From: an uncultured Bacilli bacterium
GTDB lineage: Bacteria; Bacillota_I; Bacilli_A; RF39; UBA660
NCBI GenBank assembly: GCA_934101115.1
Contig: CAKOPW010000001.1
Location: 73,295 to 137,294 of the forward strand
Reading direction: 5' to 3'
Length of the DNA stretch: 64,000 nt
In this document: positions 1 to 64,000 of the stretch, piece by piece
How positions within the stretch are numbered: position 1 is the first letter of the stretch
How the letters are laid out: each line of letters begins with the position of its first letter
Translations under genes and position numbers: made by a program
The notes under the pieces: model-generated
What the model was told of the DNA's origin: nothing
The model's input: the letters and a program-made list of their open reading frames with translations, nothing else
The model's database searches: none

Positions 1-545
1 CCGCTTCGATATAGATATTTTTTGCATTCTAGAAAGGATTTTTGTAACCTATCTAAATCAATATAATATAACTCTTTGTTTTCTTTAGATTCATATAAAT
101 CTTTTGAAATATATAGAATATTGAATAATTCTTTAAATTCTTCTTCGTAGGAATTTACTACTGCAGATTCGTTACATTTTATAGCACTAAACTTGTGTAA
201 ATTTTCTCCGACTTTATATCCTAATTTTTCAATTTCATCAAGATTTAACTTCGTTGTTAAATCTAAGAGCTCATCTCCTTCAATAAATTCGTAGACAACA
301 AGGGTTTTAAAGATATCAGTCAAATACTCCGCTTCTAAAATTTTTGCTCTTGGAATATTTAATTTTTCATAGACCGATTCAACATCTCTGATTCTACTTA
401 AATCGTTTCCTTCGTATATTTTAACAAAGTACTTTCCGTTATCATCTTCACAAGCATACCTTAAAGCACTTGAATATCCACTAAAATCTTGTTTAATTGT
501 TTTACATTTCTTAAAAAAATCTATTTTTGAAGTAATATCTTCCAC
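1..545 (-). CDS. Partial CDS. The N-terminus is inside the window and the C-terminus lies left of position 1. Possibly an APH/choline-kinase-like phosphotransferase.
   Basis: Absent from the ORF track because there is no stop in the window. Hand translation from GTG 545-543 (AAGGAG 8 nt upstream) stays open to position 1: VEDITSKIDFFKKCKTIKQDFSGYSSALRYACEDDNGKYFVKIYEGNDL... The function is only a resemblance to a kinase N-lobe. Confidence 0.4.
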   Translation of the reverse strand, partial: MEDITSKIDFFKKCKTIKQDFSGYSSALRYACEDDNGKYFVKIYEGNDLSRIRDVESVYEKLNIPRAKILEAEYLTDIFKTLVVYEFIEGDELLDLTTKLNLDEIEKLGYKVGENLHKFSAIKCNESAVVNSYEEEFKELFNILYISKDLYESKENKELYYIDLDRLQKSFLECKKYLYRS

Positions 546-702
546 ATTTACAACTCCTTACTAATTATCGTTTATTATAAATATATAATATTTCATCAAT
601 TGAAGACAAATATCTTAATACTAATTTAGTATAACATAAATAATTTATGCTAGAAATAAAGTTTGTTAATTATTAACACATTGTTGATTTAGTTTATTAC
701 AT

Positions 703-727
703 AAAAAAATTAGACTTATTAGTCTAA
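703..727 (-). terminator. Rho-independent terminator after the PP2C gene
   Basis: On the minus strand: TTAGAC-taataa-GTCTAA followed by T7, directly after the stop codon at 728-730. Confidence 0.6.
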
Positions 728-1564
728 TTAATATTTATAAAGTACTAAAGTCTTTTCTTTGCCATATTTTGATGAATCTTCTTTTGATTTTTTCTCAATA
801 TAATTTTCAAACTTTTCTAAATTAAATTCAAGAATATTTTTGATAAATTCTTCTTCATGTAAAAATTCAGAAAAACCATCACTGTAAACAATTATTGAGT
901 CATTGTTTCTTAGTGGCACTTCGCCAGTTTTTATAAACTTTATAGCTGCTTTTTCTCCGGTTAATGCACCAAAAGATACACATTTACCATCAATAATATT
1001 GCTTGGATTATTTCTCCACTCACTTCTAACTATTCTACGGCATTCGGGTAAATACCATGGTGGAAGATTGGACTTGCTTTTGTAAGGGTCACTGTTGACT
1101 TTTTTATCATCAATTGTTTGAAATTTAATGTTCCCATTACCATCATATACTATTACACCACAATCACATATATATGCATATTTCAAAATGTTTTCTTGAA
1201 ATTCTATGCAAGCAGCAACGGACCCGTAGCAATCATTTTCAAGATAGTCACATTCTTTGATATACTTATCATTTAGTCTTTTTACTGCGTCATTACAAGA
1301 TATAAGTTTGTCTTTTAAAGAACCGCTTATAGATTGAAAATGTGCACATATTTCTTTTGCTGCAAGTTCAGCTCCACTCGGTCTAGGATACTTTTTTACA
1401 GCTTCTTGTTCACTAACTACAGAAAAATCAGGTAAACCAATTGGATCTCTTGTAATTCCATCTGCAACAATTGCACACAATTCGTCCGCATAAAATTGAT
1501 CTTCTACAGGAAAATTAAAACCGATTGTTTTGATGTTTTCAAAGGTATTTTTATATATTAACAT
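728..1564 (-). CDS. PP2C/SpoIIE-family protein phosphatase
   Basis: 278 aa with ADGITRD and VYSDGFSE acidic motifs typical of PP2C metal sites. AGGAGG lies upstream of the ATG. Confidence 0.6.
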   Translation of the reverse strand: MLIYKNTFENIKTIGFNFPVEDQFYADELCAIVADGITRDPIGLPDFSVVSEQEAVKKYPRPSGAELAAKEICAHFQSISGSLKDKLISCNDAVKRLNDKYIKECDYLENDCYGSVAACIEFQENILKYAYICDCGVIVYDGNGNIKFQTIDDKKVNSDPYKSKSNLPPWYLPECRRIVRSEWRNNPSNIIDGKCVSFGALTGEKAAIKFIKTGEVPLRNNDSIIVYSDGFSEFLHEEEFIKNILEFNLEKFENYIEKKSKEDSSKYGKEKTLVLYKY

Positions 1565-1572
1565 GGTTCCTC

Positions 1573-4500
1573 CTATTCGCTTCTTAGAGCTTCTACTGGA
1601 TCTTTTTTAGATGCTGATTTGGCTGGTATAAGTCCTCCGATTAAAGTCAATATAATCGATAAAGCAACTAATATAAGAGCATGATTTATATTTAATGTTG
1701 CTGAAAGTGGAATATTACCTGTGAAATGATGAATAACCGAGTTTATTATTGGAATAAATGCATAAGATATACCTATTCCAAAAAGCCCTGATAAAAGTCC
1801 AATAATAAATGTTTCGGCATTGAATATTGAAGATATATTTCCTTTAGACGCTCCGATTGCTCTTAATATACCAATTTCTTTTGTTCTTTCATAAACAGAA
1901 ATGTAAGTTATTACTCCTATCATAATACTTGATACAACAAGAGAAATAGAAACAAACGCTATTAATACATAACTTACTGCATTTACAATAGTTTTTACTG
2001 AAGACATAAGAATACCTGTTGTATCTGAATAATTTATTTTTTTATCTTCATCACTCTTTTTGTTATATTCATCTATAAATGATAAGAAATGTTCTTTGCC
2101 ATCAAAACTATTGAAGTAAAAAGATATATATGTTGGTTCTTCTTTATCTTGATAACCTAGCTTTATTAAATTTGTTTTTTGAGTAGTTTCGGTTTTACTC
2201 ATCATGGCACTTACAACACGAGTAAGCTCATCTTCACTAAAATTAAGTGTAAAAGCGGATGCAATTTTGCTTGCATCAATATTAAATGAAGACGCAAAAC
2301 TGTTAGCTAAATCATTTGTCAGATTTCCAACTTTAGTTAGTACTTCACTTTTAACTTTGGCTTCTGTCATTAGATTCGCAAATTTTTCTTCAGTTTCATT
2401 GATTAATGCGCTTTCAAGATAAGAAGATATAACCGTATTTTTTAAATCATTTATTATTAATACTTCTCCATCAAATGTTTTTCCTACTCCGCTTAAATAT
2501 ACTTTATATGCACTAGAATATGCATTCAATAAACCTTTTATTAAAGCACTATAAGAGCTTTTTAGAGTATCTACTGGTATTAAATATGCTTTTTCCATAT
2601 TCTTTAATTTAGATGTAACATCATCTTTGTTAAAGTAATTATTTACTAGTTCATCTATCTTATCCTCTTGGAAATCTCCACTTAAAACATCATTCATAAA
2701 TGTTTTTAAATTACTTTCAAATAAAGTTTTTGCTGGAGTCGTATCAACACTTATAGAGCTTTCTATTTCACTTATCGCTTTTTTAGTTTTATTTTCAATT
2801 GCTGATGAATCAATTTTACCACCAAAAGCATTTTTTAGTTTTTCTTCATCAACTTTAACTAAATCTTCAAATGAGAAAGCGTATTTATTGTTTTCTTTAT
2901 CAAAACGGTTTCCAGAAAAAACATCAATTTCTGAATTTTTTAATTGTTTTTTTACAATGTCAGTGTCTTTAGTTTGGTTGATAATGTAATCTATTAAAGC
3001 ATTAGTATAAACAACTCCTGGGTTAAGAGAAGTAGATGTTACTCCTTCTTTTGCACTTACAACACCAACTATTTTTAATTTTGTTGCTTTTTCATATACT
3101 TTTTTCATGAATGCTTCATCTTCAGACATATCTTCATACACATCATATTTTTTATTGTATTTATATGTATCAGTTGGAAGAACTAATCTTAAATCAACTC
3201 CCATCAAATCTTCATAAGAAAACTTTAATGGATCATGCTTAATATCAACTTCTTCGCCACTCATGATAGAATTAACCATCTTAGATAGTTCACTTGTATC
3301 TCTTAAACCTAAAGAATACACTAACAAATCAGATATGGTATTTTTCTCTGGTAAAACAATTACCATCTCATCATATGCTGTTGGCCAGTGTCCAGCAAGA
3401 ACATCATAATCTTTGGTTACCTCACTTATATCATCCACCATACTAGAATAAACACTTGCCATAGATGAATATGATGACATTAATGAGTTTCCTCCCATCA
3501 TTGATGTAAATAAATTACTAGGATTCACTTTAGAAAGTTTTTTAGTTGCATCAATTGTATAAATATTAGGATCGACACTGTAAGAATATTGAATATTGGC
3601 AACATCATCTTTTATTTCGTTCATGTTTTTTTCTAAATAAGCTTTAAAGCTTTTTAAATCGTTTGTGCTTACACTTGATAACATATTTGTTATATATTGT
3701 TCTTCAGTTACTTCGTCAGTTGACTCACTACTTTTTTCACCACTTCTCATCGACAAAAGAATACTTGTAATATCGGATGATTCTTGCATAATAGTAAGTG
3801 GATATGAATTTAAAGTGTCTTCTTGTATAGAATCAACATAATTTTGAAATCCGGTAGATACAGCCAATATTAAAGCAATACCGATTATACCAATTGAACC
3901 AGCAATGGATACAAGTACGGTTCTTCCTTTTTTAGTCATTAAGTTATTAAAGGAAAGTGTTAAAGCTGTAAAAAATGACATCTTAGTTTTCTTTAATACT
4001 CGGTTATCCTTTTCCTCTTTTTTATAATCATATGGATTTGTATCACTTAAAAGTTTACCATCTTTAATATTAATAATTCTGCTTGAATAGTTTTGGGCTA
4101 ATTCTGGGTTATGAGTAACCATAATAACAAGTTTATCTTTAGAGATGCTTTTTAATAATTCCATTATTTGAACAGAAGTATCAGAATCTAATGCTCCAGT
4201 TGGTTCATCAGCTAAAATAATATCTGGATCATTAACAAGTGCACGTGCTATAGCAACTCTTTGCATTTGACCGCCGGATAATTGATTAGGTTTTTTATTG
4301 ATATGTTTAGATAAACCAACAGCATCAAGTGCCTTAATAGCTTTTTCTTTTATAACCTTTTTAGATACACCGGATAGAGTAAGTGCAAGCTCAACGTTCT
4401 TTAAAACGGTTTGATGAGTAATCAAATTATAGCTTTGAAATACAAAACCAACTTTATGATTACGATATGTATCCCAGTCACGATCATTATACTTTTTAGT

Positions 4501-4704
4501 ACTCACACCATTTATAACTAAGTCTCCTGATGTGTACTTATCTAATCCTCCTATTATATTAAGAAGAGTCGTTTTTCCGCTTCCACTTGGACCTAAAATA
4601 GATACAAATTCTGATTTTCTAAAATTTATACTTACTTTATCCAAAGCTTTTTGTTCAAGACCATATGTCTTATAAATTTTTGTAATATTTTTTATTTCTA
4701 ACAT
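1573..4704 (-). CDS. Fused ABC transporter: MacB-like ATP-binding domain, large extracytoplasmic domain, and FtsX permease
   Basis: Walker A GPSGSGKTT, signature LSGGQMQRVAIARAL, Walker B ILADEPTGALD. One TM helix after about residue 260, and a C-terminal FtsX-type 3-TM bundle. Confidence 0.9.
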   Translation of the reverse strand: MLEIKNITKIYKTYGLEQKALDKVSINFRKSEFVSILGPSGSGKTTLLNIIGGLDKYTSGDLVINGVSTKKYNDRDWDTYRNHKVGFVFQSYNLITHQTVLKNVELALTLSGVSKKVIKEKAIKALDAVGLSKHINKKPNQLSGGQMQRVAIARALVNDPDIILADEPTGALDSDTSVQIMELLKSISKDKLVIMVTHNPELAQNYSSRIINIKDGKLLSDTNPYDYKKEEKDNRVLKKTKMSFFTALTLSFNNLMTKKGRTVLVSIAGSIGIIGIALILAVSTGFQNYVDSIQEDTLNSYPLTIMQESSDITSILLSMRSGEKSSESTDEVTEEQYITNMLSSVSTNDLKSFKAYLEKNMNEIKDDVANIQYSYSVDPNIYTIDATKKLSKVNPSNLFTSMMGGNSLMSSYSSMASVYSSMVDDISEVTKDYDVLAGHWPTAYDEMVIVLPEKNTISDLLVYSLGLRDTSELSKMVNSIMSGEEVDIKHDPLKFSYEDLMGVDLRLVLPTDTYKYNKKYDVYEDMSEDEAFMKKVYEKATKLKIVGVVSAKEGVTSTSLNPGVVYTNALIDYIINQTKDTDIVKKQLKNSEIDVFSGNRFDKENNKYAFSFEDLVKVDEEKLKNAFGGKIDSSAIENKTKKAISEIESSISVDTTPAKTLFESNLKTFMNDVLSGDFQEDKIDELVNNYFNKDDVTSKLKNMEKAYLIPVDTLKSSYSALIKGLLNAYSSAYKVYLSGVGKTFDGEVLIINDLKNTVISSYLESALINETEEKFANLMTEAKVKSEVLTKVGNLTNDLANSFASSFNIDASKIASAFTLNFSEDELTRVVSAMMSKTETTQKTNLIKLGYQDKEEPTYISFYFNSFDGKEHFLSFIDEYNKKSDEDKKINYSDTTGILMSSVKTIVNAVSYVLIAFVSISLVVSSIMIGVITYISVYERTKEIGILRAIGASKGNISSIFNAETFIIGLLSGLFGIGISYAFIPIINSVIHHFTGNIPLSATLNINHALILVALSIILTLIGGLIPAKSASKKDPVEALRSE

Positions 4705-4786
4705 AAATTCACCAAATTTCTAAATTAATATTATTATACACTTTTTTCGCACAATAAAGAATATGTTTTTTAAAATAAAAAAAGAC

Positions 4787-5224
4787 TTATGAAAGTCTTC
4801 CTTTAACAATTGCTGATACTTTACCCATATCGGCATTGCCATTCGTTTTTTCTTTTACTAAAGAAATTATTTTCCCCATTGATTTGATATCTGGATTTTC
4901 AAAAGTTTCTATAACTTCATCTATTATCTTTTCGACCTCTTCATCACTTAACATAGCTGGTAAATAAGATTCAAGTATTTCAACTTCATGTTTTAAATCT
5001 TGAACTGTATCTGTTTTACCAAATTTTTCATATTCTTGAATTGATGAATTTCTTTTCTTTACTTCTCTTCTAATAACATTTAAAGCTTCTTCATCAGTTA
5101 AATCATGACCAACATTTATTTGTTCCATTTGAAGAGCACTTTTAAGCATTCTAAGAACTCCTAATTTAAATTTATCTTGTTCTTTCATACTTGTAAGTAA
5201 ATCACTTTTAACTTTATCAAACAT
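4787..5224 (-). CDS. yqeY: GatB/YqeY domain protein
   Basis: 145 aa with the typical YqeY sequence (LKSALQ...EEALNVIRREVKKR...YLP) and the conserved position next to rpsU. Confidence 0.85.
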   Translation of the reverse strand: MFDKVKSDLLTSMKEQDKFKLGVLRMLKSALQMEQINVGHDLTDEEALNVIRREVKKRNSSIQEYEKFGKTDTVQDLKHEVEILESYLPAMLSDEEVEKIIDEVIETFENPDIKSMGKIISLVKEKTNGNADMGKVSAIVKGRLS

Positions 5225-5255
5225 ATTTTATTCTCCTTTAAATTAAAAAGAGGAA

Positions 5256-5444
5256 TTATCCTCTTCTATTTCTTTTACGTGAATTTTTTATCATTTCTTT
5301 CTTGGCTTCACGTTTTCTAACTCCTGGTTTGTCATAATGTTTATGTTTTTTAAGTTCAGAAGGGACACCACTCTTTGCCACTTTAAGTTTGAATCTTCTT
5401 AATGCTGAATTAATATCACCATTTTTAACATCAACCTTTGTCAT
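5256..5444 (-). CDS. rpsU: 30S ribosomal protein S21
   Basis: MTKVDVKNGDINSALRRFK...KHYDKPGVRKREAKKE. GGAGG precedes the internal ATG at 5444, so the 8 upstream codons in the ORF track are unlikely to be translated. Confidence 0.93.
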   Translation of the reverse strand: MTKVDVKNGDINSALRRFKLKVAKSGVPSELKKHKHYDKPGVRKREAKKEMIKNSRKRNRRG

Positions 5445-5550
5445 TTGCTTCCCTCCTCTCAATTTCAATAGTATTATAATACACTTTTTAGATTAGTGCA
5501 AGAAATTTTCTAAAAAATATCGCGAATTTAAGCAAAAAAAGATGAGTTGA

Positions 5551-7134
5551 TTATTTATCATCCTCATCTTTGTTTAATTCATATTGTTTTGTATTCATAA
5601 GATCGTTTAAAGCTTCATCAATATCGATGGTTGCATCTTTATCTTTAGAGAAATTTTCACCAATTATTTCTTCTTCAAGACCAGTTTCATCAACTGTATC
5701 TTCTGATTCTTCAACACTTTCTTCTTCTACTTTTAATTCTTCGACATTTTCGTCTTTTACTTCTTCTTTATTTTTTGGTAATTTTGGTTTTTTCTTTCTG
5801 AATAATAAAATTCCAGAAATTACGATAATTGCAAGACCAATTACTACAAGAACTATTATTAGAACTATTTTATTCTTTTTAGATTTATCATTTTTATTAT
5901 CTTCTACTATTTCATCATGTATTCTTTTACCATTATCATCAAATTTATATGTTCCATCTTCGATTTTTTTAGCTTCATCAGGATATTGTAGTTCAAAATC
6001 AGTAAATGATAAAGTTACTTCAGCACCATCACCATTTGTGAATGTTACTTTGTTGTTTAAATATGCTGTTACATCAATATCATCATCGCTTAATCTAGTG
6101 ATAATTAGTTTATATGTTTTAGCATCGTCTCCTAAAACATTTGTTACTACAATATTTATAATATTTTCTCCAACTTTTAATTCAGTTACATCATCTACGA
6201 TTACTTTAGCATTTGAATCAACTGGAGTAAATTCAATTAAACCAGCAGTTGAAGATATTTTGTTGGGAACAGTTATTCTATATTCATAGTTATTTGCTAC
6301 AAAAGCGGGTTCCATTGTATAAATTCCAACACTTAACTTAGAAAGGTTTGGACTGTTATAAGCGCTTTCACCACGTATTGTTTTAAAAGTATAAACGTTT
6401 GTTGTTTTACCACTTTCACTTTTTACAGTAATTCTGATGTCGTTATCGCCTTGATTTAAAGTAATTGTAGAGCTTTTTCCTGTTGATGAACTTCTGCTTT
6501 TACCACCTTCATATGATATTTCACAAGCTCCGTCATTACATTCTGCTGAAAATTTAATAGAATTAATCGTATCAGCTATATCAAAGATTGTATATTCAAA
6601 AACATCTTTATTAAATGTCGGATTCATACTTCCTTGCGAAATAGTGACACTTTTTAATGTAGCATCATCACTTTTAGGCTTCTTTCCGTTTACAATGTAT
6701 TTTTTAGTATCAACACTGAATAGATTGCCATTAATTTTATAAGTTATTTTAGCTATTACATCGGTATATTTTTCCTCACTAGAATTAGTAAGTATTACAT
6801 TTCCTAAAGCAGTTGCTGCATTAGCTGGAAAAGATGACTCATTAGCTTCAGCTGGATAAGTTATAACTATTCCATTTGAGCTGTTATTAGATATAATGCC
6901 TGTTCCTGATACTTTAAAATCACAACTGACAGCTCCTCTATCTGTTTCACAACTAACTAAAGTGACATTGTTAACTGTTTCATCGTCTGAAAGTTTAACA
7001 CTTATTGGTATGCGAGTTTCACCTACGTCTGTTGTAGATGTACCAAACTCCAAAGATGAAGCATGAGCAATCATTGGAAGTGCACTTCCGATTATAAATC
7101 CTCCACAGATTACTCTTTTAAAAAATTTATTCAT
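5551..7134 (-). CDS. Surface protein with a signal peptide, cadherin-like beta-sandwich repeats, a C-terminal TM anchor and an acidic tail
   Basis: N-terminal signal ending ..AHASS. Two units of the type LKSVTISQGSMNPTFNKDVFEYTI / LSKLSVGIYTMEPAFVANNYEYRITV. TM segment IVLIIVLVVIGLAIIVISGILLF followed by a K/E/D-rich tail. Confidence 0.65.
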   Translation of the reverse strand: MNKFFKRVICGGFIIGSALPMIAHASSLEFGTSTTDVGETRIPISVKLSDDETVNNVTLVSCETDRGAVSCDFKVSGTGIISNNSSNGIVITYPAEANESSFPANAATALGNVILTNSSEEKYTDVIAKITYKINGNLFSVDTKKYIVNGKKPKSDDATLKSVTISQGSMNPTFNKDVFEYTIFDIADTINSIKFSAECNDGACEISYEGGKSRSSSTGKSSTITLNQGDNDIRITVKSESGKTTNVYTFKTIRGESAYNSPNLSKLSVGIYTMEPAFVANNYEYRITVPNKISSTAGLIEFTPVDSNAKVIVDDVTELKVGENIINIVVTNVLGDDAKTYKLIITRLSDDDIDVTAYLNNKVTFTNGDGAEVTLSFTDFELQYPDEAKKIEDGTYKFDDNGKRIHDEIVEDNKNDKSKKNKIVLIIVLVVIGLAIIVISGILLFRKKKPKLPKNKEEVKDENVEELKVEEESVEESEDTVDETGLEEEIIGENFSKDKDATIDIDEALNDLMNTKQYELNKDEDDK

Positions 7135-7204
7135 ATTTTTCCCTACTTTTCTATTCTTATTTATTGCATTTTGATTATAGCAAATATAAATCGTTTTATC
7201 AATA

Positions 7205-8287
7205 TTAAATAAGTTTAACTAAAATCTCATTCATAACATATATCATGTTTGGATTTACAAATAAATAGCCGTTTTTATATATAAGTTCACCCTTATTTAT
7301 AAGCTCTTGCACTGGATATGCATCTTGAATATTAACATTATATTTATTAAAAAAATCATCAACATTTATACCTTCTAGTTTTCTAAGACCTAACATAATT
7401 TCATTATCCATTTGATCTTTATGAGTAAGGAGATTTTCTTCTAGACGATAGTTTCCTTTAATATATTCGTGAATACTTCTAGTATTAGTATACCTAAATC
7501 CGTCTTTATAGCCGCTTGCTCCAAGACCAAAACCATAATATTCACCGTTATTCCAATAGTTTAAATTATGAACTGATTTATATCCAGGTTTAGCAAAATT
7601 ACTAACTTCATAATGATCATACCCTGATTTTTTAAGATATTTGCATATCGTGTTATACATTTTAAAATCCAAGTCTTCACTTATATATTCTTCACCATTT
7701 ATTTTCATTTTAGTGTGTTCTTCAATTATTAAAGAATAAGTTGAAATATGAGTTGGATTAAGCTTTAATAATTTGTTTATGTCTTTTTTTAATACACTTA
7801 GTTTTTCTCCAGGTATTGCATACATTAAATCGAGATTAATATTAGTAAGCCCTCTAAGTCTCATTTTTTTTAACTTTTCTTCAATATCACTATATTCACA
7901 TTCTCTTTCAAGTATGTTTAAATTACTTGGGTCAAAAGATTCAATACCAATACTTACACGATTGATCCCATATTCGATAATATCATCCAAAAATTCATCA
8001 TCAATATCCTTTGGATTTACTTCAATTGTGTATTCACAGTCAGGATCGCGATTGAATATTTCTAAAGTTCGAAGTAATCTGATTCTTTCTTTTCTAGATA
8101 AACATGATGGAGTTCCGCCTCCAATATATAAAGATTTGATTCTTTCTCCGTCATAGCTGTTTTCTATTTCTTTTCTTAATGCCTCCAAATAATCACTTAT
8201 AAAAGAATCGATTTTTAATACTTTTGGAAAATCACAATAAGAACATATATGATTACAAAAAGGAATATGTACATATACTGCTTCCAT
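7205..8287 (-). CDS. hemW: Radical SAM heme chaperone HemW (HemN-like)
   Basis: CNHICSYCDF CxxxCxxC motif near the N-terminus. 360 aa. Sits next to lepA, as in many Firmicutes. Confidence 0.88.
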   Translation of the reverse strand: MEAVYVHIPFCNHICSYCDFPKVLKIDSFISDYLEALRKEIENSYDGERIKSLYIGGGTPSCLSRKERIRLLRTLEIFNRDPDCEYTIEVNPKDIDDEFLDDIIEYGINRVSIGIESFDPSNLNILERECEYSDIEEKLKKMRLRGLTNINLDLMYAIPGEKLSVLKKDINKLLKLNPTHISTYSLIIEEHTKMKINGEEYISEDLDFKMYNTICKYLKKSGYDHYEVSNFAKPGYKSVHNLNYWNNGEYYGFGLGASGYKDGFRYTNTRSIHEYIKGNYRLEENLLTHKDQMDNEIMLGLRKLEGINVDDFFNKYNVNIQDAYPVQELINKGELIYKNGYLFVNPNMIYVMNEILVKLI

Positions 8288-8361
8288 ATCATCACCTACA
8301 TTAAAATTTTATACTAAAATACAACAAAAAACAAGAATATTGTTTTATTTATTCTTGTATA

Positions 8362-10158
8362 TTATTTTTCAGTTTTTAAAACACTTAGGAAGGCTTCTGG
8401 TGGTATTTCAACGTTTCCAACCATCTTCATTCTCTTCTTTCCTTCTTTTTGCTTTTCAAGAAGTTTTCTCTTACGAGAAATATCTCCGCCATAACATTTT
8501 GCTAAAACGTTTTTCTTCATTTGACTGATATTTTCACGAGCAATTACTTTTGAACCAACGCTTGCTTGAATTGGAACTTGAAACAATTGACGTGGTATTA
8601 TTGCTTTTAAGTTCTCAACGATTTTTCTACCTCTTGAATAAGCAAAGTCTTTATGAACAATTAATGATAAAGCATCGACTATTTCTCCATTGATTAAAAT
8701 ATCCATCTTTACTAGATCACTTGCTTTATATCCAATAATTTCATAATCAAAAGATGCATAACCTTTAGTAGTAGATTTTAATCTATCATAGAAATCATAT
8801 ACAATCTCTGATAAAGGTATCTCATAATGTATGTTTACACGAGTATCATTTATATAATCCATTGATTTATATATGCCTCTTTTATCTTGACAAAGTTCCA
8901 TAATAGCTCCAATGTATTCACTTGGAACAAAGATATTAGTTTCAATATATGGTTCTCTAATTTCAGCTATTTTAACTCGCTCTGGCATTTTTGAAGGAGA
9001 ATCAATTGAGACAACCTCACCATTAGTTAATTTTACTTCATAAATAACTGATGGAGATGTGGTAATGATATCTATTCCGAATTCTCTTTCAATACGTTCT
9101 TCAATTATTTCCATATGAAGAAGTCCTAAAAATCCACAACGAAAACCAAATCCTAAAGCTTCAGATGTTTCAGGTTCAAATTCTAAAGATGCATCATTTA
9201 GTTTTAGCTTTTCTAATGCTTCTTTTAATGGTTCGAACTTGTTTGGTTCGATTGGAAAAAGGCCCGAATAAACCATTGGTTTCATTGGTTGATATCCTGG
9301 AAGCGGAGTTTTAGCTTCATGAGCAAGTGTTGTTATAGTGTCTCCGACTTTAACAGTATCGATTGTTTTAATACTCGCATTGATCCAACCTACTTGACCA
9401 CTTACTAGTTCAGAAAGTTCTTTAGTTTTAGGAGTTGATACACCAAGTTCAACCACTTCATAAGTTGCTCCTGTTGACATCATTTTTATAGTATCACTTT
9501 TCTTTATTTTTCCATCAAATACACGAACAGATGCAATAACGCCTCGATATGGATCAAAGTAAGAATCAAAAATCATGGCTTTAGTTTCGTGATCAACTGG
9601 TTCTTTTGGAGCAGGAATACGTTTAACTATAGCATCAAGTAGTTCTTTAACTCCAACACCTGTCTTACCACTACATAAAAGAATTTCATCACGATTAAAA
9701 CCTAAAACATTAACGAGTTCGTTTGTAACCTTTTCGACATCAGCATTAGGTAAATCTATCTTATTTATAACAGGAATAATTGTTAAATCATTATTCATTG
9801 CAAGATAAAGATTAGCAAGAGTTTGAGCTTCAATTCCTTGAGCAGCATCAACTATCAAAATAGCTCCTTCACATGCAGCTAAACTACGTGAGACTTCATA
9901 TGAAAAATCGACATGTCCTGGAGTATCAATTAAGTGTAATATGTATTCTTCACCTTCATAATTATATTTAAGTTCAACCGCGTTAAGTTTGATTGTAATA
10001 CCTCTTTCACGCTCAAGATCCATGCTATCTAAAAGTTGATCTTTCATATCGTGGCTTGATACCGCACCTGTTAACTCCAAAATTCTATCAGCAAGTGTAC
10101 TTTTACCATGATCTATATGAGCAATAATACTAAAGTTTCTAATGTGATTTATATCCAT
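8362..10158 (-). CDS. lepA: Translation elongation factor 4
   Basis: [28 protein letters not shown] and NKIDL GTPase motifs, plus a LepA-type C-terminus. Confidence 0.97.
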
Positions 10159-10225
10159 TTTTCTTCACCTATGAAAAATTATATCAAAAAAGATTAAAAT
10201 TCTCCATAAAAAAGAAAGTAGTTGT

Positions 10226-10876
10226 CTACTTTCTAAGCAATTTATTAAGAACTCTTTTTTCTTTTTTTAATCGAAGATGTAATAATATTTTATTTTTAGG
10301 AATTAATCCTTCAATTTTTTCAATATTATTTATTTCAAACTCTAAATATGGTTTATTATGTTTAAGTATTGGTCCGTATGTTAAATCTATTTTTGAATAT
10401 TTTTTATTGCCACGAACAAACACTATATTGATATAATTCTTTTTATTATCTTGAAAATACTCTTCACTTTTGATAAAAAATCCTAATTTAGTTACATATT
10501 TTCTTAACATTGTATGATCATTATTAGATTGAATTATTAACTTATTAATATTCTTTAAATGATCATTATTCAAAATACCCATGATAGTATTTGTTCCCAT
10601 ACCAGAGATTATTACAGTGTCTATGTTATCTTTTTCAGTTAAAACATTTAATCCATCACCTAAACGAGCCTCTATTTTGTCGCTTAAACCTTCATTTTCA
10701 ATATTTTTAATACCTGAATCTAAAGCCTGAGAGTTAACGTCAGATGCAATGATACTTTTAACTAAATCATTTTTTACTAGAAAAATGTCAAGTAATGCAT
10801 GATCACATCCAATGTCAATTATTTTATCATTATAATTTACAAATTTTGTAAGGGATGAAAGTCTTAAACTTAACAT
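10226..10876 (-). CDS. trmK: tRNA (adenine22-N1)-methyltransferase
   Basis: DIGCDHALL SAM motif. 216 aa. Conserved position downstream of sigA. Confidence 0.8.
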   Translation of the reverse strand: MLSLRLSSLTKFVNYNDKIIDIGCDHALLDIFLVKNDLVKSIIASDVNSQALDSGIKNIENEGLSDKIEARLGDGLNVLTEKDNIDTVIISGMGTNTIMGILNNDHLKNINKLIIQSNNDHTMLRKYVTKLGFFIKSEEYFQDNKKNYINIVFVRGNKKYSKIDLTYGPILKHNKPYLEFEINNIEKIEGLIPKNKILLHLRLKKEKRVLNKLLRK

Positions 10877-10895
10877 AAATACACCTCCTAAATAT

Positions 10896-11999
10896 CTAGT
10901 CAGTCATAAAGTCTTTTAATTTTTTAGCACGAGAAGGATGTCTTAATTTTCTTAAAGCTTTTGCTTCTATTTGACGAATTCTTTCTCTTGTAACATTAAA
11001 CCTTTTACCAACTTCTTCAAGAGTATAACTTGTTCCATCAATTAATCCAAAACGAAGTTCTAGCACTTGTTGTTCTCTTGGTTGAAGTGTAGATAAAACT
11101 GATTTAATTTCTTCTTTCAAGATTTCGTTTGTTGCATATTCTTCAGGGCTTAAACTTGATTCATCTTTAATGAAATCGCCTAAATGTGAATCATCTTCTT
11201 CACCAATTGGAGTTTCAAGAGAAACTGGATCTTGACTTATTTTTATAACTTCTCTTACTTTATCAACACTGATACCCATTTTTTTAGCAAGTTCTTCATC
11301 ACTTGGTTCACGGTTTAATTCAAGTGTCATTTGTCTTTGAATACGTGCCATTTTATTAATAGTTTCTACCATATGTACTGGAACACGAATTGTTCTTGCT
11401 TGATCTGCAAGTGCACGAGTTATTGCTTGTCTAATCCACCAAGTAGCATAAGTTGAGAATTTGTAACCTTTACCAAAGTCAAACTTTTCTACAGCTTTCA
11501 TAAGACCGATATTTCCTTCTTGAATTAAATCAAGAAATAAAAGTCCGCGTCCAACATATCTTTTAGCAATAGAAACAACTAGACGTAAGTTTGATTCGGC
11601 AAGAATATTTCTAGCTTCTTCGTCGCCATTAGCTACACGCACTGATAAATCCATTTCTTCTTCAGGAGTTAAAAGGGATATACGTCCGATTTCTTTTAAA
11701 TACATACGAACTGGATCGTTGATATTAACGTCTTTAGTTAAATCTTCATCATCAAGTACGATTACTTCTTCTTCTTTTTTTAATCCATCTTCAGAACTTT
11801 TTGCTTCTTCTTCAGTAATAACACTTATTCCGGCTTCTACAAAGCTATTATATAATTGATCTAATGAATCAGCATCCATATCAAGACCTTGTAAAGCTTT
11901 AGCAAGTTCTTCAAATGTAATAAATCCCTTCTTTTGTCCTTCCTCGATTAGTTCTTTTTTTCTTTCATCAAAAGTTTTAATTTCTTCTACTTTTTTCAT
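10896..11999 (-). CDS. sigA: Primary RNA polymerase sigma factor
   Basis: Regions 2-4 recognisable ([31 protein letters not shown]). Overlaps the dnaG stop. Confidence 0.97.
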
Positions 12000-13720
12000 T
12001 TAACACACATCCTCTTTTTTAAATTCACTATTTCATCATTAATACGAAGTTTTTCATTTATATCCGTTGTCGTTTTTAACTTTTCTTTCAATTCTTTTAT
12101 CTTTCTTTCGTTAGCTAGATCTTTTACTTTATTTACAACATCTATAATTTCTTCATCACTTAACGTATTTTGAATAAATTCGTCTATAACTTGAATTGCA
12201 AGTTCGTAAGCATCACTTTCAACCTCATATGATATAAAATCAGCAATACTTATATAATTATATTTTATATAGAAAGCCAATAAATCATTTGCAAGTGTAT
12301 TATACTCATCATTTGGTAAATATGCAAGTTCTTGTTCATATAGTCTAATGTATTTAGTATCATTCATCATATAGTAACAAATTAAACCATATAATTTCTC
12401 GTCCTTTTTTAATCTTTTTTTTACTTCTACTTTGGTTATAGTTTCTGGCTTGTTTTCAACTTTAATGACTTTATTCATCAATGTATTTTTGTCAATTCCG
12501 TAATCGTTTGCCAGTTTATTAATCGTTAAATCTATTAAAATATCATCTTTACACTTACTTAATTCTGAAAGTATAGAATTAACATACGCTGAAACGTCAT
12601 CGACCTTATCAAAGTTTTTGTTTTTCTTTAATTGATTCAATTTGAAATCAAAGAATGTTACGGCATGTTCTACCGCGTCTATGAATTCACTTACATCATG
12701 GCTAGTTAAATATTCATCTGGGTCTTTGGCTCCACTGATTCTTAATACTAAAGTTTCAATTCCGGCCTCGCTTAATTTTTCTCCATTTTTTATTGTAGCC
12801 ATTTCTCCAGCTGAGTCATTATCCATACATAAAACGACTTTAACGTTTAATTTACTTAAAAGTTTAATATGTTCTTTTGTAAGTGCTGTACCCATAGTTG
12901 CAACAACGTTTTTTACTCCGCAAGAATAAACTCTTATTGCATCCATTTGACCTTCAACAATTATTATAGTTTTCTTTAACCTTGCTTCACTTACGGCTCG
13001 ATGATAATTAAATAATACTTCACCTTTTTTAAATATAACTGTTTCCTTGGTGTTTACATACTTGGCGTCGTCGCTTTGTTTATATATACGAGCACTTATT
13101 CCAACTGGTTTTCCGTTTGCGTTGTGTATTGGGAAAGTTATACGATTTTTAAATATATCATATATTTTATTACCGTGGTTTATTAATCCAACATCAAGTA
13201 AAACATTTTCATCAAAACCTTTATTTAAAAGTAAACTTGATAAGGCATCATTATTGGGTGCTAATCCAATTTCAAATTCATCTATTACTTCATCGCTTAA
13301 TGCACGATTTTGCAAATATTTTTTAGCTTCAATTCCATCCTTGCTTCTTAAATTGTTTTGATAAAATTTAATAGCTAAATTCATAGCTTCATAATGTTTA
13401 TCATATTTACTAGTGACATGAATACCAGTACTTAGTGAAACACCTATTTTATCAGCAACAACTTTTACCGCTTCGATAAAACTTATATTTTCAAAATCTT
13501 GAACAAAGTTAAATACATTTCCAGTTTTGTGACAAACGAAGCAGGTAAATATTCCTTTTTCTTCACTTACTGACATTGATGGATTATGGTCATCATGAAA
13601 TGGACATATTCCAAAATAGTTACTACCTTTTTTTTCAAGACTAATATATGAGCTAATTATGTCTACAATATTAGCTTGTTTTTGAATTGAATTAATTTCT
13701 TCATTACTAATTGCAGCCAT
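11996..13720 (-). CDS. dnaG: DNA primase
   Basis: Zinc-ribbon [13 protein letters not shown]...CFVCH and a TOPRIM segment (EGQMD, DNDSAG). Confidence 0.95.
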
Positions 13721-13794
13721 AATTTCACCTTCTAATTATATATTTTACCCTAAAAGTCTTAAATTTCTTCTTTTTTTTGACATTTTTTGAAAAA

Positions 13795-13822
13795 AACATA
13801 AAAAAAGAGGAATAATCCTCTT
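13795..13822 (-). terminator. Rho-independent terminator after glycine-rich gene 1
   Basis: On the minus strand: AAGAGGA-ttat-TCCTCTT followed by a T-run. Confidence 0.6.
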
Positions 13823-13831
13823 GAAAAACTA

Positions 13832-16069
13832 TTAATCTTGACTTATCAATGTTATTTTTGCGTATCCATTGCCGGTGTTTCCAACAGCAGTAGATAATCC
13901 ATCATGAGAAGGCATTTGTGTTTTGGTTCCTTTAACAGTTGTCCAACTATAGCCATTACCATCTATCATTGTTGTGTTTTTAAAAATGATATTGCTGTAA
14001 TGATATGAGCAAGTTATATCGGTTGTTCCATCCTTACATGTTGCTCCCTTACTATCACTTCTTGGTGTAGTACTGTTTTGTGATGAAACCGCAACACAAC
14101 CAGCGTGTCCGGAGATAAATGATGAACCACCACCAGCACCCGAAACGGCTGTATGACCTCCGGCCCCTACCCAATCATAAAAATTTCCAGACCAGTATCC
14201 GTTTCCTCCAGTATTATTATAAAAATAGCTTCCTCCGGTATTAAGCAAAGGAACGTATCCAAAGGCGTGACCTGAAGTTTGAGTGGCGCCTTGAGCTCCT
14301 GTATGTTCTGTAACATTACCAGAAACACAACTTCCACCTTGATAACCAATCAAACCTCCAGCTGACCCTCCATATGGACTTCCCCCGTCAGTTGGATTTA
14401 AACCGCCTTGAGCTCCACCGCCGCCAGCAACCATTATTCTTGAAGTGAGAGATGATAGACTATCCCAACTACCATTTACTAACCTTATATCAGTGGCTCC
14501 TCCTCCAGTTTTAGTATAATTTTGATAACCATAATTGAAAACATAGTCCGTTGACGAAGAATCTAATCCAGATCTTCCAACATAAACATAAAATTTATTG
14601 CCTTTTTTAGCATTTAATTCACCACTTACATAACTTCCGTTTGCCGTTTGATAATAAGCGCCACCTTGCGCTCCCCAAAGCTCAAATTTGTAGGTTCCAT
14701 TTACAGGAGCGATAAAAATTTGTTCACCTCCGGTGTAGTCATAAGTCCATACTTTTTGACTATCATAAGCTTTTTTTGTTCTAGATACTTTATTTAGTTT
14801 TAACTTACATATTAAAGATTTACTATTGATATTATTTATAACTTGATTAGTGCTTTCTTGTGCTTTAATTTCTATTTGTTCGGTTGTTACATTAGTTGGT
14901 GATGATAATAAAGTGATACGAGCATATCCATTTCCTTGCTTTGCACAGTTTTCAGTTGGTGTTGCACTTGTACATGTAGTATTTATTGTTTTTGTATTTT
15001 CTTCGGAAGATTCTTCACAGCTATAGCAATACATACTTTTTTCACTTAAAAGTGAATTACCAATATAACCTGATCCTCCAGCTCCGGATCCTCCCCAAGA
15101 AGCTCCACCTCCATAGAAACCACCACCACCTGATGCCGATGCAAATTCTTTAGTTGTTGTCGATCCACCTCCAACTCCAAAATTTCCATTTAGCCATGAT
15201 TCTTTAGAATTACCAGTTAAGTTACCTCCACCGTAACCTCCGGAGCTTTGTGTTCCACCGGTTGGATTGTTGTTCGCGATTGTTCCATTTGAATAGTTTT
15301 TTGTTGTAGTGGAACCGACATAGCCTCCACCAGCACCGCCATTATCTGCTAACCACCAAGTGCAGGCTCCGCCTCCGCCTCCTGCGACAATTAAAATACC
15401 ATTTAATTTTGAACTAAATTGAGATAGATTTCCACTGTTACTTAATATATGAGTTGAACCACCACCAGTACTAAAATTGATATTGTTTGTATCAGGATTA
15501 TTAACTCTTACATTTCCACTATTAGGATAAGCATATACTACTCCTGAAGATCCGGATGAGTTTAAATTTTTTCCCTTTTCCCCAACATAAATATAAATTT
15601 TGTCACTAGAAGGTAAATTTATTGTACCACTAGAGTACCCTCCATATCCTCCGTGATAACCGTTCGAATCTGTTCCTCCTTGAGCTCCCCATACATCAAA
15701 CTTATATGTTCCACTAACTGGTACAGTAAATGTTTGCTCTCCTCCTGTATAATCATAGTTCCAAACTTTTCCTACATTTTCATCTTCTTTTACACATTCT
15801 AAATAAGCTTCTGTATCATATTCTGTTGAATCATTTACTATATCTACACTTATGTCTCCATTTATATCACTTATTGTAAATTCATCTTTTGCATCGTTTA
15901 TTCCATCCACTTCAGTACCATTTACTTTTAATGAAGATAGGTATACTTTGAAATCATTTAAGTTTTCGGCTAGCTTTGAATTTCCATATATATTTATTGT
16001 TGCATTATATGCTGCATATCCGATTGTCATAAATAAAACTGTTATCAAAAGTATTGGCATCTTCTTCAT
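13832..16069 (-). CDS. Secreted or anchored glycine-rich protein with two Gly-rich (ALK/LTK GlyR-like) modules
   Basis: 745 aa with an N-terminal hydrophobic leader. Two repeats each contain W.YDYTGGEQ.F..PV.GTYKF..WGAQGG...GGYGG, poly-G blocks (VAGGGGG, GGGGFYGGG) and a Cys-rich end MYCYSCEES...CAKQGNGYARITL. Confidence 0.75.
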   Translation of the reverse strand: MKKMPILLITVLFMTIGYAAYNATINIYGNSKLAENLNDFKVYLSSLKVNGTEVDGINDAKDEFTISDINGDISVDIVNDSTEYDTEAYLECVKEDENVGKVWNYDYTGGEQTFTVPVSGTYKFDVWGAQGGTDSNGYHGGYGGYSSGTINLPSSDKIYIYVGEKGKNLNSSGSSGVVYAYPNSGNVRVNNPDTNNINFSTGGGSTHILSNSGNLSQFSSKLNGILIVAGGGGGACTWWLADNGGAGGGYVGSTTTKNYSNGTIANNNPTGGTQSSGGYGGGNLTGNSKESWLNGNFGVGGGSTTTKEFASASGGGGFYGGGASWGGSGAGGSGYIGNSLLSEKSMYCYSCEESSEENTKTINTTCTSATPTENCAKQGNGYARITLLSSPTNVTTEQIEIKAQESTNQVINNINSKSLICKLKLNKVSRTKKAYDSQKVWTYDYTGGEQIFIAPVNGTYKFELWGAQGGAYYQTANGSYVSGELNAKKGNKFYVYVGRSGLDSSSTDYVFNYGYQNYTKTGGGATDIRLVNGSWDSLSSLTSRIMVAGGGGAQGGLNPTDGGSPYGGSAGGLIGYQGGSCVSGNVTEHTGAQGATQTSGHAFGYVPLLNTGGSYFYNNTGGNGYWSGNFYDWVGAGGHTAVSGAGGGSSFISGHAGCVAVSSQNSTTPRSDSKGATCKDGTTDITCSYHYSNIIFKNTTMIDGNGYSWTTVKGTKTQMPSHDGLSTAVGNTGNGYAKITLISQD

Positions 16070-16103
16070 TTTTACATCTTCCTTATCTTTCTATTTTTAT
16101 TTT

Positions 16104-16131
16104 ATAATACCCCCCCCGATTTTCAAGTCAA
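16104..16131 (-). promoter_or_regulatory. Sigma-A-type promoter of glycine-rich gene 1 with a G8 tract in the spacer
   Basis: Minus strand reads TTGACT (16131-16126), then a 16-nt spacer tgaaaatcGGGGGGGG, then TATTAT (16109-16104). The C8 run on the plus strand is at 16110-16117. Confidence 0.55.
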
Positions 16132-16147
16132 ACCAAAAAATTTTGCA

Positions 16148-16173
16148 CAAAAAAATTATGCTTTTTTGCATAA
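16148..16173 (-). terminator. Weak terminator after glycine-rich gene 2
   Basis: On the minus strand: TTATGC-aaaaaa-GCATAA followed by T7. Confidence 0.4.
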
Positions 16174-16178
16174 CTTTT

Positions 16179-18329
16179 TTAATCTATACTTACTAAAGTA
16201 ATACGCGCATATCCATTTCCTTGCTTTGCACAGTTTTCAGTTGGATTAGAATTCACACATGTTGTTGAAATTGTTTTAGTTGATATTTCAGTTGACTCAG
16301 TACAATTATAGCAGTACATCGCCTTATTTGATAAAAAAGAATTTCCAATATAACTAGATCCTCCACCGGCTCCAGATATTCTACTACCTCCGCCTCCATA
16401 GAAGCCGCCGCCACCTCCTACAGAATATTGTGATAAATTGAAATTGTAGTCATAACCAAGTCCAAATGAGCCACAAAGTTTATTTTCATTGTTACAACCA
16501 GCGGCAGTTTGAGTTGCTCCTAAACCATATGTATTAGCTACTGCATGAGCGGATAAGTTATATCCATCTTGTCCCTTAACTCCTCCAGCTGACCCTCCAG
16601 TACCATAATTAACCGTATTACAATATGTTCCTCCGCCGCCTCCACCGGCAACAATTAATATTTGGTCCTTATTATTTTCTAAAGTTGATAGTAAACCTGA
16701 TGTGGTTGCTATATGCGTTGCTCCGCCTCCAGAACTATTTAAACTGTACCTACAACCACGATTATTATTTTTGGCTGATCCCCCACCATTATAACCACCT
16801 TCAACAAAGCGATTAAAAGAAGTAGCTGTTTGACCAGTTCCTCCTACATTGATATAAAGAGTATCGTTAAGATTTAAATTTACATATCCTATAGAATAGC
16901 CTCCATAACCTCCACTATAAACGTCAGTAGCGCTGCCACCTTGGGCTCCCCATACCTCTAACTTATATGTTCCAGTTTCTTTTATAGAGTATTTTTCTTC
17001 CTCTCCTGTATATATAAAACTTGCTTCATTTTTTTCTTTAGAGTTTTCTTTAGATACTTTTTGAATTTTGAGACTGCAAACTAATTTCTCGCCAGTAACA
17101 TTCATAAATTTTTGCTTTAACGTGGAAGAAGATTTTATGTTGTTTTTGTTGGAAGAAAAACCAACTGGTGTCCACTCGTAGCTCTCAATAAAACTAATCT
17201 TAGCATAGCCATTTCCGGATTTAGGACAATTTGCAGTTGGTGTTGCACTTGTACATGTTGTACTTATTGTTTTTGTAGATGTTTCACTTGATTCCGTACA
17301 ATTATAACAATACATACTTTTTTCTAACAACAGTGAATTCCCTATATAACTTGAACCTCCAGCACCTGCTCCGATGTTTGCTCCACTTCCACCATAATAC
17401 CCACTTCCTCCTCCGGAACCTGCTCCGTCATGGTATATAGTCATAGCAGAATTTCCACCTTGTCCAAAAGATCCACAGTCAGCTCCGTTGCTATTACAAC
17501 CAGCCGAGCTTTGATTTCCGGGATTTGAAAGACGGCCGACACCTGTATAATCTTGTAATAAATTTGTTGGTCTCATACCTGTATATCCTCCTGCTGAGCC
17601 TCCAACACCACCATTTGAACCATTGGTATAATGTCCACCTCCGCCTCCTGCAGCTACAATAATTAAATCTTTTTTATTGTTTACAAATGTAGATAAAAGA
17701 CCTGACGAAGTTGCTATATGTGTCGCTCCGCCTCCACCAGCAGCTAGAGATTCAGTTTGAGTGTATGCTAAAGCTGAACCGCCTCCATTATATCCTCCAT
17801 CACATCTAGTAGCAGTTGTACAATTTTTACCTGTTGATCCAACATTGATATAGAGCTTATCATCAACGCTCAACTCTATATTTCCTTTTGAATAACCACC
17901 ATAGCCTCCATGAAATTCATCATTTGCACTTCCACCTTGCGCTCCCCAAACTTCTAGAGTATACACTCCGTTTACTGGTGCAGTAAATGTTTGTTCGCTT
18001 CCTGTATAGTCAAAAGACCATTCATCACCAGCAATCTTTTTTGTAAGTTCACACTCTAAGTAAGCATCGGCATCATATTCTGTTGAATCATTTTTTATTT
18101 CATATTCAACGCTCCCATTTAAAGTAGAGTCTATTGTAAATTCGTCTTTTGCATCATTTATTCCATTCACTTCTGTTCCATTTACTTTTAATGAAGATAA
18201 GTATACTTTAAAGTCACTTAAGTTTTCAGCTAGCAATGTATTTCCATATATGTTTATTGTTGCATTATATGCTGCATAGCCTATTACCATAAATAAAACT
18301 GTTATCAAAAGTATTGTTGTTTTCTTCAT
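16179..18329 (-). CDS. Paralogous glycine-rich protein with two Gly-rich modules
   Basis: 716 aa. The first ~65 aa and the 5' leader are nearly identical to those of 13832-16069, and the architecture is the same (WGAQGG..GGYGGYS.., MYCYNCTES...NGYA.I). Confidence 0.75.
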   Translation of the reverse strand: MKKTTILLITVLFMVIGYAAYNATINIYGNTLLAENLSDFKVYLSSLKVNGTEVNGINDAKDEFTIDSTLNGSVEYEIKNDSTEYDADAYLECELTKKIAGDEWSFDYTGSEQTFTAPVNGVYTLEVWGAQGGSANDEFHGGYGGYSKGNIELSVDDKLYINVGSTGKNCTTATRCDGGYNGGGSALAYTQTESLAAGGGGATHIATSSGLLSTFVNNKKDLIIVAAGGGGGHYTNGSNGGVGGSAGGYTGMRPTNLLQDYTGVGRLSNPGNQSSAGCNSNGADCGSFGQGGNSAMTIYHDGAGSGGGSGYYGGSGANIGAGAGGSSYIGNSLLLEKSMYCYNCTESSETSTKTISTTCTSATPTANCPKSGNGYAKISFIESYEWTPVGFSSNKNNIKSSSTLKQKFMNVTGEKLVCSLKIQKVSKENSKEKNEASFIYTGEEEKYSIKETGTYKLEVWGAQGGSATDVYSGGYGGYSIGYVNLNLNDTLYINVGGTGQTATSFNRFVEGGYNGGGSAKNNNRGCRYSLNSSGGGATHIATTSGLLSTLENNKDQILIVAGGGGGGTYCNTVNYGTGGSAGGVKGQDGYNLSAHAVANTYGLGATQTAAGCNNENKLCGSFGLGYDYNFNLSQYSVGGGGGFYGGGGSRISGAGGGSSYIGNSFLSNKAMYCYNCTESTEISTKTISTTCVNSNPTENCAKQGNGYARITLVSID

Positions 18330-18362
18330 TTTTACATCTCCGTATCTTTCTATTTTTATTTT

Positions 18363-18390
18363 ATAATACCCCCCCCGATTTGCAAGTTAA
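18363..18390 (-). promoter_or_regulatory. Duplicate promoter of glycine-rich gene 2 with a G8 tract in the spacer
   Basis: Minus strand reads TTAACT (18390-18385), then a 16-nt spacer tgcaaatcGGGGGGGG, then TATTAT (18368-18363). The C8 run on the plus strand is at 18369-18376. Confidence 0.5.
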
Positions 18391-18413
18391 TTCAAAAATA
18401 TTTGCACAAAAAT

Positions 18414-18446
18414 CAAAAAAACATCATTTTATAGTTGATGTTTTTG
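18414..18446. terminator. Bidirectional hairpin terminator, probably the end of the mnmA transcript
   Basis: ACATCA-ttttatagt-TGATGT flanked by A7 on the left and T5 on the right. Confidence 0.5.
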
Positions 18447-18470
18447 GTAAAATCGTGATATCATTTATTT

Positions 18471-18542
18471 GGTGAGCAAATCACCTGTTTATGGGAATAC
18501 TCATAGACACCACTTTGGTAGCTCTTCTCGGCTACCTTTTTT
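18471..18542 (+). ncRNA. Candidate small RNA (about 72 nt) of unknown class
   Basis: Plus strand has TTGATG (18435-18440), 18 nt, then an extended -10 TGaTATCAT (18456-18464). It also has hairpin GGTGA-gcaaa-TCACC, and a terminator GGTAGC-tcttctcg-GCTACC followed by T6 that has a U-tail only on the plus strand. No plus-strand ORF is present. Confidence 0.25.
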
Positions 18543-18562
18543 GTTGCAATAAAAAAAGCTTT

Positions 18563-19672
18563 TTATAAATACCAAAGCTTTTCTCCGTTTTTTCTAACTG
18601 TTTTAATTATTCCTGATCCAATACATTGTTCACCTAGATAAATAACACATGCTTGTCCTGGAGTAACTGCTGGAACTTTTTCTGGATAACTTACTTTTAT
18701 TTCATTATTATCCAAATATTCTAACATTACTTCATAATCCGGCCCACGATATCTAAATTTTGCTGTTGCAAATGTTGGGTGATTTGGGCTAATCAAGTTA
18801 ACGTCTTCAATTATACACTCATCACTATAAAGGGTTTCTGGATTATCACCAAAAGCGACAAATAAGATATTTTTCTCTACATCTTTTCCAACAACAAAAT
18901 GTTTATCTTTAAAACCTGATACTCCAACATTTCTTCTTTGACCAATTGTATAATTCATTAAACCATTGTGAGTACCAATAATTTCTCCTGAGTCTATATC
19001 AACTATATTACCTGGATTAGGTTTTAAATAGTTATGTAAAAATTTTTGATAATTTCTTTCTCCGATAAAACAAATACCTGTGGAATCTTTTTTCTTGGCT
19101 GTTGGAAGATTTATCTTACTTGCAATTTCTCTAACTTCACTTTTTTCTAAATCACCGACTGGAAATAAAACATCTTTTAATTGGTCTGCTGATACTTGAG
19201 CTAAAAAGTAAGTTTGATCTTTATTAGAATCAACTCCTCTTAAAAGTTTGTTTCCAACTATTCTAGCATAATGACCTGTTGCAATATAATCAGCTCCAAG
19301 TTTTTTTGCTTCTTTTTTAAATAAATCAAATTTAATATATTTGTTACACATTAAATCAGGATTTGGAGTTCTTCCTTTTTTTAATTCATCCAAGAAATAT
19401 GTGAATACGTTATCCCAATACTCTTTAATAAAATCAACCCTATGTAAAGGAATACCTAAAGTGTTACAAACCTCTAACGCATCATTATAATCTTGTTCTT
19501 GCGGACATATATTATTTCCTAAATTAGGATTTCCTTCTGTATCATTATTAACTAAAGAGTCCCAATTTCTCATAAACAGTCCAATTACTTCGTATCCTTG
19601 CTTTTGTAGTAAATAAGCAGCAACTGATGAATCAACACCGCCACTCATACCAACAACAACTTTTTTAGCCAT
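18563..19672 (-). CDS. mnmA: tRNA 2-thiouridine(34) synthase
   Basis: PP-loop VVGMSGGVDSSVAA and the rest of the MnmA sequence (CNKYIKF, GHYAR). Confidence 0.95.
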   Translation of the reverse strand: MAKKVVVGMSGGVDSSVAAYLLQKQGYEVIGLFMRNWDSLVNNDTEGNPNLGNNICPQEQDYNDALEVCNTLGIPLHRVDFIKEYWDNVFTYFLDELKKGRTPNPDLMCNKYIKFDLFKKEAKKLGADYIATGHYARIVGNKLLRGVDSNKDQTYFLAQVSADQLKDVLFPVGDLEKSEVREIASKINLPTAKKKDSTGICFIGERNYQKFLHNYLKPNPGNIVDIDSGEIIGTHNGLMNYTIGQRRNVGVSGFKDKHFVVGKDVEKNILFVAFGDNPETLYSDECIIEDVNLISPNHPTFATAKFRYRGPDYEVMLEYLDNNEIKVSYPEKVPAVTPGQACVIYLGEQCIGSGIIKTVRKNGEKLWYL

Positions 19673-19732
19673 AATTCCACCTCTACTGCATTAATTATAG
19701 TATAAGTTACATCATTTAGCAAATGAAAAAGA

Positions 19733-20284
19733 CTATAATATAAAAGTAAAATATTTGACCAGTTTATATAAAAGAAAATAATTTAATAAATCGTATATAA
19801 CAATAAAAATAGTTATTAATAAATACTTTTTAACCATTGGTTTCATTAAAACTATTAAATAATCGGTACTTAATCCAACAACATTTGATAGACTTTTTTT
19901 GACATATTTAACACCGACAATAAATAGATAAAATAATATAATTATGAATAATCCTTTATTTAGAAGTAAATTAATTAATGAATAAATAATTCCTTTGATA
20001 CCATAAGTTTTAAAAAATGCTGATATAACAAAGCCAACAGAAACACCTTCAAATCCAATATAAAAGCCATTTATTAGTATTCCGATTAATGATATCGTTG
20101 AGAAGAAAAATAGCATAATAACTAATAAATGATTAAATAAAAGCATGTTTTTATCAATATTCTTTACATATTCACTTATATCATAAGGATTATTAATTCC
20201 ATAAATAAAGCCAACAATTAAAGAAATTACAAAAATAGATACTACGAGTACTAGAGCATATTTATTCTTTTTCAAAACTATCAC
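19733..20284 (-). CDS. Polytopic membrane protein, possibly SpoIIM-like
   Basis: 183 aa with about 5 TM helices. The start is uncertain: the listed GTG overlaps the AGGTGA RBS, so TTG at 20275 is more likely. Confidence 0.4.
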   Translation of the reverse strand: MIVLKKNKYALVLVVSIFVISLIVGFIYGINNPYDISEYVKNIDKNMLLFNHLLVIMLFFFSTISLIGILINGFYIGFEGVSVGFVISAFFKTYGIKGIIYSLINLLLNKGLFIIILFYLFIVGVKYVKKSLSNVVGLSTDYLIVLMKPMVKKYLLITIFIVIYDLLNYFLLYKLVKYFTFIL

Positions 20285-20351
20285 CTATTAATTTATATTT
20301 TAATCTTTAAATTTTATTCTAAATATTATATAATTTATGCAGGTGAAGTTT

Positions 20352-20543
20352 ATGAAAGATGAAAAAAGCTATGAAACTGTTGGAAATATAAAAATTAAAG
20401 AAGCTAAAAAAAAGAAAAAAAATAGAAAATCAAGTGATACTCCACTTGGTGTAAAAATATTTGTTTGGGTAATGTTCTTTGCAATGCTTGCAAGTATCGC
20501 TGCTCCTTTGGTTTATTATTTTATAACAGCAACTAGCAAATAG
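20352..20543 (+). CDS. Small Lys-rich single-TM protein
   Basis: AGGTGA lies 5 nt before the ATG at 20352. The sequence has a K-rich stretch followed by TM IFVWVMFFAMLASIAAPLVYYFI. Hairpin ACACTCA-att-GAGTGT plus T7 follows. Confidence 0.5.
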   Translation: MKDEKSYETVGNIKIKEAKKKKKNRKSSDTPLGVKIFVWVMFFAMLASIAAPLVYYFITATSK

Positions 20544-20582
20544 ACACTCAATTGAGTGTTTTTTTCATGAAAAAAATGAGCT

Positions 20583-21125
20583 TTAAACGCTCATTAATTC
20601 TGCAGTTTTTTCTTTGATTTTTTCATCAACAATCTTATTGTATTTATTTATGATTTCTTGAACATCTTCTTGATATCTTTTTTTATCATCTTCAGTTAGT
20701 TCTTCAGCCTTTTTGATATCGTTGTTGGCATCTTGTCTTGCATTTCTTAAAGCAATTTTTGCTTGTTCACCCATTTCATCAACCTGTTTAACATAGTTTC
20801 TTCTAGTTTCTTCTGTTAATTGAGGAACAGTTAAGATAACCATCTCACCATTATTTGTTGGAGTTATTCCAATATTCGCTTCATTTATAGCTCTTTCAAT
20901 ATCTTTTATAATACTTCTATCAAATGGTTTTATAAATAGTTGTCTTGCTTCTGGAACAGTTATATTTGCAACTTGATTGATTGGAGTTGGTGCCCCATAA
21001 TATTCAACCATTATTCCATTAAGCATTGATGCATTTGCACGTCCAGCACGAACTGTTATAAGTCTTGCTTCTAGGTTTTCAATTGCCTTCATCATGTTCA
21101 TTTCACATTCATCTAAAAAATCCAT
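20583..21125 (-). CDS. frr: Ribosome recycling factor
   Basis: 180 aa with the typical RRF sequence (RTGRANASML-like VRAGRANASMLNGIMVEYYG, ...EETRRNYVKQ...). Confidence 0.95.
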   Translation of the reverse strand: MDFLDECEMNMMKAIENLEARLITVRAGRANASMLNGIMVEYYGAPTPINQVANITVPEARQLFIKPFDRSIIKDIERAINEANIGITPTNNGEMVILTVPQLTEETRRNYVKQVDEMGEQAKIALRNARQDANNDIKKAEELTEDDKKRYQEDVQEIINKYNKIVDEKIKEKTAELMSV

Positions 21126-21167
21126 ATTTCCTCCTTATAAACTAATTAAATTATACTTTATTTATAT

Positions 21168-22238
21168 CTATTTAGCAAGAGATATATAAGCAACAACAAA
21201 CATCGCGATAATTAAAATTTCCATTGCAACAATTATAAATCCTCCGTTAAATTGAAATTGATCATCACTTTTCTCATGAGTTCTTGCTAAGAATTCTTTT
21301 TCGATTTTTGTAAGTATGAAAGTATTATTCATAATTCTTTGGTTTAGTACTTTTATGTATCTAGTAAGTATTCCACTTGCTGCATCATCTAAAAGCTCTG
21401 GTTTTTCAATAATAGTTTTAATTGCTGCCTCTAGATATCTTTTTTCGCGTGTATTTATATTTGGAAAATTATCCAATATTTCATTTAATCTATCGATATC
21501 TATTTCAAATGGTAAAAGTACATGAATATCATCATACTCGTAAGTTTGATCTTTTAAATCTTGATAAACATCTTCACTTTTTAAATAATAAAGATTATTC
21601 ATTTTGGAATCATATCTTATGATTGCACTTCCAGCAATAATGAATATTTGTCCTTTAGAATCTTGATAAATATGATATTTTTCAACTCTTTTTCTTTTCA
21701 TATATTCTTCTATTGCTAATTTTACTTCCTCGTTTAAATCGTTTAAAAGAACTTCTTTTGGTATAGGATTAAAGTTCAATGTAGTTGTTAAATAATTTAT
21801 ATATCCATCTATTATAGTTTCTTTATCAGTTGAAGGAGTTACATGTGTATTAACATAATTAGCTAAATCATATATTTGCATACATTCCAACACATGTATT
21901 TTTTTGCTTTTATAATAGTAAAAGTAGTAGTTTTCTACTCCATCGTTTTTAAAAGAAACAATACCTACTTCCATGCCTAAAACCATTTTTAAATATTCAC
22001 TTGCTTCACCATTGTTATTTAATTTATCATTGTATTTATATTTATTTAATAAAGTTATTAATTGATATTTATTTTTAATATCACTGTTGGAAAGAAAAGT
22101 TATTAATGACTCAACATAACGATGTTCTTCATCACTAAATTTGCCTTCAAATTCTTTTAATAAATTAACTATTTCATCAACATTGGTAATCACACCATTT
22201 TCTTCTTTTATATGAAATCTATTATTAAATGCACTCAT
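21168..22238 (-). CDS. Hypothetical tail-anchored protein
   Basis: 356 aa with a single C-terminal TM (GGFIIVAMEILIIAMFVVAYISL). No motif recognised. Confidence 0.5.
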   Translation of the reverse strand: MSAFNNRFHIKEENGVITNVDEIVNLLKEFEGKFSDEEHRYVESLITFLSNSDIKNKYQLITLLNKYKYNDKLNNNGEASEYLKMVLGMEVGIVSFKNDGVENYYFYYYKSKKIHVLECMQIYDLANYVNTHVTPSTDKETIIDGYINYLTTTLNFNPIPKEVLLNDLNEEVKLAIEEYMKRKRVEKYHIYQDSKGQIFIIAGSAIIRYDSKMNNLYYLKSEDVYQDLKDQTYEYDDIHVLLPFEIDIDRLNEILDNFPNINTREKRYLEAAIKTIIEKPELLDDAASGILTRYIKVLNQRIMNNTFILTKIEKEFLARTHEKSDDQFQFNGGFIIVAMEILIIAMFVVAYISLAK

Positions 22239-22252
22239 AATTTTAGCCCTTT

Positions 22253-23419
22253 CTAGTATTCTGTTTCTCTTTTTCTTTTGGTTTCAATATTTACTCGTTG
22301 AGTTAAAGCGGTAAGTATCATTATATTTAACATGAATGATCCTCCATAACTTAAGAACGGAAGTGGTACACCAGTAAGTGGAATTAAAGCCAAAAGTCCT
22401 CCTAAGTTGATGACTATATGACTTAAGATATAAGCAAAGGTTCCGAAAGCAATTATGGAATTTCTTAAATTTGTTGCGTTCCTTGCAATTACTAAAATTC
22501 TAAACAATAGGATTATATATGCAATAAGTACACAAGTTCCTCCAATAAGTCCAAGTTCCTCCACAATAATTGGAAAAATAAAATCTGTATGGGCAGCTGG
22601 CAAATATAAATATTTTTGAGTAGATGCTCCAAGGCCTACTCCAAATATTCCACCATTGTGAATCGCGATATAACCATTACATACTTGGTATCCAGTTTCT
22701 TCTAGATATCTTGAACAAGGATTCTTAAAATTAAATCTACTTGCTTGTGCTGACGTTAAAATATCTGAATTAAAATTCAAGAAAAATATTCCACCAATAG
22801 CAGCTATTACAGTTGCTATTCTTAATATTTTAATGTTTTTGTTATTTGAAAGCGGCAATGAAAAAAAGATAAACATACATATAATCGCTATTAAACAAGC
22901 GGTTCCTAAGTCAGGTTCTAATGCTACTAAGAAAAAAACAATTATACATGGTATCATTGGTAAAAAAACATCACTGACACTTTTAAATTTTTTAATTTTT
23001 GAATATGTGCATGCTAGATATAATATAATAAATGTTTTAGCAAATTCACTAGGTTGGATAGAAAATCCTAATATTTTAAACCAACTTCTGGCTGAATTAG
23101 TAACCGTTCCATATGTCTTTAAAGCAATTAACATGATTATCATTAAAACAATACCCAATTTAGATATTACACCATAGTTTTTTGTCGGAAAATTTATAAC
23201 AATTAAAGATACAAATAAACCAACTATAACAACTAATAATTGCTTTTCAAAAAAGTAATAAGGTGTTTTTTTGTAACTCAAAACGCTTGTGACGCTTGAT
23301 GAACTAAATACCATTATAAGCCCAAATATTATTAATGCTGTTGTTACTAATAGCAATGGAATATCAACGTTTTTTAATGAGTTTTTAATATATCTTAAAG
23401 CTCTTTTCACAACAATCAC
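22253..23419 (-). CDS. SEDS-family peptidoglycan polymerase (FtsW/RodA/SpoVE)
   Basis: 388 aa polytopic protein with SEDS motifs (QPSEFAK, LEPDLGT, TDFIF, PLPFLSYGGS). Confidence 0.9.
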   Translation of the reverse strand: MIVVKRALRYIKNSLKNVDIPLLLVTTALIIFGLIMVFSSSSVTSVLSYKKTPYYFFEKQLLVVIVGLFVSLIVINFPTKNYGVISKLGIVLMIIMLIALKTYGTVTNSARSWFKILGFSIQPSEFAKTFIILYLACTYSKIKKFKSVSDVFLPMIPCIIVFFLVALEPDLGTACLIAIICMFIFFSLPLSNNKNIKILRIATVIAAIGGIFFLNFNSDILTSAQASRFNFKNPCSRYLEETGYQVCNGYIAIHNGGIFGVGLGASTQKYLYLPAAHTDFIFPIIVEELGLIGGTCVLIAYIILLFRILVIARNATNLRNSIIAFGTFAYILSHIVINLGGLLALIPLTGVPLPFLSYGGSFMLNIMILTALTQRVNIETKRKRETEY

Positions 23420-23493
23420 CCTATATTAAGTATAACATAAAAAAAGGAATACATTTTTGATATATTCCCAAGTGTTGTTAAGTAAGTGTCTAC

Positions 23494-23919
23494 CTAATCA
23501 ACTAGTTTGTTTCCTGCAGCATCTGTTTCAATATTTCCTGAAAGAATTAAGATTCCTTCAATAAATCCCCAAAGGGCAGAAACAAATGAAAGTGTACAGC
23601 AACTCAATACAGTTATAAGAAGTTGAGCAATTGCTCTTCCATTATATCCTAAATAGAAATTATGAACTCCAAATCCTCCTAAGAATATTGCTAATAGACC
23701 AGCAACTACTCTATTCTTAGCTTGAGGATTATAGTTTTGATTTTGAGCTTGATTTTGAGTTTGATTTTGGCTTGAAGTTGATTCCTTAGTTTCTTCTGTT
23801 ACCTTTTCTGCTTTAACTTCTTCTCTTACTACTCTATCTTTAACTGCTTTACCACAATTGCTACATACAGTATCATTTAAATTTAATTTGTTTCCACAAT
23901 TTGTACAAAAATTTGCCAT
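23494..23919 (-). CDS. Zinc-ribbon plus TM2-domain membrane protein
   Basis: CTNCGN...CSNCG at the N-terminus, a Q/N-rich linker, and a TM2-like GLLAIFLGGFGVHNFYLG. Confidence 0.7.
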   Translation of the reverse strand: MANFCTNCGNKLNLNDTVCSNCGKAVKDRVVREEVKAEKVTEETKESTSSQNQTQNQAQNQNYNPQAKNRVVAGLLAIFLGGFGVHNFYLGYNGRAIAQLLITVLSCCTLSFVSALWGFIEGILILSGNIETDAAGNKLVD

Positions 23920-23955
23920 TTTTAACCACCTATCTTTATTAATTATATAAGTTTT

Positions 23956-24864
23956 TTATTGTTTTTGCAACGAATTTACTTTCCTATCTATAAAGTTATT
24001 AAATAAACTTACAACAAGTATACTAATTAACGGAGCCAGTGTTGGCTCTATAAAATAATTTATAAAAGTAAGTAAACCAACTAAAATACCGAAAACAATC
24101 ATTCCTTTTCTTGTATAGCAGCTTGTTTTAGTATCAGTTGCTACATAACTCATAAGCATAACAATATTGTTAGCAAAGAATAAATTTGTAAAATTGTTGT
24201 CTGTTAACAATGAATAGACCCCAAATAATAAAAACAATGTTACTAGACTTGAAAGACTTATATCTATTTTTATATTATTTGTCATATATAAGCCAAATAA
24301 ACCTAAACAAATCAATATTACATGCGTGCTTGCAACTCCACCAGGAAATCTTCCTATCAAATAATCCATAAATTCATAAGAGAAAGTTTTGCTCATCTCA
24401 TATGAATTTAAAAATGAAGCATTTCCCATTATTTTGCTCAACAAGTAAATAACTATTAAAGTAAAACACATAATATTTACTCGATTATTTAAAAATTTTG
24501 ATACCATAAAAACTGATAATAACACCAAAGTGTAGATAAGAACATTTGTGTTTATTGAGACTAAACATCCTACAACAATTCCATATTCTAAATGAAATGA
24601 GGAAAAAATAATCGAACTCAAATCATCTTTACTCTTTTTAATAATTTTTTCATAAAAGATATTTACAAATATACCAACTAAAGCTCCTATTGAAACATAG
24701 ATAAGAGGTCTAAATATTTCAATAAAAGAAATATAATGCTCTTGGTATAAATAGATACCATTTTTATAGAAGCCATAAATTATTAAAGGAAGTAAAAATA
24801 ATAATTTTGTTAATGTTATAGATTTTATAGACTTATTGCTACGTACATATACATTATTTTTCAT
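23956..24864 (-). CDS. RnfD/NqrB-family membrane protein
   Basis: Polytopic. The motif YVATDTKTSCYTRKGMIVFGILVG resembles the RnfD ATDxVTSP...G..i.G block. Overlaps the rnfC-like stop. Confidence 0.5.
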   Translation of the reverse strand: MKNNVYVRSNKSIKSITLTKLLFLLPLIIYGFYKNGIYLYQEHYISFIEIFRPLIYVSIGALVGIFVNIFYEKIIKKSKDDLSSIIFSSFHLEYGIVVGCLVSINTNVLIYTLVLLSVFMVSKFLNNRVNIMCFTLIVIYLLSKIMGNASFLNSYEMSKTFSYEFMDYLIGRFPGGVASTHVILICLGLFGLYMTNNIKIDISLSSLVTLFLLFGVYSLLTDNNFTNLFFANNIVMLMSYVATDTKTSCYTRKGMIVFGILVGLLTFINYFIEPTLAPLISILVVSLFNNFIDRKVNSLQKQ

Positions 24865-26008
24865 GACTATTTAAACACTCCTTAAAATTAATTTTGCTTG
24901 GGCAAATATACGAACATAAACCACAATTAATACATTTACTTTTATCAGCTTTTTTATGTTCTTTTATGTATTTAGGATTTAACCCAACTGGACATTTCAA
25001 TGTACAAAGTCCACAATTAATACATTCTTTTTCACTTGTCTTATCCAAAGTGTTCAAGAATATACTTCTCGTATTTAAGGTAATTATTGAATTTAATGAT
25101 TCTAAAGTTATGCCAGAAATAAGACCATTTACGACAACATAATAATCTTCATTTACTATTTCACAATTGTTTTTTATTAAGTCGGCTATTTTTACTCCTA
25201 TTTTGGTATTTACAACAATTGATTCCTTTATACAATTTCCACCAATTGTTACATATTTTTCAGTTATTGGGTTTCTTTTTTTTAAGACGTTATAGATATT
25301 TATTAAATCTTCTACAGTTAAATAAATAATTCCGTTTTCTATTTCTTTTTTGGTTAATACATTTTTGATTAATATATTTTTAAAACCTATTGGATAAACA
25401 TCAGGAAGCAGTTTTAGTCTTATATTAGGATATGTTCCAATGTTGCTTGTTAAATTAATGACATTATTTGAATCTTTATTGTTTATAGCAAATATAACAT
25501 TGTCAATCTTTAAAATATCTGATAAAGCATCTGCAGTCTCAAGAAGTTTATCACTTTTATTGTTTATTATAAAAGAATAATTTTTCTCTGCTTCTTCTTT
25601 GTCTATACCATTTATCAAAATTGTCTTTTCATCACTGAATTTATGTAATTCTGGCATATACTTTCTTAGCAAATCTAGCAGTTCTTGTTTGGAGTATTTA
25701 TTTATATATTTTGTTGCCCATTTATTTTGTTTAATATCTTCTTTAAAATTATTTTCGATAACTAAGCACTTTACATCATGGTTATTTATTTTTAAATCAT
25801 CATTGACACTTCTAACAATACCACTTATTGGACTAAAAATTGATTTACCATTTTTTTCAAATAATATATCGTTTTTCATTACTTTTCTTTCTTCTGATAA
25901 TTGTAGATTAAAATTATCAGGAAGTGGAATATAAACATAGTCTGGATTTAAAAATTCCTCTAATTTAGAATTTATTTGAGGATGCTTACATCTTTTATAG
26001 CTATTCAT
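24854..26008 (-). CDS. RnfC-like iron-sulfur protein
   Basis: C-terminal 2x[4Fe-4S] motifs CINCGLCTLKCP and CINCGLCSYICP. Confidence 0.6.
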   Translation of the reverse strand: MNSYKRCKHPQINSKLEEFLNPDYVYIPLPDNFNLQLSEERKVMKNDILFEKNGKSIFSPISGIVRSVNDDLKINNHDVKCLVIENNFKEDIKQNKWATKYINKYSKQELLDLLRKYMPELHKFSDEKTILINGIDKEEAEKNYSFIINNKSDKLLETADALSDILKIDNVIFAINNKDSNNVINLTSNIGTYPNIRLKLLPDVYPIGFKNILIKNVLTKKEIENGIIYLTVEDLINIYNVLKKRNPITEKYVTIGGNCIKESIVVNTKIGVKIADLIKNNCEIVNEDYYVVVNGLISGITLESLNSIITLNTRSIFLNTLDKTSEKECINCGLCTLKCPVGLNPKYIKEHKKADKSKCINCGLCSYICPSKINFKECLNSHEK

Positions 26009-26903
26009 TTGTTCCTCTATAATAAGTTACTATATCATCATATAAATTGTGGTTGAATTCTCTATTTTTTACTTCTTCTATTTCAAATTTATATGGTGAA
26101 TATTCACGATCTACAAAAGGAGTTTCAAGCATTTTAGGGATATTTTCTAAACGCTTATTATAAGCTACATTGATAAGAGTCTCAAATCCAATAGTGCCAT
26201 ATCCTAGGTTTTCATGACGATCTTTTCTTGCTCCAATTGGGTTTTTAGAGTCATTTAAGTGAACACACCCAATTTTATCAATACCAATTTGTTTATCAAA
26301 TTCATCTAAATATTCATCGAATTTACTGATATCTATACCAGAATCACTTAAATGGCAAGTGTCAAGACAAACACCTATTTTGTCTTGTAATTCGATATTA
26401 TCAATTATATATTTTAACTCTTCTAAATTTATTCCTAATTCTGTTCCTTTTCCGGCCATTGTCTCTAGTAATATTACAATATTATCATCAGGATAAAGAA
26501 TAGAGTTTAATCCTTTTATTATGTTATTTAAAGCATCAGTTCTGTCTAGCTTTGTTGCGCTTCCTGGATGAAGAACCATTCTTCTAACTCCTAATTTTAT
26601 GCATCTTTCAATTTCTTGTCTTAAAAAATTTTTGGCAAATTCATATTTTTCAGGATCAATGTTGTTTGCAAGATTAACTATATAAGGGGCATGACATACT
26701 ACATTTTCAAGCATAATGCCGTTTTCTTTCATCTTTTTCATTGCTTCATATGTTACTAAATCATTTATCTCTCCTCTTTGAGTATTTTGAGGAGCTCCTG
26801 TATAAAACATGAAAGCGTTTGCTCCATAAGAAATTGCATCTTCGACAGATCCTAGTAACTGAGTTGAGTTTTTGTATGATACATGACTTCCAATTATTAA
26901 CAT
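26001..26903 (-). CDS. nfo: Endonuclease IV
   Basis: IGSHVS...ANAFMFYTGAPQN...HAPYIVNLA...HPGS...CLDTCH metal-ligand pattern. GGTGG lies 6 nt before the ATG at 26903. Confidence 0.9.
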   Translation of the reverse strand: MLIIGSHVSYKNSTQLLGSVEDAISYGANAFMFYTGAPQNTQRGEINDLVTYEAMKKMKENGIMLENVVCHAPYIVNLANNIDPEKYEFAKNFLRQEIERCIKLGVRRMVLHPGSATKLDRTDALNNIIKGLNSILYPDDNIVILLETMAGKGTELGINLEELKYIIDNIELQDKIGVCLDTCHLSDSGIDISKFDEYLDEFDKQIGIDKIGCVHLNDSKNPIGARKDRHENLGYGTIGFETLINVAYNKRLENIPKMLETPFVDREYSPYKFEIEEVKNREFNHNLYDDIVTYYRGTNE

Positions 26904-26961
26904 TTTTACCACCATAAAAATTATATCATGAGAACAAAAAAAAAGATACTAAGTATCTCTT

Positions 26962-27480
26962 TTATTCAACAATTTTATATCCTTGACGATTATAACAATT
27001 AGTTACAGTTGCTGAAGAACCAGCTTTACAAGCAACATATTCATTTAAACCAGCTACTTGAGTTTTGTCTAAAGATTGAATTGCTGTTTTATCATCTGCT
27101 TTTGGCATTTTTTGATCTGTAACATCCCAACTTAATGTCATATAGTTAGAATCCCAAAGATAAACAATATAATGTGGATTGTCAACATCTTCAGCATTTA
27201 CAACTACATATCCTTTATAATCACCAGTTGATGTATATCCTAAATCTTTTTCAATATTGTAAACATATCTTCCTGCTCCAGCAATTGCTCCTCCATTTGA
27301 ATCATAAACATATTGAGTAGTTGTATCTTTTACAACTTTTTCAATATATATAGCAAATGAGCTTCTTCTTGCACTTGCCATTGTTTCAAGTACTGTTGGA
27401 ATAGCAATTATCATTATAATAGCTAAAATTACTATAACAGCAAGTAACTCAACTAAAGTAAAACCATTTTTCTTTTTCAT
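26962..27480 (-). CDS. Type IV pilin/pseudopilin-like protein
   Basis: Class III signal MKKKNG|FTLVELLAVIVILAII, with G-1, F+1 and E+5. Confidence 0.8.
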   Translation of the reverse strand: MKKKNGFTLVELLAVIVILAIIMIIAIPTVLETMASARRSSFAIYIEKVVKDTTTQYVYDSNGGAIAGAGRYVYNIEKDLGYTSTGDYKGYVVVNAEDVDNPHYIVYLWDSNYMTLSWDVTDQKMPKADDKTAIQSLDKTQVAGLNEYVACKAGSSATVTNCYNRQGYKIVE

Positions 27481-27541
27481 AAATATCCTCTTCCTATCTT
27501 AAATTAATTATATATTTTATCTAATTTATAGTCAATACTTT

Positions 27542-29236
27542 TTAAATGTTTTTGTCTTCGTTGTTTGTATCAATAATGTCATTTTTATTTTTTGCTTTTC
27601 TGCTTGTTCTCTTATTTGCACTTATTATTACAAGTAATGCTATAAGGGCTACTCCTAAGCCAGCTATTAAGAATTTCAAGAACGTACTCATAATATTTGA
27701 CTCTTTTTTAGTATGGACTGTTATAGTATAAACTTTCTTATAGTATCCGTTTTCACTAGTGACATATATGCTAATCTTTGAGCCATCTGTTAAAGATTCG
27801 TTTCCTTCCATATAAGCACGAGCTTGAGAAGATGTTGTTTCATATCTTATCGGTAATGAATCAGTATCAACTATTGTAAGTTCATATTCGTATTTGTTTT
27901 TGTCGAATTCTAACATATATCCGGAAATAGTTAAACTAGAAAGAGATGCATCACTTGATGGAAGTGTTGGATCTGGAAGTCCTTCTTCTCTATTATATAT
28001 TGGAGCATCATTCGTTCTTGTGACTTCAACAATATTTCCAAGTTCATCTAATCTTCTTACTTGAATATAATAATTAGCTTCTTTACTTTCGTTTGGATTC
28101 GATAGATTAATTCTTATTATATTAGATCCAATAGTTAATCCATCAGCCCCGATAATTGAAACGACAGTGTTTGGATCTGTTGATGTTGCTGAAATTGAAA
28201 GTGATGAAACACCATTTGGAACAGTAAGTTCGTAGTTAAATTTCATTGGGCTAAATGAAATATCATAGCCAGATACATTTAATGTATTTAAAAGCAATGC
28301 TGTCTTTTCAGGTTCTATTGTTGTAGAAGGTATAACATATGTTTGACGAGTTGTTGTTGTAGTTTTATCAGCTTCAATCGTTTGTCTTTCATTGGTTGTA
28401 GTCGTTGTAGCTTGACTCGTTTTGTCATCTACTATAGAACTTGTAGTTACTTTTGTTGTGCCATCAGTTGTTGTTGATTGATTAGTTACTTTTGTCGTTT
28501 TAACGGTTGTTGTTCCTTTGGTTTCGTCTCCTGTAGACGAACAACTTAGACTTGAAATGCTTAAATCGCCTTTGGATTGCATTTCATCGTAGAAAGTTTC
28601 CATTGGCATATCTTTATTAAATAAAACGTTTTCGACTTTATAATTATTATCCTTTAAAGTAATATACACATCATAACGATATGAATCTTTTGCTCCAGTA
28701 TCTCTTCCACTTACGCATGTAGTATCGCTTGTTCTTAATGTCTTAGTAGCATCAGCATATTTGTAGTTATAGCAAAGTTTATCATTTTCCCCAATTGTTT
28801 TATTAATATTTACCTCTGTTTTACCCTCTTCATAATAATAAGTTTCATTTGGTGTACATGATCCGGAGCTAGTTACGCAATAATATATTCCACTTAAACT
28901 ATCGTTTTTAATAGATGCAGTAGCGACTAAATTTCCTGAAGATACAGCTACACGATTTATTTTAACCCAGCCCTCATATTTACCAGTGTTACTGATGTCT
29001 AAATCTTTAGATATATCATATACAGCGCATTCAGTATTGCTCTTGTTTAAGTCTAAATCTTGAGTATACTTAGCAGTTGCCTTGCTTTGTAAACTTTGAG
29101 CATATAAGTAAAACGATTCCTTTCTTGCACTTCCAATTGACTTCATAATACTTGGCACTACTACTATCATTATAAGCGCTAAAACAACGATAACAGCTAG
29201 TAATTCTACCAAAGTAAAGCCATTTTTCTTTTTCAC
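27542..29236 (-). CDS. Prepilin-leader protein with a Thr-rich linker, two cadherin-like beta-sandwich domains and a C-terminal TM anchor
   Basis: Same MKKKNG|FTLVELLAVIV leader. T-rich stretch around residues 230-290. Units LNVSGYDISFSPMKFNYELTV and LTISGYMLEFDKNKYEYELTI. C-terminal TM FLKFLIAGLGVALIALLVIISA. Confidence 0.7.
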   Translation of the reverse strand: MKKKNGFTLVELLAVIVVLALIMIVVVPSIMKSIGSARKESFYLYAQSLQSKATAKYTQDLDLNKSNTECAVYDISKDLDISNTGKYEGWVKINRVAVSSGNLVATASIKNDSLSGIYYCVTSSGSCTPNETYYYEEGKTEVNINKTIGENDKLCYNYKYADATKTLRTSDTTCVSGRDTGAKDSYRYDVYITLKDNNYKVENVLFNKDMPMETFYDEMQSKGDLSISSLSCSSTGDETKGTTTVKTTKVTNQSTTTDGTTKVTTSSIVDDKTSQATTTTTNERQTIEADKTTTTTRQTYVIPSTTIEPEKTALLLNTLNVSGYDISFSPMKFNYELTVPNGVSSLSISATSTDPNTVVSIIGADGLTIGSNIIRINLSNPNESKEANYYIQVRRLDELGNIVEVTRTNDAPIYNREEGLPDPTLPSSDASLSSLTISGYMLEFDKNKYEYELTIVDTDSLPIRYETTSSQARAYMEGNESLTDGSKISIYVTSENGYYKKVYTITVHTKKESNIMSTFLKFLIAGLGVALIALLVIISANKRTSRKAKNKNDIIDTNNEDKNI

Positions 29237-29299
29237 TTTATCACCCTCGTATTCTATTATTAATTATAGAGTAGATATTATTTTTTTTCAAGAAAAAAG

Positions 29300-30583
29300 T
29301 TACTTTGTTAAAAGCAACTCTTCGTTTTTTTCAAAACTATAAATTTGTTTCATTGATTCAATGTAAGCTAAATATTCTTTTGTTTCTTCGTTTATATTGC
29401 TTGCAATGAATTCTTGAATTGTTTCTTTCCCAACTTGTGAATCATTATTAACATATTGTTCAAATAAATCATAAAGTTCTTTAACGTTATCCAAGCTATT
29501 AAAACGTTTTGCTAATTCTTGGTCTAAAAGTGCTTGATTTTCTTCGGTATAAGCTTTAAGAACAACATCTTCACCAACAAGGTTTATTACTTGCTCTGTA
29601 CACCATTTTAAATCATCATAATAATCAATTTTTTTTGACGTATTAGCAATTTTACTTGTTAGTAAAGAAGTGTATCCTTCATTTAAAATTACATTACCAA
29701 GTTTACCAGTCGAATGTGTAAATTCGTGTTGTAAAATATTTTCTCGACTCGCATTTTCACTGCCATAGTAGTCAACTATATTAGTAGTTGGATCATATGT
29801 AGCTCCAAGTCCTTCGTTACCTTTATAGTTTTTATCAACAACTTGAATCGTCATGAAAGTTTTATAAACATCATTCATAGAAAGATATGGATTTTCGCTT
29901 ATATAACCTTTTAAAGTTTGCAAAGTTTCTGCATCATTTTCACTCAAATAAGGCGATTTTTCAAGATCATCAAATATCTTATTGATTTGATCATCACGGC
30001 TTTCATAAGTTTTTTCGATGTTTGTATTTTTTATTGATAGATAATATGGAAGTGTTTCAACTGGTACGCAATAATTAACGAATGAATATAAAGATAATCC
30101 AATAGATAAAGCTAGTACACCATTACCTAAACGGTTTTTACCTAAATTATATTTTTTATGAAATTTATTTAAACATGTGTTCATCGCGATTAAAATAGTA
30201 TTAAGAACTGTGCCAAAACCAAGTACAAAAAATAATTGAATGTCGAGAAATGCTGTGTCATTATGATGGCAAAAACTTGTTACTAGTTGAATAAAAAATT
30301 GAAAAAATGGAGCTAATACAAAATAATTTGATCTCAAGTCAGTATATTTATTACATTGTTTAACTATTTTCTTTGCTCTTTCGTAGTCTGATTTTTTATT
30401 ATAAACAATTATATCCTTTTTTGAATATAGTTCTTCATAGCTTTTTCCGCTTTCAGCAACAAATGTAGAAATCATCTTTTCAGTACCAGTTGCATTTTTT
30501 TCTACTACTGTATCTTTTTGAGATATCAATAAACTTTTCTTTATTTTGCCTTTTTCTTTTAAAACAACAATACATTTTATCAT
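29300..30583 (-). CDS. Membrane protein with a C-terminal HExxH (gluzincin-like) domain
   Basis: Central TM helices. HEFTHSTGKLGNVILNEGYT motif. Paralog of the adjacent gene. Confidence 0.55.
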   Translation of the reverse strand: MIKCIVVLKEKGKIKKSLLISQKDTVVEKNATGTEKMISTFVAESGKSYEELYSKKDIIVYNKKSDYERAKKIVKQCNKYTDLRSNYFVLAPFFQFFIQLVTSFCHHNDTAFLDIQLFFVLGFGTVLNTILIAMNTCLNKFHKKYNLGKNRLGNGVLALSIGLSLYSFVNYCVPVETLPYYLSIKNTNIEKTYESRDDQINKIFDDLEKSPYLSENDAETLQTLKGYISENPYLSMNDVYKTFMTIQVVDKNYKGNEGLGATYDPTTNIVDYYGSENASRENILQHEFTHSTGKLGNVILNEGYTSLLTSKIANTSKKIDYYDDLKWCTEQVINLVGEDVVLKAYTEENQALLDQELAKRFNSLDNVKELYDLFEQYVNNDSQVGKETIQEFIASNINEETKEYLAYIESMKQIYSFEKNEELLLTK

Positions 30584-30591
30584 TGTCTCAC

Positions 30592-31995
30592 CTACTTTAA
30601 TTTTTTTGTGTGCATAAAGTCATATTCTCTGATTGTCACATCTGTTACAGACACATTTCGTATTTTTTCCAAATATTCAGGAGTAATATTATCACATAAA
30701 AATCCTAAAAGTTCATTTATACCGATTTTATTTTCACAATAAGAATTTATTAAATTTCCAAATCTTTCCACTTTTTCCATAGAGCCAAATACAAATACTT
30801 CTTTTAATGCCTCGTCTAATATTGAAGCATCTTTTTTAGAATAAGCTTCAAGAAGTTTATCTTTACCAACGAGAGCCATAACGTACCTAACGCACAAACG
30901 TTCTTTATTGTAGGTACCTGTATATTCCTCATCTGTTAAAGTTTCATAAGTTAAATATTCGGTAAAACCTTCGTCTAAATGTTTGTATCTTTTACTATTT
31001 CCTAAACCACCTATTAAATGATAATATTCATGCACAAATATATCTTTCTCATAATTTTTATAAGTGCCATATGGATAATCGTCGTAAAAGTAAAGTTTAT
31101 CTCCGTGAAAGTAAAGAATATTATTTGTCAAAGGAAATGTGAAGGCAGCATAGTCTTTAGTATCTCGCCTCCAAAAATATTCTTTATCTGCTGCAAAGCA
31201 TTCAGTAATATTAACTGTTGTTAATTTTTTATAAACTTCGTCTAAATCGATGTAAGGATTTTCCTTAATATACTCTTCTAAAAGCATCATATATTCTTTT
31301 TCTTCATCAGTTAATTGGTTTGAAGATTGAATACCATCAAAAATAATTTGTTCTTTTGCTGCTTTTTGTCCTTCTAATGATGCGTTCTCATCAATCATAT
31401 CGTCTAAATCTTTAGAGTATGCTCTGACATAATTTGGAATATTATCGAGTCCAATTGACATCTCAAATGCTGTTGTTAAAGTGAACAAAACACATAAGGC
31501 ATAAATTGCTCTATATCTAATATATGGCTTGCCTAATTGTTTGTGTTTTCTAACATTGTCACTTGTTGATAAATTCACTGTCGTTAGTAAAAAGAGAAGA
31601 TTAAATAGGAATCTTGTGTCTCTAAAACCAACAAAATCTTGCGTTTTATCAATAGAGTCTAGAAAAAAGCATATGTTGCTGAAGCAATTTGCAACCACTC
31701 CGCTTGCAAACGAGGCAGTGGTTGCATTAATGGTTACTAACGCCCATTCCTTATCGATAAGAGAATCGAATATTTTTTTATCTTTATAAACGCAAATAGT
31801 TTTATTTTTAGCCCATCCAACAAGGTCATGAACAGAATCTGGATTTTGCTCGTTTAGTTCTTTAACAATTTGAGAAAAAGTAAGTTTTTTACAATCTTTA
31901 TGAAGCATTTTTGATATCCCGTTTTCAAATATGTAATAACAATCTTCTATTTTATCATTAACTAAATATACGTATACCTTTCTTATCTTTTTCAT
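30592..31995 (-). CDS. Membrane protein with a C-terminal HExxH domain (paralog)
   Basis: HEYYHLIGGLGNSKRYKHLDEGFTEY. The ATG at 31995 has GAAGGGG about 8 nt upstream, so the 18 codons upstream in the ORF track are unlikely. Confidence 0.55.
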   Translation of the reverse strand: MKKIRKVYVYLVNDKIEDCYYIFENGISKMLHKDCKKLTFSQIVKELNEQNPDSVHDLVGWAKNKTICVYKDKKIFDSLIDKEWALVTINATTASFASGVVANCFSNICFFLDSIDKTQDFVGFRDTRFLFNLLFLLTTVNLSTSDNVRKHKQLGKPYIRYRAIYALCVLFTLTTAFEMSIGLDNIPNYVRAYSKDLDDMIDENASLEGQKAAKEQIIFDGIQSSNQLTDEEKEYMMLLEEYIKENPYIDLDEVYKKLTTVNITECFAADKEYFWRRDTKDYAAFTFPLTNNILYFHGDKLYFYDDYPYGTYKNYEKDIFVHEYYHLIGGLGNSKRYKHLDEGFTEYLTYETLTDEEYTGTYNKERLCVRYVMALVGKDKLLEAYSKKDASILDEALKEVFVFGSMEKVERFGNLINSYCENKIGINELLGFLCDNITPEYLEKIRNVSVTDVTIREYDFMHTKKLK

Positions 31996-32052
31996 AACCA
32001 TTCCCCTTCTTTTGAGTGCTATTGTACCACAAACTAAAGCATCATGCAAATT

Positions 32053-32271
32053 TTACATGACGCTCATAATGTTAGAAATGGTTTCAATGTTTTCCACTGC
32101 ATCGCTTACTTTTTTAGCAGTTTCCTCTCGCTTGTATTTTTTATATTCTTTTAAAAATGTCTCAAAATAATCAGGATCGCGATTTAACTCTTTATAAAGA
32201 TATGAATGGTTCATCAAATATTCATGCATAGCTTGATCACTTTCAAGTTTTAAAATTATATCTATACTCAT
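32053..32271 (-). CDS. YlbE-like small protein
   Basis: 72 aa. ...YLYKELNRDPDYFETFLKEYKKY resembles B. subtilis YlbE, recalled from memory. Adjacent to the YlbD-like gene, as in Bacillus. Confidence 0.4.
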   Translation of the reverse strand: MSIDIILKLESDQAMHEYLMNHSYLYKELNRDPDYFETFLKEYKKYKREETAKKVSDAVENIETISNIMSVM

Positions 32272-32273
32272 AC

Positions 32274-32621
32274 TTAATCTCCAAAAAATTTGCTTATCGG
32301 CCTTTCAACTTTAGTTAGTACTTCAGGACTTTTTTTAGTTAATTCTTGAATAATACTTATAGCTTTTTGGGCGTTATTTACATGATGTTCAATGTTATCC
32401 ATATTAACATTTTTAAAAATTGATGTTAGTTCACTAATTTTATCCCTAGTTGAAGATGTATCAATATCTTCTTTAAAATATTTACTCCACACATCATTTT
32501 CTTCACCATATATATCATATATTTCATAAAAATCCTGAAAAGTCATCTCTTTGTTTTTAATAAATCTTAATATTTCAGGGTGTTTACTTAAAAAACTTTT
32601 GAATTCACTTTTTTTATCCAT
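32274..32621 (-). CDS. YlbD-like protein
   Basis: 115 aa. FKSFLSKHPEILRFIKNKEMTFQDFYEIYDIYGEENDVWSKY matches my recollection of the YlbD N-terminus. Confidence 0.4.
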   Translation of the reverse strand: MDKKSEFKSFLSKHPEILRFIKNKEMTFQDFYEIYDIYGEENDVWSKYFKEDIDTSSTRDKISELTSIFKNVNMDNIEHHVNNAQKAISIIQELTKKSPEVLTKVERPISKFFGD

Positions 32622-32668
32622 AGAAAAACCACCTAATATATTATATTTATACTAGGTGGTTTAAATTA

Positions 32669-35173
32669 CTATATTTTGAAATCTTCAATAAATTCCATTT
32701 TTTCTTGCTTTTCTTGTTCTTCTGTTTTTACTACTTTCTTTTTAGTATCGTCAAAATGTACCTTTTCAATATCGGCAAAAACAAATGCTGATATAAATTT
32801 CTTCTTAGCAATAGATGAACCAGTTGACGCAAGATCCATTATTGGAATATCAGTATTTTTCAGTTCCCCAATATCTTCTAACATTGTTAAACCAATTTGA
32901 TCTTTTGTTTGAGTAATTAAAGCAGAAACAATTTCGTAGTTAGTCGTTTTTACTTTCTTAATTACCATACTACCTCTTTTTGCTCGAGATAATTGGTCAA
33001 GTTCATTTAATTTAACACGTTTAGCTGTTTTTTGATTTGTGAAAATATCTAAATACTCGTCAGTATCATCATATGTTAAACCAGCTACTACTTCATCATC
33101 TTTTAAGTTTATTCCTTTTACTCCGCTTGATTTTGTACTTGATAAAGGAATTTCAGTAGTTTTATAAGAAATATAGTAACCACTTTTAGTAACAATCATC
33201 GTGTTTTCTTTTTTATAATCAACAAATTTAACTTCATCTTCATCTTTAAGTTTAATGTATGTATATAGTTTTGTATATCTACTTACAAATAAGTCTTTGA
33301 TGTTTGTACGTTTAACCATTCCACTCTTAGTAACAACTAAGAGATTATCATCACTGACGTTTTCATTTACGATAAATGAATTTAATACTGAATCTTCAGG
33401 AGAAATAGTTACTAAGTTGGATACATGTTTTCCTAAATCTTTCCACTTGCACCATGGAATATCGTTAACAGGAACATAAATGTAATTTCCTTTTTTAGTT
33501 AATATAGCCATTTTATTTATTGTGCTTGTTTCAAAAATATTTAAAGCATAATCTCCTGGTTTTAGACCTGTCTCATCACCGTTAGCTGAAGTGTATGATT
33601 TCATTGGTACTTTTTTAATATAGCCATCATGAGTTAAAACAACCATAACGTTTTCTTTGATAATTAAATCTTCTGCAGAAATATTAATTTCTTTAGCTGT
33701 TTCTCTGATCTCCGTTTTTCTTGGGACTCCATATTCACGTTTAATCTTACGAAGCTCTTCTTTAGCAACAAGTGCCAACTTTTCTTCACTCGAAAGAATT
33801 TCTCTTAAACCAGCAATTATCTTATTTAAACTTTCTAATTTATTTTGCAATTCCAAAATATCGGTATTAGTAAGTTTATATAGTTGTAACATAACAATTT
33901 TTTCTGCTTGGGCTTCACTAAAACCAAATTCTTTTACTAAATTGGCTTCAGCATCACCTTTATTTTTACTTGCTCTAATAACTGCTATAACCTCATCCAA
34001 TATAGATATTGCTTTAACAAGGCCTTCTGTGTAATGTACTTCCTTTAAAGCAACATTTAAGTCAAATTCGCTTCTTAATTTTATGATTTCTTTTAAATGA
34101 GCAATATAAGCATCAATTATACCGACAATACCAAGAAGTTTTGGGCGACGGTTAACGATAGTTACCATGTTATATGTGTAATTACATTGGCAATCGGTAT
34201 TTTTAAGCAAGTAATTCATTACAAGTTCTTTATTGGCTCCTGATTTTAAGTCAATTACAATTCTAACGTTGGCATCCTTATCAGATTCATCCCTAACTTC
34301 AGCAATACCTTGAACTTTATTATCAATTCTAATATCATCAATTTTTTTAACAAGTTGTTGTTTGTTTACCTCAAAAGGAATTTCACTTATAACGATTTTA
34401 TCTTTACCTTTTTCTTGAACAAACTCATATTTACTTGAAATAACTACTTTACCTCTACCGGTTTCAAAAGCTTGTCTTATACCATCTGTTCCTTCAATTA
34501 TTCCGCCTGTTGGGAAGTCTGGTCCTTTAACTATATCTAAAATAGTTTCAAACTTACAATTTGGAGAATCGATTCTTTTAATAACTGCATCTATTACTTC
34601 ACACAAATTATGTGGAGGAATGTTTGTAGCATATCCAGCCGATATACCATTACTTCCGTTTACTAAAAGATTTGGAAACTTAGCAGGAAGTACAGTTGGT
34701 TCCATTAAAGTATCTGAATAGTTTGGGGCCATTTTTACAGTATTTTTATCAATATCTTTTAAAAGCTCTTCACTTATTTTGGCAAGACGTGCTTCAGTGT
34801 AACGCATTGCTGCTGGAGGATCTCCATCCATTGAACCATTGTTTCCGGATATTTCTACTAAAATATGATTTTGTTTCCAATCTTGTCCCATACGAACAAG
34901 CGCATCATATATTGATGAATCTCCGTGTGGATGATATTTACCCATGACATTACCAACTGCATTAGCACATTTTTTATATTGTTTGTCATAAGTGTTTTTA
35001 TCACGATACATCGCAAAGATTATTCTTCTTTGAACAGGCTTTAATCCGTCTCTTACGTCTGGTATTGCTCTATCTTGAATAATATACTTTGAATATCTAC
35101 CAAAACGTAGTCCCATAATTTCTTCAAGGGCACACTCGTGAATTTTTCCTATAACTTCTTCTACTTTCTTCAT
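32669..35173 (-). CDS. parC: DNA topoisomerase IV subunit A
   Basis: FGRYSKYIIQDRAIPDVRDGLKPVQRRI (the ParC-type rather than GyrA-type N-terminus). YHPHGD is present. AGGTGA lies 5 nt before the ATG at 35173. Confidence 0.85.
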   Translation of the reverse strand: MKKVEEVIGKIHECALEEIMGLRFGRYSKYIIQDRAIPDVRDGLKPVQRRIIFAMYRDKNTYDKQYKKCANAVGNVMGKYHPHGDSSIYDALVRMGQDWKQNHILVEISGNNGSMDGDPPAAMRYTEARLAKISEELLKDIDKNTVKMAPNYSDTLMEPTVLPAKFPNLLVNGSNGISAGYATNIPPHNLCEVIDAVIKRIDSPNCKFETILDIVKGPDFPTGGIIEGTDGIRQAFETGRGKVVISSKYEFVQEKGKDKIVISEIPFEVNKQQLVKKIDDIRIDNKVQGIAEVRDESDKDANVRIVIDLKSGANKELVMNYLLKNTDCQCNYTYNMVTIVNRRPKLLGIVGIIDAYIAHLKEIIKLRSEFDLNVALKEVHYTEGLVKAISILDEVIAVIRASKNKGDAEANLVKEFGFSEAQAEKIVMLQLYKLTNTDILELQNKLESLNKIIAGLREILSSEEKLALVAKEELRKIKREYGVPRKTEIRETAKEINISAEDLIIKENVMVVLTHDGYIKKVPMKSYTSANGDETGLKPGDYALNIFETSTINKMAILTKKGNYIYVPVNDIPWCKWKDLGKHVSNLVTISPEDSVLNSFIVNENVSDDNLLVVTKSGMVKRTNIKDLFVSRYTKLYTYIKLKDEDEVKFVDYKKENTMIVTKSGYYISYKTTEIPLSSTKSSGVKGINLKDDEVVAGLTYDDTDEYLDIFTNQKTAKRVKLNELDQLSRAKRGSMVIKKVKTTNYEIVSALITQTKDQIGLTMLEDIGELKNTDIPIMDLASTGSSIAKKKFISAFVFADIEKVHFDDTKKKVVKTEEQEKQEKMEFIEDFKI

Positions 35174-35242
35174 TCTATTCACCTATTGCTAATTATAGCA
35201 TAAGAAAATAAAAAAATGTCAAATTTTGACATTTTTTTGACA

Positions 35243-35533
35243 TTACTTATTTATGAAGTTTAATATTTCTTCTTTAGATTGTAAACCAATCATCTTATTA
35301 GTTTCGCTTCCATCTTTAAATAAAATTAAAGTAGGAATGCTCATTACTCCAAATTTTTGAGCTAGATTAGGAAACTCATCAGTATTAACTTTTAAGATGT
35401 CAGCATCTACTGTTTCAAGTATTTCTCCCATAATTTTACATGGACCACACCATTCTGCAAAGAAATCTACTAATACACATCCTTTAGCAGTTAAATTCAA
35501 GAAATCCTCTTCGTTTTTAAGATATTTTATCAT
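35243..35533 (-). CDS. trxA: Thioredoxin
   Basis: WCGPCK active site. The ATG at 35533 is better spaced from GAAAGGA than the ATG at 35542. Confidence 0.9.
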   Translation of the reverse strand: MIKYLKNEEDFLNLTAKGCVLVDFFAEWCGPCKIMGEILETVDADILKVNTDEFPNLAQKFGVMSIPTLILFKDGSETNKMIGLQSKEEILNFINK

Positions 35534-36254
35534 TTTTATCATTCCTTTCTTTTTCGCTTAATATTTCATCAATATTATCAATTTTTAATTTTCCTTTTTC
35601 GTTAAGTTTTTTTACACTTTCTTCACTTATAACATCATATTTTAAAAGTATTCTTATCGATTCTTCATTACCTTTAGATTTATCGGATACTCCATCATAT
35701 TTTAAACACACATCGTAGATATCCATAATCGAATTATAAACATTGTTGGTCATCTTAGATATAATTGGCGTTTTCGAAAGAATTGTTGGAGCGATTGTGG
35801 ATTCTTTAAAGTATGGAGTAAAGAACGGAATAGACGCTAAAACAAACAAAACAATGAATGTATAGATATAATACTCCAAAACTTTTAAAAATGCACCTAT
35901 TAATTTGCTTGGTAAAGCTAAGATTATTGTCGCAGATATAAGCTTATCAATAATTCCAGTAAGTTTAATTACAATTTTTAGAATTGCTGATAGAACAATT
36001 AAACATATTATGTATGAGATTGCTTCATATAAAATTATATTTAAAGCTGCAATTCCTGAAAATATTCCTCCAAATGTATGAAATGGTAAGTTTTCATACA
36101 TAAGTACACTTAATGGGTTCTTTAAGTAATATGCTCCAACAAAAACAAATAAAGAACCAACTAATGATACTGCACTTCTTACAAACCCATATTTGAAACC
36201 ACGATAAATTCCAAATACAAGAATAATTATTATTAATATATCCAATATAGACAT
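35517..36254 (-). CDS. cvpA: CvpA-family membrane protein
   Basis: N-terminal MSILDILIIIILVFGIYRGFKYGF and 4 TM helices, typical of CvpA. Confidence 0.75.
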   Translation of the reverse strand: MSILDILIIIILVFGIYRGFKYGFVRSAVSLVGSLFVFVGAYYLKNPLSVLMYENLPFHTFGGIFSGIAALNIILYEAISYIICLIVLSAILKIVIKLTGIIDKLISATIILALPSKLIGAFLKVLEYYIYTFIVLFVLASIPFFTPYFKESTIAPTILSKTPIISKMTNNVYNSIMDIYDVCLKYDGVSDKSKGNEESIRILLKYDVISEESVKKLNEKGKLKIDNIDEILSEKERNDKNDKIS

Positions 36255-36373
36255 TTTTAATCCCTCACTACTATTATACTTTGAAAATTTTTTAATATTC
36301 TAAGTACCTTAATTATAATATAATTTTGTTTAAAAAAGCAATTACTTATGATAAAATTTAATCAGGTGATTTC

Positions 36374-37330
36374 ATGAAACAACAAACTATCGTATTTAAA
36401 ATATCGGATAATTTAAAAAATAAAGTAATAGATTTTTATAAAGATCGTGCTCTTCCAAATCATCCACCCTATTCCGTATTTCAAGTTAAAGATTATGACT
36501 GTGTTATCACATTATATGAATCCGGAAAATTAATGTTTCAAGGAATAGGCGCTGATATTGAAGCAAGCTATTGGATGGAAGAAGAAAGAATCAACAATAA
36601 TCGTGATTTAGAAAAAGAATTAAAGGATAAACAAGATAAAAAAGACAAAAAAGATGAAGAACTAAATGATACTCGTTTTAAAAATATTTCTACTATCGGT
36701 TCTGATGAAGTTGGAACTGGAGATTATTTTGGTCCTATAATTGTAACGGCATCTTTTGTGGATATAAGTAAAAAATCTTTTCTTTATGACTTAGGAGTAA
36801 GAGATTCAAAAAAAATTACTGATGAAAAAATAATGTCTATCGCACCTACTTTAATAAAAGAATTTCCTCACGTTACATATATCTTGACTCCAAGTGATTA
36901 TAACCGTTTAGGAATTACTAATATGAATAAAGTAAAAGCTATATTGCATAATAAAGTATTGTTTGCATTAAAAAATAAAAACTATAACTATGATAAAATT
37001 GTAGTTGATCAATTCTGCTTTCCAACTAAATATTATGAGCATATAAAGGAAACACCAAATAAGGTTACAAATATTACATTTACTACTCATGCTGAAGATA
37101 AGTGTCTAAGTGTTGCTGTTTCAAGTATTATTTCAAGATATATTTTCATTAAAGAAATGGAAAAAATGGAAGATCAATTAAAAATGAGAATTCCAAAAGG
37201 TGCTGGCGATATCGTAGATCAAACAGGTGTGAAGATCGTTAATAGTTATGGAATAGAAAAATTAAAAGATATTGCAAAATTAAATTTTAAAAATACCGAT
37301 AAAATTAAAGAGTTCTTACAAATCAAGTAA
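36374..37330 (+). CDS. rnhC: Ribonuclease HIII
   Basis: N-terminal substrate-binding domain followed by an RNase HII/HIII core: GSDEVGTGDYFGP, DSKK. Confidence 0.88.
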   Translation: MKQQTIVFKISDNLKNKVIDFYKDRALPNHPPYSVFQVKDYDCVITLYESGKLMFQGIGADIEASYWMEEERINNNRDLEKELKDKQDKKDKKDEELNDTRFKNISTIGSDEVGTGDYFGPIIVTASFVDISKKSFLYDLGVRDSKKITDEKIMSIAPTLIKEFPHVTYILTPSDYNRLGITNMNKVKAILHNKVLFALKNKNYNYDKIVVDQFCFPTKYYEHIKETPNKVTNITFTTHAEDKCLSVAVSSIISRYIFIKEMEKMEDQLKMRIPKGAGDIVDQTGVKIVNSYGIEKLKDIAKLNFKNTDKIKEFLQIK

Positions 37331-38245
37331 GAACTCTTTTAATGCATAAATTTGGTCATAACCACTTTTTAATTTTAAATCTAGATTGGATAAAGAAACA
37401 ATTATATCTTTTAATTGATCAAGAGTATAAATTTTTCCGTTTCTTTTTAATACTCCTACTCTTTTTGGATTAGAATATCCAAATAGTTTAGCTATTTCTT
37501 CATCACTTAAACCATCAGCAGAAGCACTTTTTACCATATAAATGTTGGTAAAACTACTAGCAAGAAGTGCTACTATATTAATTGGTTCACTTCCATTTTT
37601 TAATAGAGTATCTAAATATTTAAATCCTAAATTAAAATCCTTAGCTATTATCGCATTTGAAAAAGCAAATGTTACATCCTCATCATTTTTTTTAGTGTTT
37701 GAAGCAACTAAATCATGAGTTATATTGTTGCTTAAATTGGAAAGCCTTTCAATCTCATTGATAGTTATATCTATATTATTTGAACTATTATTATATATTT
37801 CCAATAAAGCATCTCTATTTATACTTATATTCTCTTTTTTAAAATAATCAACTATATAAGTTACAACATCATCTTCATTATTACCAGTTAAATCAATAAA
37901 TTTTACTCCTAAAGAAATTAAATCTTTTACAATTTTTTTAGATTTTAAAACTTCGTCATTAATAAAAATTACCATTGTCTCATCATCTAAATTGGATAAT
38001 GCACTTTTTAATTTATTGCATTCTTCCTCATATGAAAAATTACCAGCAAAGTATTTTACGTTTTTTACAATTATACATTTGCTCTCAGAAAAAAGTCCAA
38101 AATGTTGCATGCTTTCTATTACATCATCAATCAAATCTTCCACTAAAGAAAAATTTTCAATCTCTTTGTAGTCTTTACTAAGCTCTTTGATTTTATCATT
38201 TAAAAATGTAAAACTATTTGATTTAATAATGTATTTATTTTCCAT
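37316..38245 (-). CDS. holA: DNA polymerase III delta subunit
   Basis: Starts at MENKYIIKSN, ATG at 38245 with GGTGGA upstream. The 53 upstream codons in the ORF track are the antisense of tRNA-His. Confidence 0.75.
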   Translation of the reverse strand: MENKYIIKSNSFTFLNDKIKELSKDYKEIENFSLVEDLIDDVIESMQHFGLFSESKCIIVKNVKYFAGNFSYEEECNKLKSALSNLDDETMVIFINDEVLKSKKIVKDLISLGVKFIDLTGNNEDDVVTYIVDYFKKENISINRDALLEIYNNSSNNIDITINEIERLSNLSNNITHDLVASNTKKNDEDVTFAFSNAIIAKDFNLGFKYLDTLLKNGSEPINIVALLASSFTNIYMVKSASADGLSDEEIAKLFGYSNPKRVGVLKRNGKIYTLDQLKDIIVSLSNLDLKLKSGYDQIYALKEFLLDL

Positions 38246-38336
38246 ATGATCCACCTTTAAAATTATAGCATTTAAAATTAATATAATAAAGGACTTGCAA
38301 TACATAAAATTATTTGATAGAATTAGATATGTCAAT

Positions 38337-38413
38337 GGCGAAATTGGTGAAGTGGTTAACACGCCGGATTGTGGCTCCGGTATGCGTGGGTTCGATTCCC
38401 ACATTTCGCCCCA
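38337..38413 (+). tRNA. tRNA-His (GTG)
   Basis: Hand-folded. G-1 pairs with C73. Acceptor GCGAAAT/ATTTCGC. Anticodon stem CCGGA/TCCGG with loop TTGTGGC. T-arm GTGGG-TTCGATT-CCCAC. CCA is encoded. Confidence 0.9.
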
Positions 38414-38423
38414 TTGAAAAATT

Positions 38424-38454
38424 AAAACTAAGAATTAATTTCTTAGTTTTTTTC
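38424..38454 (+). terminator. tRNA-His terminator
   Basis: AAAACTAAGAA-ttaat-TTCTTAGTTTT followed by a T-run. Confidence 0.75.
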
Positions 38455-38484
38455 TTGCAAATAATATCGAACATTTGTTATAAT
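38455..38484 (+). promoter_or_regulatory. Near-consensus promoter of the small-peptide mRNA
   Basis: TTGCAA (38455-38460), 18 nt, then extended -10 TGtTATAAT (38476-38484). Confidence 0.65.
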
Positions 38485-38551
38485 TTTACTAGGAATATCA
38501 GTTGTTGAGTGTCTACCTCCATTCTTTATAGAGAGGAGGTTCTTGATATAT

Positions 38552-38647
38552 ATGGGAAAGAAAGATTTCTTAATCTTAAGCTTGATCATTATAATCATTT
38601 TGTTAATAGCCTTACTCTTCATTACTTTGAAGCAGTATCACCTATAA
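38552..38647 (+). CDS. 31-aa hydrophobic peptide, candidate type I toxin
   Basis: MGKKDFLILSLIIIIILLIALLFITLKQYHL. GGAGG (38535-38539) lies 12 nt upstream and can pair with CCTCC (38516-38520). Confidence 0.6.
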   Translation: MGKKDFLILSLIIIIILLIALLFITLKQYHL

Positions 38648-38758
38648 ATAAAAACGACACTCATCTGCAAAGATAAGTGTCTACAATATTTTCAGGTAGA
38701 CATTCAACATGCAAAAACTGAATGTTCCCTTTTTTATTGTATGCAATATCGCATCTCT
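38648..38758 (-). ncRNA. Candidate antitoxin antisense RNA (about 110 nt)
   Basis: Minus strand has TTGCAA (38793-38788), 17 nt, then TAATAT (38770-38765). It ends with terminator GACACTTATCT-ttgc-AGATGAGTGTC plus GTTTTTATTT (38681-38646). It overlaps the 3' UTR of the peptide mRNA. Confidence 0.5.
38700..38736 (+). terminator. Terminator of the peptide mRNA
   Basis: ACATTCA-acatgcaaaaac-TGAATGT followed by TCCCTTTTTTA. Confidence 0.65.
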
Positions 38759-38944
38759 AAATACATATTACTACATATGTTTTTATTTTGCAAGAAAATA
38801 TATGGTTTTACTATTGTTAGAAGAAACTTATAAAATGCATAAATCTCTATTATCTATATTGTAACTTTCGTTCAACATTTAAAAATTTTGTGTTTTCATA
38901 TTGACGTATTTTTTTGAAATCAAGTTTTACTACACTGCTTATAA

Positions 38945-39796
38945 TTATAAATCGTTTTTCGTTATATAATCAGCCAATTTCAAAGCCATATCAAAATATC
39001 TGCCATCATGTTGTGTGCCTTTTATTTCTCCAGGAATTTTTCTTTCATCCCATTCTGGGGCATCTAGTAAATCACCGCTTATAAAAAACGTATAAAGATT
39101 TAAATTTCTAAATTGACACATTGCCTCTACTGAAGCACATTCCATTTCCACTGATATACACCCATCAGCTTTATGTTTTTCAAAATTATTTTTAGTTTCT
39201 CTATAAAAAGCATCGGTAGTCCATGTCTTACCTAAAACATATGGAATATTATATTCTTTCATAAAATTAGCAACTATACTATTATTCTTAATTTCAATAT
39301 AATCTGATGCTTTAGCATAATGATATGATGTTCCCTCGTCTCTATAAGCCTCAGTAGGAATAATAACCTTGCCCATAGTAATTTCTTTGTTTAAGCATCC
39401 TGCTCCACCAAATAAAACATATTTATTAACATTAAGTTCCTGGAATGAATCTTCGATTGATCCAACACATGCTGGTCCACCAACGTAAGTTCTAAAAAAA
39501 GCAAACTTATGGCCATTATATTCAAGTTCATATATTGGCGTAATCCCAGTTACAAATTTATACTCTGCAATTTTTACACAATTATAATTATCTAAAATGT
39601 ATTGCTCAATAATGTTTGAAAATGTAATTATACAAGCATCCACTTTAATCGCATGTTCTTTTCTTTTTGGATTGATAATTGCTTCTGATTTATCATCAAA
39701 TGAATTAATTATCACATAATCACTACCTTTCAAGACAATTATACAGGATTTTTTATGTCTAATCAAGATTGTGTCTTTCTTGTTTTCAAAGCACAA
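38945..39796 (-). CDS. Nucleoside phosphorylase family protein (PNP/UDP type)
   Basis: GGAGCL...IPTEAYRDEGTSYHY...SVEMECASV pattern. The start is uncertain, since the listed start is a TTG. Confidence 0.65.
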   Translation of the reverse strand: MCFENKKDTILIRHKKSCIIVLKGSDYVIINSFDDKSEAIINPKRKEHAIKVDACIITFSNIIEQYILDNYNCVKIAEYKFVTGITPIYELEYNGHKFAFFRTYVGGPACVGSIEDSFQELNVNKYVLFGGAGCLNKEITMGKVIIPTEAYRDEGTSYHYAKASDYIEIKNNSIVANFMKEYNIPYVLGKTWTTDAFYRETKNNFEKHKADGCISVEMECASVEAMCQFRNLNLYTFFISGDLLDAPEWDERKIPGEIKGTQHDGRYFDMALKLADYITKNDL

Positions 39797-39999
39797 TTGC
39801 CCTTGTCAAAAGTATTTATTGTTATGCTTATTATCACACTATTGATCACTTTACTCATCAATTGAAAAATTAAAACTAAGAATTAATTTTCTTAGTTTTT
39901 TCTTGCAAATAATATCGAACATTTGTTATAATTTCACTAGGAACATCAGTTGTTGAGTGTCTACCTCCATTCTTTATTGAGAGGAGGTTCTTGGTATAT

Positions 40000-40083
40000 A
40001 TGGGAAAGAAAGATTTCTTAATCTTAAGCTTGATCATTATAATCATTTTGTTAATAGCCTTACTCTTCATCACTTTGAAGTAG
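40000..40083 (+). CDS. 27-aa variant of the hydrophobic peptide
   Basis: MGKKDFLILSLIIIIILLIALLFITLK. The CAG codon of copy 1 is TAG here (40081-40083). Confidence 0.5.
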   Translation: MGKKDFLILSLIIIIILLIALLFITLK

Positions 40084-40095
40084 TATCACCTATAA

Positions 40096-40206
40096 ATAAA
40101 AACGACACTCATCTGCAAAGATAAGTGTCAAACCATATTTTGGGTAGACATTCAACTTAGCCATACTGAATGTTCCCTTTTTTATTGTATGCAATATTGC
40201 ATCTCT
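40096..40206 (-). ncRNA. Candidate antisense RNA, copy 2
   Basis: TTGCAA at 40241-40236, 17 nt, then TAATAT. The terminator hairpin is the same as in copy 1. Confidence 0.45.
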
Positions 40207-40289
40207 AAATACATATTACTACATATGTTTTTATTTTGCAAGAAAATATATTATTGTATATTATTGTATACATAAACACCTGCTTGAAT

Positions 40290-41426
40290 TTATTTCTTCA
40301 AGTTATCCTTTTTTAAGTTTTCTTGAATAAAAGCATCAAGGTCTTTAAAAATCAATTCTTTTTGTATAAATATAGAGCGATGATTTCCTTCATACATTAT
40401 GGAAGTTGAGTTTAATCCAAGACTCTCGTAAATTTTTTGTTGCTTTATAAATCTTTCTTGCACTCTTGTTCCAAGTACTTTATTGATACAATTTACATCT
40501 TCGTCACTAAATAAACCATATTTTGCAGTATAATTACCATTTTCATCTAAAACAAATACTTGGTTTCCATTTTCGTCAATTCTTGGAGTTAAATTACCAC
40601 ATTCGTCCCTATATAGTTCTTCTTCTCCTTTATCATTTATAAAAGTATAGTTTTCAAAATAAGGTATAGCCGAATCTGATTTATCCGCATCACCAACATA
40701 AAAGAAAAAAGATATTTTTTTAAAAGATTCAAAATCAAAATTTGGTAATCCACTTATTCCTGTTGGGTATTTAAATTCATAACCGCCCATTTCTGAAACT
40801 GGCATTGAAATTGCTCCACCTGTCCCACCAGCGATAACTCCTTTTATTATTTCTAGGTGTAATAAAGATAAGTGCGAAACAAATTTTGCTCCTTCTGAGT
40901 AACCACATAAGGTTGCTTTTTCAGAAACATCTATTTTTTCTGCTTTTAAAATATTTACAGCAGTTTCGATTATAGCTTTATGTTGATCAGCCAAGTTTTT
41001 ATACATATACATATATTTTTCAAAGCGTTTATCATTTCCTTTTAATTCAAAATCATTCAAAAGGCAATCTCTTCCCAAAAAGTTTGGTCTAAAGTCTTTT
41101 AATCTTGGAATATAAGGAATAACCATAGGATTTCCATCATCAACGCATAAATGGTAATGAATTGGATCTATTGATCTAAATTTTCTTCTTTCTTCTACAT
41201 TTTCTTCCTTTGCACAATATATCAATTCTTCCATTGTTGAACAATTTTCAGAATTATTAGCAGTAAGATTACAAGCATATATCAATTCCGGATTCTCAAC
41301 TATCGTTTGAGGAATAATTATTATAAACGGAAAATAAAATCCTAATTCAGGATTAGCTTCCACTTCTATGCAATTTACAACTGCACCTTTAAAGTTCATT
41401 TGTTTCATAAAATCATCTACTTTCAT
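40290..41426 (-). CDS. Alpha/beta-hydrolase-like protein
   Basis: 378 aa. A GYSEG (GxSxG-type) nucleophile elbow followed by GGTGGA. Confidence 0.45.
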   Translation of the reverse strand: MKVDDFMKQMNFKGAVVNCIEVEANPELGFYFPFIIIIPQTIVENPELIYACNLTANNSENCSTMEELIYCAKEENVEERRKFRSIDPIHYHLCVDDGNPMVIPYIPRLKDFRPNFLGRDCLLNDFELKGNDKRFEKYMYMYKNLADQHKAIIETAVNILKAEKIDVSEKATLCGYSEGAKFVSHLSLLHLEIIKGVIAGGTGGAISMPVSEMGGYEFKYPTGISGLPNFDFESFKKISFFFYVGDADKSDSAIPYFENYTFINDKGEEELYRDECGNLTPRIDENGNQVFVLDENGNYTAKYGLFSDEDVNCINKVLGTRVQERFIKQQKIYESLGLNSTSIMYEGNHRSIFIQKELIFKDLDAFIQENLKKDNLKK

Positions 41427-41488
41427 AGATGATTATAGCATGCCTCATTTATTTTATAAAACTTTTTCAAAAAAAGCGATGACCCAAA

Positions 41489-42255
41489 TCATCGTTTTGT
41501 ATTAATGCTCTTACTATAGTATTGTTTTATATATTCATAACCTTTTTTGATTTTTTCTTCAATTGATATATGCTCAGAATATATTGCTCTCAACTTATCC
41601 ATCACCAACTCACCATTATCATACAAATCATAAAAAGAATTGTAACCACGCTCGTTAAAACTAAATTGACTTAGAAATGGTTCATTATTTAGAATTGGAT
41701 CTGTTACCATTTCGCTATATTGCCAACATAAATGTGGAGAATCAAATTCTTCTCTTGGTGTATCAGGATATATCTCTTTCCACTTTTCAAACCATGCAAA
41801 GTGGAGAGTCTCATGTGCGCATAAATTAACAATCACATTATCAGGAACACTATGGAAATCGAAAAAGAGAAACTATCTAGATATCTTGGACATACAGGTA
41901 AAATTCCAATTGAAGCATCTATTGTTTTAAATTTTTCTGGAAATTCAACCTCAAAAAAATCAATTAAGAGTTTAAAATACTTGTCATTAACTTCGTCCCA
42001 TATTTTACTGCATGTTTTTACTTTGTTTTCAATTACATTATTTAACTTCTTGTATCTATCACTTAAAACTTTTTCAATTGCTAAAAACACTTCTTCTTTC
42101 GGAGAATTCAAATTATACTTTTTTAGTTCTGGAAAAGCTTCTAAAGTATAATCATGCAATGATAAGCTTTCTCCATTTTCATAAAAAGCTTCTTTGACAA
42201 AATTAATGTTTTCTTTTAAAGTCATCTTTCTAAAAATTATTGTTGGATAATTCAT
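41489..42255 (-). pseudogene. HExxH-motif gene split by a +/-1 frameshift (ORFs 41833-42255 and 41489-41836)
   Basis: The downstream frame is already open from 41872 and reads FLFFDFHSVPDNVIVNLCAHETLHF, continuing smoothly from ...CPRYLDS of the upstream frame. An A5/T5 run lies at 41862-41866. Confidence 0.5.
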
Positions 42256-42884
42256 TATATGCCTCCATTGCCTATTCTTCTATCATACTCTTTTATATAA
42301 ACAGGAAATTTCTCGTACCATTTCAAAAACTCTTTTTCATCACCAAAAGAATATAGTTTATACCCTTCTTTTGTTATGTATTTTTCTTTTAGATCCAAGA
42401 AATTTTTTATAAACTTTTGTCCATCAAGTGTTTGACCTTCAGCGCACATATTCTTAAAATTTATTCCCCTGCTCATTAAATCGTTAATTTTTTTATTCAT
42501 TCCTTTTAATAGGTAACTTAAAACTAATTTATCATCTCTATACTTTTTATCAATTGCAGCTACAGAAACTAAAAGATTATAGCTATTGTTGTCTTGATAG
42601 GCTTCTAAAGATTCATAATTTAACTCAGTATCAGATAGTTCATTTTTCATAAAGTCTGTAAATTGTTTATCTGTTAATGGTAACAAAGTTATTTCTCCAA
42701 TAATACAATCAGAAATTACATCTCTTACAAAAATGTTAATATCTCTATTTTTACTATCCCATAGCATAACTTGCTCTACACTTGATATTGTTTCTGGTTC
42801 TAAATAATCATGTTCTATATTCCAAACATCATCAAAATCTTTTTTTGTATGGTTATAAAATTCAATTACATATCTTTCTTTCAT
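42255..42884 (-). CDS. Hypothetical protein, possibly GNAT-like
   Basis: 209 aa. Its stop overlaps the next start (ATGA). Only a weak acetyltransferase-like layout. Confidence 0.3.
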   Translation of the reverse strand: MKERYVIEFYNHTKKDFDDVWNIEHDYLEPETISSVEQVMLWDSKNRDINIFVRDVISDCIIGEITLLPLTDKQFTDFMKNELSDTELNYESLEAYQDNNSYNLLVSVAAIDKKYRDDKLVLSYLLKGMNKKINDLMSRGINFKNMCAEGQTLDGQKFIKNFLDLKEKYITKEGYKLYSFGDEKEFLKWYEKFPVYIKEYDRRIGNGGI

Positions 42885-43006
42885 ATGGGATTCTCCTTAA
42901 TCTTTATTTTACCATATTTTATTAGTTCTGCAATTATTATCCATTTATGTCGAATGTGAAATAACTTTCTTTATATATGATATAATTAATTTTAGAGGTG
43001 ATACAC

Positions 43007-44632
43007 ATGACAGATATAGAAATAGCTTCTTCATGTAAAATGAAGCTAATTAAAGATGTTGCGAATTCTATTGGTATTGATGAGTTAATTGAAAATTATG
43101 GAAATTATAAAGCAAAAATAAACTATGATAAAATAAATAATTCTAAAAATGGTAAATTGGTTCTAGTAACATCGATACATCCTACTCCATATGGTGAGGG
43201 AAAAACTACTTTGTCAATTGGAATAAATGATGCTCTAAAAAAAATTGGTAAAAATAGTATTGTTGTTTTAAGAGAACCATCACTTGGTCCTACTTTTGGG
43301 ATGAAAGGCGGCGCTACTGGAGGAGGAAAATCTCAAGTTGTTCCTATGGAAGATATAAACCTACATTTTACAGGAGATATGCATGCAATAACATCTTGTA
43401 ACAATTTATTATGTGCGCTTATTGATAATCATATATATCATGGTAATGAGCTTGAAATAGACCCAAATTCTATTTGTTTTCATAGAACTCTTGATATGAA
43501 TGATCGTGCTTTAAGAAGAATATCCTTAGATACTCGTAAAGAACGTTTTTGCATTACAGCTGCAAGTGAAATTATGGCAATACTTTGTTTGGCAAAAAAT
43601 ATGACTGATTTAAGAAAACGACTTGATTCTATTTTAATCGGTTACACTTATAATAAAACACCTATTTTTGCTCGAGATTTAAAGGCAACTGATACCATGA
43701 TGATTCTTTTAAAAGATGCAATGAAACCTAATCTAGTTCAATCCTTTGAAAACAATCCGGTAATTATCCATGGTGGTCCTTTTGCAAATATTGCTCATGG
43801 TTGTAATTCTTATATTGCAACTAGTACTGCTCTTTCATTAAGTGATTATGTTATTACTGAAGCTGGATTTGGATCAGATTTAGGTGCTGAAAAATTTTTT
43901 GATATAAAGTGCCGTTTAGGATTAAAACCTGACTTAGTTATATTAAACTGTACTGTTCGTGCTTTGAAACATAACGGCTATTGCAATGAAACAGATATTC
44001 TTACACAAGATCATAAGTTTTTGAATGCTGGTTTATGTAACCTTGAAGCGCATATTGATAATCTTAAAAAATTTACAAACAATATTCTTGTAGTTTTAAA
44101 TCGTTTCAATACTGATACTTTAGAAGAAATTAATATCATAAGAGAATTTGTTCATGAAAAAAATATTCCTTTTGAAATAAGTGATGCTTATAAAAACGGA
44201 AGTGTTGGAGCACTAGAGATTGCTAAAAGAATAGTTGAGCTAACTAACAAACCTTCCTCTTTTAAATTTTTATATGATTTAAATGATTCTATTCAAAATA
44301 AAATTGAGATTATTTGTAAAGATATTTATCACGCAAAAAATGTTATTTATACAGATGACGCACTTATACAATTAAAAAATATAGAAAACTTAGGATTTAG
44401 TAACTTACCAATATGCATAGCTAAAACGCAATATTCTTTTAGTGATGATCCTAAAAAACTTGGAAATCCAACAAATTATGATGTAACAGTACAAAAATTA
44501 GAATTAAAAAGCGGAGCTGGATTTATTGTTTGTTTTTTAGGAAGTATTATAGATATGCCTGGCCTTCCTAAACATCCAAATGCACTTGATATGAAAATTG
44601 ATGATAATTTAAAAATAAGCGGACTATTTTAG
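43007..44632 (+). CDS. fhs: Formate--tetrahydrofolate ligase
   Basis: PTPYGEGKTT P-loop and the typical FTHFS sequence throughout. AGAGGTGA precedes the ATG at 43007. Confidence 0.93.
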   Translation: MTDIEIASSCKMKLIKDVANSIGIDELIENYGNYKAKINYDKINNSKNGKLVLVTSIHPTPYGEGKTTLSIGINDALKKIGKNSIVVLREPSLGPTFGMKGGATGGGKSQVVPMEDINLHFTGDMHAITSCNNLLCALIDNHIYHGNELEIDPNSICFHRTLDMNDRALRRISLDTRKERFCITAASEIMAILCLAKNMTDLRKRLDSILIGYTYNKTPIFARDLKATDTMMILLKDAMKPNLVQSFENNPVIIHGGPFANIAHGCNSYIATSTALSLSDYVITEAGFGSDLGAEKFFDIKCRLGLKPDLVILNCTVRALKHNGYCNETDILTQDHKFLNAGLCNLEAHIDNLKKFTNNILVVLNRFNTDTLEEINIIREFVHEKNIPFEISDAYKNGSVGALEIAKRIVELTNKPSSFKFLYDLNDSIQNKIEIICKDIYHAKNVIYTDDALIQLKNIENLGFSNLPICIAKTQYSFSDDPKKLGNPTNYDVTVQKLELKSGAGFIVCFLGSIIDMPGLPKHPNALDMKIDDNLKISGLF

Positions 44633-44767
44633 CCCGCTTTTCTATTTCTATAATTTTTTACTATTTCTTCCGAAGTCTCTCATAAACTAAATATTATAAA
44701 AAGAATTACAAATGAAAGAATCACTATTCTAAACACTTTTTTGTAAAGCTTGTATGATTTAAAATTA

Positions 44768-44931
44768 TTATAAACTACTCTCAACAAATCTTTTTTTGCT
44801 ATTTATATCAAATAGATCATTTAAAGTAGTGTTATAAAAGTGAATTAGCTTGTCGACTAACATATATTTCTTTACTTGCTTCGTTTTGACTTATGTTTTT
44901 TTAAGTTATTACTAAGCTTTGTGGTATTCAT
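44768..44931 (-). pseudogene. Decayed Xre-family HTH gene remnant
   Basis: ATG at 44931 gives MNTTKLSNNLKKHKSKRSK*. Shifted frames read ISQNEASKEIYVSRQANSLL* and LVDKLIHFYNTTLNDLFD..., which are pieces of an HTH and its C-terminal helix in different frames. Confidence 0.3.
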
Positions 44932-45003
44932 AATATTATCACCTATTTATATAGTATCATATAATAAAAAAATAAAAGCAATTGCTAGTTGCTTTTATTA
45001 ATT

Positions 45004-45636
45004 CTATTTGATTGAAAATATATTTAATGGATCTATGGCTGCTTCATCTGAGAGAGAATAATCATTATAAACTGCAAAATGTAAACTAGTAAATTCAATT
45101 TCTTTATTTTTTCCTATGGTTGCAATTTTGTCTCCTGATTTTACAACGTCATTTGGTTTAACAAGGATATCGTTTAGACCACCATAAAGCGTGAAGTATC
45201 CATTTGAGTGCTTTATAATAACTACTTTACCATATTTATCTTCAAGCATTGATAAATTATCAGGCTTTACAACTACTCCGTCATATGCTGAATATACAGG
45301 TGAATCAAATTCAATTCCACCAATATCAACTCCTTTATGTTCTGCTCCCCATCTCTTTTTAAATCCTGCTATAACAACAAAGGGTTGCTCAGTTGGCCAT
45401 GTCCAATCATTAATATTAGAAGTATAAGAATAATTAGATTTATGATTAATGGTATAGTAATAAGTGATTTTCTTGTTATTAAATATTATAAATGAAAATG
45501 ATATTAAAACGAAAAAGCTAACAAGTATGGGTTTAAGATAATTCTTACCTTTTTGATAAACTGTTTTATTAAGAATTTTATTTTCTAAATCTTCATTCAT
45601 CTCTATTTTTGAATAATATTCTTTTATTTTATTCAT
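45004..45636 (-). CDS. Anti-sigma-like single-TM protein fused to an M23 (LytM) peptidase domain
   Basis: The stop of the sigma gene overlaps this start. TM ILVSFFVLISFSFIIF. HKGVDIGG (HxxxD) is present, but SLHFAVY replaces the HxH motif. Confidence 0.65.
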   Translation of the reverse strand: MNKIKEYYSKIEMNEDLENKILNKTVYQKGKNYLKPILVSFFVLISFSFIIFNNKKITYYYTINHKSNYSYTSNINDWTWPTEQPFVVIAGFKKRWGAEHKGVDIGGIEFDSPVYSAYDGVVVKPDNLSMLEDKYGKVVIIKHSNGYFTLYGGLNDILVKPNDVVKSGDKIATIGKNKEIEFTSLHFAVYNDYSLSDEAAIDPLNIFSIK

Positions 45637-46100
45637 TGATTATCACCTTCCATCATATTTTTTAATTTTTTTCTAGTTCTAGATAATAACACTTTAACAT
45701 TGACTTCTGATAGCTTCATCATTTCGGCTATTTCTTTTATTTTATATCCTTCGTAGTAATGTAAAAAAACTATAATTCTTTCTCTTTTATTTAGGTTTGC
45801 TATAACATCTAGTAAATCATTATTGCTATCAGATGTTTTTATATCTTTATCATCAAATAAAGATACTTTTATTCGCCAATGAGATAAAAATAAACTTTTA
45901 CATTCATTGATTGTAACTTTAAATAGCCATTTTTTAATGCTGTCTTTATCAAGTTTTAAAATATCTTTATGTTTATATAATTTAACAAAAACATTTTGAG
46001 TTATATCATCAGTATCAGATTTGTTTTTAGTATAACTATAAGCAAGTCGATAAACATCATTTTTATATAAATTAAATATTTTTATAAACTCATCATTCAT
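45633..46100 (-). CDS. ECF-type sigma-70 family factor
   Basis: 155 aa with region 2 (DDITQNVFVKLY) and region 4 (YEGYKIKEIAEMMKLSEVNVKVLLSRTRKKL). Confidence 0.85.
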   Translation of the reverse strand: MNDEFIKIFNLYKNDVYRLAYSYTKNKSDTDDITQNVFVKLYKHKDILKLDKDSIKKWLFKVTINECKSLFLSHWRIKVSLFDDKDIKTSDSNNDLLDVIANLNKRERIIVFLHYYEGYKIKEIAEMMKLSEVNVKVLLSRTRKKLKNMMEGDNQ

Positions 46101-46234
46101 ATGCTTGTTTCCTCACTTTCAATATAATAACTAATATACCCATTAAAAGGTTACAAAAAAATTAAACTCACATAAAAATGTGAGCCTAGTATGCTAATTG
46201 CTGATTTTTTCAATATCTGTTTTATTCAACAACG

Positions 46235-46792
46235 TTATGAATTATTACCAATTTCATCAGCAAGTTTATCAAGTGTTGCTTCTCTTCTATCTTCTCTTGA
46301 CGTGTTAATTAAAGTAAATCCGTATTTTAGACAATCTTTTTTTAATAACTCATTTTTTTCTAAAATTTCCTTAACATTTCTTTCTATATCTTCAATGCCT
46401 ACATAAGCTGGCCAATCAAAAGGTTTAGAATATTTTTTCATGTCTTCTCTAATATTGGCTTCATCAGCATCCAAATTAGCTAAAAAATAAATTTCCACTT
46501 TATCCTTATATTCAAACATAGATAATTGTTTAGGTGTAAAAATATATTCATAAATTGTGCTTACTCCATAATTCTTGGCATCATCTAAACTCCTTCTTGC
46601 CATTTCATTTAATAATGTAACATATTTATCATCATTATGATCTTGTAAAACCTTAAAAGATTCTTCAAGTGAATCTAATAACATATCAAAATTATAGTAA
46701 TTAAAATTGTATTTTTGATGAAGTTTCATTGTAAGTGTTGTTTTACCAGCTCTCTTGTTTCCAGCAATAATTACTACTTTTCCATTTTTCAT
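46235..46792 (-). CDS. P-loop NTPase/kinase-like protein
   Basis: Walker A GNKRAGKTT at residues about 11-19. 185 aa. Confidence 0.5.
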   Translation of the reverse strand: MKNGKVVIIAGNKRAGKTTLTMKLHQKYNFNYYNFDMLLDSLEESFKVLQDHNDDKYVTLLNEMARRSLDDAKNYGVSTIYEYIFTPKQLSMFEYKDKVEIYFLANLDADEANIREDMKKYSKPFDWPAYVGIEDIERNVKEILEKNELLKKDCLKYGFTLINTSREDRREATLDKLADEIGNNS

Positions 46793-46899
46793 TAAATCAC
46801 TTCCATAACTTAATTATAACTAATAAAGCGTTTTTATTAAAGAAAAACAAAAAAACTTGCATACAATTTATGCAAGCTCATTAGTTTTTACAAAGATTT

Positions 46900-47763
46900 T
46901 TAAAATACATGATAATGATCCAATAATTTCTTTGATTTACTATTATAAATGTCATTAGAGACAGTATGCGGAGTATATTCATTTTGTTGAGCAAATTTAA
47001 AAATCCAATCACTCAATAATATTTTATATATTTCTTCATAGCTTGTCGCAACTCCTGTATCATCTAAAAACGATTTTTCTGTCATTAGTCTTATACGCCT
47101 TTGACGATCTTTATAACTATCAACGGAATTTTCATATCCATGCTGATTATTTAGATATTGAATAATATTTAAAACATTTTCATATGCGTATTTAAAGGCA
47201 TAATGCTCATCTGGATTTGCTATATAAAGGTAAAACGCTTTCTTTATATCAGCTTGTTGTTGTTTTTCTGAAACTTCGTGACACTCAAAATAAGTTTTAT
47301 ATTCTTTTAATTCGCGATATAATTCACCTTCACCTTGATTTAATTCTAAAATCAAATGATGAAATAAAGCATGAAATTGTTCATGTAACATTGAATCTAA
47401 AAGGCATAAATTGAAACCATCAACTTCTTTGTAAGTTATTTCTTTTGTTTCTGGATTATATACTTCTTCTTTTCCTTCAAAAATATACTTTTCATTAAAT
47501 AATATTTTACCTGATTTTCCATCTTTACCCAAAATTATTCCGGCGTTCATTAATCTTACATCTCTTTTGTCAGACACAACTTCATATGGTTTCCTATTTT
47601 GTTTTTCTGCTTCAACATTTTCTAATTCTTGTAAAAGAGCTAAACGTTCAAAAGGTTCAAGTGATGAAAATACAGATGAATGAAATAAATAGAATAACTT
47701 TGTTTCTTTTCCAATTATATCAGAATTTATGTATTTTCTTGAACGCATAACTTTGTTTAACAT
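46900..47763 (-). CDS. Hypothetical HExxH-motif protein
   Basis: LHEQFHALFHH. Start MLNKVMR has AAAGAGGGG upstream, and its own promoter is TTGCAA-17 nt-TAAAAT. Confidence 0.45.
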   Translation of the reverse strand: MLNKVMRSRKYINSDIIGKETKLFYLFHSSVFSSLEPFERLALLQELENVEAEKQNRKPYEVVSDKRDVRLMNAGIILGKDGKSGKILFNEKYIFEGKEEVYNPETKEITYKEVDGFNLCLLDSMLHEQFHALFHHLILELNQGEGELYRELKEYKTYFECHEVSEKQQQADIKKAFYLYIANPDEHYAFKYAYENVLNIIQYLNNQHGYENSVDSYKDRQRRIRLMTEKSFLDDTGVATSYEEIYKILLSDWIFKFAQQNEYTPHTVSNDIYNSKSKKLLDHYHVF

Positions 47764-47820
47764 TATTATCCCCTCTTTAATAACGTTAGTTATTTTAGCA
47801 AAATTTGAAAATAATTGCAA

Positions 47821-47849
47821 ATAAAAAATAGATTCGTCACCACAATCTA
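47821..47849 (-). terminator. Terminator after the RT operon
   Basis: On the minus strand: TAGATT-gtggtgacg-AATCTA followed by TTTTTTAT. Confidence 0.55.
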
Positions 47850-47860
47850 CTTTAAGTACT

Positions 47861-48889
47861 TCATTTTAAATTATTATTACATAAAATTGCCTCAATCTTA
47901 TTCACATAGTTATATGAATTAGAATGACTTGCATGTCCTAAAAAAGAATTATAACTTAATAAAAATTTTTTATCATAAAACATATTATTGTTTTTTAAAT
48001 ATATCCATTGTTTAATTGACTTCTTTACTTTCTTTTTAAAGCGTTTTCTAAGAAGAATATGTGTTGGATAAATAATATATCCACAAAAATCAATACCTAA
48101 TTTATTAGGATAATATCTGCTTTTATGATTAAGCGACAGATTTAAATGGGCACTTACAAAAGTTGAAACTAAGTTGAGCACTTCTTTTGCTTCATCTTTG
48201 GTTTTTAAAATAAAAATCTGATCGTCCATATATCTTGTATAAAATTTTATTTTTAGTTCATCTTTTACATAATGGTCTAATTCATTTAAATAAATATTGG
48301 CAAAGAACTGACTGGTATAATTACCAATTGGAATTCCGACTTCGTTGCCATCATCAAGAATTTTTTTACTGAATTCAAGTAATTTTTTATCTTTAATTTT
48401 TGATGCTAAAATCTTTAATAATATTTCTTTATCTATACTATAAAAATATTTTTTTATATCGGTTTTTAAAATATAACAGTTTTTTCCATATAGTTTAGTT
48501 GCATTTCTCAATTGATTTTGAACACATATAACTGATTTATGCGTTCCTCGATTATCTAAACATGCATATGTATCATTGATGAACCGTTTCATAAAATAAG
48601 GCTTTATAAATTCTTCAACATACCATTGATGAACTATACGATCACGGTAAGGCAAAGATTTTATTATTCTTTCTTTTGGTTCATGAATAACAAATTCTCG
48701 ATATTCACCAAACTTATAAGTATTATTTTTTATCTCGTCCATTATTCTTATAAGATTAGTTTCTAATTCCATTTCAAATATTATTACTTCTTTTTTAGTC
48801 TTTTTACCTTTAGAAGCACGTATGTGGGCACTTAACATTTTTTCGAAAGTCAATTTAGATAGAAAAACATTTTTTATTGTTTTAGGCAT
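47861..48889 (-). CDS. DGR reverse transcriptase
   Basis: EPKERIIKSLPYRDRIVHQ, LKTDIKKYFYSID, PIGNYTSQFFANIYL (the DGR-specific IGxxxSQ block) and YTRYMDDQ. Collinear with my recollection of Bordetella phage Brt. Confidence 0.9.
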   Translation of the reverse strand: MPKTIKNVFLSKLTFEKMLSAHIRASKGKKTKKEVIIFEMELETNLIRIMDEIKNNTYKFGEYREFVIHEPKERIIKSLPYRDRIVHQWYVEEFIKPYFMKRFINDTYACLDNRGTHKSVICVQNQLRNATKLYGKNCYILKTDIKKYFYSIDKEILLKILASKIKDKKLLEFSKKILDDGNEVGIPIGNYTSQFFANIYLNELDHYVKDELKIKFYTRYMDDQIFILKTKDEAKEVLNLVSTFVSAHLNLSLNHKSRYYPNKLGIDFCGYIIYPTHILLRKRFKKKVKKSIKQWIYLKNNNMFYDKKFLLSYNSFLGHASHSNSYNYVNKIEAILCNNNLK

Positions 48890-49236
48890 GCATTTATCCA
48901 GCCTCCTAAAGACATACTAACTAAATTTATTTTTCTACTCCATGCTTCATAATTACGAATGTTTATATATTTTCTTTTGTATGATAATCTAGCAAATACC
49001 CTTTGCATTTTTAAATTGATATCAAGTTCATTTAAGTATTTTAATTTTTCCTTTTTATCAAATGACTTATATGCTAGTAAAATATACTTGATACCTTCGT
49101 AGGATGAATTTTTTATTGTTGCAACTATGCCTGATTTAGTTGAATTAGGATATTTCTCAGTGATCATTTCAAGATATATAATAAAATCCATGTATATTTG
49201 ATAAATTCGTGTTTCTTCAACACAGCTAGCTTTCAC
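48874..49236 (-). CDS. avd: Accessory variability determinant (four-helix-bundle protein)
   Basis: 120 aa, helical, ending SLGGWINA. Overlaps both neighbours and lies immediately upstream of the RT. Confidence 0.75.
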   Translation of the reverse strand: MKASCVEETRIYQIYMDFIIYLEMITEKYPNSTKSGIVATIKNSSYEGIKYILLAYKSFDKKEKLKYLNELDINLKMQRVFARLSYKRKYINIRNYEAWSRKINLVSMSLGGWINACLKQ

Positions 49237-49597
49237 TAATGAGCTTCTCCTTTACATCTTTTAATATATTCAATGCCTGCAAGGGCGTTATAGAATCAAT
49301 GTCTAAGTTGATTATTTTTTCTTTAATTGAATCATCTATATTAGTTTTTAAACTATCTACAACTTCGACGTCTAAGTTGTGATTTTTAAAAACGCGCATG
49401 TAGTTATCAAGAACATCAGCAGGAAAACCACATTTGTATGATTCACTTGAGAATTTTACTTTTTTTAATACAACATAATCATTGATAGTATCACAATCTT
49501 CACCAACAAATATATAAAATTTGCCAGATTTAAAAAGATATAATTTGTTTGCATCTTCTTTTTTTAATTGCAAATACTTTTGATATATCACACTCAA
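49226..49597 (-). CDS. MutS domain-I-like small protein (DGR accessory)
   Basis: From TTG 49597 (AAAGGAGGTGG upstream): SVIYQKYLQLKKEDANKLYLFKSGKFYIFVGEDCDTIN...KCGFPADVLDNYMRVFKNHNLDVEVV. This parallels the MutS N-terminus: mqQY..iK.....lLfFR.GDFYElF..DA...PMaGiP......Y...L...G..VAi. Confidence 0.6.
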   Translation of the reverse strand: MSVIYQKYLQLKKEDANKLYLFKSGKFYIFVGEDCDTINDYVVLKKVKFSSESYKCGFPADVLDNYMRVFKNHNLDVEVVDSLKTNIDDSIKEKIINLDIDSITPLQALNILKDVKEKLISES

Positions 49598-49620
49598 TAT
49601 TACCACCTCCTTTAATCCTA

Positions 49621-49645
49621 TTAAAAAAGTGGAAATGATCCACTT
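49621..49645 (-). terminator. Hairpin terminator/attenuator between the TR and the accessory operon
   Basis: On the minus strand: AAGTGGA-tcatt-TCCACTT followed by TTTTTAA, just upstream of the RBS of 49226-49597. Confidence 0.5.
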
Positions 49646-49836
49646 CTTTTTATCTTTGATGTTCATCATTTTACTACTAACCAAAGACATTCTTTTTTAT
49701 ATTTTATTCTACTATGTAGAAAGGTTATAAATTTCTAAAATAAACACTAAAACAAAATCCGTAGATTAATGATATAAAATATGAATATATTTTTCTTATC
49801 TTTGTTTATGTGAAGAATAATCTTATATATTTTAGT

Positions 49837-49986
49837 GGAGAGAACAAGGCGGAACCCGATGTTAGCATTGGCGCCTCCTGTGTTCCTATTGAAGTTGAAC
49901 TGACCTGCGAGAACTCCATTGTCGTAATTGCCGCCCCGATTGAACCAAGGATACGAGGAGTCAACAAAGTTCGAATTGTCGCCATA
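49837..49986 (-). repeat. DGR template repeat (TR)
   Basis: 150 bp, ungapped match to 50184-50333. Asn (AAY)-rich in the reading frame of the VR. Confidence 0.9.
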
Positions 49987-50090
49987 AAGAGTAAAAAGAG
50001 TCAAAAAAGCTAATTTCAACAACTTATAACCTACATTTATACTAAGACTAATAAATTAATATTTTAAACTAACCTACTAGACATAAATGC

Positions 50091-50134
50091 CAAAAAAGTG
50101 ATTCCTTTCCGCTTAAAAAGAAGGCGGAAAGGAA
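50091..50134 (-). terminator. Terminator of the DGR target gene
   Basis: 11-bp stem TTCCTTTCCGC/GCGGAAAGGAA followed by TCACTTTTTTG on the minus strand. Confidence 0.7.
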
Positions 50135-50156
50135 TATTAAAAGTGAAAAAAGTAAT

Positions 50157-50180
50157 TGTAAAAAAACAAGTTTTTTTACA
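50157..50180 (-). promoter_or_regulatory. Hairpin abutting the VR 3' end, candidate DGR target-recognition element
   Basis: Perfect 10-bp stem TGTAAAAAAA/TTTTTTTACA with a 4-nt loop, starting right after the stop codon (50181-50183). Confidence 0.5.
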
Positions 50181-51590
50181 CTAGGAGAGAACAAGGCGGA
50201 ACCCGATGTCAGCAGCGGCGCCTCCTGTGAGCCTAGAGAAGTGGAACTGACCTGCGAGAACTCCATGGTCGTACCTGCCGCCCCGATAGAACCAAGGAGA
50301 CGAGGAGTGAACAAAGTGCGAACTGCCGCCATACCAACTATTATGGTATCTAGAGTTGTTATCTCCGTCTAAATATGTCTTGAATGGTCCCATCTCTCCC
50401 GTTGCATCTCCTAATATTCTATATTGATAAGATGTTAATGTAGATGATGCTGAGTATACATCATAATATTTAGAATCATAATTAGCAAGTGTTGTAGCAC
50501 TAAAACCACTTGATCCTAATTGACCACTCATATATGATGCCACATATTCATGTGCTCCACCAGACATATCATATATTCCACTTATATTTCCAGTAGTTGT
50601 TGCAAGATAACCGATACTTGTATTATAAGCGTTATTATATGTGTTTCCATCACCATAAGTTCCTGGATATGTTTGTTGGCTTGTACTTGGAAGTGCTGAA
50701 TATCCTGTTTTATATGAACTATTATTATTAATGTTAACTTCCGCATTGATTCCATATTTTGAATGGCTTAGATATGCTACTGCTCCCCATTCAGTGTTTT
50801 TCATCATATGTGAATTCATTGCTCTTTTATAATTATAAGCAGCTGTAAACATATTCATGACTGTTAAATTTCTCCATGAATAAGAATTTGGTTTTACAAT
50901 TATTTTGCTTGAATCATTGGAATTTACTTGAGCAGCAGTTGCACTTGTTGCTCCATTGTATCCAGTTTCAAACTTACCTGCCCAGAAGCCATTTACTCCC
51001 ATGCTTATAAATGCTGGATGTGTCATATATTCTCCGTTTTTACAATTTCCACTTGATCCACTTGTCATTGGAGTTTTACAAGATACTCCGGTTACATCTG
51101 TTGTATCAGTTGTATCAAATATTATCTCGATTTCATGAATATTTTTTGAAGCCGTTCCAGTATTCCATAACTTATATTTATATTTTGGAATCCATACAAA
51201 GTAACTTTGGATATCACTTTCTTTTATTGTGTCTCCTACTTTATAACTTGCTCCACTATTAAGAATAACGGCATTTGCCCAAACTTTATCACAGTAGTTA
51301 TACCATACTTTACTTGTATCGGCGTATGTTACAGTTCCATCATCTGAAATAGTAACTGGTATTAAACCATCGGTTAAATTGGGAACTGCAACTTCTTTTG
51401 AACAAGATGTTAAATCAGATGCCTTGCTATAAAGTTCATCTAATGCATCTTGAACGTTTTTGGATTTTAATAAAGACGAAGAATTATCATAATATACATC
51501 TTTTCCGATAATTAAATCTGCTGCATATGCTACACTTACAAATAGTACTAATGCACACATACCAATTATTAATATTTTTCTATTTTTCAT
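50181..51590 (-). CDS. DGR target protein: secreted, with a C-terminal C-type-lectin/FGE-like variable domain
   Basis: Signal peptide ..VSVAYAAD. HMMKNTEWGAVAYL and a C-terminal ...PWFYRGG.Y..GVLAGQF.F.R..GGA..DIGFRLVLS typical of the CLec fold of DGR targets. Confidence 0.8.
   Translation of the reverse strand: MKNRKILIIGMCALVLFVSVAYAADLIIGKDVYYDNSSSLLKSKNVQDALDELYSKASDLTSCSKEVAVPNLTDGLIPVTISDDGTVTYADTSKVWYNYCDKVWANAVILNSGASYKVGDTIKESDIQSYFVWIPKYKYKLWNTGTASKNIHEIEIIFDTTDTTDVTGVSCKTPMTSGSSGNCKNGEYMTHPAFISMGVNGFWAGKFETGYNGATSATAAQVNSNDSSKIIVKPNSYSWRNLTVMNMFTAAYNYKRAMNSHMMKNTEWGAVAYLSHSKYGINAEVNINNNSSYKTGYSALPSTSQQTYPGTYGDGNTYNNAYNTSIGYLATTTGNISGIYDMSGGAHEYVASYMSGQLGSSGFSATTLANYDSKYYDVYSASSTLTSYQYRILGDATGEMGPFKTYLDGDNNSRYHNSWYGGSSHFVHSSSPWFYRGGRYDHGVLAGQFHFSRLTGGAAADIGFRLVLS
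50184..50333 (-). repeat. DGR variable repeat (VR), the last 50 codons of the target gene
   Basis: 17 mismatches to the TR, of which 15 fall at TR adenines on the coding strand. Confidence 0.9.
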
Positions 51591-51600
51591 AACACCACTC

Positions 51601-52401
51601 CTACACTAACATCGAATTAATTTCATCTATTGCACATTGAACTGTTTCACAAATAGATCTTGATTTTGTATTATCATACTTAGTATATCTAGCATGTAAA
51701 ATAGACCAATCTGCATAGAGAATTTCATCTTCATCATCTTCTATTTTTGTCTTTTCATCAATAGTTTCTTTATCTTTATTAATCCAACCAAGAAAAATTG
51801 AATCTCCCCTTACAGTATTTGGCAAACCTTCATAAGTAGTATTTCCATCATATATTGTATAAGGTTTATCAATACTAGCTCCAGTTGAAGAATAGAAAAC
51901 AGCTTTGTTCTTCTTCACCGCAGTATCACGTGATACATCTTCATATGTTAATCTACATAGAATTGTTTTTTCGGTTGTATCACTTTTACTTATTGTCATC
52001 TCTCCAGAATTGATTTGTTGAGCACTAATTAGAGAATCAAAATTATTAGTAATATTTAATGTTGTATTGTCACTTGCTGAACAACTTAACTTAGCCGACT
52101 CATCATATTCTGTTGCATTATTTCTAACATAATAATCGATTTTAGTTGTTGTTCCGCTCATGGTAAAAGTGAAACTGGATAAATCATCTGATAAATAATC
52201 AAAATGATTTACAGAATCTACAAATACGTTTCCAATGTAACAATCCAAGTCACTTAGGTTAGCTGCTAATAAAGCGTTTCCTTTTGTGAACAGCTTACTA
52301 CTAACTGTTGCATAACCTATTGTCATAAGAACCAGACAACATATAATTATGTTCTGTTTAGATAAATGATAATTTTTTAGTTTGTTTGCAATTTTTTTCA
52401 C
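51601..52401 (-). CDS. Anchored protein with a Listeria-Bacteroides (Flg_new) repeat
   Basis: Leader LVLMTIGYATV... The N-domain is related to that of the glycine-rich proteins. C-terminal GLPNTVRGDSIFLGWINKD...ILYADWS. Lies 10 nt upstream of the DGR target gene. Confidence 0.6.
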   Translation of the reverse strand: MKKIANKLKNYHLSKQNIIICCLVLMTIGYATVSSKLFTKGNALLAANLSDLDCYIGNVFVDSVNHFDYLSDDLSSFTFTMSGTTTKIDYYVRNNATEYDESAKLSCSASDNTTLNITNNFDSLISAQQINSGEMTISKSDTTEKTILCRLTYEDVSRDTAVKKNKAVFYSSTGASIDKPYTIYDGNTTYEGLPNTVRGDSIFLGWINKDKETIDEKTKIEDDEDEILYADWSILHARYTKYDNTKSRSICETVQCAIDEINSMLV

Positions 52402-52530
52402 ATCTTTTACCTCTAATTATCTATGCTTTCTTCTATTCTTAATTTAACTATAACACAAATATCTCTTGCAGTAAATAGTTCGTGTGAATATTTTTATTTA
52501 AATAATATCATACTTGTAATGAGGTGTGTT

Positions 52531-52812
52531 ATGAGATTAAACTTTAAAAGTTTGCCTGAACTTTTAGCATTTAATATCAAATATTACCGTTATTTAAACG
52601 GTTATTCTCAAGAAAAACTGGCTGAATTATGTAAGTTAAGTCCAAGATATTTAACAGATATTGAAAGAGGAATCCATTGCCCTCCAATTTCTAAACTTGA
52701 GGTTTTAGCCAAAGCTCTTAATGTAGAGCCATATGAATTATTGCTAAATGAAGATCGTGATAAAAAAATAGTTCAAAAAATGAAGTCATTCAGGCAATAT
52801 AATCAAAAATAA
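52531..52812 (+). CDS. Xre-family HTH regulator
   Basis: GYSQEKLAELCKLSPRYLTDIERG. GAGGTG precedes the ATG at 52531. Hairpin CGAATC-gttt-GATTCG plus a T-run follows. Confidence 0.8.
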   Translation: MRLNFKSLPELLAFNIKYYRYLNGYSQEKLAELCKLSPRYLTDIERGIHCPPISKLEVLAKALNVEPYELLLNEDRDKKIVQKMKSFRQYNQK

Positions 52813-52850
52813 AAACGAATCGTTTGATTCGCTTTTATTTTGAAATATTT

Positions 52851-53291
52851 TTAGTCTTTATATAGCTCGTCATATTCATCTTGTGCTTCAATAGCTTCTA
52901 GAAATGATAGCTTAGCTTCACTTATCGCAAGTACAGCAAGTGATATACAACTTGATGAATATTCTAATCTGTCATCAATATATTTTTCTAATTTTTCTTT
53001 ATCTTTTAATTCTTTCTTCTCTTCTAGTTTAGATTTAAGATCATTTATATCATCTTGAATTTTAGTTATATGACTAGAAAATTTTTCGTGAGTGTCCTTT
53101 TGTTTTCTTTTAATGTTTTCTTTTGCTGTTTCAATATTCTTTTTAGTTTCATCTATTTTTTTGTCAACTTCATCTTTAGCATACATGCATTCTAAAACTG
53201 TAGTTTCTGTTGCATCCTTTAGATGTTTATTAACTTCATCAAATTCCTTATTAATCTTTTTTAATTTTTCTTTCATTTCTTTTTCTTTCAT
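52851..53291 (-). CDS. Hypothetical coiled-coil protein
   Basis: 146 aa, K/E-rich heptad-like sequence. No motif recognised. Confidence 0.4.
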   Translation of the reverse strand: MKEKEMKEKLKKINKEFDEVNKHLKDATETTVLECMYAKDEVDKKIDETKKNIETAKENIKRKQKDTHEKFSSHITKIQDDINDLKSKLEEKKELKDKEKLEKYIDDRLEYSSSCISLAVLAISEAKLSFLEAIEAQDEYDELYKD

Positions 53292-53441
53292 AAAAAATCT
53301 CTCCTATCCTATCTTATTATACCTAGTTTTTATAGATTAATACTCTAATCTATAGATAAATTGTAATATTTTGGGATGTTTTTGGTAAGAGCAAAAAAAA
53401 TAATTTGTATGTTATCTATACAAATTTATCTTTTTGTTATT

Positions 53442-53645
53442 TTATTTATTATTATCTTTCAAATTATTTCTTTCATCTAGTCCAAATATAATAATTCCAC
53501 CATATTTATTAGAAAAGCTAGAAAAAGTGTCATAGCATTTTTTAGAAAAACCTAGGGTTGCTGATTTGGCTTCGATCATATTTGTCTCAGAATTGTATTT
53601 TCGCAAAATATCTATCGCTTTGAATATATCCCCTCTTCCATAAAA
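53442..53645 (-). pseudogene. Start-less fragment resembling the N-terminus of an AlbA_2/Schlafen-type DNA-binding protein
   Basis: The open frame after a TGA reads FYGRGDIFKAIDILRKYNSETNMIEAKSATLGFSKKCYDTFSSFSNKYGGIIIFGLDERNN.., and then stops early. Confidence 0.25.
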
Positions 53646-53736
53646 TCATCTCCTATAGATATATAACACTTTAAAAAGTTGTTTTTCTTCTTTTTTCGAT
53701 AAAAAAACTACAGTTTTGAGCTGTAGTTTTGCGCGT

Positions 53737-55758
53737 TTATTCTTTTATAATATTTTTACTGCATAAATATGTTATTAAGAAATATCCTCCATATATAAGC
53801 ACAATAATCATACTGGTAAATATAACTGATTTTAATAAGCCGTTGTTTCCAAACATTTCAAGGATTTTTAAAGCAAAACGCATACCGAATATTGAATGTA
53901 TTATAGCAAGTAATAATGGTGTCATAAAGAAAATAAATATTTCTCTAAATAACGATTTTCGTATTAATTTATCATCAGCACCAATACGTCTTAGAATAAT
54001 ATATCTATTACGATTATCACTAGCTTCACTCAGATTCTTTAATGCAAGTATAGCTGCACTTGATATTAAGAAAACCACACCTAAATATATTCCTAAGAAA
54101 GTTACAATTACTCCTAACCCAACTGATGAATCTTCTAGATCAGTTTTAAACGAATAACCGACATTTCCAATATAAGAATTAGCTTTTTCAAAAATATCAT
54201 CAACATCATATTTTTTATTACGATTAGTTTCTTTATAAACTCCAATAAAATAATTATATTTTGGTTTTCTTCCTTTTAATACAGAATCTGGAACAACAAT
54301 TATACCTGTATTGGTTTTATTATTTGAAATCTCTACAAAGCCATCGATACATTTTTTATATTTAGGCTTTAATTCGTGGTTAAAAATTTTCACTTTAGTG
54401 TTTTTTTCTAAAGCCTCATTTCGCATATTCATCATTATTTCAAAATTAGCAACAATTATATATTCATCTTCGTTTAATCTTAATTCACTTTTCTTATACA
54501 ATCTAGCTATTTTATTGTAATCACTTAAAGACATAATAATCTCAAGTGGATCCTCGTCATAACCATATTTTTCCATCAAATAATCGTACATATCTCCTAC
54601 CGAATTGGAAAAGCAAAAAATCTCATCATAATAAAGATTAACAGAAGTATAATCACTTAGATAATTGCTATAATCAAATTTATTTTTATCATACCTTTCT
54701 TGTACGGTTAAATTTTTATATTCTGAATCATCAAAATTGGTTTCATCATAGCTATAAAACACATAAGTTTGAAAATCAGCAGGTGTTAACTCCTCTAAAT
54801 TTTTAGTAAGTGAGTCCCTTAAAGAAAAAGAACTAGATAATGCACATATTGTAATGAATAACATTAAACAGATCATGCTCATTGATACCACCGTAGTGTT
54901 TATTTTACTGCTTAATTGTCTTAGCATAAATGAATTTAAGCCTTTATAGTATACTCCTTTGATCTTGCTAACTATTTTCAATACAAGTCCGGATAAACTC
55001 CACATTATTAAAAATGTAGAAATAATACCATAAATTATTGGTTTAATAATATCTTTTAGATCTTTCAAATTTGATAAACCATCAGTTACCATATAGTATG
55101 CATATCCGAGTAAAGAGCAAGCAAACACAAAGACAAGCAAGCATATTATAGGATTTTTAATTTTAACTTTTTCGTTCTTTTTGCTTGAATAAAGCAAATC
55201 TATTAATTTACATCTTGTAACCACCAACGTATTAAATATCATAACTATTAAATACATTATTCCAAAATACATAAAAGTTTTTAACATAGCTGAAGTTGAA
55301 AATACAAAATGGTATTTTTCCATATCAGCATCAAAAAGGGAAGCAATTATAACACTCATTCCTTGAGATAAGAAAACTCCAAGAAAAAGTCCGGCTGCTA
55401 AAGAAATTATACCAATCATTAAAGTTTCTAAAAACAATATAAGAGATATTTTTCTTTTACTCATTCCCAACGTCAAATAAACACCAAATTCTTTATTTCT
55501 TCTTTTTATTAAAAACCTGCTAGCATAAATTATCAGAGCGCCCAAAATGAATGATACAAAAACGCTTGTTGCAGATAAAACAGATTCTAGTAAACCAATT
55601 ATTTCTTCAGTTCTTGAACTTATTTTTAACATTACAACTTGAGAATCAATTGAATTAAAAATATAAAATATTGATACTCCAAGCACTAGAGTAAAAAAGT
55701 ATATCGCATAATCTTTAAAACTCTTTTTTATATTTTTAAACGATAATTTAGCGATCAC
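53737..55758 (-). CDS. BceB-type FtsX-family ABC permease
   Basis: 673 aa with about 10 TM helices and a large extracellular loop. Followed by hairpin AAACTACAG/CTGTAGTTT. Confidence 0.85.
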   Translation of the reverse strand: MIAKLSFKNIKKSFKDYAIYFFTLVLGVSIFYIFNSIDSQVVMLKISSRTEEIIGLLESVLSATSVFVSFILGALIIYASRFLIKRRNKEFGVYLTLGMSKRKISLILFLETLMIGIISLAAGLFLGVFLSQGMSVIIASLFDADMEKYHFVFSTSAMLKTFMYFGIMYLIVMIFNTLVVTRCKLIDLLYSSKKNEKVKIKNPIICLLVFVFACSLLGYAYYMVTDGLSNLKDLKDIIKPIIYGIISTFLIMWSLSGLVLKIVSKIKGVYYKGLNSFMLRQLSSKINTTVVSMSMICLMLFITICALSSSFSLRDSLTKNLEELTPADFQTYVFYSYDETNFDDSEYKNLTVQERYDKNKFDYSNYLSDYTSVNLYYDEIFCFSNSVGDMYDYLMEKYGYDEDPLEIIMSLSDYNKIARLYKKSELRLNEDEYIIVANFEIMMNMRNEALEKNTKVKIFNHELKPKYKKCIDGFVEISNNKTNTGIIVVPDSVLKGRKPKYNYFIGVYKETNRNKKYDVDDIFEKANSYIGNVGYSFKTDLEDSSVGLGVIVTFLGIYLGVVFLISSAAILALKNLSEASDNRNRYIILRRIGADDKLIRKSLFREIFIFFMTPLLLAIIHSIFGMRFALKILEMFGNNGLLKSVIFTSMIIVLIYGGYFLITYLCSKNIIKE

Positions 55759-56512
55759 TTAAATCCCCTCCAAGTACAGTTACAACATCAATAATCTTGT
55801 CGAAAAATTCTTTTCTATCCAAGTTTCCCTTTTCTATTTCATTAAATATACGACCATCCTTGATAAATATTACTCGGCTGGAATAAGATGCGGTATAAGC
55901 ATCATGTGTAACCATTAAAATAGTCGACTTTTTTTCTTTATTCAAATATTCAAGACGTTCAAGAAGCATCTTAGCTGATTTTGAATCAAGAGCTCCAGTT
56001 GGTTCATCAGCAAGAATTAATGATGGATTTGTAATTATTGCACGAGCTGATGCTACTCTTTGTTTTTCTCCACCACTCATTTGATAAGGGTATTTATTCA
56101 ATACGTGAGTAATGTTTAAATATTTACTAACTTCCTTTATCTTTTCATCTAAATTTTTTACACTTTTGTTTTGAATGGACAAAGCAAGAGCTATATTATC
56201 ATAAGCAGTTAAAGTATCAAGTAAATTGAAATCTTGAAAAATAAAGCCTAATTCTTCTCTTCTGAATTCACTTAATTTGTTTCCTTTTAAAGTTGTGACA
56301 TCCAAGTCATTTAAATAAATATGACCACTGGTAACTTTATCAATAGTTGAAATACAGTTTAGAAGAGTTGTTTTACCACTTCCGCTCGCTCCCATAATCG
56401 CGATAAATTCACCGCGTTCAACATCAAAACTGATGTTATCGATAGCTTTCGTTAGACTCGATTTACTACCATAATATTTTTCTATTGAATCAATCTTCAA
56501 TAATTTTTCCAT
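55748..56512 (-). CDS. BceA-type ABC ATP-binding protein
   Basis: GASGSGKTT, MSGGEKQRVASARA, ILADEPTGALD. GGAAGGTGA precedes the ATG at 56512. Confidence 0.92.
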   Translation of the reverse strand: MEKLLKIDSIEKYYGSKSSLTKAIDNISFDVERGEFIAIMGASGSGKTTLLNCISTIDKVTSGHIYLNDLDVTTLKGNKLSEFRREELGFIFQDFNLLDTLTAYDNIALALSIQNKSVKNLDEKIKEVSKYLNITHVLNKYPYQMSGGEKQRVASARAIITNPSLILADEPTGALDSKSAKMLLERLEYLNKEKKSTILMVTHDAYTASYSSRVIFIKDGRIFNEIEKGNLDRKEFFDKIIDVVTVLGGDLSDR

Positions 56513-56599
56513 ATATTTCACCTTCCATGCTTTGATTATATGCTAAATTTATTAATTAATCGCGATTCTAATATTTCTATATCTTACAATTTTGTAATG

Positions 56600-57610
56600 T
56601 TAGATCTTATAAAGATCATTTTTGCCAAAAGTAATCGTTATTTCAAAATATTTATTTTCTTCACTTGTTGCACTTATTTTATGTCCAAGTTTTTCAATGA
56701 GTTTCTTACTTATATAAAGACCGAATCCAGTTGAATTACGCATCTTTCTTCCGTTTTCTCCAGTAAATGATTTATCAAAAACATGTTTTAAATCACTGGC
56801 ATTTACACCTATTCCATTATCTTTAATATGTAAAATAGTCTCTTTTTCATTATCTTCAATATAAAACATGATGTATGAATCTTTATTGTTATCACAATAT
56901 TTAATAGAATTATTTACTATTTGATTAAGGATAAAGACAAGCCATTTTGAGTCAGTTAAAACTTTAATATTCTTAACATCAACAGAAACATCAATATGAT
57001 TTTCAAGTATTGAATCTTTATTTTTTAAAAGTACTTCATTGATAATTTTATCCATGCTAGCTTCTTTAATTAAAAAGTCTTTTTCGGCATAGTTACTTCT
57101 AACATAATAAAGAATTTGATCAGTTAAATTATCTAAAGTATTTAATTGATCTAAAAATTTTCTATTAACATTTTTATTGTTATGATACATCAACATAAGT
57201 CCAGCTATCGGTATTTTTATCTCATGAATCCACATTTCCACATATTCTTTAAAATCTTCTGTTTCATTTCGATAATTGTTGATGTTTTCCATCATTGACT
57301 TATCAATTTTATATAAAGCATCATAAAAAACTTTTCCATCTAAAAATTCAGGTTCTTCCAAAGTTTCTAAGATCAAATATTTTTTATCCAATAAATTAAG
57401 GTTATTTAAAAAGTTATCATAATATTTTTTTCTCTTCAAGTAAAAGACAAGAAAATCGATAATAAAATATATACTTAATAGAACTAAAATCATTACAGTT
57501 AAATATTTATTTACATCAAATAAACTAAGCAAAAATAGTAAAATGATAAATAATACTACAAATAGTATTATATTAGCTCTTTTTTCTTTTATATATGTTT
57601 CTATACTCAT
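56600..57610 (-). CDS. BceS-like intramembrane-sensing histidine kinase
   Basis: Two N-terminal TM helices with almost no loop. H-box WIHEIKIP. N and G boxes (NSIKY, DNGIGV, GFGLY). Confidence 0.88.
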   Translation of the reverse strand: MSIETYIKEKRANIILFVVLFIILLFLLSLFDVNKYLTVMILVLLSIYFIIDFLVFYLKRKKYYDNFLNNLNLLDKKYLILETLEEPEFLDGKVFYDALYKIDKSMMENINNYRNETEDFKEYVEMWIHEIKIPIAGLMLMYHNNKNVNRKFLDQLNTLDNLTDQILYYVRSNYAEKDFLIKEASMDKIINEVLLKNKDSILENHIDVSVDVKNIKVLTDSKWLVFILNQIVNNSIKYCDNNKDSYIMFYIEDNEKETILHIKDNGIGVNASDLKHVFDKSFTGENGRKMRNSTGFGLYISKKLIEKLGHKISATSEENKYFEITITFGKNDLYKI

Positions 57611-58269
57611 AATAAGATATACCCTAACCCCTTCTTAGTTTCAATCGCATCCGTTAATGAAGCATCACTTAACTTACTTCTTAAGCGACTAATATTAACT
57701 GTTAAAGCATTATCGTTAATATATTCATCATTATTCCAAAGAGTTGTCATAATTTCATCTCTTGAGACAATCTTACCTAAGTTATCAAACAAACACATAA
57801 AGATAATCATTTCGTTTTTAGTAAGTTCGATTACTTTATCGCCACTTTCCAACTCACAACGTGATTTATTAATAAAAAATCCTCGATACATCTTATTTTG
57901 TTCAGTATTATTACATCTTTTTAAAACTGATTGAATTCTTAATATTAAAATATTAGGATTATAAGGCTTCGTTATATAATCATCTGCTCCATAAGTGATT
58001 GATAAAGCTTCATCAAGTTCATTATTGTTACTAGTAACCATAATAACAGGAATATTGCTTTTTTCTCTTATTCTTTTTAAAACTTCTTTGCCATTTAAAC
58101 ATGGGATATTGATATCAAGCAAAACTAAATCAGAGTTGCTTGCAAGTAAAGATTCTTCAACATGTGAAAAATCTTCAACACAATAAACATCATAGTTAGC
58201 ATTTTTAAGAAGTTCTCCTAATTCTTTTCTAATCGTTTCATCATCTTCTACTATAGCAATTTTCTTCAT
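57607..58269 (-). CDS. OmpR-family response regulator
   Basis: Receiver domain (DLVLLDINIP) plus a winged-helix C-terminus (LTVNISRLRSKL...GLGY). Confidence 0.92.
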   Translation of the reverse strand: MKKIAIVEDDETIRKELGELLKNANYDVYCVEDFSHVEESLLASNSDLVLLDINIPCLNGKEVLKRIREKSNIPVIMVTSNNNELDEALSITYGADDYITKPYNPNILILRIQSVLKRCNNTEQNKMYRGFFINKSRCELESGDKVIELTKNEMIIFMCLFDNLGKIVSRDEIMTTLWNNDEYINDNALTVNISRLRSKLSDASLTDAIETKKGLGYILL

Positions 58270-58310
58270 AGTTCCTCCGTTACATTATTATATCAAATTT
58301 TTTATCTTTT

Positions 58311-59222
58311 CTACCTTACTTTTTTGTAATGTTCTTTATCTTCATACATCGCTTCATCGGCTATTTTAGTTAAATCATTTAAACTTAAGTTTTTTTCTTT
58401 GTAAGCAACTCCTATGGCACAACTATATTTAGTTTTATTCATTTTTTCTTTTAACTCTTTTATAAATTCTTCTATTTCTAATTTATGAGTATTATAGCAA
58501 ACAATTAAAAATTCATCGCCTCCTACTCGATATAAACGCATATCCTTTAAAATCGTTGTTTTGATTAGCTCTACCAAAGTTACAATTGCTTTATCTCCTT
58601 CATCATGGCCTAAAGTATCATTGATTTTCTTTAAATTATTTAAATCAATGCTTATAATAGCATTAATTTGTTTTTTATTTTTATTAAAATCTCTTTTTAA
58701 AGGTTTTCTATTTAAAGTATCTGTAAGTTCATCTTTTATATAAAAATCACATATTAAATATATAAAATAGAATAACGTAAAGAAAGTATTACCTATATAT
58801 AATTTATCTATTAAAAGAGAAATTATTAAGAATATATATAAGACAGCACGTATATTATTATCATATTTTGGATTATTTAAATAACTATATAATTCAACAA
58901 CAACTAAAAACGTTGTATAGATAAAGAAAACATCCATCCTATTAAATATAAAGTAAGAAATTAATAATACAATATTTGAAATAAAATTTAATTTTTTACT
59001 TTTTATCGTATAAAGAGAATATAACATAAAATTTAATAAATACAAAAAGCTAATAAGATAAGCTCCATTTAAAAATAATAGAAATTCAAATATGTTTAGA
59101 AAAAACATAATATTGATAATCAATTTATTGGTTGTATCCTTTAAATAAAAGATAAACGAATAGTAGATAATCATTATAAAGATAAAAAAGACAAAATAGT
59201 TATTTATAAATATATCAAACAT
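58311..59222 (-). CDS. Membrane-bound GGDEF diguanylate cyclase
   Basis: About 5 TM helices followed by DSLTxLxNR-like TDTLNRKP and RVGGDEFLIV. Confidence 0.85.
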   Translation of the reverse strand: MFDIFINNYFVFFIFIMIIYYSFIFYLKDTTNKLIINIMFFLNIFEFLLFLNGAYLISFLYLLNFMLYSLYTIKSKKLNFISNIVLLISYFIFNRMDVFFIYTTFLVVVELYSYLNNPKYDNNIRAVLYIFLIISLLIDKLYIGNTFFTLFYFIYLICDFYIKDELTDTLNRKPLKRDFNKNKKQINAIISIDLNNLKKINDTLGHDEGDKAIVTLVELIKTTILKDMRLYRVGGDEFLIVCYNTHKLEIEEFIKELKEKMNKTKYSCAIGVAYKEKNLSLNDLTKIADEAMYEDKEHYKKVR

Positions 59223-59263
59223 TTAATCACCCTATTTAATAATATTAAAAAGGAAGCAAATAA

Positions 59264-60457
59264 TTACTTCCTTTCTAATAATTGTCTTTCATATTCATAT
59301 GTAGCTAATCTATTGCTATATTGCAATTTTGTTAATTCTTCATTGATTCCCATAATCCAATATTCTTTATCTTCATCATCTATACATGTTTCCATTTCTT
59401 TCATATATTCAAATACTTGATCAAGCTCTTCTCCAAAATAAAATTTAAATTCTTCTATATGATCTTTAAAATAGTCATATGTATATGTCTTCGCGACTAT
59501 TTCAGTTTTCTTTAAAAAATTTGCTAATTTGTATTGCTCAAAGCCAAGACGAACCATTAAAGATGCTACATACTCACGTTCTTCACTGGTTAAGATTTCA
59601 CTGGTTAAGATTTCATTAGTTAATTCTCCAGTATATGGATTATAATATTTTTTTACTTCTTTTAATAAAGTTTTATATTCTTTATCATTTATATATTTGT
59701 GAGTTTGTGGTTCTGTTGTTTTTTTAACTTCGGTTACTGAAACTTGATTTTTTGTTTTACTGCGTTTATTCAATCTGCTTAATAATTCATTTTCAATGCT
59801 TTCAGCAACATAAATTGATACTCCTAAATTTAAGAAAGCTTTGAATACCTTTAATATATTTTTTTCATCATATGTATTTGGTATGTTTGTATAATTTTCT
59901 TTTATTATAGAAATGTTTGTAAAAACACTATTTAAATCCAATTGATATTCGAAACCACAATTGCCTAACTTAGATAAAACCTCTTGATCTTGTTCGATTG
60001 CAGATTTCATTGGTTGATAATTACCTTTGGTTGCATCTATCAAATGATTTTGATTAACAGATTTGCTGAAATAATGAAAATAAACTTCATAGCAATCAAT
60101 AACGTATGCTTCATCATTTGTTATTGGGCAATCGGATATAAAATCAAGTAAAACGTTTGCTATCTCTTTTCGCGTCAATGATGAATCTTCTAAAGTATCA
60201 GCTAATATTTTTACAATATTTGTTAAATAAAAATATTCAGTAAACTGACAACTCTTAAACATATTTGATAAAGTCAAATAGATAATTTCTAAATGAGTTA
60301 TTCTTTTTAGTTTTTCGGATGTTTCATTACATGGAAAATTACTTTTTCCTCCCAATTTTCTTAACTTTTCTTCTAGTAAAATTGCACTATTGACTTTTTT
60401 TAACTCTATCACTTGTTCATCAAAAAAGTTTATTGCTTTTTGATATGATTTATTCAC
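59264..60457 (-). CDS. Paralog-array protein 1 (unknown function)
   Basis: GTG 60457 (AAAGGTGA upstream) gives VNKSYQKAINFF.., parallel to the N-termini of the paralogs. The conserved C-terminal module is KTYTYDYFKDH.EEF.FYFGEEL...DKEYWIMGINEEL. A terminator follows the stop. Confidence 0.7.
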   Translation of the reverse strand: MNKSYQKAINFFDEQVIELKKVNSAILLEEKLRKLGGKSNFPCNETSEKLKRITHLEIIYLTLSNMFKSCQFTEYFYLTNIVKILADTLEDSSLTRKEIANVLLDFISDCPITNDEAYVIDCYEVYFHYFSKSVNQNHLIDATKGNYQPMKSAIEQDQEVLSKLGNCGFEYQLDLNSVFTNISIIKENYTNIPNTYDEKNILKVFKAFLNLGVSIYVAESIENELLSRLNKRSKTKNQVSVTEVKKTTEPQTHKYINDKEYKTLLKEVKKYYNPYTGELTNEILTSEILTSEEREYVASLMVRLGFEQYKLANFLKKTEIVAKTYTYDYFKDHIEEFKFYFGEELDQVFEYMKEMETCIDDEDKEYWIMGINEELTKLQYSNRLATYEYERQLLERK

Positions 60458-60470
60458 TTTGATCACCTTT

Positions 60471-61472
60471 CTAATATTGTACCAATAAATTCTTTTTAGT
60501 TTTCTTTTCTTGGTCTCTTTCTTTAAAAGTTGTTGAACCATTGATGCATGCTACTGTGTTTGCTAACATTTTCTCATAATAGAAATTGTATTCTTCCTCA
60601 TAATCATATTTTTCTTTTTGTTGATCATCAGTTTCCTTTAAGAACTTGATAACACTTTCTTTTTTTGTGTTTATTATAATCATTGCAATTACTACTTGTT
60701 CTCGCTCTTCTTTGGATATTTTTAATAAAATTGTTTCATCAGTGTCTAAATTAAAATATTTGTTTATTATTTCTAAATATTGATGATATTCTTTTTTATA
60801 ATAATCTCTAACTAATTCGTCCTCCAATACATATAACATAGCGGGATTCACTCCCAACCTCAATAATCCATTAATTGCTTCAAAAATGTACTTTGGATTA
60901 TTTTTTCTCTTTATATTTGCATATGATTTTTGAATACTTCTAATCTGTTCACAGATATTATCAATATCAAGAATAAATAATTCGCTATTTAATGCATCTT
61001 GTAAACGACTATCTTTTTTTATAAAATCGCGGATTTCTTTTTCATCGCCAGCAACATAACTTTTTACCATTTCATCGCTTATTATACTTGGATAGTATTC
61101 TAAAATTATTTTGAAAATATCGATATCTTTTTTTCTTTCATAAACCTTTGGGATTTCTTCAATCATAGAAAATAGAATGTTAGCAATTTCTTGAATGCTT
61201 AAATCGGTTGATTCTAATACATCGGTTAATAAACAAATCATATTAGTAGAAAAAAACATCTCCTTTTTACCAGTTTTTAAGTAAGATTTTAGAATAGAAA
61301 ATTCGAGTTGCTTTTTATTTGGTAAATGTTCTTCGTTTTTTGAAGTGGGATTCTTTTTAATTTCAAAATAATCATAAGCATCTTGTAAAGAAACAGAATA
61401 ACTTCTATTATTATCGATTAAACTTTTTTCGATAATATCTAAAATTTGTATATAAATTTTATTCATCATCAC
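60471..61472 (-). CDS. Paralog-array protein 2 (short form lacking the conserved C-terminal module)
   Basis: The N-terminal two thirds are homologous to the paralogs (..IQEIANILFSMIEEIP.., ..LLRLGV..). The C-terminus is diverged or truncated. Confidence 0.65.
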   Translation of the reverse strand: MMMNKIYIQILDIIEKSLIDNNRSYSVSLQDAYDYFEIKKNPTSKNEEHLPNKKQLEFSILKSYLKTGKKEMFFSTNMICLLTDVLESTDLSIQEIANILFSMIEEIPKVYERKKDIDIFKIILEYYPSIISDEMVKSYVAGDEKEIRDFIKKDSRLQDALNSELFILDIDNICEQIRSIQKSYANIKRKNNPKYIFEAINGLLRLGVNPAMLYVLEDELVRDYYKKEYHQYLEIINKYFNLDTDETILLKISKEEREQVVIAMIIINTKKESVIKFLKETDDQQKEKYDYEEEYNFYYEKMLANTVACINGSTTFKERDQEKKTKKNLLVQY

Positions 61473-62652
61473 TATTTTTACTTTGAACTAATAATTTTGT
61501 TTCATATTCGTAAGAATTTAATTTGTTACCTGATTTTAATTTATCAAGTTCTTCATTTATTCCCATAATCCAATATTCTTTGTCTTCATCACTCACACAT
61601 AATGTAATTTCTTCCATATATGCTTTTACTTGTTCTAGTTCTTCTCCAAAGTAGAATTCAAACTCCTCTACATGATCTTTAAAATAATCATAGGTATAAG
61701 TTTTTTCTACCATTTCTGTTTTGCTTAAAAAGTCCAATAATTGCTCTTGTTCTACTCCAATTTGAATCATTAGTGAAGCAATATATTCACGCTTCTCACT
61801 AGTTAAAATTTCATCAGTAAGCTTTCCTGAGGAAGGATTATAGTATTTGTTTATTTCTTTTAAAATTGCTCGATATTCTTTATCACTCAAATATTTACTT
61901 GGTTTTGGTTCTTTTTTGATAACTATTGGGGTTTGTTCTTTTATTGCATCTTTCTTTACTCTTTCAAATAATTGATAAAGTAACTCCTTCTCTACTATTT
62001 TAACGTGTTTTGTACTTACACCTAGTGTAGAAAGTGCATATAAAACATTAGCAATATTGCTTACATCAAAACTATCTTTGATTTTGGAATAATTATCTTT
62101 AATTATTTCAATTTGCTTAATTACCGCACCTAAATCCATAAATACCGCTGAACAATCATAATTAATTAGTTTTAGAAAATTTTTATCAGAAATACGTTCA
62201 ATAATTTTAGCTGGATTAGTCGTTAAATAACTATACATTTCTTGTTGACTAATAACAGCTGGGAAGTAAATCGATAATGTAGCAGTAAGATCAGGTATAA
62301 ATATAGGTTCATCAGTAGTGTTTTCAATATTTATTGAAACACTTGATGCAACACTCAATAATATATTAGAAATTGTTTTATTATCAAAAGGAAACTTATC
62401 AAGTGCTTCTGAGAGTATACGCATGGTATCTGAAAATGCAAAAAATGCTGGGTTTCCATAACAGATATATTGTCTCAACATTGCTGTGCCAAAGCTCTCT
62501 CGTTTTATTGAAACACAAGTTTCAGTGGCTACTCGATCATTTTCTAATCTTTCTTTATAACTTTTAACAAAAGGATTATCACCAGGAACTGGTAATTTTA
62601 AATTCAAATCCTTGTCTAAAACATCTAATATTTTTTTATAATATTTATTCAT
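61459..62652 (-). CDS. Paralog-array protein 3
   Basis: 397 aa with the full conserved C-terminal module. 14-nt overlap with the next gene. Confidence 0.7.
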   Translation of the reverse strand: MNKYYKKILDVLDKDLNLKLPVPGDNPFVKSYKERLENDRVATETCVSIKRESFGTAMLRQYICYGNPAFFAFSDTMRILSEALDKFPFDNKTISNILLSVASSVSINIENTTDEPIFIPDLTATLSIYFPAVISQQEMYSYLTTNPAKIIERISDKNFLKLINYDCSAVFMDLGAVIKQIEIIKDNYSKIKDSFDVSNIANVLYALSTLGVSTKHVKIVEKELLYQLFERVKKDAIKEQTPIVIKKEPKPSKYLSDKEYRAILKEINKYYNPSSGKLTDEILTSEKREYIASLMIQIGVEQEQLLDFLSKTEMVEKTYTYDYFKDHVEEFEFYFGEELEQVKAYMEEITLCVSDEDKEYWIMGINEELDKLKSGNKLNSYEYETKLLVQSKNSDDE

Positions 62653-63955
62653 TTTCTTCTAGCCTTCTTTCAACTAATAATTTTGTTTCATATTCGTAAG
62701 AATTTAATTTGTTACCTGATTTTAACTTATCAAGTTCTTCATTTATTCCCATAATCCAATATTCTTTGTCTTCACTACTTACACATAATTTAATTTCTTC
62801 CATATATTCAAATATTTGATCAAGTTCTTCTCCAAAATAAAATTTAAATTCTTCCACATGATCTTTAAAATAATCATAGGTATAAGTTTTCTCTACTACC
62901 TCCGTTTTGCTTAAAAAGTCTGAAATAACTGATTGATCGATTTCAACTTTAACCATTAGATATGTAATATACTCGCGTTTTTCTTCAGATATTTCTTCCA
63001 ATAGTTCTCTTGTATATGGGTTATAGCTTTTCCTTATTTCTTTTAAAACTGCTCGATATTCTTTATCTGTTAAATTTTTACTCTTTTTTGCTTCTATAGC
63101 TGCTTTTTTACTCATTTGGTTTTCAAAAAGTTCTTTTTTTAAAGTTTTTCTCATATAAGTAATTAGATTATGAGGGAATCCTAATCTCTCTAAACTCCAA
63201 CAAACTTCTTCAATGGATGTTTCGTCAAAATTTTCTTGATTATGTAAATAACTTTTTTTAATTTGATTAATATTGTTTTTAATTTTAATTGGACGCAGCG
63301 TTGGATTTATTTTTTCTCGAGAAATCACTGATTTTAGTGATACAAATAACAGATTGAGATAAATATCGATGTTTCCTGTGGAAAATTCTAAGACATCAAC
63401 ATTTCTAAAAAAGAAACGCCCTTTTTCAAATATATCAAAGATATCATAACTAAATTCTGACTCACATAACTGAATCGGATAATTTTCTATTAGTTCCATT
63501 AAAAAATCACATACTAAATCTTTTGGTAATGATGACTTTCCTAATTCAACTGCATAACTTTTTATTATATTTGTTAACTTAAAATACCCAATACTTTGGT
63601 CATTTTGTGTTGAATATTTTGTTATTGTAGTTAAAGGTGAGTTATATTGTTCTGCTAATTTGATTGCATTTGCTAAAGATGATTTTGATTCTTTGTTTAA
63701 GAGACTATTATCCTTTTCATCTTTGGCAGCATATATTTCATCTAAATGTTTTAGAAGATACAATAAAAGTAATCTTCTCATTATTTGAATCGTTGTGTTA
63801 CTTACTCTAATGTAGCTTTCTGATAACTCAATTCTTGCTTTAGCTGTATTTAAAAATGCATCAATATCTTCATCTAAACATGGATCAAAATCAGGTGCTA
63901 TATTTTTAGCAATACTCTTTTTTAGATATTCCTCTATTTCTTTATATTTCTTCAT
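62645..63955 (-). CDS. Paralog-array protein 4
   Basis: 436 aa with the full conserved C-terminal module. 8-nt overlap with the next gene. Confidence 0.7.
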   Translation of the reverse strand: MKKYKEIEEYLKKSIAKNIAPDFDPCLDEDIDAFLNTAKARIELSESYIRVSNTTIQIMRRLLLLYLLKHLDEIYAAKDEKDNSLLNKESKSSLANAIKLAEQYNSPLTTITKYSTQNDQSIGYFKLTNIIKSYAVELGKSSLPKDLVCDFLMELIENYPIQLCESEFSYDIFDIFEKGRFFFRNVDVLEFSTGNIDIYLNLLFVSLKSVISREKINPTLRPIKIKNNINQIKKSYLHNQENFDETSIEEVCWSLERLGFPHNLITYMRKTLKKELFENQMSKKAAIEAKKSKNLTDKEYRAVLKEIRKSYNPYTRELLEEISEEKREYITYLMVKVEIDQSVISDFLSKTEVVEKTYTYDYFKDHVEEFKFYFGEELDQIFEYMEEIKLCVSSEDKEYWIMGINEELDKLKSGNKLNSYEYETKLLVERRLEENE

Positions 63956-64000
63956 GATTATCTTTCCTATCTTTTAACAATTTCGTTTCATATTCATACG
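63942..64000 (-). CDS. C-terminal end of a fifth paralog (partial, continues right of the window)
   Basis: Hand translation gives ..YEYETKLLKDRKDNHEEI*, matching the ..YEYETKLLV.. tails of paralogs 3 and 4. Its stop overlaps the start of paralog 4. Confidence 0.6.
   Translation of the reverse strand, partial: YEYETKLLKDRKDNHEEI

Follow-up and report, generated by a model that had tools for sequence, protein, structure and literature searches.

The glycine-rich domain of the receptors ALK and LTK is medically prominent, and its bacterial relatives are without an assigned function. In the stretch of DNA analysed here (the window, 64,000 nucleotides from an uncultured human-gut bacterium of the Bacilli with a genome of 1.54 Mb), two adjacent genes had been read as encoding large secreted proteins, each with two such domains. 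What would a small-genome bacterium do with them? The sequence-only reading had added that no function was established for the bacterial members, and indeed none turned up in the literature searched. We infer from the findings below that the two products are probably exported binding proteins of mosaic make-up whose expression is switched stochastically. The identity of the domain, the size of the family, the cassette, the distribution of the G-runs and the mosaic tract are shown, whereas the export or surface display, the switching and the binding are conditional parts of that reading.

The tandem pair and its setting

The open reading frame list bears out the exact coordinates proposed for the tandem frames of 745 and 716 amino acids, here called genes A and B.

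13832..16069, minus strand: gene A, open reading frame of 745 aa, predicted to be exported, with two PF12810 modules
16179..18329, minus strand: gene B, open reading frame of 716 aa, predicted to be exported, with two PF12810 modules
13805..13822, minus strand: terminator-like hairpin 3′ of gene A (terminator scan)
16149..16173, minus strand: AT-rich hairpin plus T7, right behind the stop codon of gene B (sequence read directly)

The pair lies between mnmA on one side and dnaG-rpoD on the other, a neighbourhood in which there are no phage genes, and a protein identical to A adjoins dnaG-rpoD in another gut metagenome assembly. The GC content of the two genes is raised (37% vs 28%) because of their glycine codons, and their GC3 of 0.19 resembles that of the neighbouring genes. 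By this GC3 and by their location, A and B have the appearance of native genes. The AT-rich hairpin behind gene B, which was missed by a scan for GC-rich terminators, is a probable terminator, so B and A are probably separate transcription units. The block formed by the 3′ end, the intergenic region and the 5′ end of the pair is found again at other tandem pairs.

The glycine-rich modules

The presence of two modules in each protein, each about 280–300 aa long, is confirmed by Pfam and by alignment.

17181..18029, minus strand: gene B, glycine-rich domain (GRD) module 1, aa 101–383 (Pfam, alignment, model)
16182..17030, minus strand: gene B, GRD module 2, aa 434–716 (Pfam, alignment, single-module model)
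14894..15769, minus strand: gene A, GRD module 1, aa 101–392 (Pfam, alignment)
13835..14752, minus strand: gene A, GRD module 2, aa 440–745, with an alternative long C-terminal cap (Pfam, alignment)

The family had been named from the letters as Gly_rich, of the ALK/LTK type, and the Pfam search upheld this: PF12810 (ALK_LTK_GRD) matches both proteins, in two stretches each, with 238.9 bits (E=1e-70) for A and 256.5 bits (E=4.4e-76) for B. The gathering cut-off of PF12810 is 24.5 bits, so these matches are far above chance; no other Pfam domain in A or B rises above threshold. In A module 2 the best Pfam stretch covers residues 457–742. The alignment shows the poly-Gly blocks as well as the GNGYA.I ending that had been described. 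The opening motif W.(Y/F)DYTG.EQ.F..P..G.Y..E.WGAQGG is also present, but degenerate in B module 2 (SFIYTGEEEKYS...). Of the four modules, A1, B1 and B2 have the Cys-rich cap MYCY.C.ES...C...C; A module 2 lacks it and has instead a longer and different cap (ISGHAGCVAVSS...), which is also seen in three modules of related genomes. In an alignment of 35 modules the Gly blocks are invariant, and the segments between them vary in length and sequence. In each module, or head, glycine blocks and beta strands make up a conserved scaffold, which carries about eight loops that are hypervariable in length as well as in sequence.

A profile built from the 35 modules and run against the PDB sequences matched SCD-2 of C. 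elegans (7LIR) with E=9.1e-11 and human ALK with E=5e-10 to 3e-9, the opening motif being aligned; phmmer with single sequences found nothing for the relationship to ALK. AlphaFold gave a pLDDT of 83.4 for full-length B, and a pLDDT of 93.9 and a pTM of 0.92 for B module 2 alone. When the two models were searched with Foldseek, the only significant PDB matches were structures of the TNF-like plus glycine-rich (TG/GRD) supradomain with which ALK and LTK bind their ligand (7NX1, 7MZY, 7LRZ, 7LIR, 7N00 and 7NX0). The top 21 PDB matches of the single-module model are without exception ALK/LTK structures (E=2e-8 to 1e-5, probability 1.00), with moderate TM scores of about 0.45 (range 0.30–0.47), and the next match after this set has a probability of <=0.47; the full-length model gives the same ALK/LTK matches. 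About 11 Gly-rich motifs in each module are modelled with pLDDT >90 and are assigned neither helix nor strand by DSSP, which would agree, indirectly, with a lattice of polyglycine-II helices. Pfam, the profile and the Foldseek results on the models agree that the modules of A and B belong to the ALK/LTK-type TG/GRD domain family.

The doubling of the module had been thought unusual for a bacterial protein, which it is not. Over 6,000 proteins of comparable length gave matches, a profile search returned 15,238 cluster representatives, many of them with 2–12 modules, and the family was found in 15 of the 21 species of the genus searched. In the 1.54 Mb genome itself there are 28 module matches in about 17 genes.

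A common promoter cassette

These roughly 17 GRD genes, with their 28 heads, sit within a set of 36 genes in the genome that have a common cassette, in which a G-run (mostly G8) lies within the predicted spacer between the −35 and −10 elements and is followed by a leader and an N-domain. A and B are ordinary members of this cassette family, and the pair is in itself routine.

18358..18390, minus strand: gene B promoter-like element, TTAACT-16-TATTAT overlapping TTGCAA-16-TAAAAT (consensus scan, direct reading)
18369..18376, minus strand: gene B G8 (C8 on the plus strand) in the promoter spacer, a candidate slipped-strand switch
16099..16131, minus strand: gene A promoter-like element, TTGACT-16-TATTAT overlapping TTGAAA-16-TAAAAT (consensus scan, direct reading)
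16110..16117, minus strand: gene A G8 in the promoter spacer

In both genes the G8 falls within two overlapping 16-nt spacers, the hexamers being consensus matches only. Throughout the genome there are 77 G/C runs of length 5, eight of length 6, two of length 7 and 33 of length 8, and none is longer; for runs of at least 8 the expected number is 0.33. All 35 runs of at least 7 stand in the promoter context of the cassette, upstream of genes with leaders. A slipped-strand change in the G-run would alter the length of the spacer and could in this way turn each gene on or off independently of the others.

The same tract could have another meaning. Among 165 cassettes from across species the run varies from G5 to G9, about 85% are G8 and almost none exceed 8, so selection could be keeping the G8 as a fixed part of the promoter, and it need not be a free-running switch. 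On this basis A and B might belong to a constitutive, diverse coat or matrix that has no specific ligand, with the G8, copied together with the cassette, serving as a conserved part of a strong family promoter or as a regulator site. At G8 both pairs of hexamers have a workable 16-nt spacing, and the single orthologous cassette pair that was found has equal G-run lengths, as a fixed element would. However, a G/C homopolymer of 8 is by its nature liable to slip, as is established for simple-sequence contingency loci, and about 15% of the cassettes are off the mode, at G5, G6, G7 or G9. Hypervariable loops on a rigid scaffold, together with the use of the domain in phage fibres and in ALK/LTK, also speak for recognition rather than bulk structure. 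We therefore regard a switchless coat as unlikely, while giving it more weight than the other alternatives below, and retain the reading of A and B as switched binding proteins.

Probable recombination among paralogs

The 5′ ends of A and B had been called near-identical, and gene conversion between them had been suggested. Neither statement can be maintained. The nucleotide identity is only 88–90% over the first ~60 codons and then drops to about 50%, and each gene has a closer relative elsewhere: the 5′ end of A is 90% identical to that of a paralog on contig C11, closer than is evident to B, and the 5′ end of B is 89.6% identical to that of a paralog on contig C20, closer than is evident to A. 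Exchange is apparent instead with another paralog.

17334..17842, minus strand: tract of 509 nt with 100% identity to the second module of a paralog of 684 aa, encoded on contig C7 (sequence comparison)

This tract is in the variable centre of B module 1 and spans variable loops, and its flanks are ~75–85% identical. It reads as a recent gene-conversion tract, a pattern that a chimera in the assembly of the metagenome-assembled genome could mimic. An exact tract of 301 nt, comprising promoter and 5′ end, is common to the genes on C7 and C11. Recombination among paralogs would carry the variable centres of the heads from gene to gene.

Leader, N-domain and predicted export

18270..18329, minus strand: gene B leader, aa 1–20, MKK plus a hydrophobic stretch plus IGYA↓A (sequence)
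18042..18269, minus strand: gene B N-domain, first part, aa 21–96, C-terminal end ...AYLEC (homology)
17034..17165, minus strand: gene B N-domain, second part, or inter-module beta segment, aa 389–432, ...LVCSLKIQKVSKE (HSP, profile, model)

Residues G17, Y18 and A20 of the leader are invariant in 79 homologs, and the leader is predicted to be a signal peptide or a signal anchor, with cleavage presumed. Cassette proteins with other cargo, such as DUF6273, have a leader and an N-domain homologous to those of A and B. The first part of the N-domain of B resembles the N-domain of cassette proteins lacking a GRD (profile E=2.9e-16, BLASTP E=7e-12). Residues 389–432 give a collinear second HSP (E=0.007) to the contiguous N-domain of a 266-aa protein; their profile match is weak, and the predicted model has beta strands there. 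A and B are probably Sec-exported proteins built on a common platform of conserved leader and small beta-rich N-domain, one ALK/LTK-type head having apparently been inserted within the N-domain and the second occupying the C-terminal ‘cargo’ position.

That they are surface proteins, as the sequence-only reading had it, is suggested by the N-terminal hydrophobic leader, the sole basis for that placement. In neither sequence is there an LPXTG motif, a lipobox cysteine or a C-terminal anchor, so the proteins may be released. They could then act away from the cell, for example as decoys that engage the receptor-binding proteins of phages or as modules targeted at rival bacteria. The leader offers a possible signal peptidase I site, the signal peptidases encoded in the genome are two of the standard and three of the SipW type, and the domain occurs in phage fibres too. 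Against this, A and B have no toxin or enzymatic domain, and the stretch right behind the hydrophobic leader, which is the most conserved of the protein and unstructured in the model, fits a role in attachment or assembly. Action off the cell appears to us quite improbable. That A and B are tail-fibre genes of a prophage or tailocin is hardly credible: PHROGs of unknown function match strongly (E down to 2e-76), as do phage proteins in BFVD, including a two-module gut-virus protein (E=4e-34), but each gene has a Sec-type leader, its own predicted promoter and a native GC3, the locus between mnmA and dnaG-rpoD is free of phage genes, and the 17 copies are dispersed and have their leader in common with non-phage cargo proteins.

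A possible repertoire of binding heads

In this human-gut bacterium with a small genome the domain is present 28 times, the copies apparently being switched individually and stochastically and reshuffled by recombination, which points to a role in recognition. The heads would be binding modules, as they are in ALK/LTK and phage tail fibres, and their ligands could be of host, bacterial or phage-related origin. It is possible, if somewhat doubtful, that the 36 genes with the cassette make up a combinatorial system of recognition, in which independent poly-G switches would be combined with loop-bearing centres copied between genes and between head positions.

With these genes, an uncultured gut lineage joins the organisms that apparently run a large repertoire of contingency loci, which bears on colonisation, evasion of IgA and resistance to phages within the microbiome. 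The single heads, whose fold is predicted with confidence, are tractable material for learning what the fold binds outside animals.

Comparison with known systems

Phase variation through a homopolymer in the promoter spacer occurs in vlp of Mycoplasma hyorhinis (poly-A), porA and opc of Neisseria meningitidis (poly-G/C) and fim of Bordetella (poly-C). As in those systems, a homopolymer lies between the −35 and −10 hexamers (here predicted), the block of promoter and leader has been duplicated before many genes for surface proteins (here putative), so that each gene has a tract to itself, and tract lengths vary among copies. In contrast, the tract here is unusually uniform (G8) and the switch is a candidate; the host, a gut bacterium of the Bacilli with a small genome, is uncultured, and the cargo consists of GRD, DUF6273 and other domains rather than lipoproteins or porins.

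With ALK and LTK the modules have in common their Pfam family, the opening motif G.Q.(F/W)..P..G.Y...(W/C)GA.GG, which aligns with ALK, and their place in extracellular binding modules, which for A and B is predicted. They differ in having two heads per chain, hypervariable loops, 16–21% identity and a TM of about 0.45, and neither kinase, transmembrane helix, EGF-like, MAM nor LDLa domain; their ligand is certainly not ALKAL. Orthology to the ALK/LTK receptors was ruled out, since PF12810 alone is above threshold and the chain ends at the second GRD. A and B are members of a domain family, not relatives of the receptor.

[quoted passage not shown] A and B have the same plan of glycine-rich scaffold and variable segments; in Foldseek the match to 7YFW was not significant (E=0.6 and 0.84, probability <=0.14). 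The likeness to gp38 of Salmonella phage S16 (PDB 6F45), which is not among the Foldseek matches, is one of analogy. Phage proteins with the domain itself do occur: gp21 of the C. difficile phage phiCDHM13 is a PF12810 protein (E=4.7e-48) encoded directly after the tail-collar fibre gene, the position of a receptor-binding protein, and 71 significant matches in BFVD are to predicted phage PF12810 proteins. A and B differ from phage fibres in their Sec-type leaders and predicted chromosomal promoters, and in lacking both a fibre shaft and a chaperone gene. If the 36 genes do act combinatorially, a 1.5 Mb gut bacterium could go on producing new surfaces for binding while the polyglycine scaffold stays fixed. 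Such a system would parallel, in a cell, the diversification of phage tail fibres and antigenic variation of the pilE/pilS type, and its building block would be the domain present in ALK and LTK of animals.

Genomic setting

Two minus-strand open reading frames, genes A and B, were found exactly where the sequence-only reading had placed them, in the following setting (window coordinates).

10896-13720: dnaG-rpoD, flanking the pair on one side
13805-13822: hairpin after gene A
13832-16069, minus strand: gene A, 745 aa, the downstream member of the pair
16149-16173: AT-rich hairpin with a T7 tail in the sequence after the B stop codon
16179-18329, minus strand: gene B, 716 aa, the upstream member
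18415-18445, minus strand: hairpin and T-run after mnmA, just upstream of the gene B promoter
18517-18542, plus strand: terminator-like hairpin GGTAGC...GCTACC with T6 and no obvious plus-strand gene upstream
18563-19672: mnmA, flanking the pair on the other side

With a hairpin after each, A and B look like separate transcription units. The GC content of the region, 37% against about 28%, might suggest a foreign origin. The increase is compositional, since 17-18% of the residues are glycine and GC2 is consequently high (0.50). GC3 (0.19) resembles that of neighbouring genes (0.13-0.18); the pair is therefore native and a foreign origin is rejected, as is a prophage origin in view of the genomic context. 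An independent gut-metagenome contig (ENA ERZ28614266 scaffold_6140, L070) encodes a protein identical to A beside dnaG-rpoD; no independent record of protein B was found. The contig breaks 43 nt upstream of the ATG of A, at or beside the promoter-leader block (cassette) that A and B share with other genes, and the G-run of that block is absent from it. Several other contigs likewise begin or stop at a cassette. These repeats thus fragment assemblies, and copy counts are lower bounds.

Domain identity and module architecture

A and B are 45% identical overall, and each contains two modules, or heads, of about 280-300 aa (A1, A2, B1 and B2), as had been proposed. The Cys-rich cap described for the modules ends A1, B1 and B2 (MYCYNC...TTC...NC), but A2 has a longer, different cap, which the module alignment also places in three modules from related genomes.

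The earlier assignment of these modules to the ALK/LTK-type Gly_rich family is correct. Pfam matched PF12810 (ALK_LTK_GRD) in two stretches of each protein (A, E=1e-70; B, E=4.4e-76); an NCBIfam search of A and B returned nothing relevant. Because a single-sequence phmmer search of PDB sequences with B gave no match, a profile was needed to reach ALK. A profile of 35 modules matched Caenorhabditis elegans SCD-2 (7LIR, E=9e-11) and human ALK (E=5e-10 to 3e-9), with the opening motif G.Q.F..P..G.Y...WGA.GG aligned. Full-length B modelled in AlphaFold2 with 79 homologs had a mean pLDDT of 83.4, an unstructured leader (residues 1-37) and a pTM of 0.47, leaving inter-domain geometry uncertain; a single module (B aa 434-716) modelled with 35 aligned modules reached pLDDT 93.9 and pTM 0.92. 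With either model, Foldseek gave 21 significant PDB matches, every one an ALK or LTK TG/GRD (E=2e-8 to 5e-5, probability 1.00, TM no higher than 0.47); after these came a mycobacteriophage tail-tip chain (E=0.0055, probability 0.47). In the single-module model the Gly blocks have no DSSP assignment though their pLDDT is above 90, which is compatible with, not proof of, a polyglycine-II lattice.

Distribution of the family

A doubled module on a bacterial protein had been thought unusual. This view does not survive a wider search. Within a domain family that is very large and already catalogued, and within a lineage-specific expansion, the pair is unremarkable. More than 6,000 proteins of similar length matched in a word-seeded search; metagenome assemblies supplied nearly all of them, and the majority are 650-750 aa long and carry PF12810. 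Among representatives of clusters formed at 50% identity, the module profile matched 15,238, of which 9,371 reached E≤1e-10 and 2,950 E≤1e-30; many have 2-12 modules, and lengths go up to 7,775 aa. The window's own genome (1.54 Mb) has 28 PF12810 matches in about 17 genes, some nine of them with two modules and several of them in tandem arrays (contigs C1, C7, C11 and C20). Of the genomes searched it has the most; in its genus 15 of 21 other species searched had matches (0-21 each), and outside the genus 2 of 19 genomes searched did. A gene of 1228+ aa on contig C3 (reverse-complement coordinates 660-4347) encodes a long GRD protein lacking the cassette leader, with an internal direct repeat of ~750 nt (98.7% identity, 630-nt exact core). 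Of more interest is the context: a 36-gene poly-G cassette family, a nested-head architecture and a conversion tract.

Leader, N-domain and probable export

Two leader/N-domain subtypes occur among the 36 cassette genes, MKKTTILLITVLFMVIGYAAYNATINIYGN..., found in A, B and most two-head proteins, and MKKKSMLIVAILLMSIGFAAISTTLIINGNAKVSEN..., in which the C-terminal cargo is DUF6273 (PF19789, E=2.7e-24), unassigned domains or a single GRD. The two are homologous across the first ~95 residues (profile E=2e-16). A 266-aa protein of the same window (51601-52401, minus strand) has the family leader and an N-domain in one contiguous piece, with two collinear alignments to B, one over B residues 1-93 (E=7e-12) and a weak HSP over B 410-438 (E=0.007). 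This two-part match gives moderate support to a first GRD inserted inside the N-domain, the second occupying the cargo position.

Neither A nor B has a lipobox Cys (their first Cys is residue 92/93), an LPXTG motif or a C-terminal anchor; a possible signal-peptidase site is IGYA|A. A TasA/SipW-like donor-strand leader is speculative: A and B had no family match in Pfam or NCBIfam, and the SipW-type peptidases of the genome are not linked to their genes. The genome has three SipW-type and two standard S26 signal peptidases, six sortase matches and only one Mur_ligase_M match. A prepilin peptidase (C4:86673) has two cassette genes some 4 kb away.

The 266-aa gene also lies upstream, on the same strand, of a reverse-transcriptase match, in a region (48071-52401, minus strand) that is a probable diversity-generating retroelement (DGR).

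48071-48676 (approximate), minus strand: reverse-transcriptase match, PF00078, E=2e-16
49226-49690, minus strand: 154-aa ORF upstream of the reverse transcriptase
50181-51590, minus strand: 469-aa protein, similar at its C-terminus to a 470-aa protein that is cassette-driven on contig C30

A second reverse-transcriptase match (C12:4250-4813) lies ~2.7 kb downstream of a 402-aa G8 cassette gene (C12:1555), so some cassette genes may be both poly-G-controlled and DGR targets.

Loop variation and recombination

Across the 35 aligned modules, invariant or nearly invariant Gly blocks and beta-core positions (WGAQGG, GGYGGYS, LYINVGG, GGYNGGG, GGGATHIA, ILIVAGGGGG, GGSGGG, GTQT, GSFG, GGGGGFYGGG, GGGSGYIGN and GNGYARITL) are interrupted by about eight segments of variable sequence and length. 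B and a 684-aa gene of contig C7 share a 509-nt stretch with 100% identity, at nucleotides 488-996 of B (window 17334-17842) and 1388-1896 of the C7 gene. The tract pairs module 1 of B with module 2 of the C7 gene, covers variable loops and is flanked on both sides by many synonymous and non-synonymous differences. It was missed by megablast, whose HSP ran on into the diverged flanks, and recovered by an exact-match search. The tract bears the signature of recent gene conversion, though a MAG assembler could also create such a tract. C7 and C11 genes are likewise joined by exact tracts (301 nt) at the promoter and 5' end.

Conversion had instead been proposed at the 5' ends of A and B, described as near-identical. 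These are 88-90% identical over about 60 codons, and paralogs are at least as close (A to C11, 90%; B to C20, 89.6%). The similarity thus reflects conservation of the cassette across the family, or its concerted evolution, rather than conversion within the pair.

Phage relatives and likely role of the heads

The PF12810-type domain is widespread among virion and fibre proteins of phages. BFVD gave 71 matches at E≤1e-3, including a two-module gut-virus protein (E=4e-34), and several PHROG families match. In phiCDHM13, gp21 is a PF12810 protein (E=4.7e-48) encoded between a tail-collar fibre gene, which its gene directly follows, and the lysis genes. A tblastn search of phage genomes recovered no more than a short N-terminal fragment, from C. 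difficile phages; low-complexity masking is the probable reason. [quoted passage not shown] In ALK/LTK the domain binds ALKAL ligands (titles of PDB entries). The analogy makes it most likely that the heads in bacteria are rigid scaffolds presenting variable loops for binding. The literature searched on PF12810, Gly_rich and polyglycine-II domains of bacteria offered no function for the bacterial members, in keeping with the earlier statement that none is established.

The promoter cassette

On the minus strand, A and B are both preceded by (T)TGA/CAAATC-GGGGGGGG-TATTATAAAATAAAA...AGGAAG...ATG, the block that stands before 36 genes of the genome. Genome-wide, G/C runs of 5, 6, 7 and 8 number 77, 8, 2 and 33, and none is longer; runs of 8 or more were expected about 0.33 times against 33 observed, and each of the 35 runs of at least 7 falls in cassette promoter context. 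In a consensus scan the G-run falls inside two overlapping promoter-like pairs with 16-nt spacing, TTGACT/TATTAT and TTGAAA/TAAAAT in A, TTAACT/TATTAT and TTGCAA/TAAAAT in B. Variant cassettes at C13:17289 (AAAATC-G8-TATTATAGAC...) and C34:5948 (AAAATC-G7-TAATTATATA...) keep the G-run promoter and have a different downstream leader.

Related cassettes are also present in MAGs of 'uncultured Bacilli bacterium' (Hadza gut), in 'Firmicutes bacterium CAG:582' and in human-gut metagenomes. Among 165 cassettes (36 from the own genome, 60 from related MAGs and 69 from gut metagenomes) about 85% have G8, the others being G7 (9), G6 (8), G9 (2) and interrupted or G5 (5). The tight mode and the 16-nt spacing suggest that G8 is a functional, probably 'on', length and that contractions would turn genes off. 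In 123 cassettes from the same three sources, a single pair had both flanks ≥97% identical; its G-run lengths were equal, a comparison without power at n=1. No metagenome cassette was ≥95% identical downstream to one in the own genome.

The cassette family, nested heads and conversion tract are in line with systems of kinds already known, namely contingency loci and mosaic families of surface proteins. Classical homopolymer switches in promoter spacers are those of Mycoplasma vlp, Neisseria porA/opc and Bordetella fim. The cassette layout agrees with theirs, and its G-run is a candidate switch.

Follow-up and report, generated by a model that had tools for sequence, protein, structure and literature searches.

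The window analysed here is a 64,000-nt stretch of DNA with a G+C content of about 28%, in which an uninterrupted run of eight G's is found on the minus strand (16110..16117; C8 on the plus strand) upstream of a gene for a glycine-rich, putative surface protein. The initial annotation described this run as a candidate phase-variation switch, in which slipped-strand gain or loss of one G would alter the spacing between the -35 and -10 hexamers of the promoter. Whether the tract is a switch of this kind, or a fixed component of the promoter, is the question raised by this locus.

The G8 tract and the promoter of gene 1

On direct reading of the window, the minus strand at the promoter of gene 1 is ggTTGACTtgaaaatcGGGGGGGGTATTATaaaataaaaatagaaagatAAGGAAGatgtaaaaATGaag, and from 16131 to 16067 it runs TTGACT-tgaaaatc-GGGGGGGG-TATTAT-aaaataaaaatagaaagat-AAGGAAG-atgtaaaa-ATG. 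The anatomy first described was borne out, with TTGACT at 16131-16126, G8 at 16117-16110 and TATTAT at 16109-16104 leaving a 16-nt spacer, half of which is the G run. The Shine-Dalgarno-like AAGGAAG (16078..16084, minus strand) was also present, but the ATG that abuts it runs straight into a TAA, and the real start of gene 1 is the next ATG (16069-16067), 8 nt downstream of the motif.

A run scan of the 64-kb window returned exactly two G/C runs of six or more, each of length 8 (16110-16117 and 18369-18376) and each on the minus strand in a 16-nt spacer 5' of one of two paralogous glycine-rich (ALK_LTK_GRD) genes. GGGGGGGG was observed twice in the window and in none of 100 dinucleotide-preserving shuffles (chance expectation 0.00 per window), confirming the claim that such a run is rare and is matched only at the paralogous promoter. 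The longest A/T run was 9 despite an A+T content of 72%, showing that long homopolymers are generally rare in the window. With eight G's the tract lies within the length range of homopolymers prone to slipped-strand mispairing (about 7-8 G/C or more).

Gene 1 (13832..16069, minus strand) encodes a protein of 745 aa that begins with a signal or anchor sequence (MKKMPILLITVLFMTIGYAAYN...), and gene 2 (16179..18329, minus strand) a 716-aa paralogue. Both N-termini are basic-hydrophobic, and both proteins contain two ALK/LTK-type glycine-rich domains, with PF12810 matched over two stretches in each (E = 1e-70 for gene 1 and 4.4e-76 for gene 2) and carried by all of their listed homologues. The two proteins are 45% identical overall and approximately 95% identical over the first 65 aa. 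The pair is flanked by mnmA and dnaG-rpoD, and related strains have only one glycine-rich gene between mnmA and dnaG, indicating that the window pair arose by tandem duplication. The only other assembly with an identical gene 1 protein begins inside the G run (GGGTATTAT..., L036 1-3); the contig may have broken there at a repeat or for want of coverage, and it is uninformative on tract length. A protein look-up returned no record for the gene 2 protein.

Between the two genes, an AT-rich hairpin followed by seven T's (TTATGC-AAAAAA-GCATAA then T7; 16149..16173, minus strand) was read directly from the sequence, its G+C content being below the threshold of the terminator scan. It is a probable terminator of gene 2 and, located ahead of the gene 1 promoter, would uncouple the transcription of gene 1 from that of gene 2. 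The interval between mnmA and gene 2 (18400-18560) is strongly structured on the plus strand (MFE -44.8 kcal/mol, z = -5.45), with four hairpins ending in a terminator-like GGTAGC...GCTACC plus T6, and its sequence is conserved in related strains (L191-L193). No Rfam match was obtained for this interval, which may encode a small RNA antisense to the surrounding genes.

A promoter scan gave two overlapping candidates, 5 bp apart, both with the G8 in a spacer of 16 nt. The pair TTGAAA (16121..16126) and TAAAAT (16099..16104), both on the minus strand, matches 10 of the 12 sigma-70/sigma-A consensus positions, with a spacer inside the 16-18 nt range. Generic promoter-like matches were not enriched in the region (27 found against 21.3 expected), so that it is conservation among relatives, and not the scan, that speaks for a promoter. 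In all of approximately 90 related promoter copies, including those with a decayed spacer, TTGAAA or TTGACA is present together with TAAAAT or TATACT. The overlapping TTGACT (16126..16131, minus strand) is not conserved; it is missing from many relatives, and most copies in the metagenome-assembled genome (MAG) CAKOKD01 have TGCCCT or ATGACT instead. Because the TTGAAA/TAAAAT pair is universal in relatives and TTGACT often missing, the hexamers were shifted by 5 bp, and the true pair is probably TTGAAA-N16-TAAAAT, the -10 hexamer of which shares one base with TATTAT (16104-16109). The hexamers originally named were thus probably misplaced by 5 bp, although the G8 fills half of a 16-nt spacer in either register. 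The family-wide conservation of the hexamers supports the wider claim of a sigma-A-type promoter with the tract in its spacer, driving one gene for a secreted or surface protein as well as the paralogous gene.

The resulting 36-nt promoter core, TTGAAAATCGGGGGGGGTATTATAAAATAAAAATAG, spans 16091..16126 on the minus strand, with the G8 at positions 4-11 of the spacer. In all promoter types of the family, including the G-less TGTATAAT and TGGTAAAAT types, the -10 element lies 6-8 nt before a conserved (A)TAGA motif. This constant distance places the start of transcription downstream of TAAAAT, likely near 16091-16092. Two other arrangements were considered and rejected. An ECF-sigma promoter (TGxAAC, N16-17, CGTx) would require the upstream TGTAAAC, which is too far from CGGG (20-21 nt) and belongs to a motif that is not conserved in the window, and a hairpin using the G run, formed by CCC...GGG pairing in the CAKOKD copies, is absent from the window and so is not conserved. 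No RNA family was found at either promoter with Rfam, searched over the whole window at the gathering threshold and over 16000-18620 at a permissive E-value.

The promoter cassette and its gene family

The core, TTGAAAATC-G8-TATTATAAAATAAAAATAG, occurs twice in the window against an expectation of 0. The second copy, TTGCAAATC-G8-TATTATAAAATAAAAATAG (18350..18385, minus strand), contains the G8 at 18369-18376. Beyond the window the core was found again in MAGs of uncultured gut 'Bacilli' and in 'Firmicutes bacterium CAG:582'. At least 41 copies of G-type promoters were found in MAG CAKOKD01 and 20 in CAKOJJ01, with further copies in CAG:582, CAKOKS01, CAKONX01, CAAFAN01, CAKOTA01 and 12 gut metagenomes. 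Approximately 94 distinct promoter copies were collected from species-representative genomes and metagenomes by pattern scans combined with protein-based retrieval. Retrieval of genes by protein similarity is independent of promoter sequence, and the roughly 50 copies with a G-type promoter obtained in this way are referred to as the unbiased set.

The promoter belongs to genes that share an N-terminal module (MKK...IGFAAVSTTLIINGN / IGYAAYNATINIYGN), of which protein-based retrieval brought up 229 relatives from a small number of genomes. The C-terminal domains joined to it vary, with glycine-rich domains (GRD) in the window and DUF285/LRR domains elsewhere, and this multigene family with a signal or anchor and GRD or DUF285/LRR domains is of the surface-gene class in which contingency loci are found. 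Approximately 40% of the family members retrieved have an unrelated, G-less promoter. These include a third locus of the window (50181-52401), with two members (51601-52401 and 50181-51590) that have the N-termini ...LMTIGYATVSS... and ...VSVAYAADLIIG..., respectively, and a different, G-less promoter; neither was matched by a Pfam or NCBIfam family.

Several features of the cassette differ between genomes. Leaders in the CAG:582-like species (L018-L035) read aaagatagatgatgcaaaATG, without an obvious Shine-Dalgarno sequence, compared with GGAAG/GGAG in the window and GAGGTG in CAKOKD, and two copies of that species have a GTG start codon. In L187-L193 (approximately 110 nt upstream of the ATG), L194, L195 and L198 there is an additional promoter farther upstream, with TTGTATAAT or GTGTATAAT as an extended -10 element and motifs of the TATTTACA type ahead of it. 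This is the type used by the G-less family members, and loci such as L187-L193 therefore have tandem promoters. Contigs in CAKOKD01 and CAKOJJ01 frequently begin or end at or near the cassette; these breaks are probably repeat-induced, though heterogeneous tract length would predict them too.

The window also contains a diversity-generating retroelement (47861-51590), with a reverse transcriptase at 47861-48889 (Pfam RVT_1). Its 150-nt template repeat (49837-49986) is 89% identical to a variable repeat (50184-50333), and 15 of the 17 mismatches are at template adenines. The variable repeat forms the C-terminal end of a 469-aa surface protein (50181-51590), the N-terminus of which resembles that of a G8-promoter-driven protein in another genome (L017). 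The retroelement diversifies another member of the surface-protein family to which genes 1 and 2 belong. Elsewhere in the window, a gene for an ECF-type sigma factor (45633-46100) overlaps a downstream gene with an M23-peptidase domain (45004-45636), the product of which is a possible anti-sigma partner of that factor. Proteins resembling type IV pilins, with a methylation motif at the N-terminus and in one case a cadherin-like domain, are encoded within 26962-29236 and 5551-7134, together with another secreted protein with cadherin-like domains.

The 5' cassettes of gene 1 and gene 2 are approximately 90% identical in DNA sequence, with several synonymous differences in the first 60 codons. 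A 44-nt promoter block that includes the core shows 0 differences between the two genes, against approximately 10% in the surrounding cassette. The core is also identical between species in which the N-terminal protein identity has fallen to 30-37% and the leader, upstream region and signal peptide have diverged. Identity over such divergence, in an AT-rich genome, argues that the core, including the pure G run, is under purifying selection, which appears to be aided by concerted evolution of the cassette. The ATC and TATTA flanks of the spacer are about as invariant as the G run, in a sample that was partly retrieved by core sequence; a model of length and mutability alone would not predict this.

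Length of the tract among paralogues and samples

Within the unbiased set a pure G8 was present in 41 copies, 36 of which have a 16-nt spacer, with changes outside the run giving 15, 17 or 18 nt in the rest. G7 was found in four copies and G9 in one. The tract was interrupted in a further four (GGGGTGGG, GGGGAGGAG, GGGGGAGGAG and GAGGGAGGAA) and decayed in five (L038, L087, L111, L112 and L125), the decayed copies keeping both hexamers and a spacer of 16-18 nt. Pure tracts were thus G8 in 41 of 46 cases, and G8 was found in approximately 76 of the 94 promoter copies overall; its share of pure tracts is about 85-90% across at least seven genomes. Interrupted tracts such as GGGGTGGG and GGTGGGGG keep 8 nt. 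Since interrupted and decayed tracts retain a spacer of 16-18 nt, spacer length would clearly seem to be under selection and to be kept more strictly than the sequence of the tract.

Gain or loss of one G, as first proposed, has counterparts among paralogues, namely the four G7 copies and the single G9 in about 50 unbiased copies. The G9 state, with the 17-nt spacer that had been called optimal, was found only that once in the unbiased set. Nearest-neighbour analysis gave at least three independent changes from G8 to G7. The sister paralogues L093 and L099 share G7 at 5.7% nucleotide divergence (approximately 18% synonymous), with 47 synonymous and 77 non-synonymous codon differences over 392 codons and a rough dN/dS of approximately 0.45. 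A G7 shared by sisters that are both diverged and constrained indicates that G7 is not a dead OFF state and that it does not become randomised quickly. Every G7, G9 and interrupted copy is followed by a complete ORF, of 395-503 aa.

Orthologous loci from different gut samples gave a more uniform picture. At the mnmA-GRD-dnaG locus the tract is G8 in five samples (L187-L189, L192 and L193), GGTGGGGG in L024 and decayed, with a 13-nt spacer, in L191. The locus adjacent to ruvA has G8 in six samples and GTGGGGG in one, and a third locus has GTG8 in two samples and GAGGAGGGGG (GAGGAG5) in three, with a length of 10 nt throughout. The reliable observations of G8 at orthologous loci are L187-L189, L192 and L193 together with L021/L031/L027/L028/L034/L190. 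No reliable between-strain difference in the length of a pure tract at one locus was found among the orthologous loci listed, a comparison of few copies among the matches listed, with similar places merged. Apparent exceptions were set aside: G6 and G7 in the VOFC01 contigs (L020 and L022) occur where every gene is frameshifted, as is typical of homopolymer errors, and a G6 in CAG:582 (L181) is 17-43 nt from a scaffold end and was treated as unreliable. Comparison of tract length among strains, which had been suggested as a check on switching, therefore has a divided outcome, with G7 and G9 present among paralogues but the pure tract always G8 at orthologous loci.

A distant branch of the family, represented by MAGs GCA_964634785.1 and GCA_949443625.1 and by proteins with DUF285/LRR C-termini, has poly-A at the position homologous to G8. 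The layout is ...GGTGC-A19/A20-TGG (or GTG)-TAAAAT/TACAAT-N6-8-TAGAG, with lengths of 19, 19, 19, 20 and 20 in addition to one decayed copy with A8. The recurring feature is hence a homopolymer directly upstream of the -10 element and not G itself, and this independence of the base argues against a G-specific protein site. Comparison of the two branches favours a role in slippage or spacing, or possibly in the rigidity of homopolymer DNA. Just upstream of a family gene with an A19 promoter, and divergent from it, is a gene for a tyrosine recombinase (integrase-like, 318 aa; L052 388-1344, minus strand), a hint that the family may there be subject to DNA inversion or recombination as well.

Contingency element, fixed element or relic of descent

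The reading that we favour, held tentatively and at slightly under an even chance, is that the tract is a spacer-setting, slippage-prone promoter element, a dial of the contingency type with G8 as its favoured setting. A shared sigma-A-type cassette, consisting of TTGAAA, the 16-nt ATC-G8-TATTA, TAAAAT and a start near ATAG, would drive the two window genes and dozens of secreted or surface paralogues in a gut Bacilli lineage related to 'Firmicutes bacterium CAG:582'. Because the tract is a homopolymer its length could change by slipped-strand mispairing, and the addition or removal of one G would set the spacer to 17 or 15 nt and so alter promoter strength gene by gene. Variants of one G would arise often enough to be the consensus in approximately 10% of paralogues, while being too infrequent or too little favoured to displace G8 as the consensus of most genes and samples. 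From the comparison of sequences we infer the identity of the promoter and its start site, the effect of tract length on transcription and, at a further remove, reversible and adaptive switching. Rapid on/off switching by the G8 tract is plausible. The proposal of a phase-variation switch is partly supported, by the tract itself, its position in the spacer, the class of gene and the paralogues with one G more or fewer, but the length is far more uniform than at known contingency loci. Such uniformity could mean a low rate of switching at a tract of minimal length, combined with selection for G8. Extended to the scale of the genome, the same reading would describe a new contingency system in a widespread, uncultured human-gut lineage, with 20-40 or more modular surface genes per small genome and a homopolymer cassette at each (G8 in the CAG:582-like clade, A19-20 in a sister clade). 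Each cell would then show its own random selection or dosage of surface proteins, and the diversity-generating retroelement would add variation to the same family. Strict G8 would then reflect strong selection for an ON or medium setting, with rare pre-existing variants as bet-hedging. We regard this larger system as less likely than not.

Much of the same uniformity would follow if the whole of ATC-G8-TATTA were a sequence- or shape-specific element of constant length that co-regulates the family, as an operator or as a rigid block tuning RNA polymerase contact or supercoiling sensitivity, with the G7 and G9 copies as tolerated or mildly deleterious accidents. Such an element would account for an exact G8 in about 85-90% of copies from at least seven genomes and many samples, for a G8 that remains at eight, and next to TATTA, in spacers lengthened to 17-18 nt by insertions elsewhere (AATC-G8, ATCGT-G8 and ATTGC-G8), for the near invariance of ATC and TATTA, and for the decay of the whole spacer together in decayed copies. 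Both poly(dA) and poly(dG) form unusually stiff DNA, and the A19/A20 counterpart also fits a structural role through rigidity. A single protein-recognition sequence, however, cannot be both G8 and A19-20. The element showed no dyad symmetry, and the window has no regulator gene linked to the locus; we know of no bacterial factor that binds a G8 tract. Intact genes also lie behind interrupted or decayed tracts that persist across samples (GAGGAGGGGG in three samples, GGTGGGGG and GGGGTGGG), and a fixed element is on balance unlikely.

Descent and gene conversion would require less still of the tract, the 5' cassette being homogenised among paralogues and the G8 a frozen accident that fills 8 nt of spacer. 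The cassette is indeed far more alike between paralogues than the rest of the genes, contigs often break at it as they do at a repeat, and heteropolymeric replacements of the tract appear viable. An unselected G8 should nevertheless decay quickly at 28% G+C, and conversion cannot explain identity of the core between species with a strongly diverged leader, upstream region and signal peptide. Nor does homogenisation account for a core block with 0 differences in 44 nt between the window pair when its surroundings differ by approximately 10%, or for the emergence of a second homopolymer, A19-20, at the same place in another branch. We consider conversion as the sole cause improbable. It is highly improbable that the G run is itself transcribed, from an upstream TGTAAA/TGCAAA, N16-17, GAAAAT promoter starting in or just before the run, as a site of reiterative transcription or a leader-RNA feature. 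A semi-conserved TGTAAA/TGCAAA does occur 14-15 nt upstream of TTGAAA in many copies, and some orthologous loci have the extra upstream TTGTATAAT promoter, but the TGTAAA/TGCAAA and GAAAAT hexamers match poorly (3/6 and 4/6), their spacing varies from 16 to 19 nt, and in the window the sequence immediately upstream of gene 1 is a probable terminator hairpin, with no TGTATAAT there. No conserved C- or U-rich partner of the run and no Rfam match were found, and the distance from the -10 element to (A)TAGA puts the start downstream of TAAAAT.

The contingency-type dial has precedents, since homopolymer-controlled promoters are well known in pathogens including Neisseria, Treponema, Mycoplasma and Bordetella. 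The vlp genes of M. hyorhinis form a multigene surface family with a conserved 5' cassette (promoter, leader and signal peptide) and poly-A in each promoter spacer; their products are lipoproteins whose C-termini are repetitive, and in any one cell the tract is of different length from gene to gene, with most of the genes OFF. The A19/A20 branch resembles this system even more closely than the G8 promoters do. In the family described here, by contrast, the signal or anchor is not of the lipoprotein type, the proteins carry GRD, DUF285/LRR or other domains, and nearly all copies have G8.

In T. pallidum, the OmpW homologue tp0126 has poly-G between its -35 and -10 elements and is best expressed with a 17-nt spacer, eight or fewer G's are permissive at the tprE/G/J/F/I/L paralogues, and minority lengths can be present in a population whose majority length is stable (PMC7864442). 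The likeness lies in a homopolymer of approximately eight G's in or next to the promoters of paralogous putative surface proteins. In T. pallidum the tracts vary from 7 to 12 within and between isolates by fragment-length analysis, whereas the assembly consensus in the gut Bacilli is almost always 8, in an AT-rich background and inside an invariant 36-nt cassette with 20-40 or more copies per genome. A homopolymer between -35 and -10 also sets the spacer of N. meningitidis porA (poly-G) and opc (poly-C), acting as a 'volume control' of transcription (PMC7864442). Those are single genes with strain-variable tracts of 9-14, in contrast to a multigene family in which one length predominates strongly and is as short as mutable tracts are known to be. 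G/C runs of eight or more in the AT-rich genomes of Campylobacter jejuni and Helicobacter are reported to be rare, strongly non-random and concentrated in surface-structure genes (PMC6321876, PMC2823697). Such tracts are mostly intragenic and frameshifting, are spread across unrelated genes and vary between strains, whereas every tract seen here belongs to one promoter cassette. To our knowledge, and as far as could be found, homopolymer-controlled promoters are apparently undescribed for uncultured, AT-rich commensal Bacilli of the human gut. The proposed mechanism is of a known kind; the lineage, the protein family, the scale of 20-40 or more copies per genome and the division between G8 and A19-20 clades are new as far as found.

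If the tracts switch, dozens of surface proteins would be independently adjustable, which would bear on evasion of immunity and phages, on the tracking of strains in metagenomes and on assembly breaks and indels. If they do not, a near-perfect block of eight G's in the spacer would stand as an unexplained feature of promoter architecture. In either case the 36-nt cassette provides a simple, searchable marker for this family of surface proteins.

Follow-up and report, generated by a model that had tools for sequence, protein, structure and literature searches.

The minus strand of the 64,000-nt stretch of DNA analysed here (the window) carries a run of eight G's in front of the gene for a 716-aa secreted protein, and a second one in front of its 745-aa paralogue. 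The question raised by this locus is whether such a homopolymer is a switch, as proposed by the initial annotation, which saw two surface genes with a switch each and thus four ON/OFF states, or a promoter part of fixed length. The window belongs to a genome of 1.54 Mb in 65 contigs with 27.4% GC (G000), which we have compared with those of its relatives and with contigs from other samples.

The tract and its promoter in the window

The letters are exactly those that had been reported, i.e., TTAACT (18390-18385), tgcaaatc, G8 (18376-18369, C8 on the plus strand) and TATTAT (18368-18363) on the minus strand, followed by aaaataaaaatagaaagatacGGAGatgtaaaaATG and the ATG at 18329. A twin core with the same sequence is found at 16131-16104 on the same strand, with its G8 at 16117-16110, 2.26 kb from the first tract. 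Runs of at least seven G are confined to these two sites in the 64-kb window; the overlapping count of such matches is 4, with 0.22 expected, and 0 of 100 shuffles of the window reach 4. From about -45, the upstream regions, the leaders and the first ~200 coding nt of the two genes align almost identically (mean column identity of 87% over 398 columns), in agreement with what had been noted.

The promoter boxes were set by comparing about 100 paralogous and orthologous copies. The conserved boxes, TTGMAA paired with TAAAAT, lie 5 nt downstream of the hexamers chosen initially, and since paralogues and relatives conserve these boxes and their spacing, the locus is read here as TTGCAA (18385-18380), a 16-nt spacer and TAAAAT (18363-18358). 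Thus, the placement of the tract in the -35/-10 spacer of a sigma-70-type promoter stands, but the hexamers had to be shifted, and TTAACT/TTGACT was discarded as a -35 box because it is not conserved among the ~35 copies. Under either reading of the boxes the homopolymer lies in the spacer, as in transcriptional phase-variation loci. The features of the region are the following:

18401-18406, minus strand: upstream block TGCAAA/TGTAAA, 14 nt 5' of the -35 box, of high information content in 33 copies
18380-18385, minus strand: -35 box TTGCAA, invariant as TTGmAA in the 33 copies of G000; consensus scan match TTGCAA-16-TAAAAT
18369-18376, minus strand: G8 homopolymer, at about -25 to -18, within the 16-nt spacer 18379-18364
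18358-18363, minus strand: predicted -10 box TAAAAT, 16 nt from the conserved -35 box; TATACT at the homologous position in a sister subfamily
18363-18390, minus strand: earlier reading TTAACT-16-TATTAT, a consensus match whose -35 box is not conserved across copies
16179-18329, minus strand: open reading frame of the 716-aa secreted protein, with GGAG 8 nt before the ATG
16148-16181, minus strand: hairpin with A-tract, stem and U-tract between the two genes (-12.9 kcal/mol, z = -2.8)
16099-16126, minus strand: twin promoter TTGAAA-16-TAAAAT, with G8 at 16117-16110
13832-16069, minus strand: open reading frame of the 745-aa paralogue, with two PF12810 domains

The predicted -10 box overlaps the block TATTATAAAATAAAA (18368-18354), which is invariant across the 33 copies, and transcription of the 716-aa gene would start near 18351, that of the twin near 16092. 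The TGCAAA/TGTAAA block might be an UP element or a regulator half-site. The hairpin is the terminator of the upstream (716-aa) gene, and because it separates the two genes, they form separate transcription units.

Two other readings of these motifs were rejected by inspection: a sigma-54 promoter at TTGCA, since a GG element is missing at -24 and TTGAA stands in most copies, and a divergent promoter from the reverse complement of TGTAAA, which has no -10 box at the right distance. A scan of 15900-18700 against Rfam gave no match at E <= 1 and the RNA of the G8 leader was predicted to be unstructured, so that a role at the RNA level is unlikely and was set aside.

A promoter cassette for a family of secreted proteins

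The runs of G or C in G000 number 77 of 5 nt, 8 of 6 nt, 2 of 7 nt and 33 of 8 nt, and none is longer. All 33 G8/C8 runs lie within one promoter cassette, cTTGmAAATC-G8-TATTATAAAAT (m = A/C), whose invariant core, cTTG(A/C)AAATC-G8-TATTATAAAATAAAA, sits 24-40 nt 5' of the start codon. The CTTGmAAATC motif, the run and TATTATAAAATAAAA are invariant among the 33 copies, together with the TGTAAA/TGCAAA block 14 nt upstream, and the -35 variants of other copies are TTGAAA, TTGACA or TTGATA. Three extra copies of the cassette in G000 have G7 or G6. There is also a G7 run with cassette-like flanks inside a coding region (C34:5948).

The cassette stands mostly 5' of genes of a modular secreted-protein family, and 5' of a few non-family genes too. 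Behind 32 of the 33 G8 runs the product has an N-terminal signal peptide or signal anchor, so that in G000 the repeat is over-represented at genes for exposed products, as in a contingency-locus family. The exception is C13:17289, where the gene behind the cassette TTGACAAAATC-G8-TATTATAGACT encodes a product that lacks a signal peptide (MNIDFKIATLNDVEEIVD..) and resembles an acetyltransferase by eye.

The 716-aa protein consists of an N-terminal hydrophobic signal or anchor, the family module and two ALK/LTK-type glycine-rich domains. PF12810 matches twice in this protein (E = 4e-76) and twice in the 745-aa paralogue (E = 1e-70). The N-terminus of the 716-aa protein, MKKTTILLITVLFMVIGYAAYNATINIYGN, contains no Cys and hence no lipobox. 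About 55 matches to the N-terminal module of the family were found in G000. This common module of ~160 aa begins with an MKK..IG(F/Y)AA signal or anchor and continues with ..TYEVTNNSSNYDAEV.VTC..EEYTCKLEFNAVER, and it is followed by variable C-terminal domains, i.e., PF12810, DUF6273 and several unrecognised ones. An NCBIfam search returned no family for the cassette-driven proteins, and exact-protein look-ups of the 716-aa product and of the 283-aa product of a G7 locus returned no record. The family genes that lack a cassette of their own lie a short distance 3' of a cassette gene with only a ribosome-binding site between them, and thus one promoter can serve a small operon. In C20:100-4324 of G000 and similar arrays, tandem family genes with gaps holding only a ribosome-binding site follow a single G8 promoter, and a single tract may there control up to four genes.

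The two family genes of the window occupy the slot between mnmA and dnaG, which we have compared with four other sequences (L011, L223, L224, and L225; 13832-18560). In one other sample of the same species a single 366-aa gene replaces the pair. Among the relatives, a family gene occupies this slot in G012 (MnmA 94% identical), together with a G8 cassette, and in G001, together with a promoter of another type; the slot is free of family genes in G016 (MnmA 99% identical) and G002. The content of the slot thus differs among close relatives, and variation has a second layer, the gain and loss of genes.

A conserved element of ~100-170 nt is found on the opposite strand just upstream of many family genes; its copy in the window is at 18414-18542 (plus strand), and others are at C6:26531, C9:216, C11:40270, C15:17002, C16:32590, C21:178/9132, C49:4506, and C56:3011 of G000. 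It contains a hairpin terminator (..GCATCCTTATTCAGTAGAATAAAGATGC and a T-run) and a block GTGGTAAGCATC...GCTTCTCACTAAATAAAATATAACA, and a unit 3' of mnmA (..GTGGTGTCTATGA..CTCACCAAATAAATGATATCA), conserved in G016, G001, G012, and G002, looks related. These elements are probably small-RNA or type I toxin-antitoxin-like modules, and they are often paired with cassette promoters. Concerning sigma factors, sigma-70-family genes are found at 14 places of G000 (e.g., C12:25249, C39:5479, C9:35227, and C7:17437/18287), several of them of sporulation-sigma size (236-269 aa), and one on C39 stands 2 kb from a G8 cassette.

Tract length among species, loci and samples

In a search of one genome per GTDB species, the exact core was restricted to one genus of uncultured Bacilli from the human gut and, within it, to four species, represented by G000, G012 (CAKOKD01), G016 (CAKOJJ01), and G001 (Firmicutes bacterium CAG:582); G012 and G016 are Hadza MAGs. 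Variants of the core are present in G019 and G002, and in the other species of the genus the protein family is present and the G-run promoter is absent. The cassette occupies 35-41 loci per genome of 1.3-1.5 Mb.

The more distant relatives G019 and G002, of the same genus, have a sister subfamily with the promoter TTGACA-ATC-G8-TATTA-TATACT, i.e., a perfect -35 box, a 16-nt spacer and a good -10 box, and TTGACA also occurs in six copies of G012 and one of G001. Where the run has decayed (GGGGAGGC, GGTTGGTG, AGTGGCAG, GTGTAGGT, and G7AAAA), the spacer is still exactly 16 nt, and several of these copies have a TG-extended -10 box. Because copies without the homopolymer retain the 16 nt, G8 is probably the working length. 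One homologous promoter in G019 (GGGGGAGGAG) and another in G002 (GAGGAAGGAG) have a purine block and no homopolymer, with a spacer 2 nt longer. The family genes of G019 and G002 that have a TTGTATAAT-type promoter (L105, L107, L108, L121, and L127) are preceded by a palindrome, TGTAAA-N3-TTTACA, that looks like the operator of a family-specific regulator. The G8 cassettes retain one half-site of this palindrome, TGTAAA/TGCAAA, 14 nt 5' of the -35 box.

The lengths of the run were distributed as follows:

Four genomes: G8 85, G7 5, G6 3, G9 1, interrupted 2 (GGGGTGGG and GGGGAGGGGG), GT+G8 2; about 87% G8
69 metagenome-contig sites: G8 54, G7 4, G6 7, G9 1, interrupted 3, GT+G8 0; 78% G8

One G10 was found in the TATACT subfamily. 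In the four genomes, length changes outnumber substitutions in the run by 9 to 2, and contractions are commoner than expansions. The open reading frame is intact at every G6 and G7 locus of G000. Grouping the 69 metagenome sites by short flanks mixed paralogues, and 1.5-kb flanks at >=97% identity were used instead; since they left only one orthologous pair, the metagenome scan provides a length spectrum without isogenic contrasts.

Such contrasts were obtained from contigs of other samples that encode exactly the same protein. The window locus has G8 in four of four assemblies (the window, L011, L012, and L013), with 7 substitutions in 7 kb between the window and L012 and 2 in 1.7 kb between the window and L013. 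The twin tract is G8 in both assemblies in which it was seen (the window and L012), and G8 is also found in the orthologous slot of the sister species G012. At C15:10813 the run is G6 in G000 and in three other assemblies that are otherwise identical over up to 3 kb. The tandem pair C20:17025/19338 combines G6 (C20:17025) with G8 in both G000 and L141, and therefore neighbouring tracts are not locked together. Given that the assemblies are independent, the G6 alleles are real and heritable, not miscalls.

Changes of length are observed in G012. Its G9 locus has G8 in two other samples, from each of which it differs over 8,000 nt by the tract alone; between those two samples there is no difference in 14.5 kb. 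One G7 locus has G8 in another Hadza sample, with the tract as the sole difference in 11,435 nt, and differs from a third sample by one substitution and the tract in 3.3 kb. None of the A/T runs of at least 8 nt (3-9 in the G012 isogenic alignments) has changed. In a further G7/G8 contrast the gene is identical and the upstream context is different. The run, with both contraction (G7) and expansion (G9) relative to G8, changes much faster than any other site in the compared regions of G012, an error of low-coverage assembly being possible. One assembly of ~10x coverage (ERZ4559413) is the source of the traceable G7 and G9 alleles and of two of the three contrasts between samples, so that these alleles may be homopolymer miscalls, and G-tract lengths in Illumina data need error-controlled sequencing (PMC9187656). 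Unless the low-coverage assemblies erred, the sole differences over 8.0 and 11.4 kb mean that the tract is hypermutable in G012.

These results change the proposal of two switches. The maintenance of the tract in both copies is confirmed by its conservation throughout the family, and each paralogue does have its own tract behind separate transcription signals, with the hairpin between them, but no variation in length was seen at either tract. The variation that had been anticipated is seen between near-identical strains of G012 at paralogous promoters, not among the four assemblies of the window locus or the two of the twin. The four-state picture is too small, because one cassette serves ~35 loci per genome, and too strong, because no switching is seen at either locus of the window. 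Free ON/OFF flipping does not fit either, since the run is exactly G8 in most copies and non-slippery copies share its 16-nt spacing, which points to a selected working length. The scatter of lengths among loci and strains that characterizes contingency loci is not found, and the G6 alleles are stable across samples.

Readings of the tract and comparison with known systems

The reading that we favour, and hold to be fairly probable, is that of an expression dial set by slippage in the spacer, with G8 as the selected working length. The G8 would be the central part of the 16-nt spacer in a promoter of the housekeeping-sigma type, TTGCAA-N16-TAAAAT, and promoter, leader and signal peptide would form one cassette that drives about 35 modular secreted-protein genes per genome. 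Replication slippage would now and then add or remove one G, the spacer would follow the tract (14 nt for G6, 15 nt for G7, 17 nt for G9), and the transcription of a single gene or small operon would change heritably. G8 would be the default kept by selection and, most probably, the length at which the gene is expressed, and the contracted alleles would be low or off states able to persist, so that each locus would work as a slow, individually settable dial and not as a fast flip-flop. Selection of G8 is suggested by the 16 nt held in non-slippery copies, by the predominance of G8 and by the conservation of the run at the orthologous slot across species. We infer the effect of length on transcription, its reversibility and which length is ON; on/off switching at the 716-aa gene is plausible and unproven.

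Several observations count against a dial. The window locus, its twin and the orthologous slot of G012 are all G8, and a uniformity of 87% is unlike classical contingency loci, whose lengths scatter. G9 is rare although it gives the textbook-optimal 17 nt. MutS and MutL are both encoded and should damp 1-nt slippage; because of them slippage is probably damped, which fits the modest variability. The uniformity of the run in four species is what would be expected from a fixed-sequence element, in which the G-block is kept, for example, as a contact of a family-specific regulator or the polymerase, or as a stiff GC-rich spacer in need of an activator at the upstream TGTAAA, and length changes are occasional damaging mutations. 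The non-homopolymeric purine block at the same place in the relatives (GGGGGAGGAG and GAGGAAGGAG), the conserved TGTAAA or palindromic TGTAAA-N3-TTTACA upstream of family genes and the few non-family genes driven by the same cassette point in the same direction. However, several functional-looking copies without G-richness (AGTGGCAG, GGTTGGTG, and ATCTACTT) retain spacing and boxes, so that the common constraint is the spacing and not the sequence; substitutions within the run are rarer than length changes (2 versus 9), and in several samples G6 alleles are retained in front of intact genes. On this evidence we regard a fixed element as unlikely.

The run might also have no role of its own and be uniform because the 5' cassette was duplicated recently and paralogues are continually homogenised through gene conversion or recombination. 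Promoter, leader and the first ~200-480 nt are indeed far more alike than the 3' parts, the mnmA-dnaG slot gains and loses family genes between close relatives, and contigs break at the cassette. Yet the 29-nt core is invariant across at least three subfamilies that differ in leaders, signal peptides and the sequence just upstream of the -35 box, and also across species with 94% MnmA identity, and a neutral slippery run would spread in length, which makes such hitch-hiking improbable. Still more remote is reiterative transcription, with the run at the start of an upstream promoter, TGTAAA-16/17-GAAAAT (inside cTTGAAAATC), and nucleotide sensing of the pyrG type. The conserved TGTAAA block lies at a suitable distance, relatives have GATAAT at that place and some loci have further promoters upstream, but 14 of 35 copies, including the window locus, have GCAAAT and thus lack the essential A at position 2 of the -10 box, making this upstream promoter unlikely. 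The deviating base is acceptable at position 4 of a -35 box, the perfect TTGACA variants suit a -35 box as well, and in the leader poly-G would find neither a structure nor a terminator to act on. We give this mechanism very little credence.

Taken to the scale of the genome, the spacer dial would amount to a 'phasome' of a commensal, in which the 35-41 loci per 1.3-1.5-Mb genome are each tuned independently by one-base slippage, any population has about 10% of its loci in an alternative state, and selection holds the default length, which gene conversion may help to restore; we put this forward tentatively, as possible. If true, a gut bacterium with a small genome controls all of its modular secreted proteins, with their glycine-rich ALK/LTK-type domains, DUF6273 and further modules at the C-terminus, via one reusable mutable promoter, a large and cleanly organised promoter-level contingency system would exist in a commensal and not in a pathogen, and the tract length of each locus would be a simple marker of surface-state heterogeneity, readable from metagenomes. 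Should the tract be no more than a fixed element of the spacer, what is left is a lineage-specific promoter motif.

As a spacer dial, with switching still hypothetical, the cassette would belong to a known kind and be unusually large in scale. The vlp genes of Mycoplasma hyorhinis form a surface multigene family with a conserved cassette of promoter, leader and signal peptide and a poly-A in the -35/-10 spacer; they switch singly, generating combinatorial surfaces, and their fast ON/OFF switching has been demonstrated. The resemblance to the system described here (a multigene surface family, a common cassette and a homopolymer in the promoter spacer) is one of mechanism only, since the sequences are unrelated, the tract is poly-A instead of poly-G and the products are lipoproteins, unlike the 716-aa protein with no lipobox Cys. 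There are about seven vlp genes in one cluster, versus ~35 dispersed loci here.

In Bordetella pertussis (fim2, fim3, and fimX; poly-C) and Neisseria meningitidis (porA and opc; poly-G/poly-C), a homopolymer sets the spacing between a recognition site and the -10 box and hence the level of transcription, with intermediate levels, i.e., as a dial. As in the present cassette, the homopolymer separates an upstream element from the -10 box of genes for surface structures. Their tracts, in contrast, have 10-15 nt and are visibly variable among isolates, and these Gram-negative pathogens have one to three such loci per genome.

[quoted passage not shown] T. pallidum (tp0126; tprE/G/J, and tprL) shares with the system described here a poly-G of about 8, located within the promoters of paralogous surface genes or immediately 5' of them. 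It differs in having few loci instead of 35-41 per genome, unrelated sequences and tracts that scatter in length within strains; the tpr start site lies 4 nt after the tract, which is thus not a -35/-10 spacer. The function of the tracts has been shown experimentally in T. pallidum, whereas here it is proposed from sequence. Bifidobacterium breve, in which pilus G-tracts slip at replication and vary the surface structures of a gut commensal, differs in that its tracts are intragenic and frame-shifting (G10-G11) and not promoter spacers, with two loci studied; it shares with the bacteria of this work a life as a gut commensal with G-tracts at genes for surface structures (PMC9187656).

Follow-up and report, generated by a model that had tools for sequence, protein, structure and literature searches.

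Does a sequence repeated beside a histidine tRNA gene in an uncultured Bacilli genome encode a toxin together with the RNA that restrains it? The window analyzed here is a 64,000-nt stretch of contig CAKOPW010000001.1. A first-pass annotation, made from its letters alone, had read one segment as a candidate type I toxin-antitoxin locus, in which a hydrophobic peptide is opposed by a convergent antisense RNA. To our knowledge, annotation almost always misses such loci, and cultured Proteobacteria and Firmicutes are the source of the known families. We compared the segment with its homologs, among which the sequence features expected of a locus with a 3′-overlapping antisense RNA were found. We put the probability of the type I toxin-antitoxin reading for each module at about 0.78. 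Comparative sequence evidence supports this reading, which predicts transcription, toxicity, and neutralization.

Two copies of the module in the window

The window holds two copies of the module, at 38413-38807 and 39861-40255 (+ strand), which share 93% identity; the second is offset 1448 nt downstream from the first. The first-pass annotation had sized the repeat at 391 bp. The repeat is real, but the unit measures about 395 bp, running from the 3′ end of a tRNA gene and including a hairpin at 38424-38450. Every element that had been listed was recovered in its place. Copy 1 begins exactly at the 3′ end of tRNA-His (GTG; 38338-38413, + strand; called by ARAGORN and by Rfam RF00005 at 66 bits), and the same junction occurs in the relatives L021, L036, and L073. 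The hairpin is AT-rich and followed by a T-run (AAAACTAAGAA-TTAAT-TTCTTAGTTTT, 38424-38453, + strand; inverted repeat 38424-38450). It belongs to the repeat unit, being duplicated with copy 2, and is probably a tRNA terminator or an insulator.

Between the copies lies a gene of the nucleoside phosphorylase superfamily (PNP_UDP_1; 38945-39796, − strand; Pfam PF01048, E = 1.4e-18). We rejected it as a component of the module; its place between copies is confined to the window and to ENA contig L001, which is identical. Shared gene order with L021, the closest relative, breaks off exactly at the module, and the region downstream is not syntenic.

A family of modules in gut metagenomes

All homologs came from metagenome-assembled genomes (MAGs) or metagenomes of uncultured organisms, and the sources were human, rumen, and other animal gut metagenomes. 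About 35 loci with the module lie in low-GC gut MAGs labeled Bacilli, Tenericutes, or Erysipelotrichaceae. A search by peptide and Shine-Dalgarno (SD) pattern gave about 29 homologous modules in gut MAGs of low GC content, nhmmer found further copies bearing other ORFs, and a 3′UTR pattern matched at least 120 metagenome contigs, with real modules in at least 114. Conservation in relatives, which the first-pass annotation had named as a check, was borne out: more than 100 independent loci show the whole arrangement. Modules are found singly or in tandem arrays with a spacing of about 350 nt, several copies may share a genome, and tRNA genes adjoin 20 of 151 modules. One relative, L007, carries a degenerate copy consisting of the 3′ half only, with the 5′ half, including the ORF, missing.

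With the module as query, BLASTN gave no match in the PLSDB plasmids and only 54-nt AT-rich chance matches, to Staphylococcus phages, in the GenBank phages. The peptide pattern returned 0 matches in IMG/VR. There, the looser 3′UTR pattern saturated the scan with chance matches, and 0 of the 80 listed was a real module by nhmmer. The phage and IMG/VR searches gave no evidence of phage carriage.

The peptides had no match in Pfam or NCBIfam (both at E ≤ 10) or in PHROGs beyond chance transmembrane matches, and an exact look-up in a collection of 15 billion proteins found them absent, with no called gene or cluster. In Rfam, only the tRNA reached the gathering score, and the E ≤ 10 list for 38300-40400 contained only chance matches of the snoRNA and miRNA type. 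The antitoxin RNA families of Rfam comprise 13 type I families (PMC8594479); no covariance model of an Rfam antitoxin RNA family matched the module in the window. Literature searches returned no paper with the string MGKKDFL and none joining type I toxin-antitoxin systems and Erysipelotrichaceae. The module family appears to be new and is of a known kind, with the comparison to bsrG/SR4 made by architecture and through curated libraries.

The short ORF and its coding signature

Copy 1 has an ORF for a 31-aa peptide, MGKKDFLILSLIIIIILLIALLFITLKQYHL (38552-38647, + strand), and copy 2 has one for the family-typical 27 aa (40000-40083, + strand). Codon 28 is CAG in copy 1 and TAG in copy 2, in the orthologous copy of L021, and in most homologs; the normal peptide for the family has 27 aa and ends in LLFITLK before the stop. 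From this comparison, the 31-aa form of copy 1 is read as a derived TAG-to-CAG extension. The first-pass annotation had placed the ORF and its hydrophobic helix correctly, but only copy 1 has the length of 31 aa and the polar tail, QYHL. Peptides of 27-31 aa show about 20 hydrophobic residues in a row, preceded by K/D and followed by K, and the common RNA scaffold carries more than 60 distinct peptide sequences, 24-32 aa in length.

Across 17 distinct 27-codon homologs, entropy at the three codon positions was 0.77/0.47/1.07, i.e. 3 > 1 > 2, and codon differences were synonymous in 752 cases vs nonsynonymous in 1150 (40% synonymous). Alternative frames were closed or unconserved, and the 27-codon length was retained. 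On these comparative statistics, we take the short ORF to be coding. The 65-aa antisense ORF at 39876-40073 had already been called spurious, and its frame is broken in 6 of the 17 distinct homologs; we rejected the antisense 59/65-aa ORF as a mirror artifact of the hydrophobic ORF. An upstream TTG start (38543) was also rejected; the conserved elements are the ATG and the SD-ATG spacing. This spacing is long in the window copies, at 12 nt to the AUG, vs 8-10 nt in most homologs.

Elements predicted to silence the mRNA

The near-consensus promoter proposed for the copy 1 mRNA (TTGCAA, 18 nt, TGtTATAAT; 38455-38484, + strand) was confirmed by a promoter scan, with 10 of 12 matches plus the TG. 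Its −35 box occupies 38455-38460, its −10 box occupies 38479-38484, and the predicted transcription start is near 38491; the promoter of copy 2 is at 39903-39932. Among 109 homologs, the −10 box ends 64-67 nt upstream of the ATG, and 49 promoters score at least 10 vs 6 in shuffled sequences, with a weak promoter in many homologs. The predicted mRNA length of about 248 nt agrees with the earlier estimate of about 250 nt.

The SD, GGAGG (38535-38539), is predicted to pair with an upstream CCUCC (38516-38520) in an anti-SD hairpin (38516-38539, + strand; pairs 34-61 to 44-51). The corresponding CCTCC and GGAGG of copy 2 lie at 39964-39968 and 39983-39987. This sequestration had been suggested in the first-pass annotation with folding as the check; the hairpin was found, and it covaries among homologs with some compensatory changes. 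The SD is mostly paired across core members, with P(unpaired) = 0.03-0.33. When the 3′UTR was blocked, this probability fell to 0.00 in both copies, from 0.21 in copy 1 and 0.09 in copy 2.

A second predicted element closes the mRNA over a long range. In the minimum free energy (MFE) fold and in the duplex with the 3′UTR, a 5′ arm, GGAAUAUCAGUUGUUGAGUGUCUACC (38492-38517, + strand), pairs with two 3′ arms within 38695-38738 (+ strand), namely GGUAGACAUUCAAC (38695-38708) and CUGAAUGUUCC (38718-38728); the 3′ arms of copy 2 are at 40143-40176 (+ strand). These 3′ arms have an alternative fold as the mRNA terminator hairpin (38699-38726, followed by a U-run at 38730-38735), giving a predicted mRNA 3′ end near 38738. 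A simple scan missed this + strand terminator (7-8 bp, 12-nt loop), which is too AT-rich and has too long a loop. Because RNAalifold, run on the mRNA alignment, preferred the terminator hairpin over the long-range helix, we tested the helix explicitly. The 5′-3′ duplex reached −36 kcal/mol (z = −7.4) in copy 1, −35.1 kcal/mol (z = −8.9) in copy 2, and −29 to −41 kcal/mol (z = −4 to −9) in most modules, and the predicted copy 1 mRNA fold as a whole had z = −6.4 vs dinucleotide shuffles. The MFE structure of the window sequence was 85% paired over 18 homologs vs about 43% in slid controls, and the closing helix is kept although the arm sequences vary among divergent members. A subgroup (L015, L029, L055, L069, and the third L012 copy) has the N-terminal peptide and the SD in common with the other modules but is without a clear 5′-3′ helix.

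A predicted convergent antisense RNA and its conservation

The first-pass annotation had also read a second promoter on the opposite strand (38793-38765), and family-wide conservation upholds it. In copy 1, this antisense promoter (38765-38793, − strand) has TTGCAA at 38793-38788, a 17-nt spacer, TAATAT at 38770-38765, and a predicted transcription start near 38758; in copy 2, the −10 box is at 40218-40213 and the −35 box at 40241-40236 (− strand). It was absent from the simple promoter-scan list of the window, and we accepted it as real because it is conserved throughout the family. Its position is fixed in 114 homologs, of which 79 score at least 10 of 13 vs 6 when shuffled and 94 have a TG-extended −10 box.

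From this promoter, an antisense RNA of about 113 nt is predicted in copy 1 (38646-38759, − strand; fold z = −4.1 vs dinucleotide shuffles), close to the 110 nt first proposed. Its parts are a stem-loop SL1 (38753-38742), an A-rich linker, SL2 (about 38729-38695), and the terminator SL3, a hairpin at 38681-38656 that is followed by GTTTTTATTT and was found by the terminator scan. The predicted antisense RNA of copy 2 spans 40094-40207 (− strand), with its terminator at 40130-40103 and SL1 at 40201-40190. The complementarity to the mRNA 3′ end that had been claimed amounts to a perfect overlap of about 90 nt with the 3′UTR. The predicted antisense end lies about 10 nt past the stop of the 27-aa ORF, which is not overlapped.

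All 26 of the homologs that were folded independently gave the identical three hairpins. In an unfitted MAFFT alignment, 87.6% of cells were paired vs 30-41% when slid, and a covariance model (CM) alignment of 125 sequences had compensatory changes at 26 of 28 pairs vs 16.1 in shuffles. The covariation controls carry known caveats: the sequences are related, the model was used to fit A5, and the structure for A2 came from the window sequence. SL1 was out of register in the MAFFT alignment (63% paired), as the offset of this hairpin differs slightly between members, and we therefore judged it by the independent folds and the CM alignment. Its loop is most commonly GAAA in the family and is AUAU in both window copies.

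The structure also distinguishes the strands. Hairpin stability is higher on the antisense strand (for SL3, in 111 of 118 modules), and GAAA loops and U-G wobbles are confined to it. The covariance model R1 scored about 100 bits on the antisense strand vs about 35 bits on the other, with 111 bits for copy 1 and 109.5 bits for copy 2. These sequence patterns support a predicted antisense RNA that is a structured, strand-specific transcript.

Alternative explanations

The rival that best survives this evidence is a harmless small membrane protein that might, for instance, regulate a membrane complex or serve it as an accessory subunit, with its expression tuned by a cis-antisense RNA and without addiction or stress behavior. 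The coding and antisense-RNA evidence fits it equally, and many small hydrophobic proteins of Gram-positive bacteria are non-toxic. In the toxin reading, the small size and hydrophobicity of the peptides are the grounds for assuming toxicity, with no detectable homology to proven toxins. We consider the harmless protein unlikely, given modules that are multi-copy, arranged in tandem arrays, and variably placed, with synteny breaks and tRNA genes adjoining them. It also sits poorly with one RNA scaffold carrying differing peptide classes, with the 3′-half-only copy in L007, and with the double translational silencing predicted from the anti-SD hairpin and closing helix. Together, these features are typical of selfish toxin modules and unlike housekeeping subunits, which occur once and in synteny with their partners.

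Far less probable is a non-coding intergenic repeat, either a structured terminator or insulator cassette or an sRNA gene only, with a fortuitous ORF. Short ORFs are frequent in an AT-rich genome, the scaffold RNA is conserved better than the peptide, and the L007 copy has dispensed with the ORF. Against this stand the length, start codon, SD, and hydrophobicity kept in more than 60 distinct peptides, the third-position variability and 40% synonymous differences that indicate coding, and the stops in other frames. Least credible of all are attL/attR-like direct repeats of a mobile element that brought the phosphorylase beside tRNA-His: one gene does lie between 395-bp direct repeats with a tRNA adjoining and non-syntenic DNA downstream, but neither integrase nor transposase was found among the ORFs and in the Pfam search, L021 has one complete module beside the same tRNA-His but no phosphorylase gene there, the module occurs alone or in tandem at more than 100 other loci with 0 having this gene between copies, and the repeats bear their own conserved genes. 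The repeats are explained by duplication of the module, possibly via recombination, which does not itself explain the nature of the module.

Proposed mechanism and significance

Returning to the type I reading, we propose that a sigma-A-type promoter would give an mRNA of about 248 nt encoding a single-helix membrane peptide of 27-31 residues. The CCUCC-SD hairpin would keep this mRNA inert, and its first 26 nt or so would pair with two 3′UTR segments, closing the molecule in the manner of bsrG helix P1. The convergent promoter would produce the antisense RNA of about 113 nt, comprising a 5′ hairpin, an A-rich linker, a second hairpin, and an intrinsic terminator. By pairing with the 3′UTR, this RNA would form a long duplex, a likely substrate for RNase III and other RNases. 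It would also displace the mRNA 5′ arm, which would complete the anti-SD helix and further block translation. Such a dual action would be that shown for SR4 on bsrG. Were the antisense RNA lost, the peptide would be made, insert in the membrane, and arrest or kill the cell. A plausible role is the stabilization of variable regions beside tRNA genes.

The scaffold carries three peptide classes of 25-31 aa, each with a basic N-terminus, a hydrophobic stretch, and a terminal K: class A (27 aa, MGKKDFLI...), class B (30 aa, MKKRNFVIKVLRY...IVIKK), and class C (25 aa, MTKRENSFF...). They occur in scaffolds of about 75-85% identity, sometimes side by side after one tRNA-His (L036 and L073). A tentative idea, which we regard as doubtful but worth stating, is that the conserved unit is an RNA "chassis" made of the 5′UTR anti-SD, the 3′UTR docking site, and the antisense gene, in which toxin ORFs have been exchanged. 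If so, reduced-genome gut Bacilli would use one antitoxin logic for rotating membrane toxins, possibly with cross-reacting antitoxins in arrays; possible roles would be to anchor variable islets beside tRNA genes or to serve in phage defense.

The family, whose genes are unannotated, occurs abundantly in uncultured low-GC gut Bacilli. The nhmmer profile and the covariance model R1 recovered more than 120 copies with clear strand specificity and can be used to annotate both genes. The bsrG/SR4-type design has, as far as we know, been studied in a handful of Bacillus loci. This family provides a natural data set of covarying examples of that design, with competition between the 5′-3′ closing helix and the 3′-overlapping antisense RNA, as well as a panel of very short membrane peptides for toxicity testing.

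Comparison with known type I systems

Key determinants of type I toxin mRNAs are SD/anti-SD pairs, 5′ and terminator stem-loops, and 5′-3′ long-distance interactions, and in Gram-positive type I families the antisense RNA lies on the 3′ side (PMC8594479). The module has the sequence features of the class, combining a small hydrophobic coding ORF, a predicted antisense gene with promoter and terminator, and cis elements predicted to silence the mRNA. Like the type I systems of Clostridioides difficile (e.g. CD0956.2/RCd10), it pairs a small hydrophobic candidate toxin with a cis-antisense RNA in a gut Firmicute, often in multiple copies near mobile or variable regions. The C. difficile toxins, of about 50 aa, have a C-terminal tail rich in Lys and are found next to CRISPR arrays and prophages; the family libraries revealed no homology to them. 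The Gram-negative hok/sok and aapA1/IsoA1 systems have a full-length mRNA held inert by a 5′-3′ long-distance interaction and SD sequestration, as is predicted for the module. Their antisense RNA lies within the mRNA and acts on its 5′ region, and the mRNA becomes active on 3′ trimming (PMC8594479). The module antisense RNA would instead target the 3′ segment used in the closing helix, and the peptide families are unrelated.

The first-pass annotation had likened the layout to Fst, TxpA, and BsrG-type toxins. The small hydrophobic helix and part of the bsrG/SR4 architecture bear this out, whereas Fst fails on its motif. The Fst group (Fst/RNAI-RNAII from par of pAD1, SprA1/SprA1AS, and Lpt) resembles the module in its single-helix peptides, which have about 30 aa and carry K and D close to the N-terminus, in its 5′UTR structure that sequesters the SD, and in its multi-copy loci in Firmicutes. 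The Fst family motif is APxxxG, with P11 and G15 (PMC8309996). This motif is absent from the module, as MGKKDFLILSLIIIIILLIALLFITLK has no Pro and no Gly beyond residue 2 and classes B and C also lack it, and no Fst family model matched the window peptides in the family-library search. In Fst and SprA1, functional pairing occurs outside the overlap, at the mRNA 5′ end, whereas the obvious pairing site in the module is the overlap of about 90 nt. Complementarity of 9-13 nt between the 5′UTR (UUGAGUGUC) and the antisense terminator arm is not significant in most members; duplex energies of the antisense RNA with the mRNA 5′ region have z of about −1 in most modules, with L068 and L012 as exceptions.

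Two Bacillus subtilis systems, txpA/RatA and bsrG/SR4, had been named as the arrangement seen here. The convergent 3′ overlap holds for both, but the best structural analog is bsrG/SR4 and not txpA/RatA specifically. TxpA has 59 aa and RatA about 220 nt, and repression in this pair is RNase III-dependent. The module shares its convergent transcripts, 3′ overlap, and hydrophobic toxin candidate. RatA overlaps the ORF, whereas the module antisense RNA spares the 27-aa ORF; the module gave no Rfam match to RatA even at E ≤ 10, and no protein-family match to TxpA was found for the module peptides.

The architecture is closest to bsrG/SR4, which belongs to the SPbeta prophage and the BsrE-G-H group. 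The module differs in having a peptide of 27-31 aa vs 38 aa for BsrG, a predicted antisense RNA of about 113 nt vs 183 nt for SR4, and tandem arrays in uncultured low-GC gut Bacilli without prophage context. Antisense RNAs of the BsrE-G-H group overlap the ORF, and that of the module spares the 27-aa ORF. No similarity to curated NCBIfam, Pfam, and Rfam families was found, in which the presence of BsrG/SR4 models is unconfirmed. In bsrG/SR4 and, as predicted here, in the module, a convergent antisense RNA covers the 3′ part of the mRNA and consists of several independent stem-loops, the last of which is the terminator. In both, a long 5′-3′ helix closes the mRNA with the SD in a short helix; in bsrG, this is P1, formed by nt 1-35 with 232-262 (PMC3834814). 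When SR4 binds bsrG mRNA, the SD helix grows from 4 to 8 bp and decay by RNase III is promoted (PMC3834814; PMC8309996), and in the module the predicted SD accessibility likewise drops when the 3′UTR is blocked.

Anatomy of the duplicated module

The best-supported reading of this locus, as judged from sequence, is a type I toxin-antitoxin module built on the plan of bsrG/SR4. The first-pass annotation had proposed the type I reading, and the conserved, covarying anatomy that we observe across homologues supports it. All of the elements it described were found again. In copy 1, the first of two module copies, sequence reading places an mRNA promoter (TTGCAA-18-TGtTATAAT, 38455-38484, + strand) ahead of a CCTCC anti-Shine-Dalgarno (anti-SD) element (38516-38520, + strand) and a GGAGG Shine-Dalgarno (SD) sequence (38535-38539, + strand), followed by an ATG ORF (38552-38647, + strand) with the product MGKKDFLILSLIIIIILLIALLFITLKQYHL. 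On the - strand, an antisense promoter (TTGCAA-17-TAATAT, 38793-38765) is paired with an antisense terminator hairpin (38681-38656) and then GTTTTTATTT.

The module is present as two direct repeats of 395 bp (38413-38807 and 39861-40255) that are 93% identical, and there is no third copy within the window. Copy 1 starts at the last base of a tRNA-His gene (38338-38413), and between the copies lies a nucleoside-phosphorylase-superfamily gene (PNP_UDP_1, 38945-39796, - strand). Module copies flank this gene only in the window organism, that is, in the window and in an identical 4-kb ENA metagenome contig (L001), the sole exact match to a neighbouring protein. Because the listed PNP_UDP_1 ORF has a TTG start and contains a promoter-like site (39766-39738), its true start is probably further downstream. 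An AT-rich hairpin with a T-run, duplicated along with the module, lies 5' of each toxin promoter (38424-38453 and 39872-39901); it is probably the terminator of tRNA-His transcription, and it may act as an insulator between neighbouring modules of arrays.

Structure of the predicted toxin mRNA

The predicted 250-nt mRNA has a minimum free energy (MFE) of -74.7 kcal/mol (z = -6.4 against dinucleotide shuffles). Its fold revealed an element absent from the first-pass annotation: a closing helix, in which the first ~26 nt of the predicted copy 1 mRNA (38492-38517) are base-paired to 38695-38708 and 38718-38728 in the 3'UTR, with the CCUCC/GGAGG hairpin stacked directly on top. Across 18 homologues aligned with MAFFT, the window MFE structure was 85% paired, a figure favoured by the structure having come from one of the aligned sequences, compared to 39-47% for controls in which it was slid along the alignment; compensatory changes occurred at 13 pairs. 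More tellingly, the best 5'UTR/3'UTR duplex was computed separately for 25 modules, and in most of them it lay between -29 and -41 kcal/mol (z between -4 and -9); L015, L055, and the third L012 copy form a subgroup without the helix. The arm sequences themselves vary in divergent members (GGUGCCAC/GUGGCAAC in locus L014, GGGUGCUUGCC/GGCAAGCAC in L062), and the anti-SD hairpin also covaries among homologues. The mRNA promoter keeps a fixed place, its -10 box ending 64-67 nt 5' of the ATG, and its -35 box is often weak.

In line with the sequestration of the SD by CCTCC suggested on first reading, predicted SD accessibility was low, at 0.21 for copy 1 and 0.09 for copy 2. This value fell to 0.00 when the 3'UTR was made unavailable, which mimics antisense RNA binding.

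A short stretch of the 5'UTR (UUGAGUGUCUAC, 38500-38517) also recurs as a direct repeat in the 3' arm of the hairpin after the stop codon (UAAGUGUCUAC, 38670-38684), which gives the 5'UTR two complementary partners, the hairpin arm of the mRNA itself and the terminator arm of the antisense RNA. Three other loci (L009, L014, and L068) have a counterpart that covaries. By analogy with metastable toxin mRNAs, the repeat may permit alternative pairings.

A predicted strand-specific antisense RNA

For the predicted antisense RNA of 115 nt, the MFE is -31.6 kcal/mol (z = -4.1 against dinucleotide shuffles). Its promoter, first recognized in the window, is conserved across 114 modules: the position is fixed, 79 of the 114 score at least 10 out of 13 (6 when shuffled), and 94 carry a TG-extended -10 box. 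Folded independently, 26 of 26 antisense RNAs gave a 5' hairpin (SL1), the linker AUAAAAUAAAAAA, a second hairpin (SL2), and a terminator (SL3) with a U-run. In an unfitted MAFFT alignment, SL2 was 98% and SL3 94% paired, against 30-41% in slid controls. We built a covariance model, R1, from this alignment, and searching with it returned 125 copies. In the R1 alignment, which is fitted to the model, compensatory changes fell at 26 of 28 pairs (shuffles, 16.1 ± 1.4; 0 of 500 reached 26), and all 11 SL3 pairs covary.

This structure is clearly strand-specific. Folding the antisense strand gives the more stable SL3 in 111 of 118 modules and the more stable SL2 and SL1 in 91 each, the frequent U-G wobbles become A-C mismatches on the mRNA strand, and the commonest SL1 loop, GAAA, is a GNRA tetraloop on the antisense strand only. 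R1 scores ~100 bits on the antisense strand versus ~35 bits on the opposite one. Among 96 distinct SL1 segments, 82% fold at -3 kcal/mol or below versus 12% of shuffles. Since SL1 lies past the mRNA terminator, it is difficult to see why it would be conserved if the - strand were not transcribed.

Homologous loci

We scanned one genome per GTDB species with the pattern GGAGG-N8-14-ATGGGNAARAARGAYTTY and obtained 75 loci. About 29 encode hydrophobic peptides of 22-34 aa with the N-terminus MGKKDFLI, all in gut MAGs of 24-30% GC labelled Bacilli, Tenericutes, Erysipelotrichaceae, or Firmicutes; the others were chance matches at the starts of ordinary proteins. The pattern constrains only the SD and six codons, so the peptides' common length and hydrophobicity and the RNA elements around them count as independent observations. 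An nhmmer profile of the module added copies without the MGKKDF peptide, and a 3'UTR pattern occurred in at least 120 metagenome contigs, with real modules in 114 of the 120 matches listed. The first-pass annotation had suggested looking for the module in relatives, and homologues were recovered at more than 100 loci. They occur singly or in arrays spaced by ~340-390 nt, with up to 4 per contig, and 20 of 151 adjoin a tRNA gene. One partial module (L007, 2006-2226, - strand; R1 score 85 bits) consists of the 3' half only, with the antisense RNA gene, its promoter, and its hairpins, and lacks the mRNA promoter, 5'UTR, and peptide ORF start; it represents an orphan antitoxin or else a module copy in decay.

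The closest relative, L021 (CAKOJJ01, from Hadza gut), shares 93% identity with window 32399-38799 and has a single module at the same tRNA-His as copy 1, and synteny ends exactly where the module ends. The stretch 38808-42884, from the tRNA-His module to the formate-tetrahydrofolate ligase gene (42998-44632), has no synteny with L021 and contains four ORFs (40290-41426, 41489-41836, 41833-42255, and 42255-42884) that match nothing in Pfam or PHROGs; in appearance it is a variable islet of small size with modules as boundaries. Elsewhere, an RVT_1 reverse transcriptase (47861-48889, - strand) lies beside an unassigned 306-aa ORF (46900-47820) and a protein matching AAA_14/nSTAND3 NTPases (46235-46792, - strand), and 46235-48889 could be a defence-associated RT system.

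The peptide and alternative readings

The commonest homologue form, also found in copy 2 and L021, is 27 aa long and ends in ...LLFI[IT]LK before the stop. Copy 1 has CAG where the others have the TAG stop, which adds four codons. The 31-aa peptide with a polar tail described initially is therefore real in copy 1 but is a recent peculiarity of it, not a family feature. The conserved start is an ATG 8-12 nt 3' of the SD; an upstream TTG was rejected in its favour. Other peptides on the same RNA scaffold have a basic N-terminus, a hydrophobic stretch of ~20 residues, and K or KK at the end, among them MTKRENSFFIIILLLFFLVFKLLTK (25 aa) and MKKRNFVIKVLRYITIILFLLIIMIVVIKK (30 aa), the latter being the most frequent in the metagenome set and adjoining tRNA-His in L036 and L073. 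In these two loci, a module of the 30-aa class stands right after tRNA-His (L036 3407-3855, L073 3197-3646, - strand; peptides MKKRLFIVKVLELISIILLLLITLIIVIKK and MMKKRNFVIKVLRYITIILFLLIIMIIVIKK), and a module of the MGKKDF class comes next in tandem; the SD of the first L073 module is mutated to TGAGG. A further subgroup (L015, L029, L055, L069, and the third L012 copy, 5143-5507) shares the SD and MGKKDFLI N-terminus. The C-terminus is extended and of another sequence (...LDMIKALAHIYI, 32 aa), and the 3'UTR, likewise distinct, forms no clear 5'-3' helix. The first four of these modules each occupy a separate contig of a single Erysipelotrichaceae MAG (CAOJUX01). The module peptides had no family match in Pfam, NCBIfam, or PHROGs, and none of eight looked up was present in a 15-billion-protein collection.

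A harmless small membrane protein under an antisense regulator is a less probable reading; it fits poorly with modules that come in several copies and in tandem, differ in placement, and are occasionally degenerate. The 27-codon ORFs bear a coding signature, which contradicts a repeat that is purely non-coding. Across 17 distinct ORFs, variability was 0.77 bits at codon position 1, 0.47 at position 2, and 1.07 at position 3, synonymous changes made up 752 of the 1902 codon differences, half of the amino-acid changes were hydrophobic-to-hydrophobic, and the +1 frame contained many stops. The reverse frame behind the window's 59/65-aa "ORF," dismissed as spurious from the outset, is broken in 6 of the 17. 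Repeats of att type left by an inserted element are contradicted by the one complete module of L021 and by more than 100 loci that carry the module without the phosphorylase gene.

Comparison with known type I systems

The bsrG mRNA of B. subtilis has a closing helix, P1, between nt 1-35 and nt 232-262, and its SD lies within a 4-bp helix; the multi-hairpin antisense RNA SR4 pairs with the bsrG 3' part, leading to RNase III decay and extending the SD helix to 8 bp (PMC3834814; PMC8309996). Key determinants of type I toxin mRNAs include SD/anti-SD pairs, 5' and terminator stem-loops, and 5'-3' long-distance interactions, and the antisense RNA lies on the 3' side in Gram-positive families (T1TAdb; PMC8594479). 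The 3' segments with which the mRNA 5' arm pairs are the very ones to which the module antisense RNA is complementary, so binding of this RNA would be expected to form a duplex of ~90 bp and to free GUCUACC, leaving CCUCC fully paired with GGAGG. The accessibility calculation is consistent with this release and pairing. For the type I module, the analysis establishes the anatomy at sequence level and how it is conserved, and we infer transcription, RNA pairing, RNase action, toxicity, and biological role.

The module RNAs had no Rfam match even at E ≤ 10, and the peptides matched no toxin family model and lack the APxxxG motif of Fst/SprA1/Lpt. Unlike those of TxpA/RatA and BsrE-G-H, the module antisense RNA does not overlap its 27-aa ORF. 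Of the likeness to Fst, TxpA, and BsrG first proposed, that to Fst fails on the missing motif, and bsrG/SR4 rather than txpA/RatA in particular is the best structural analogue. The module appears not to be a detectable member of any named family. The family seems undescribed, though its type I kind is already known; such systems in Firmicutes-like gut bacteria will not surprise a specialist, and for a locus that lacked annotation, comparative support of this strength is unusual. By analogy, we take the module to work like bsrG/SR4 but, going by the family-model searches, to be probably a separate family.
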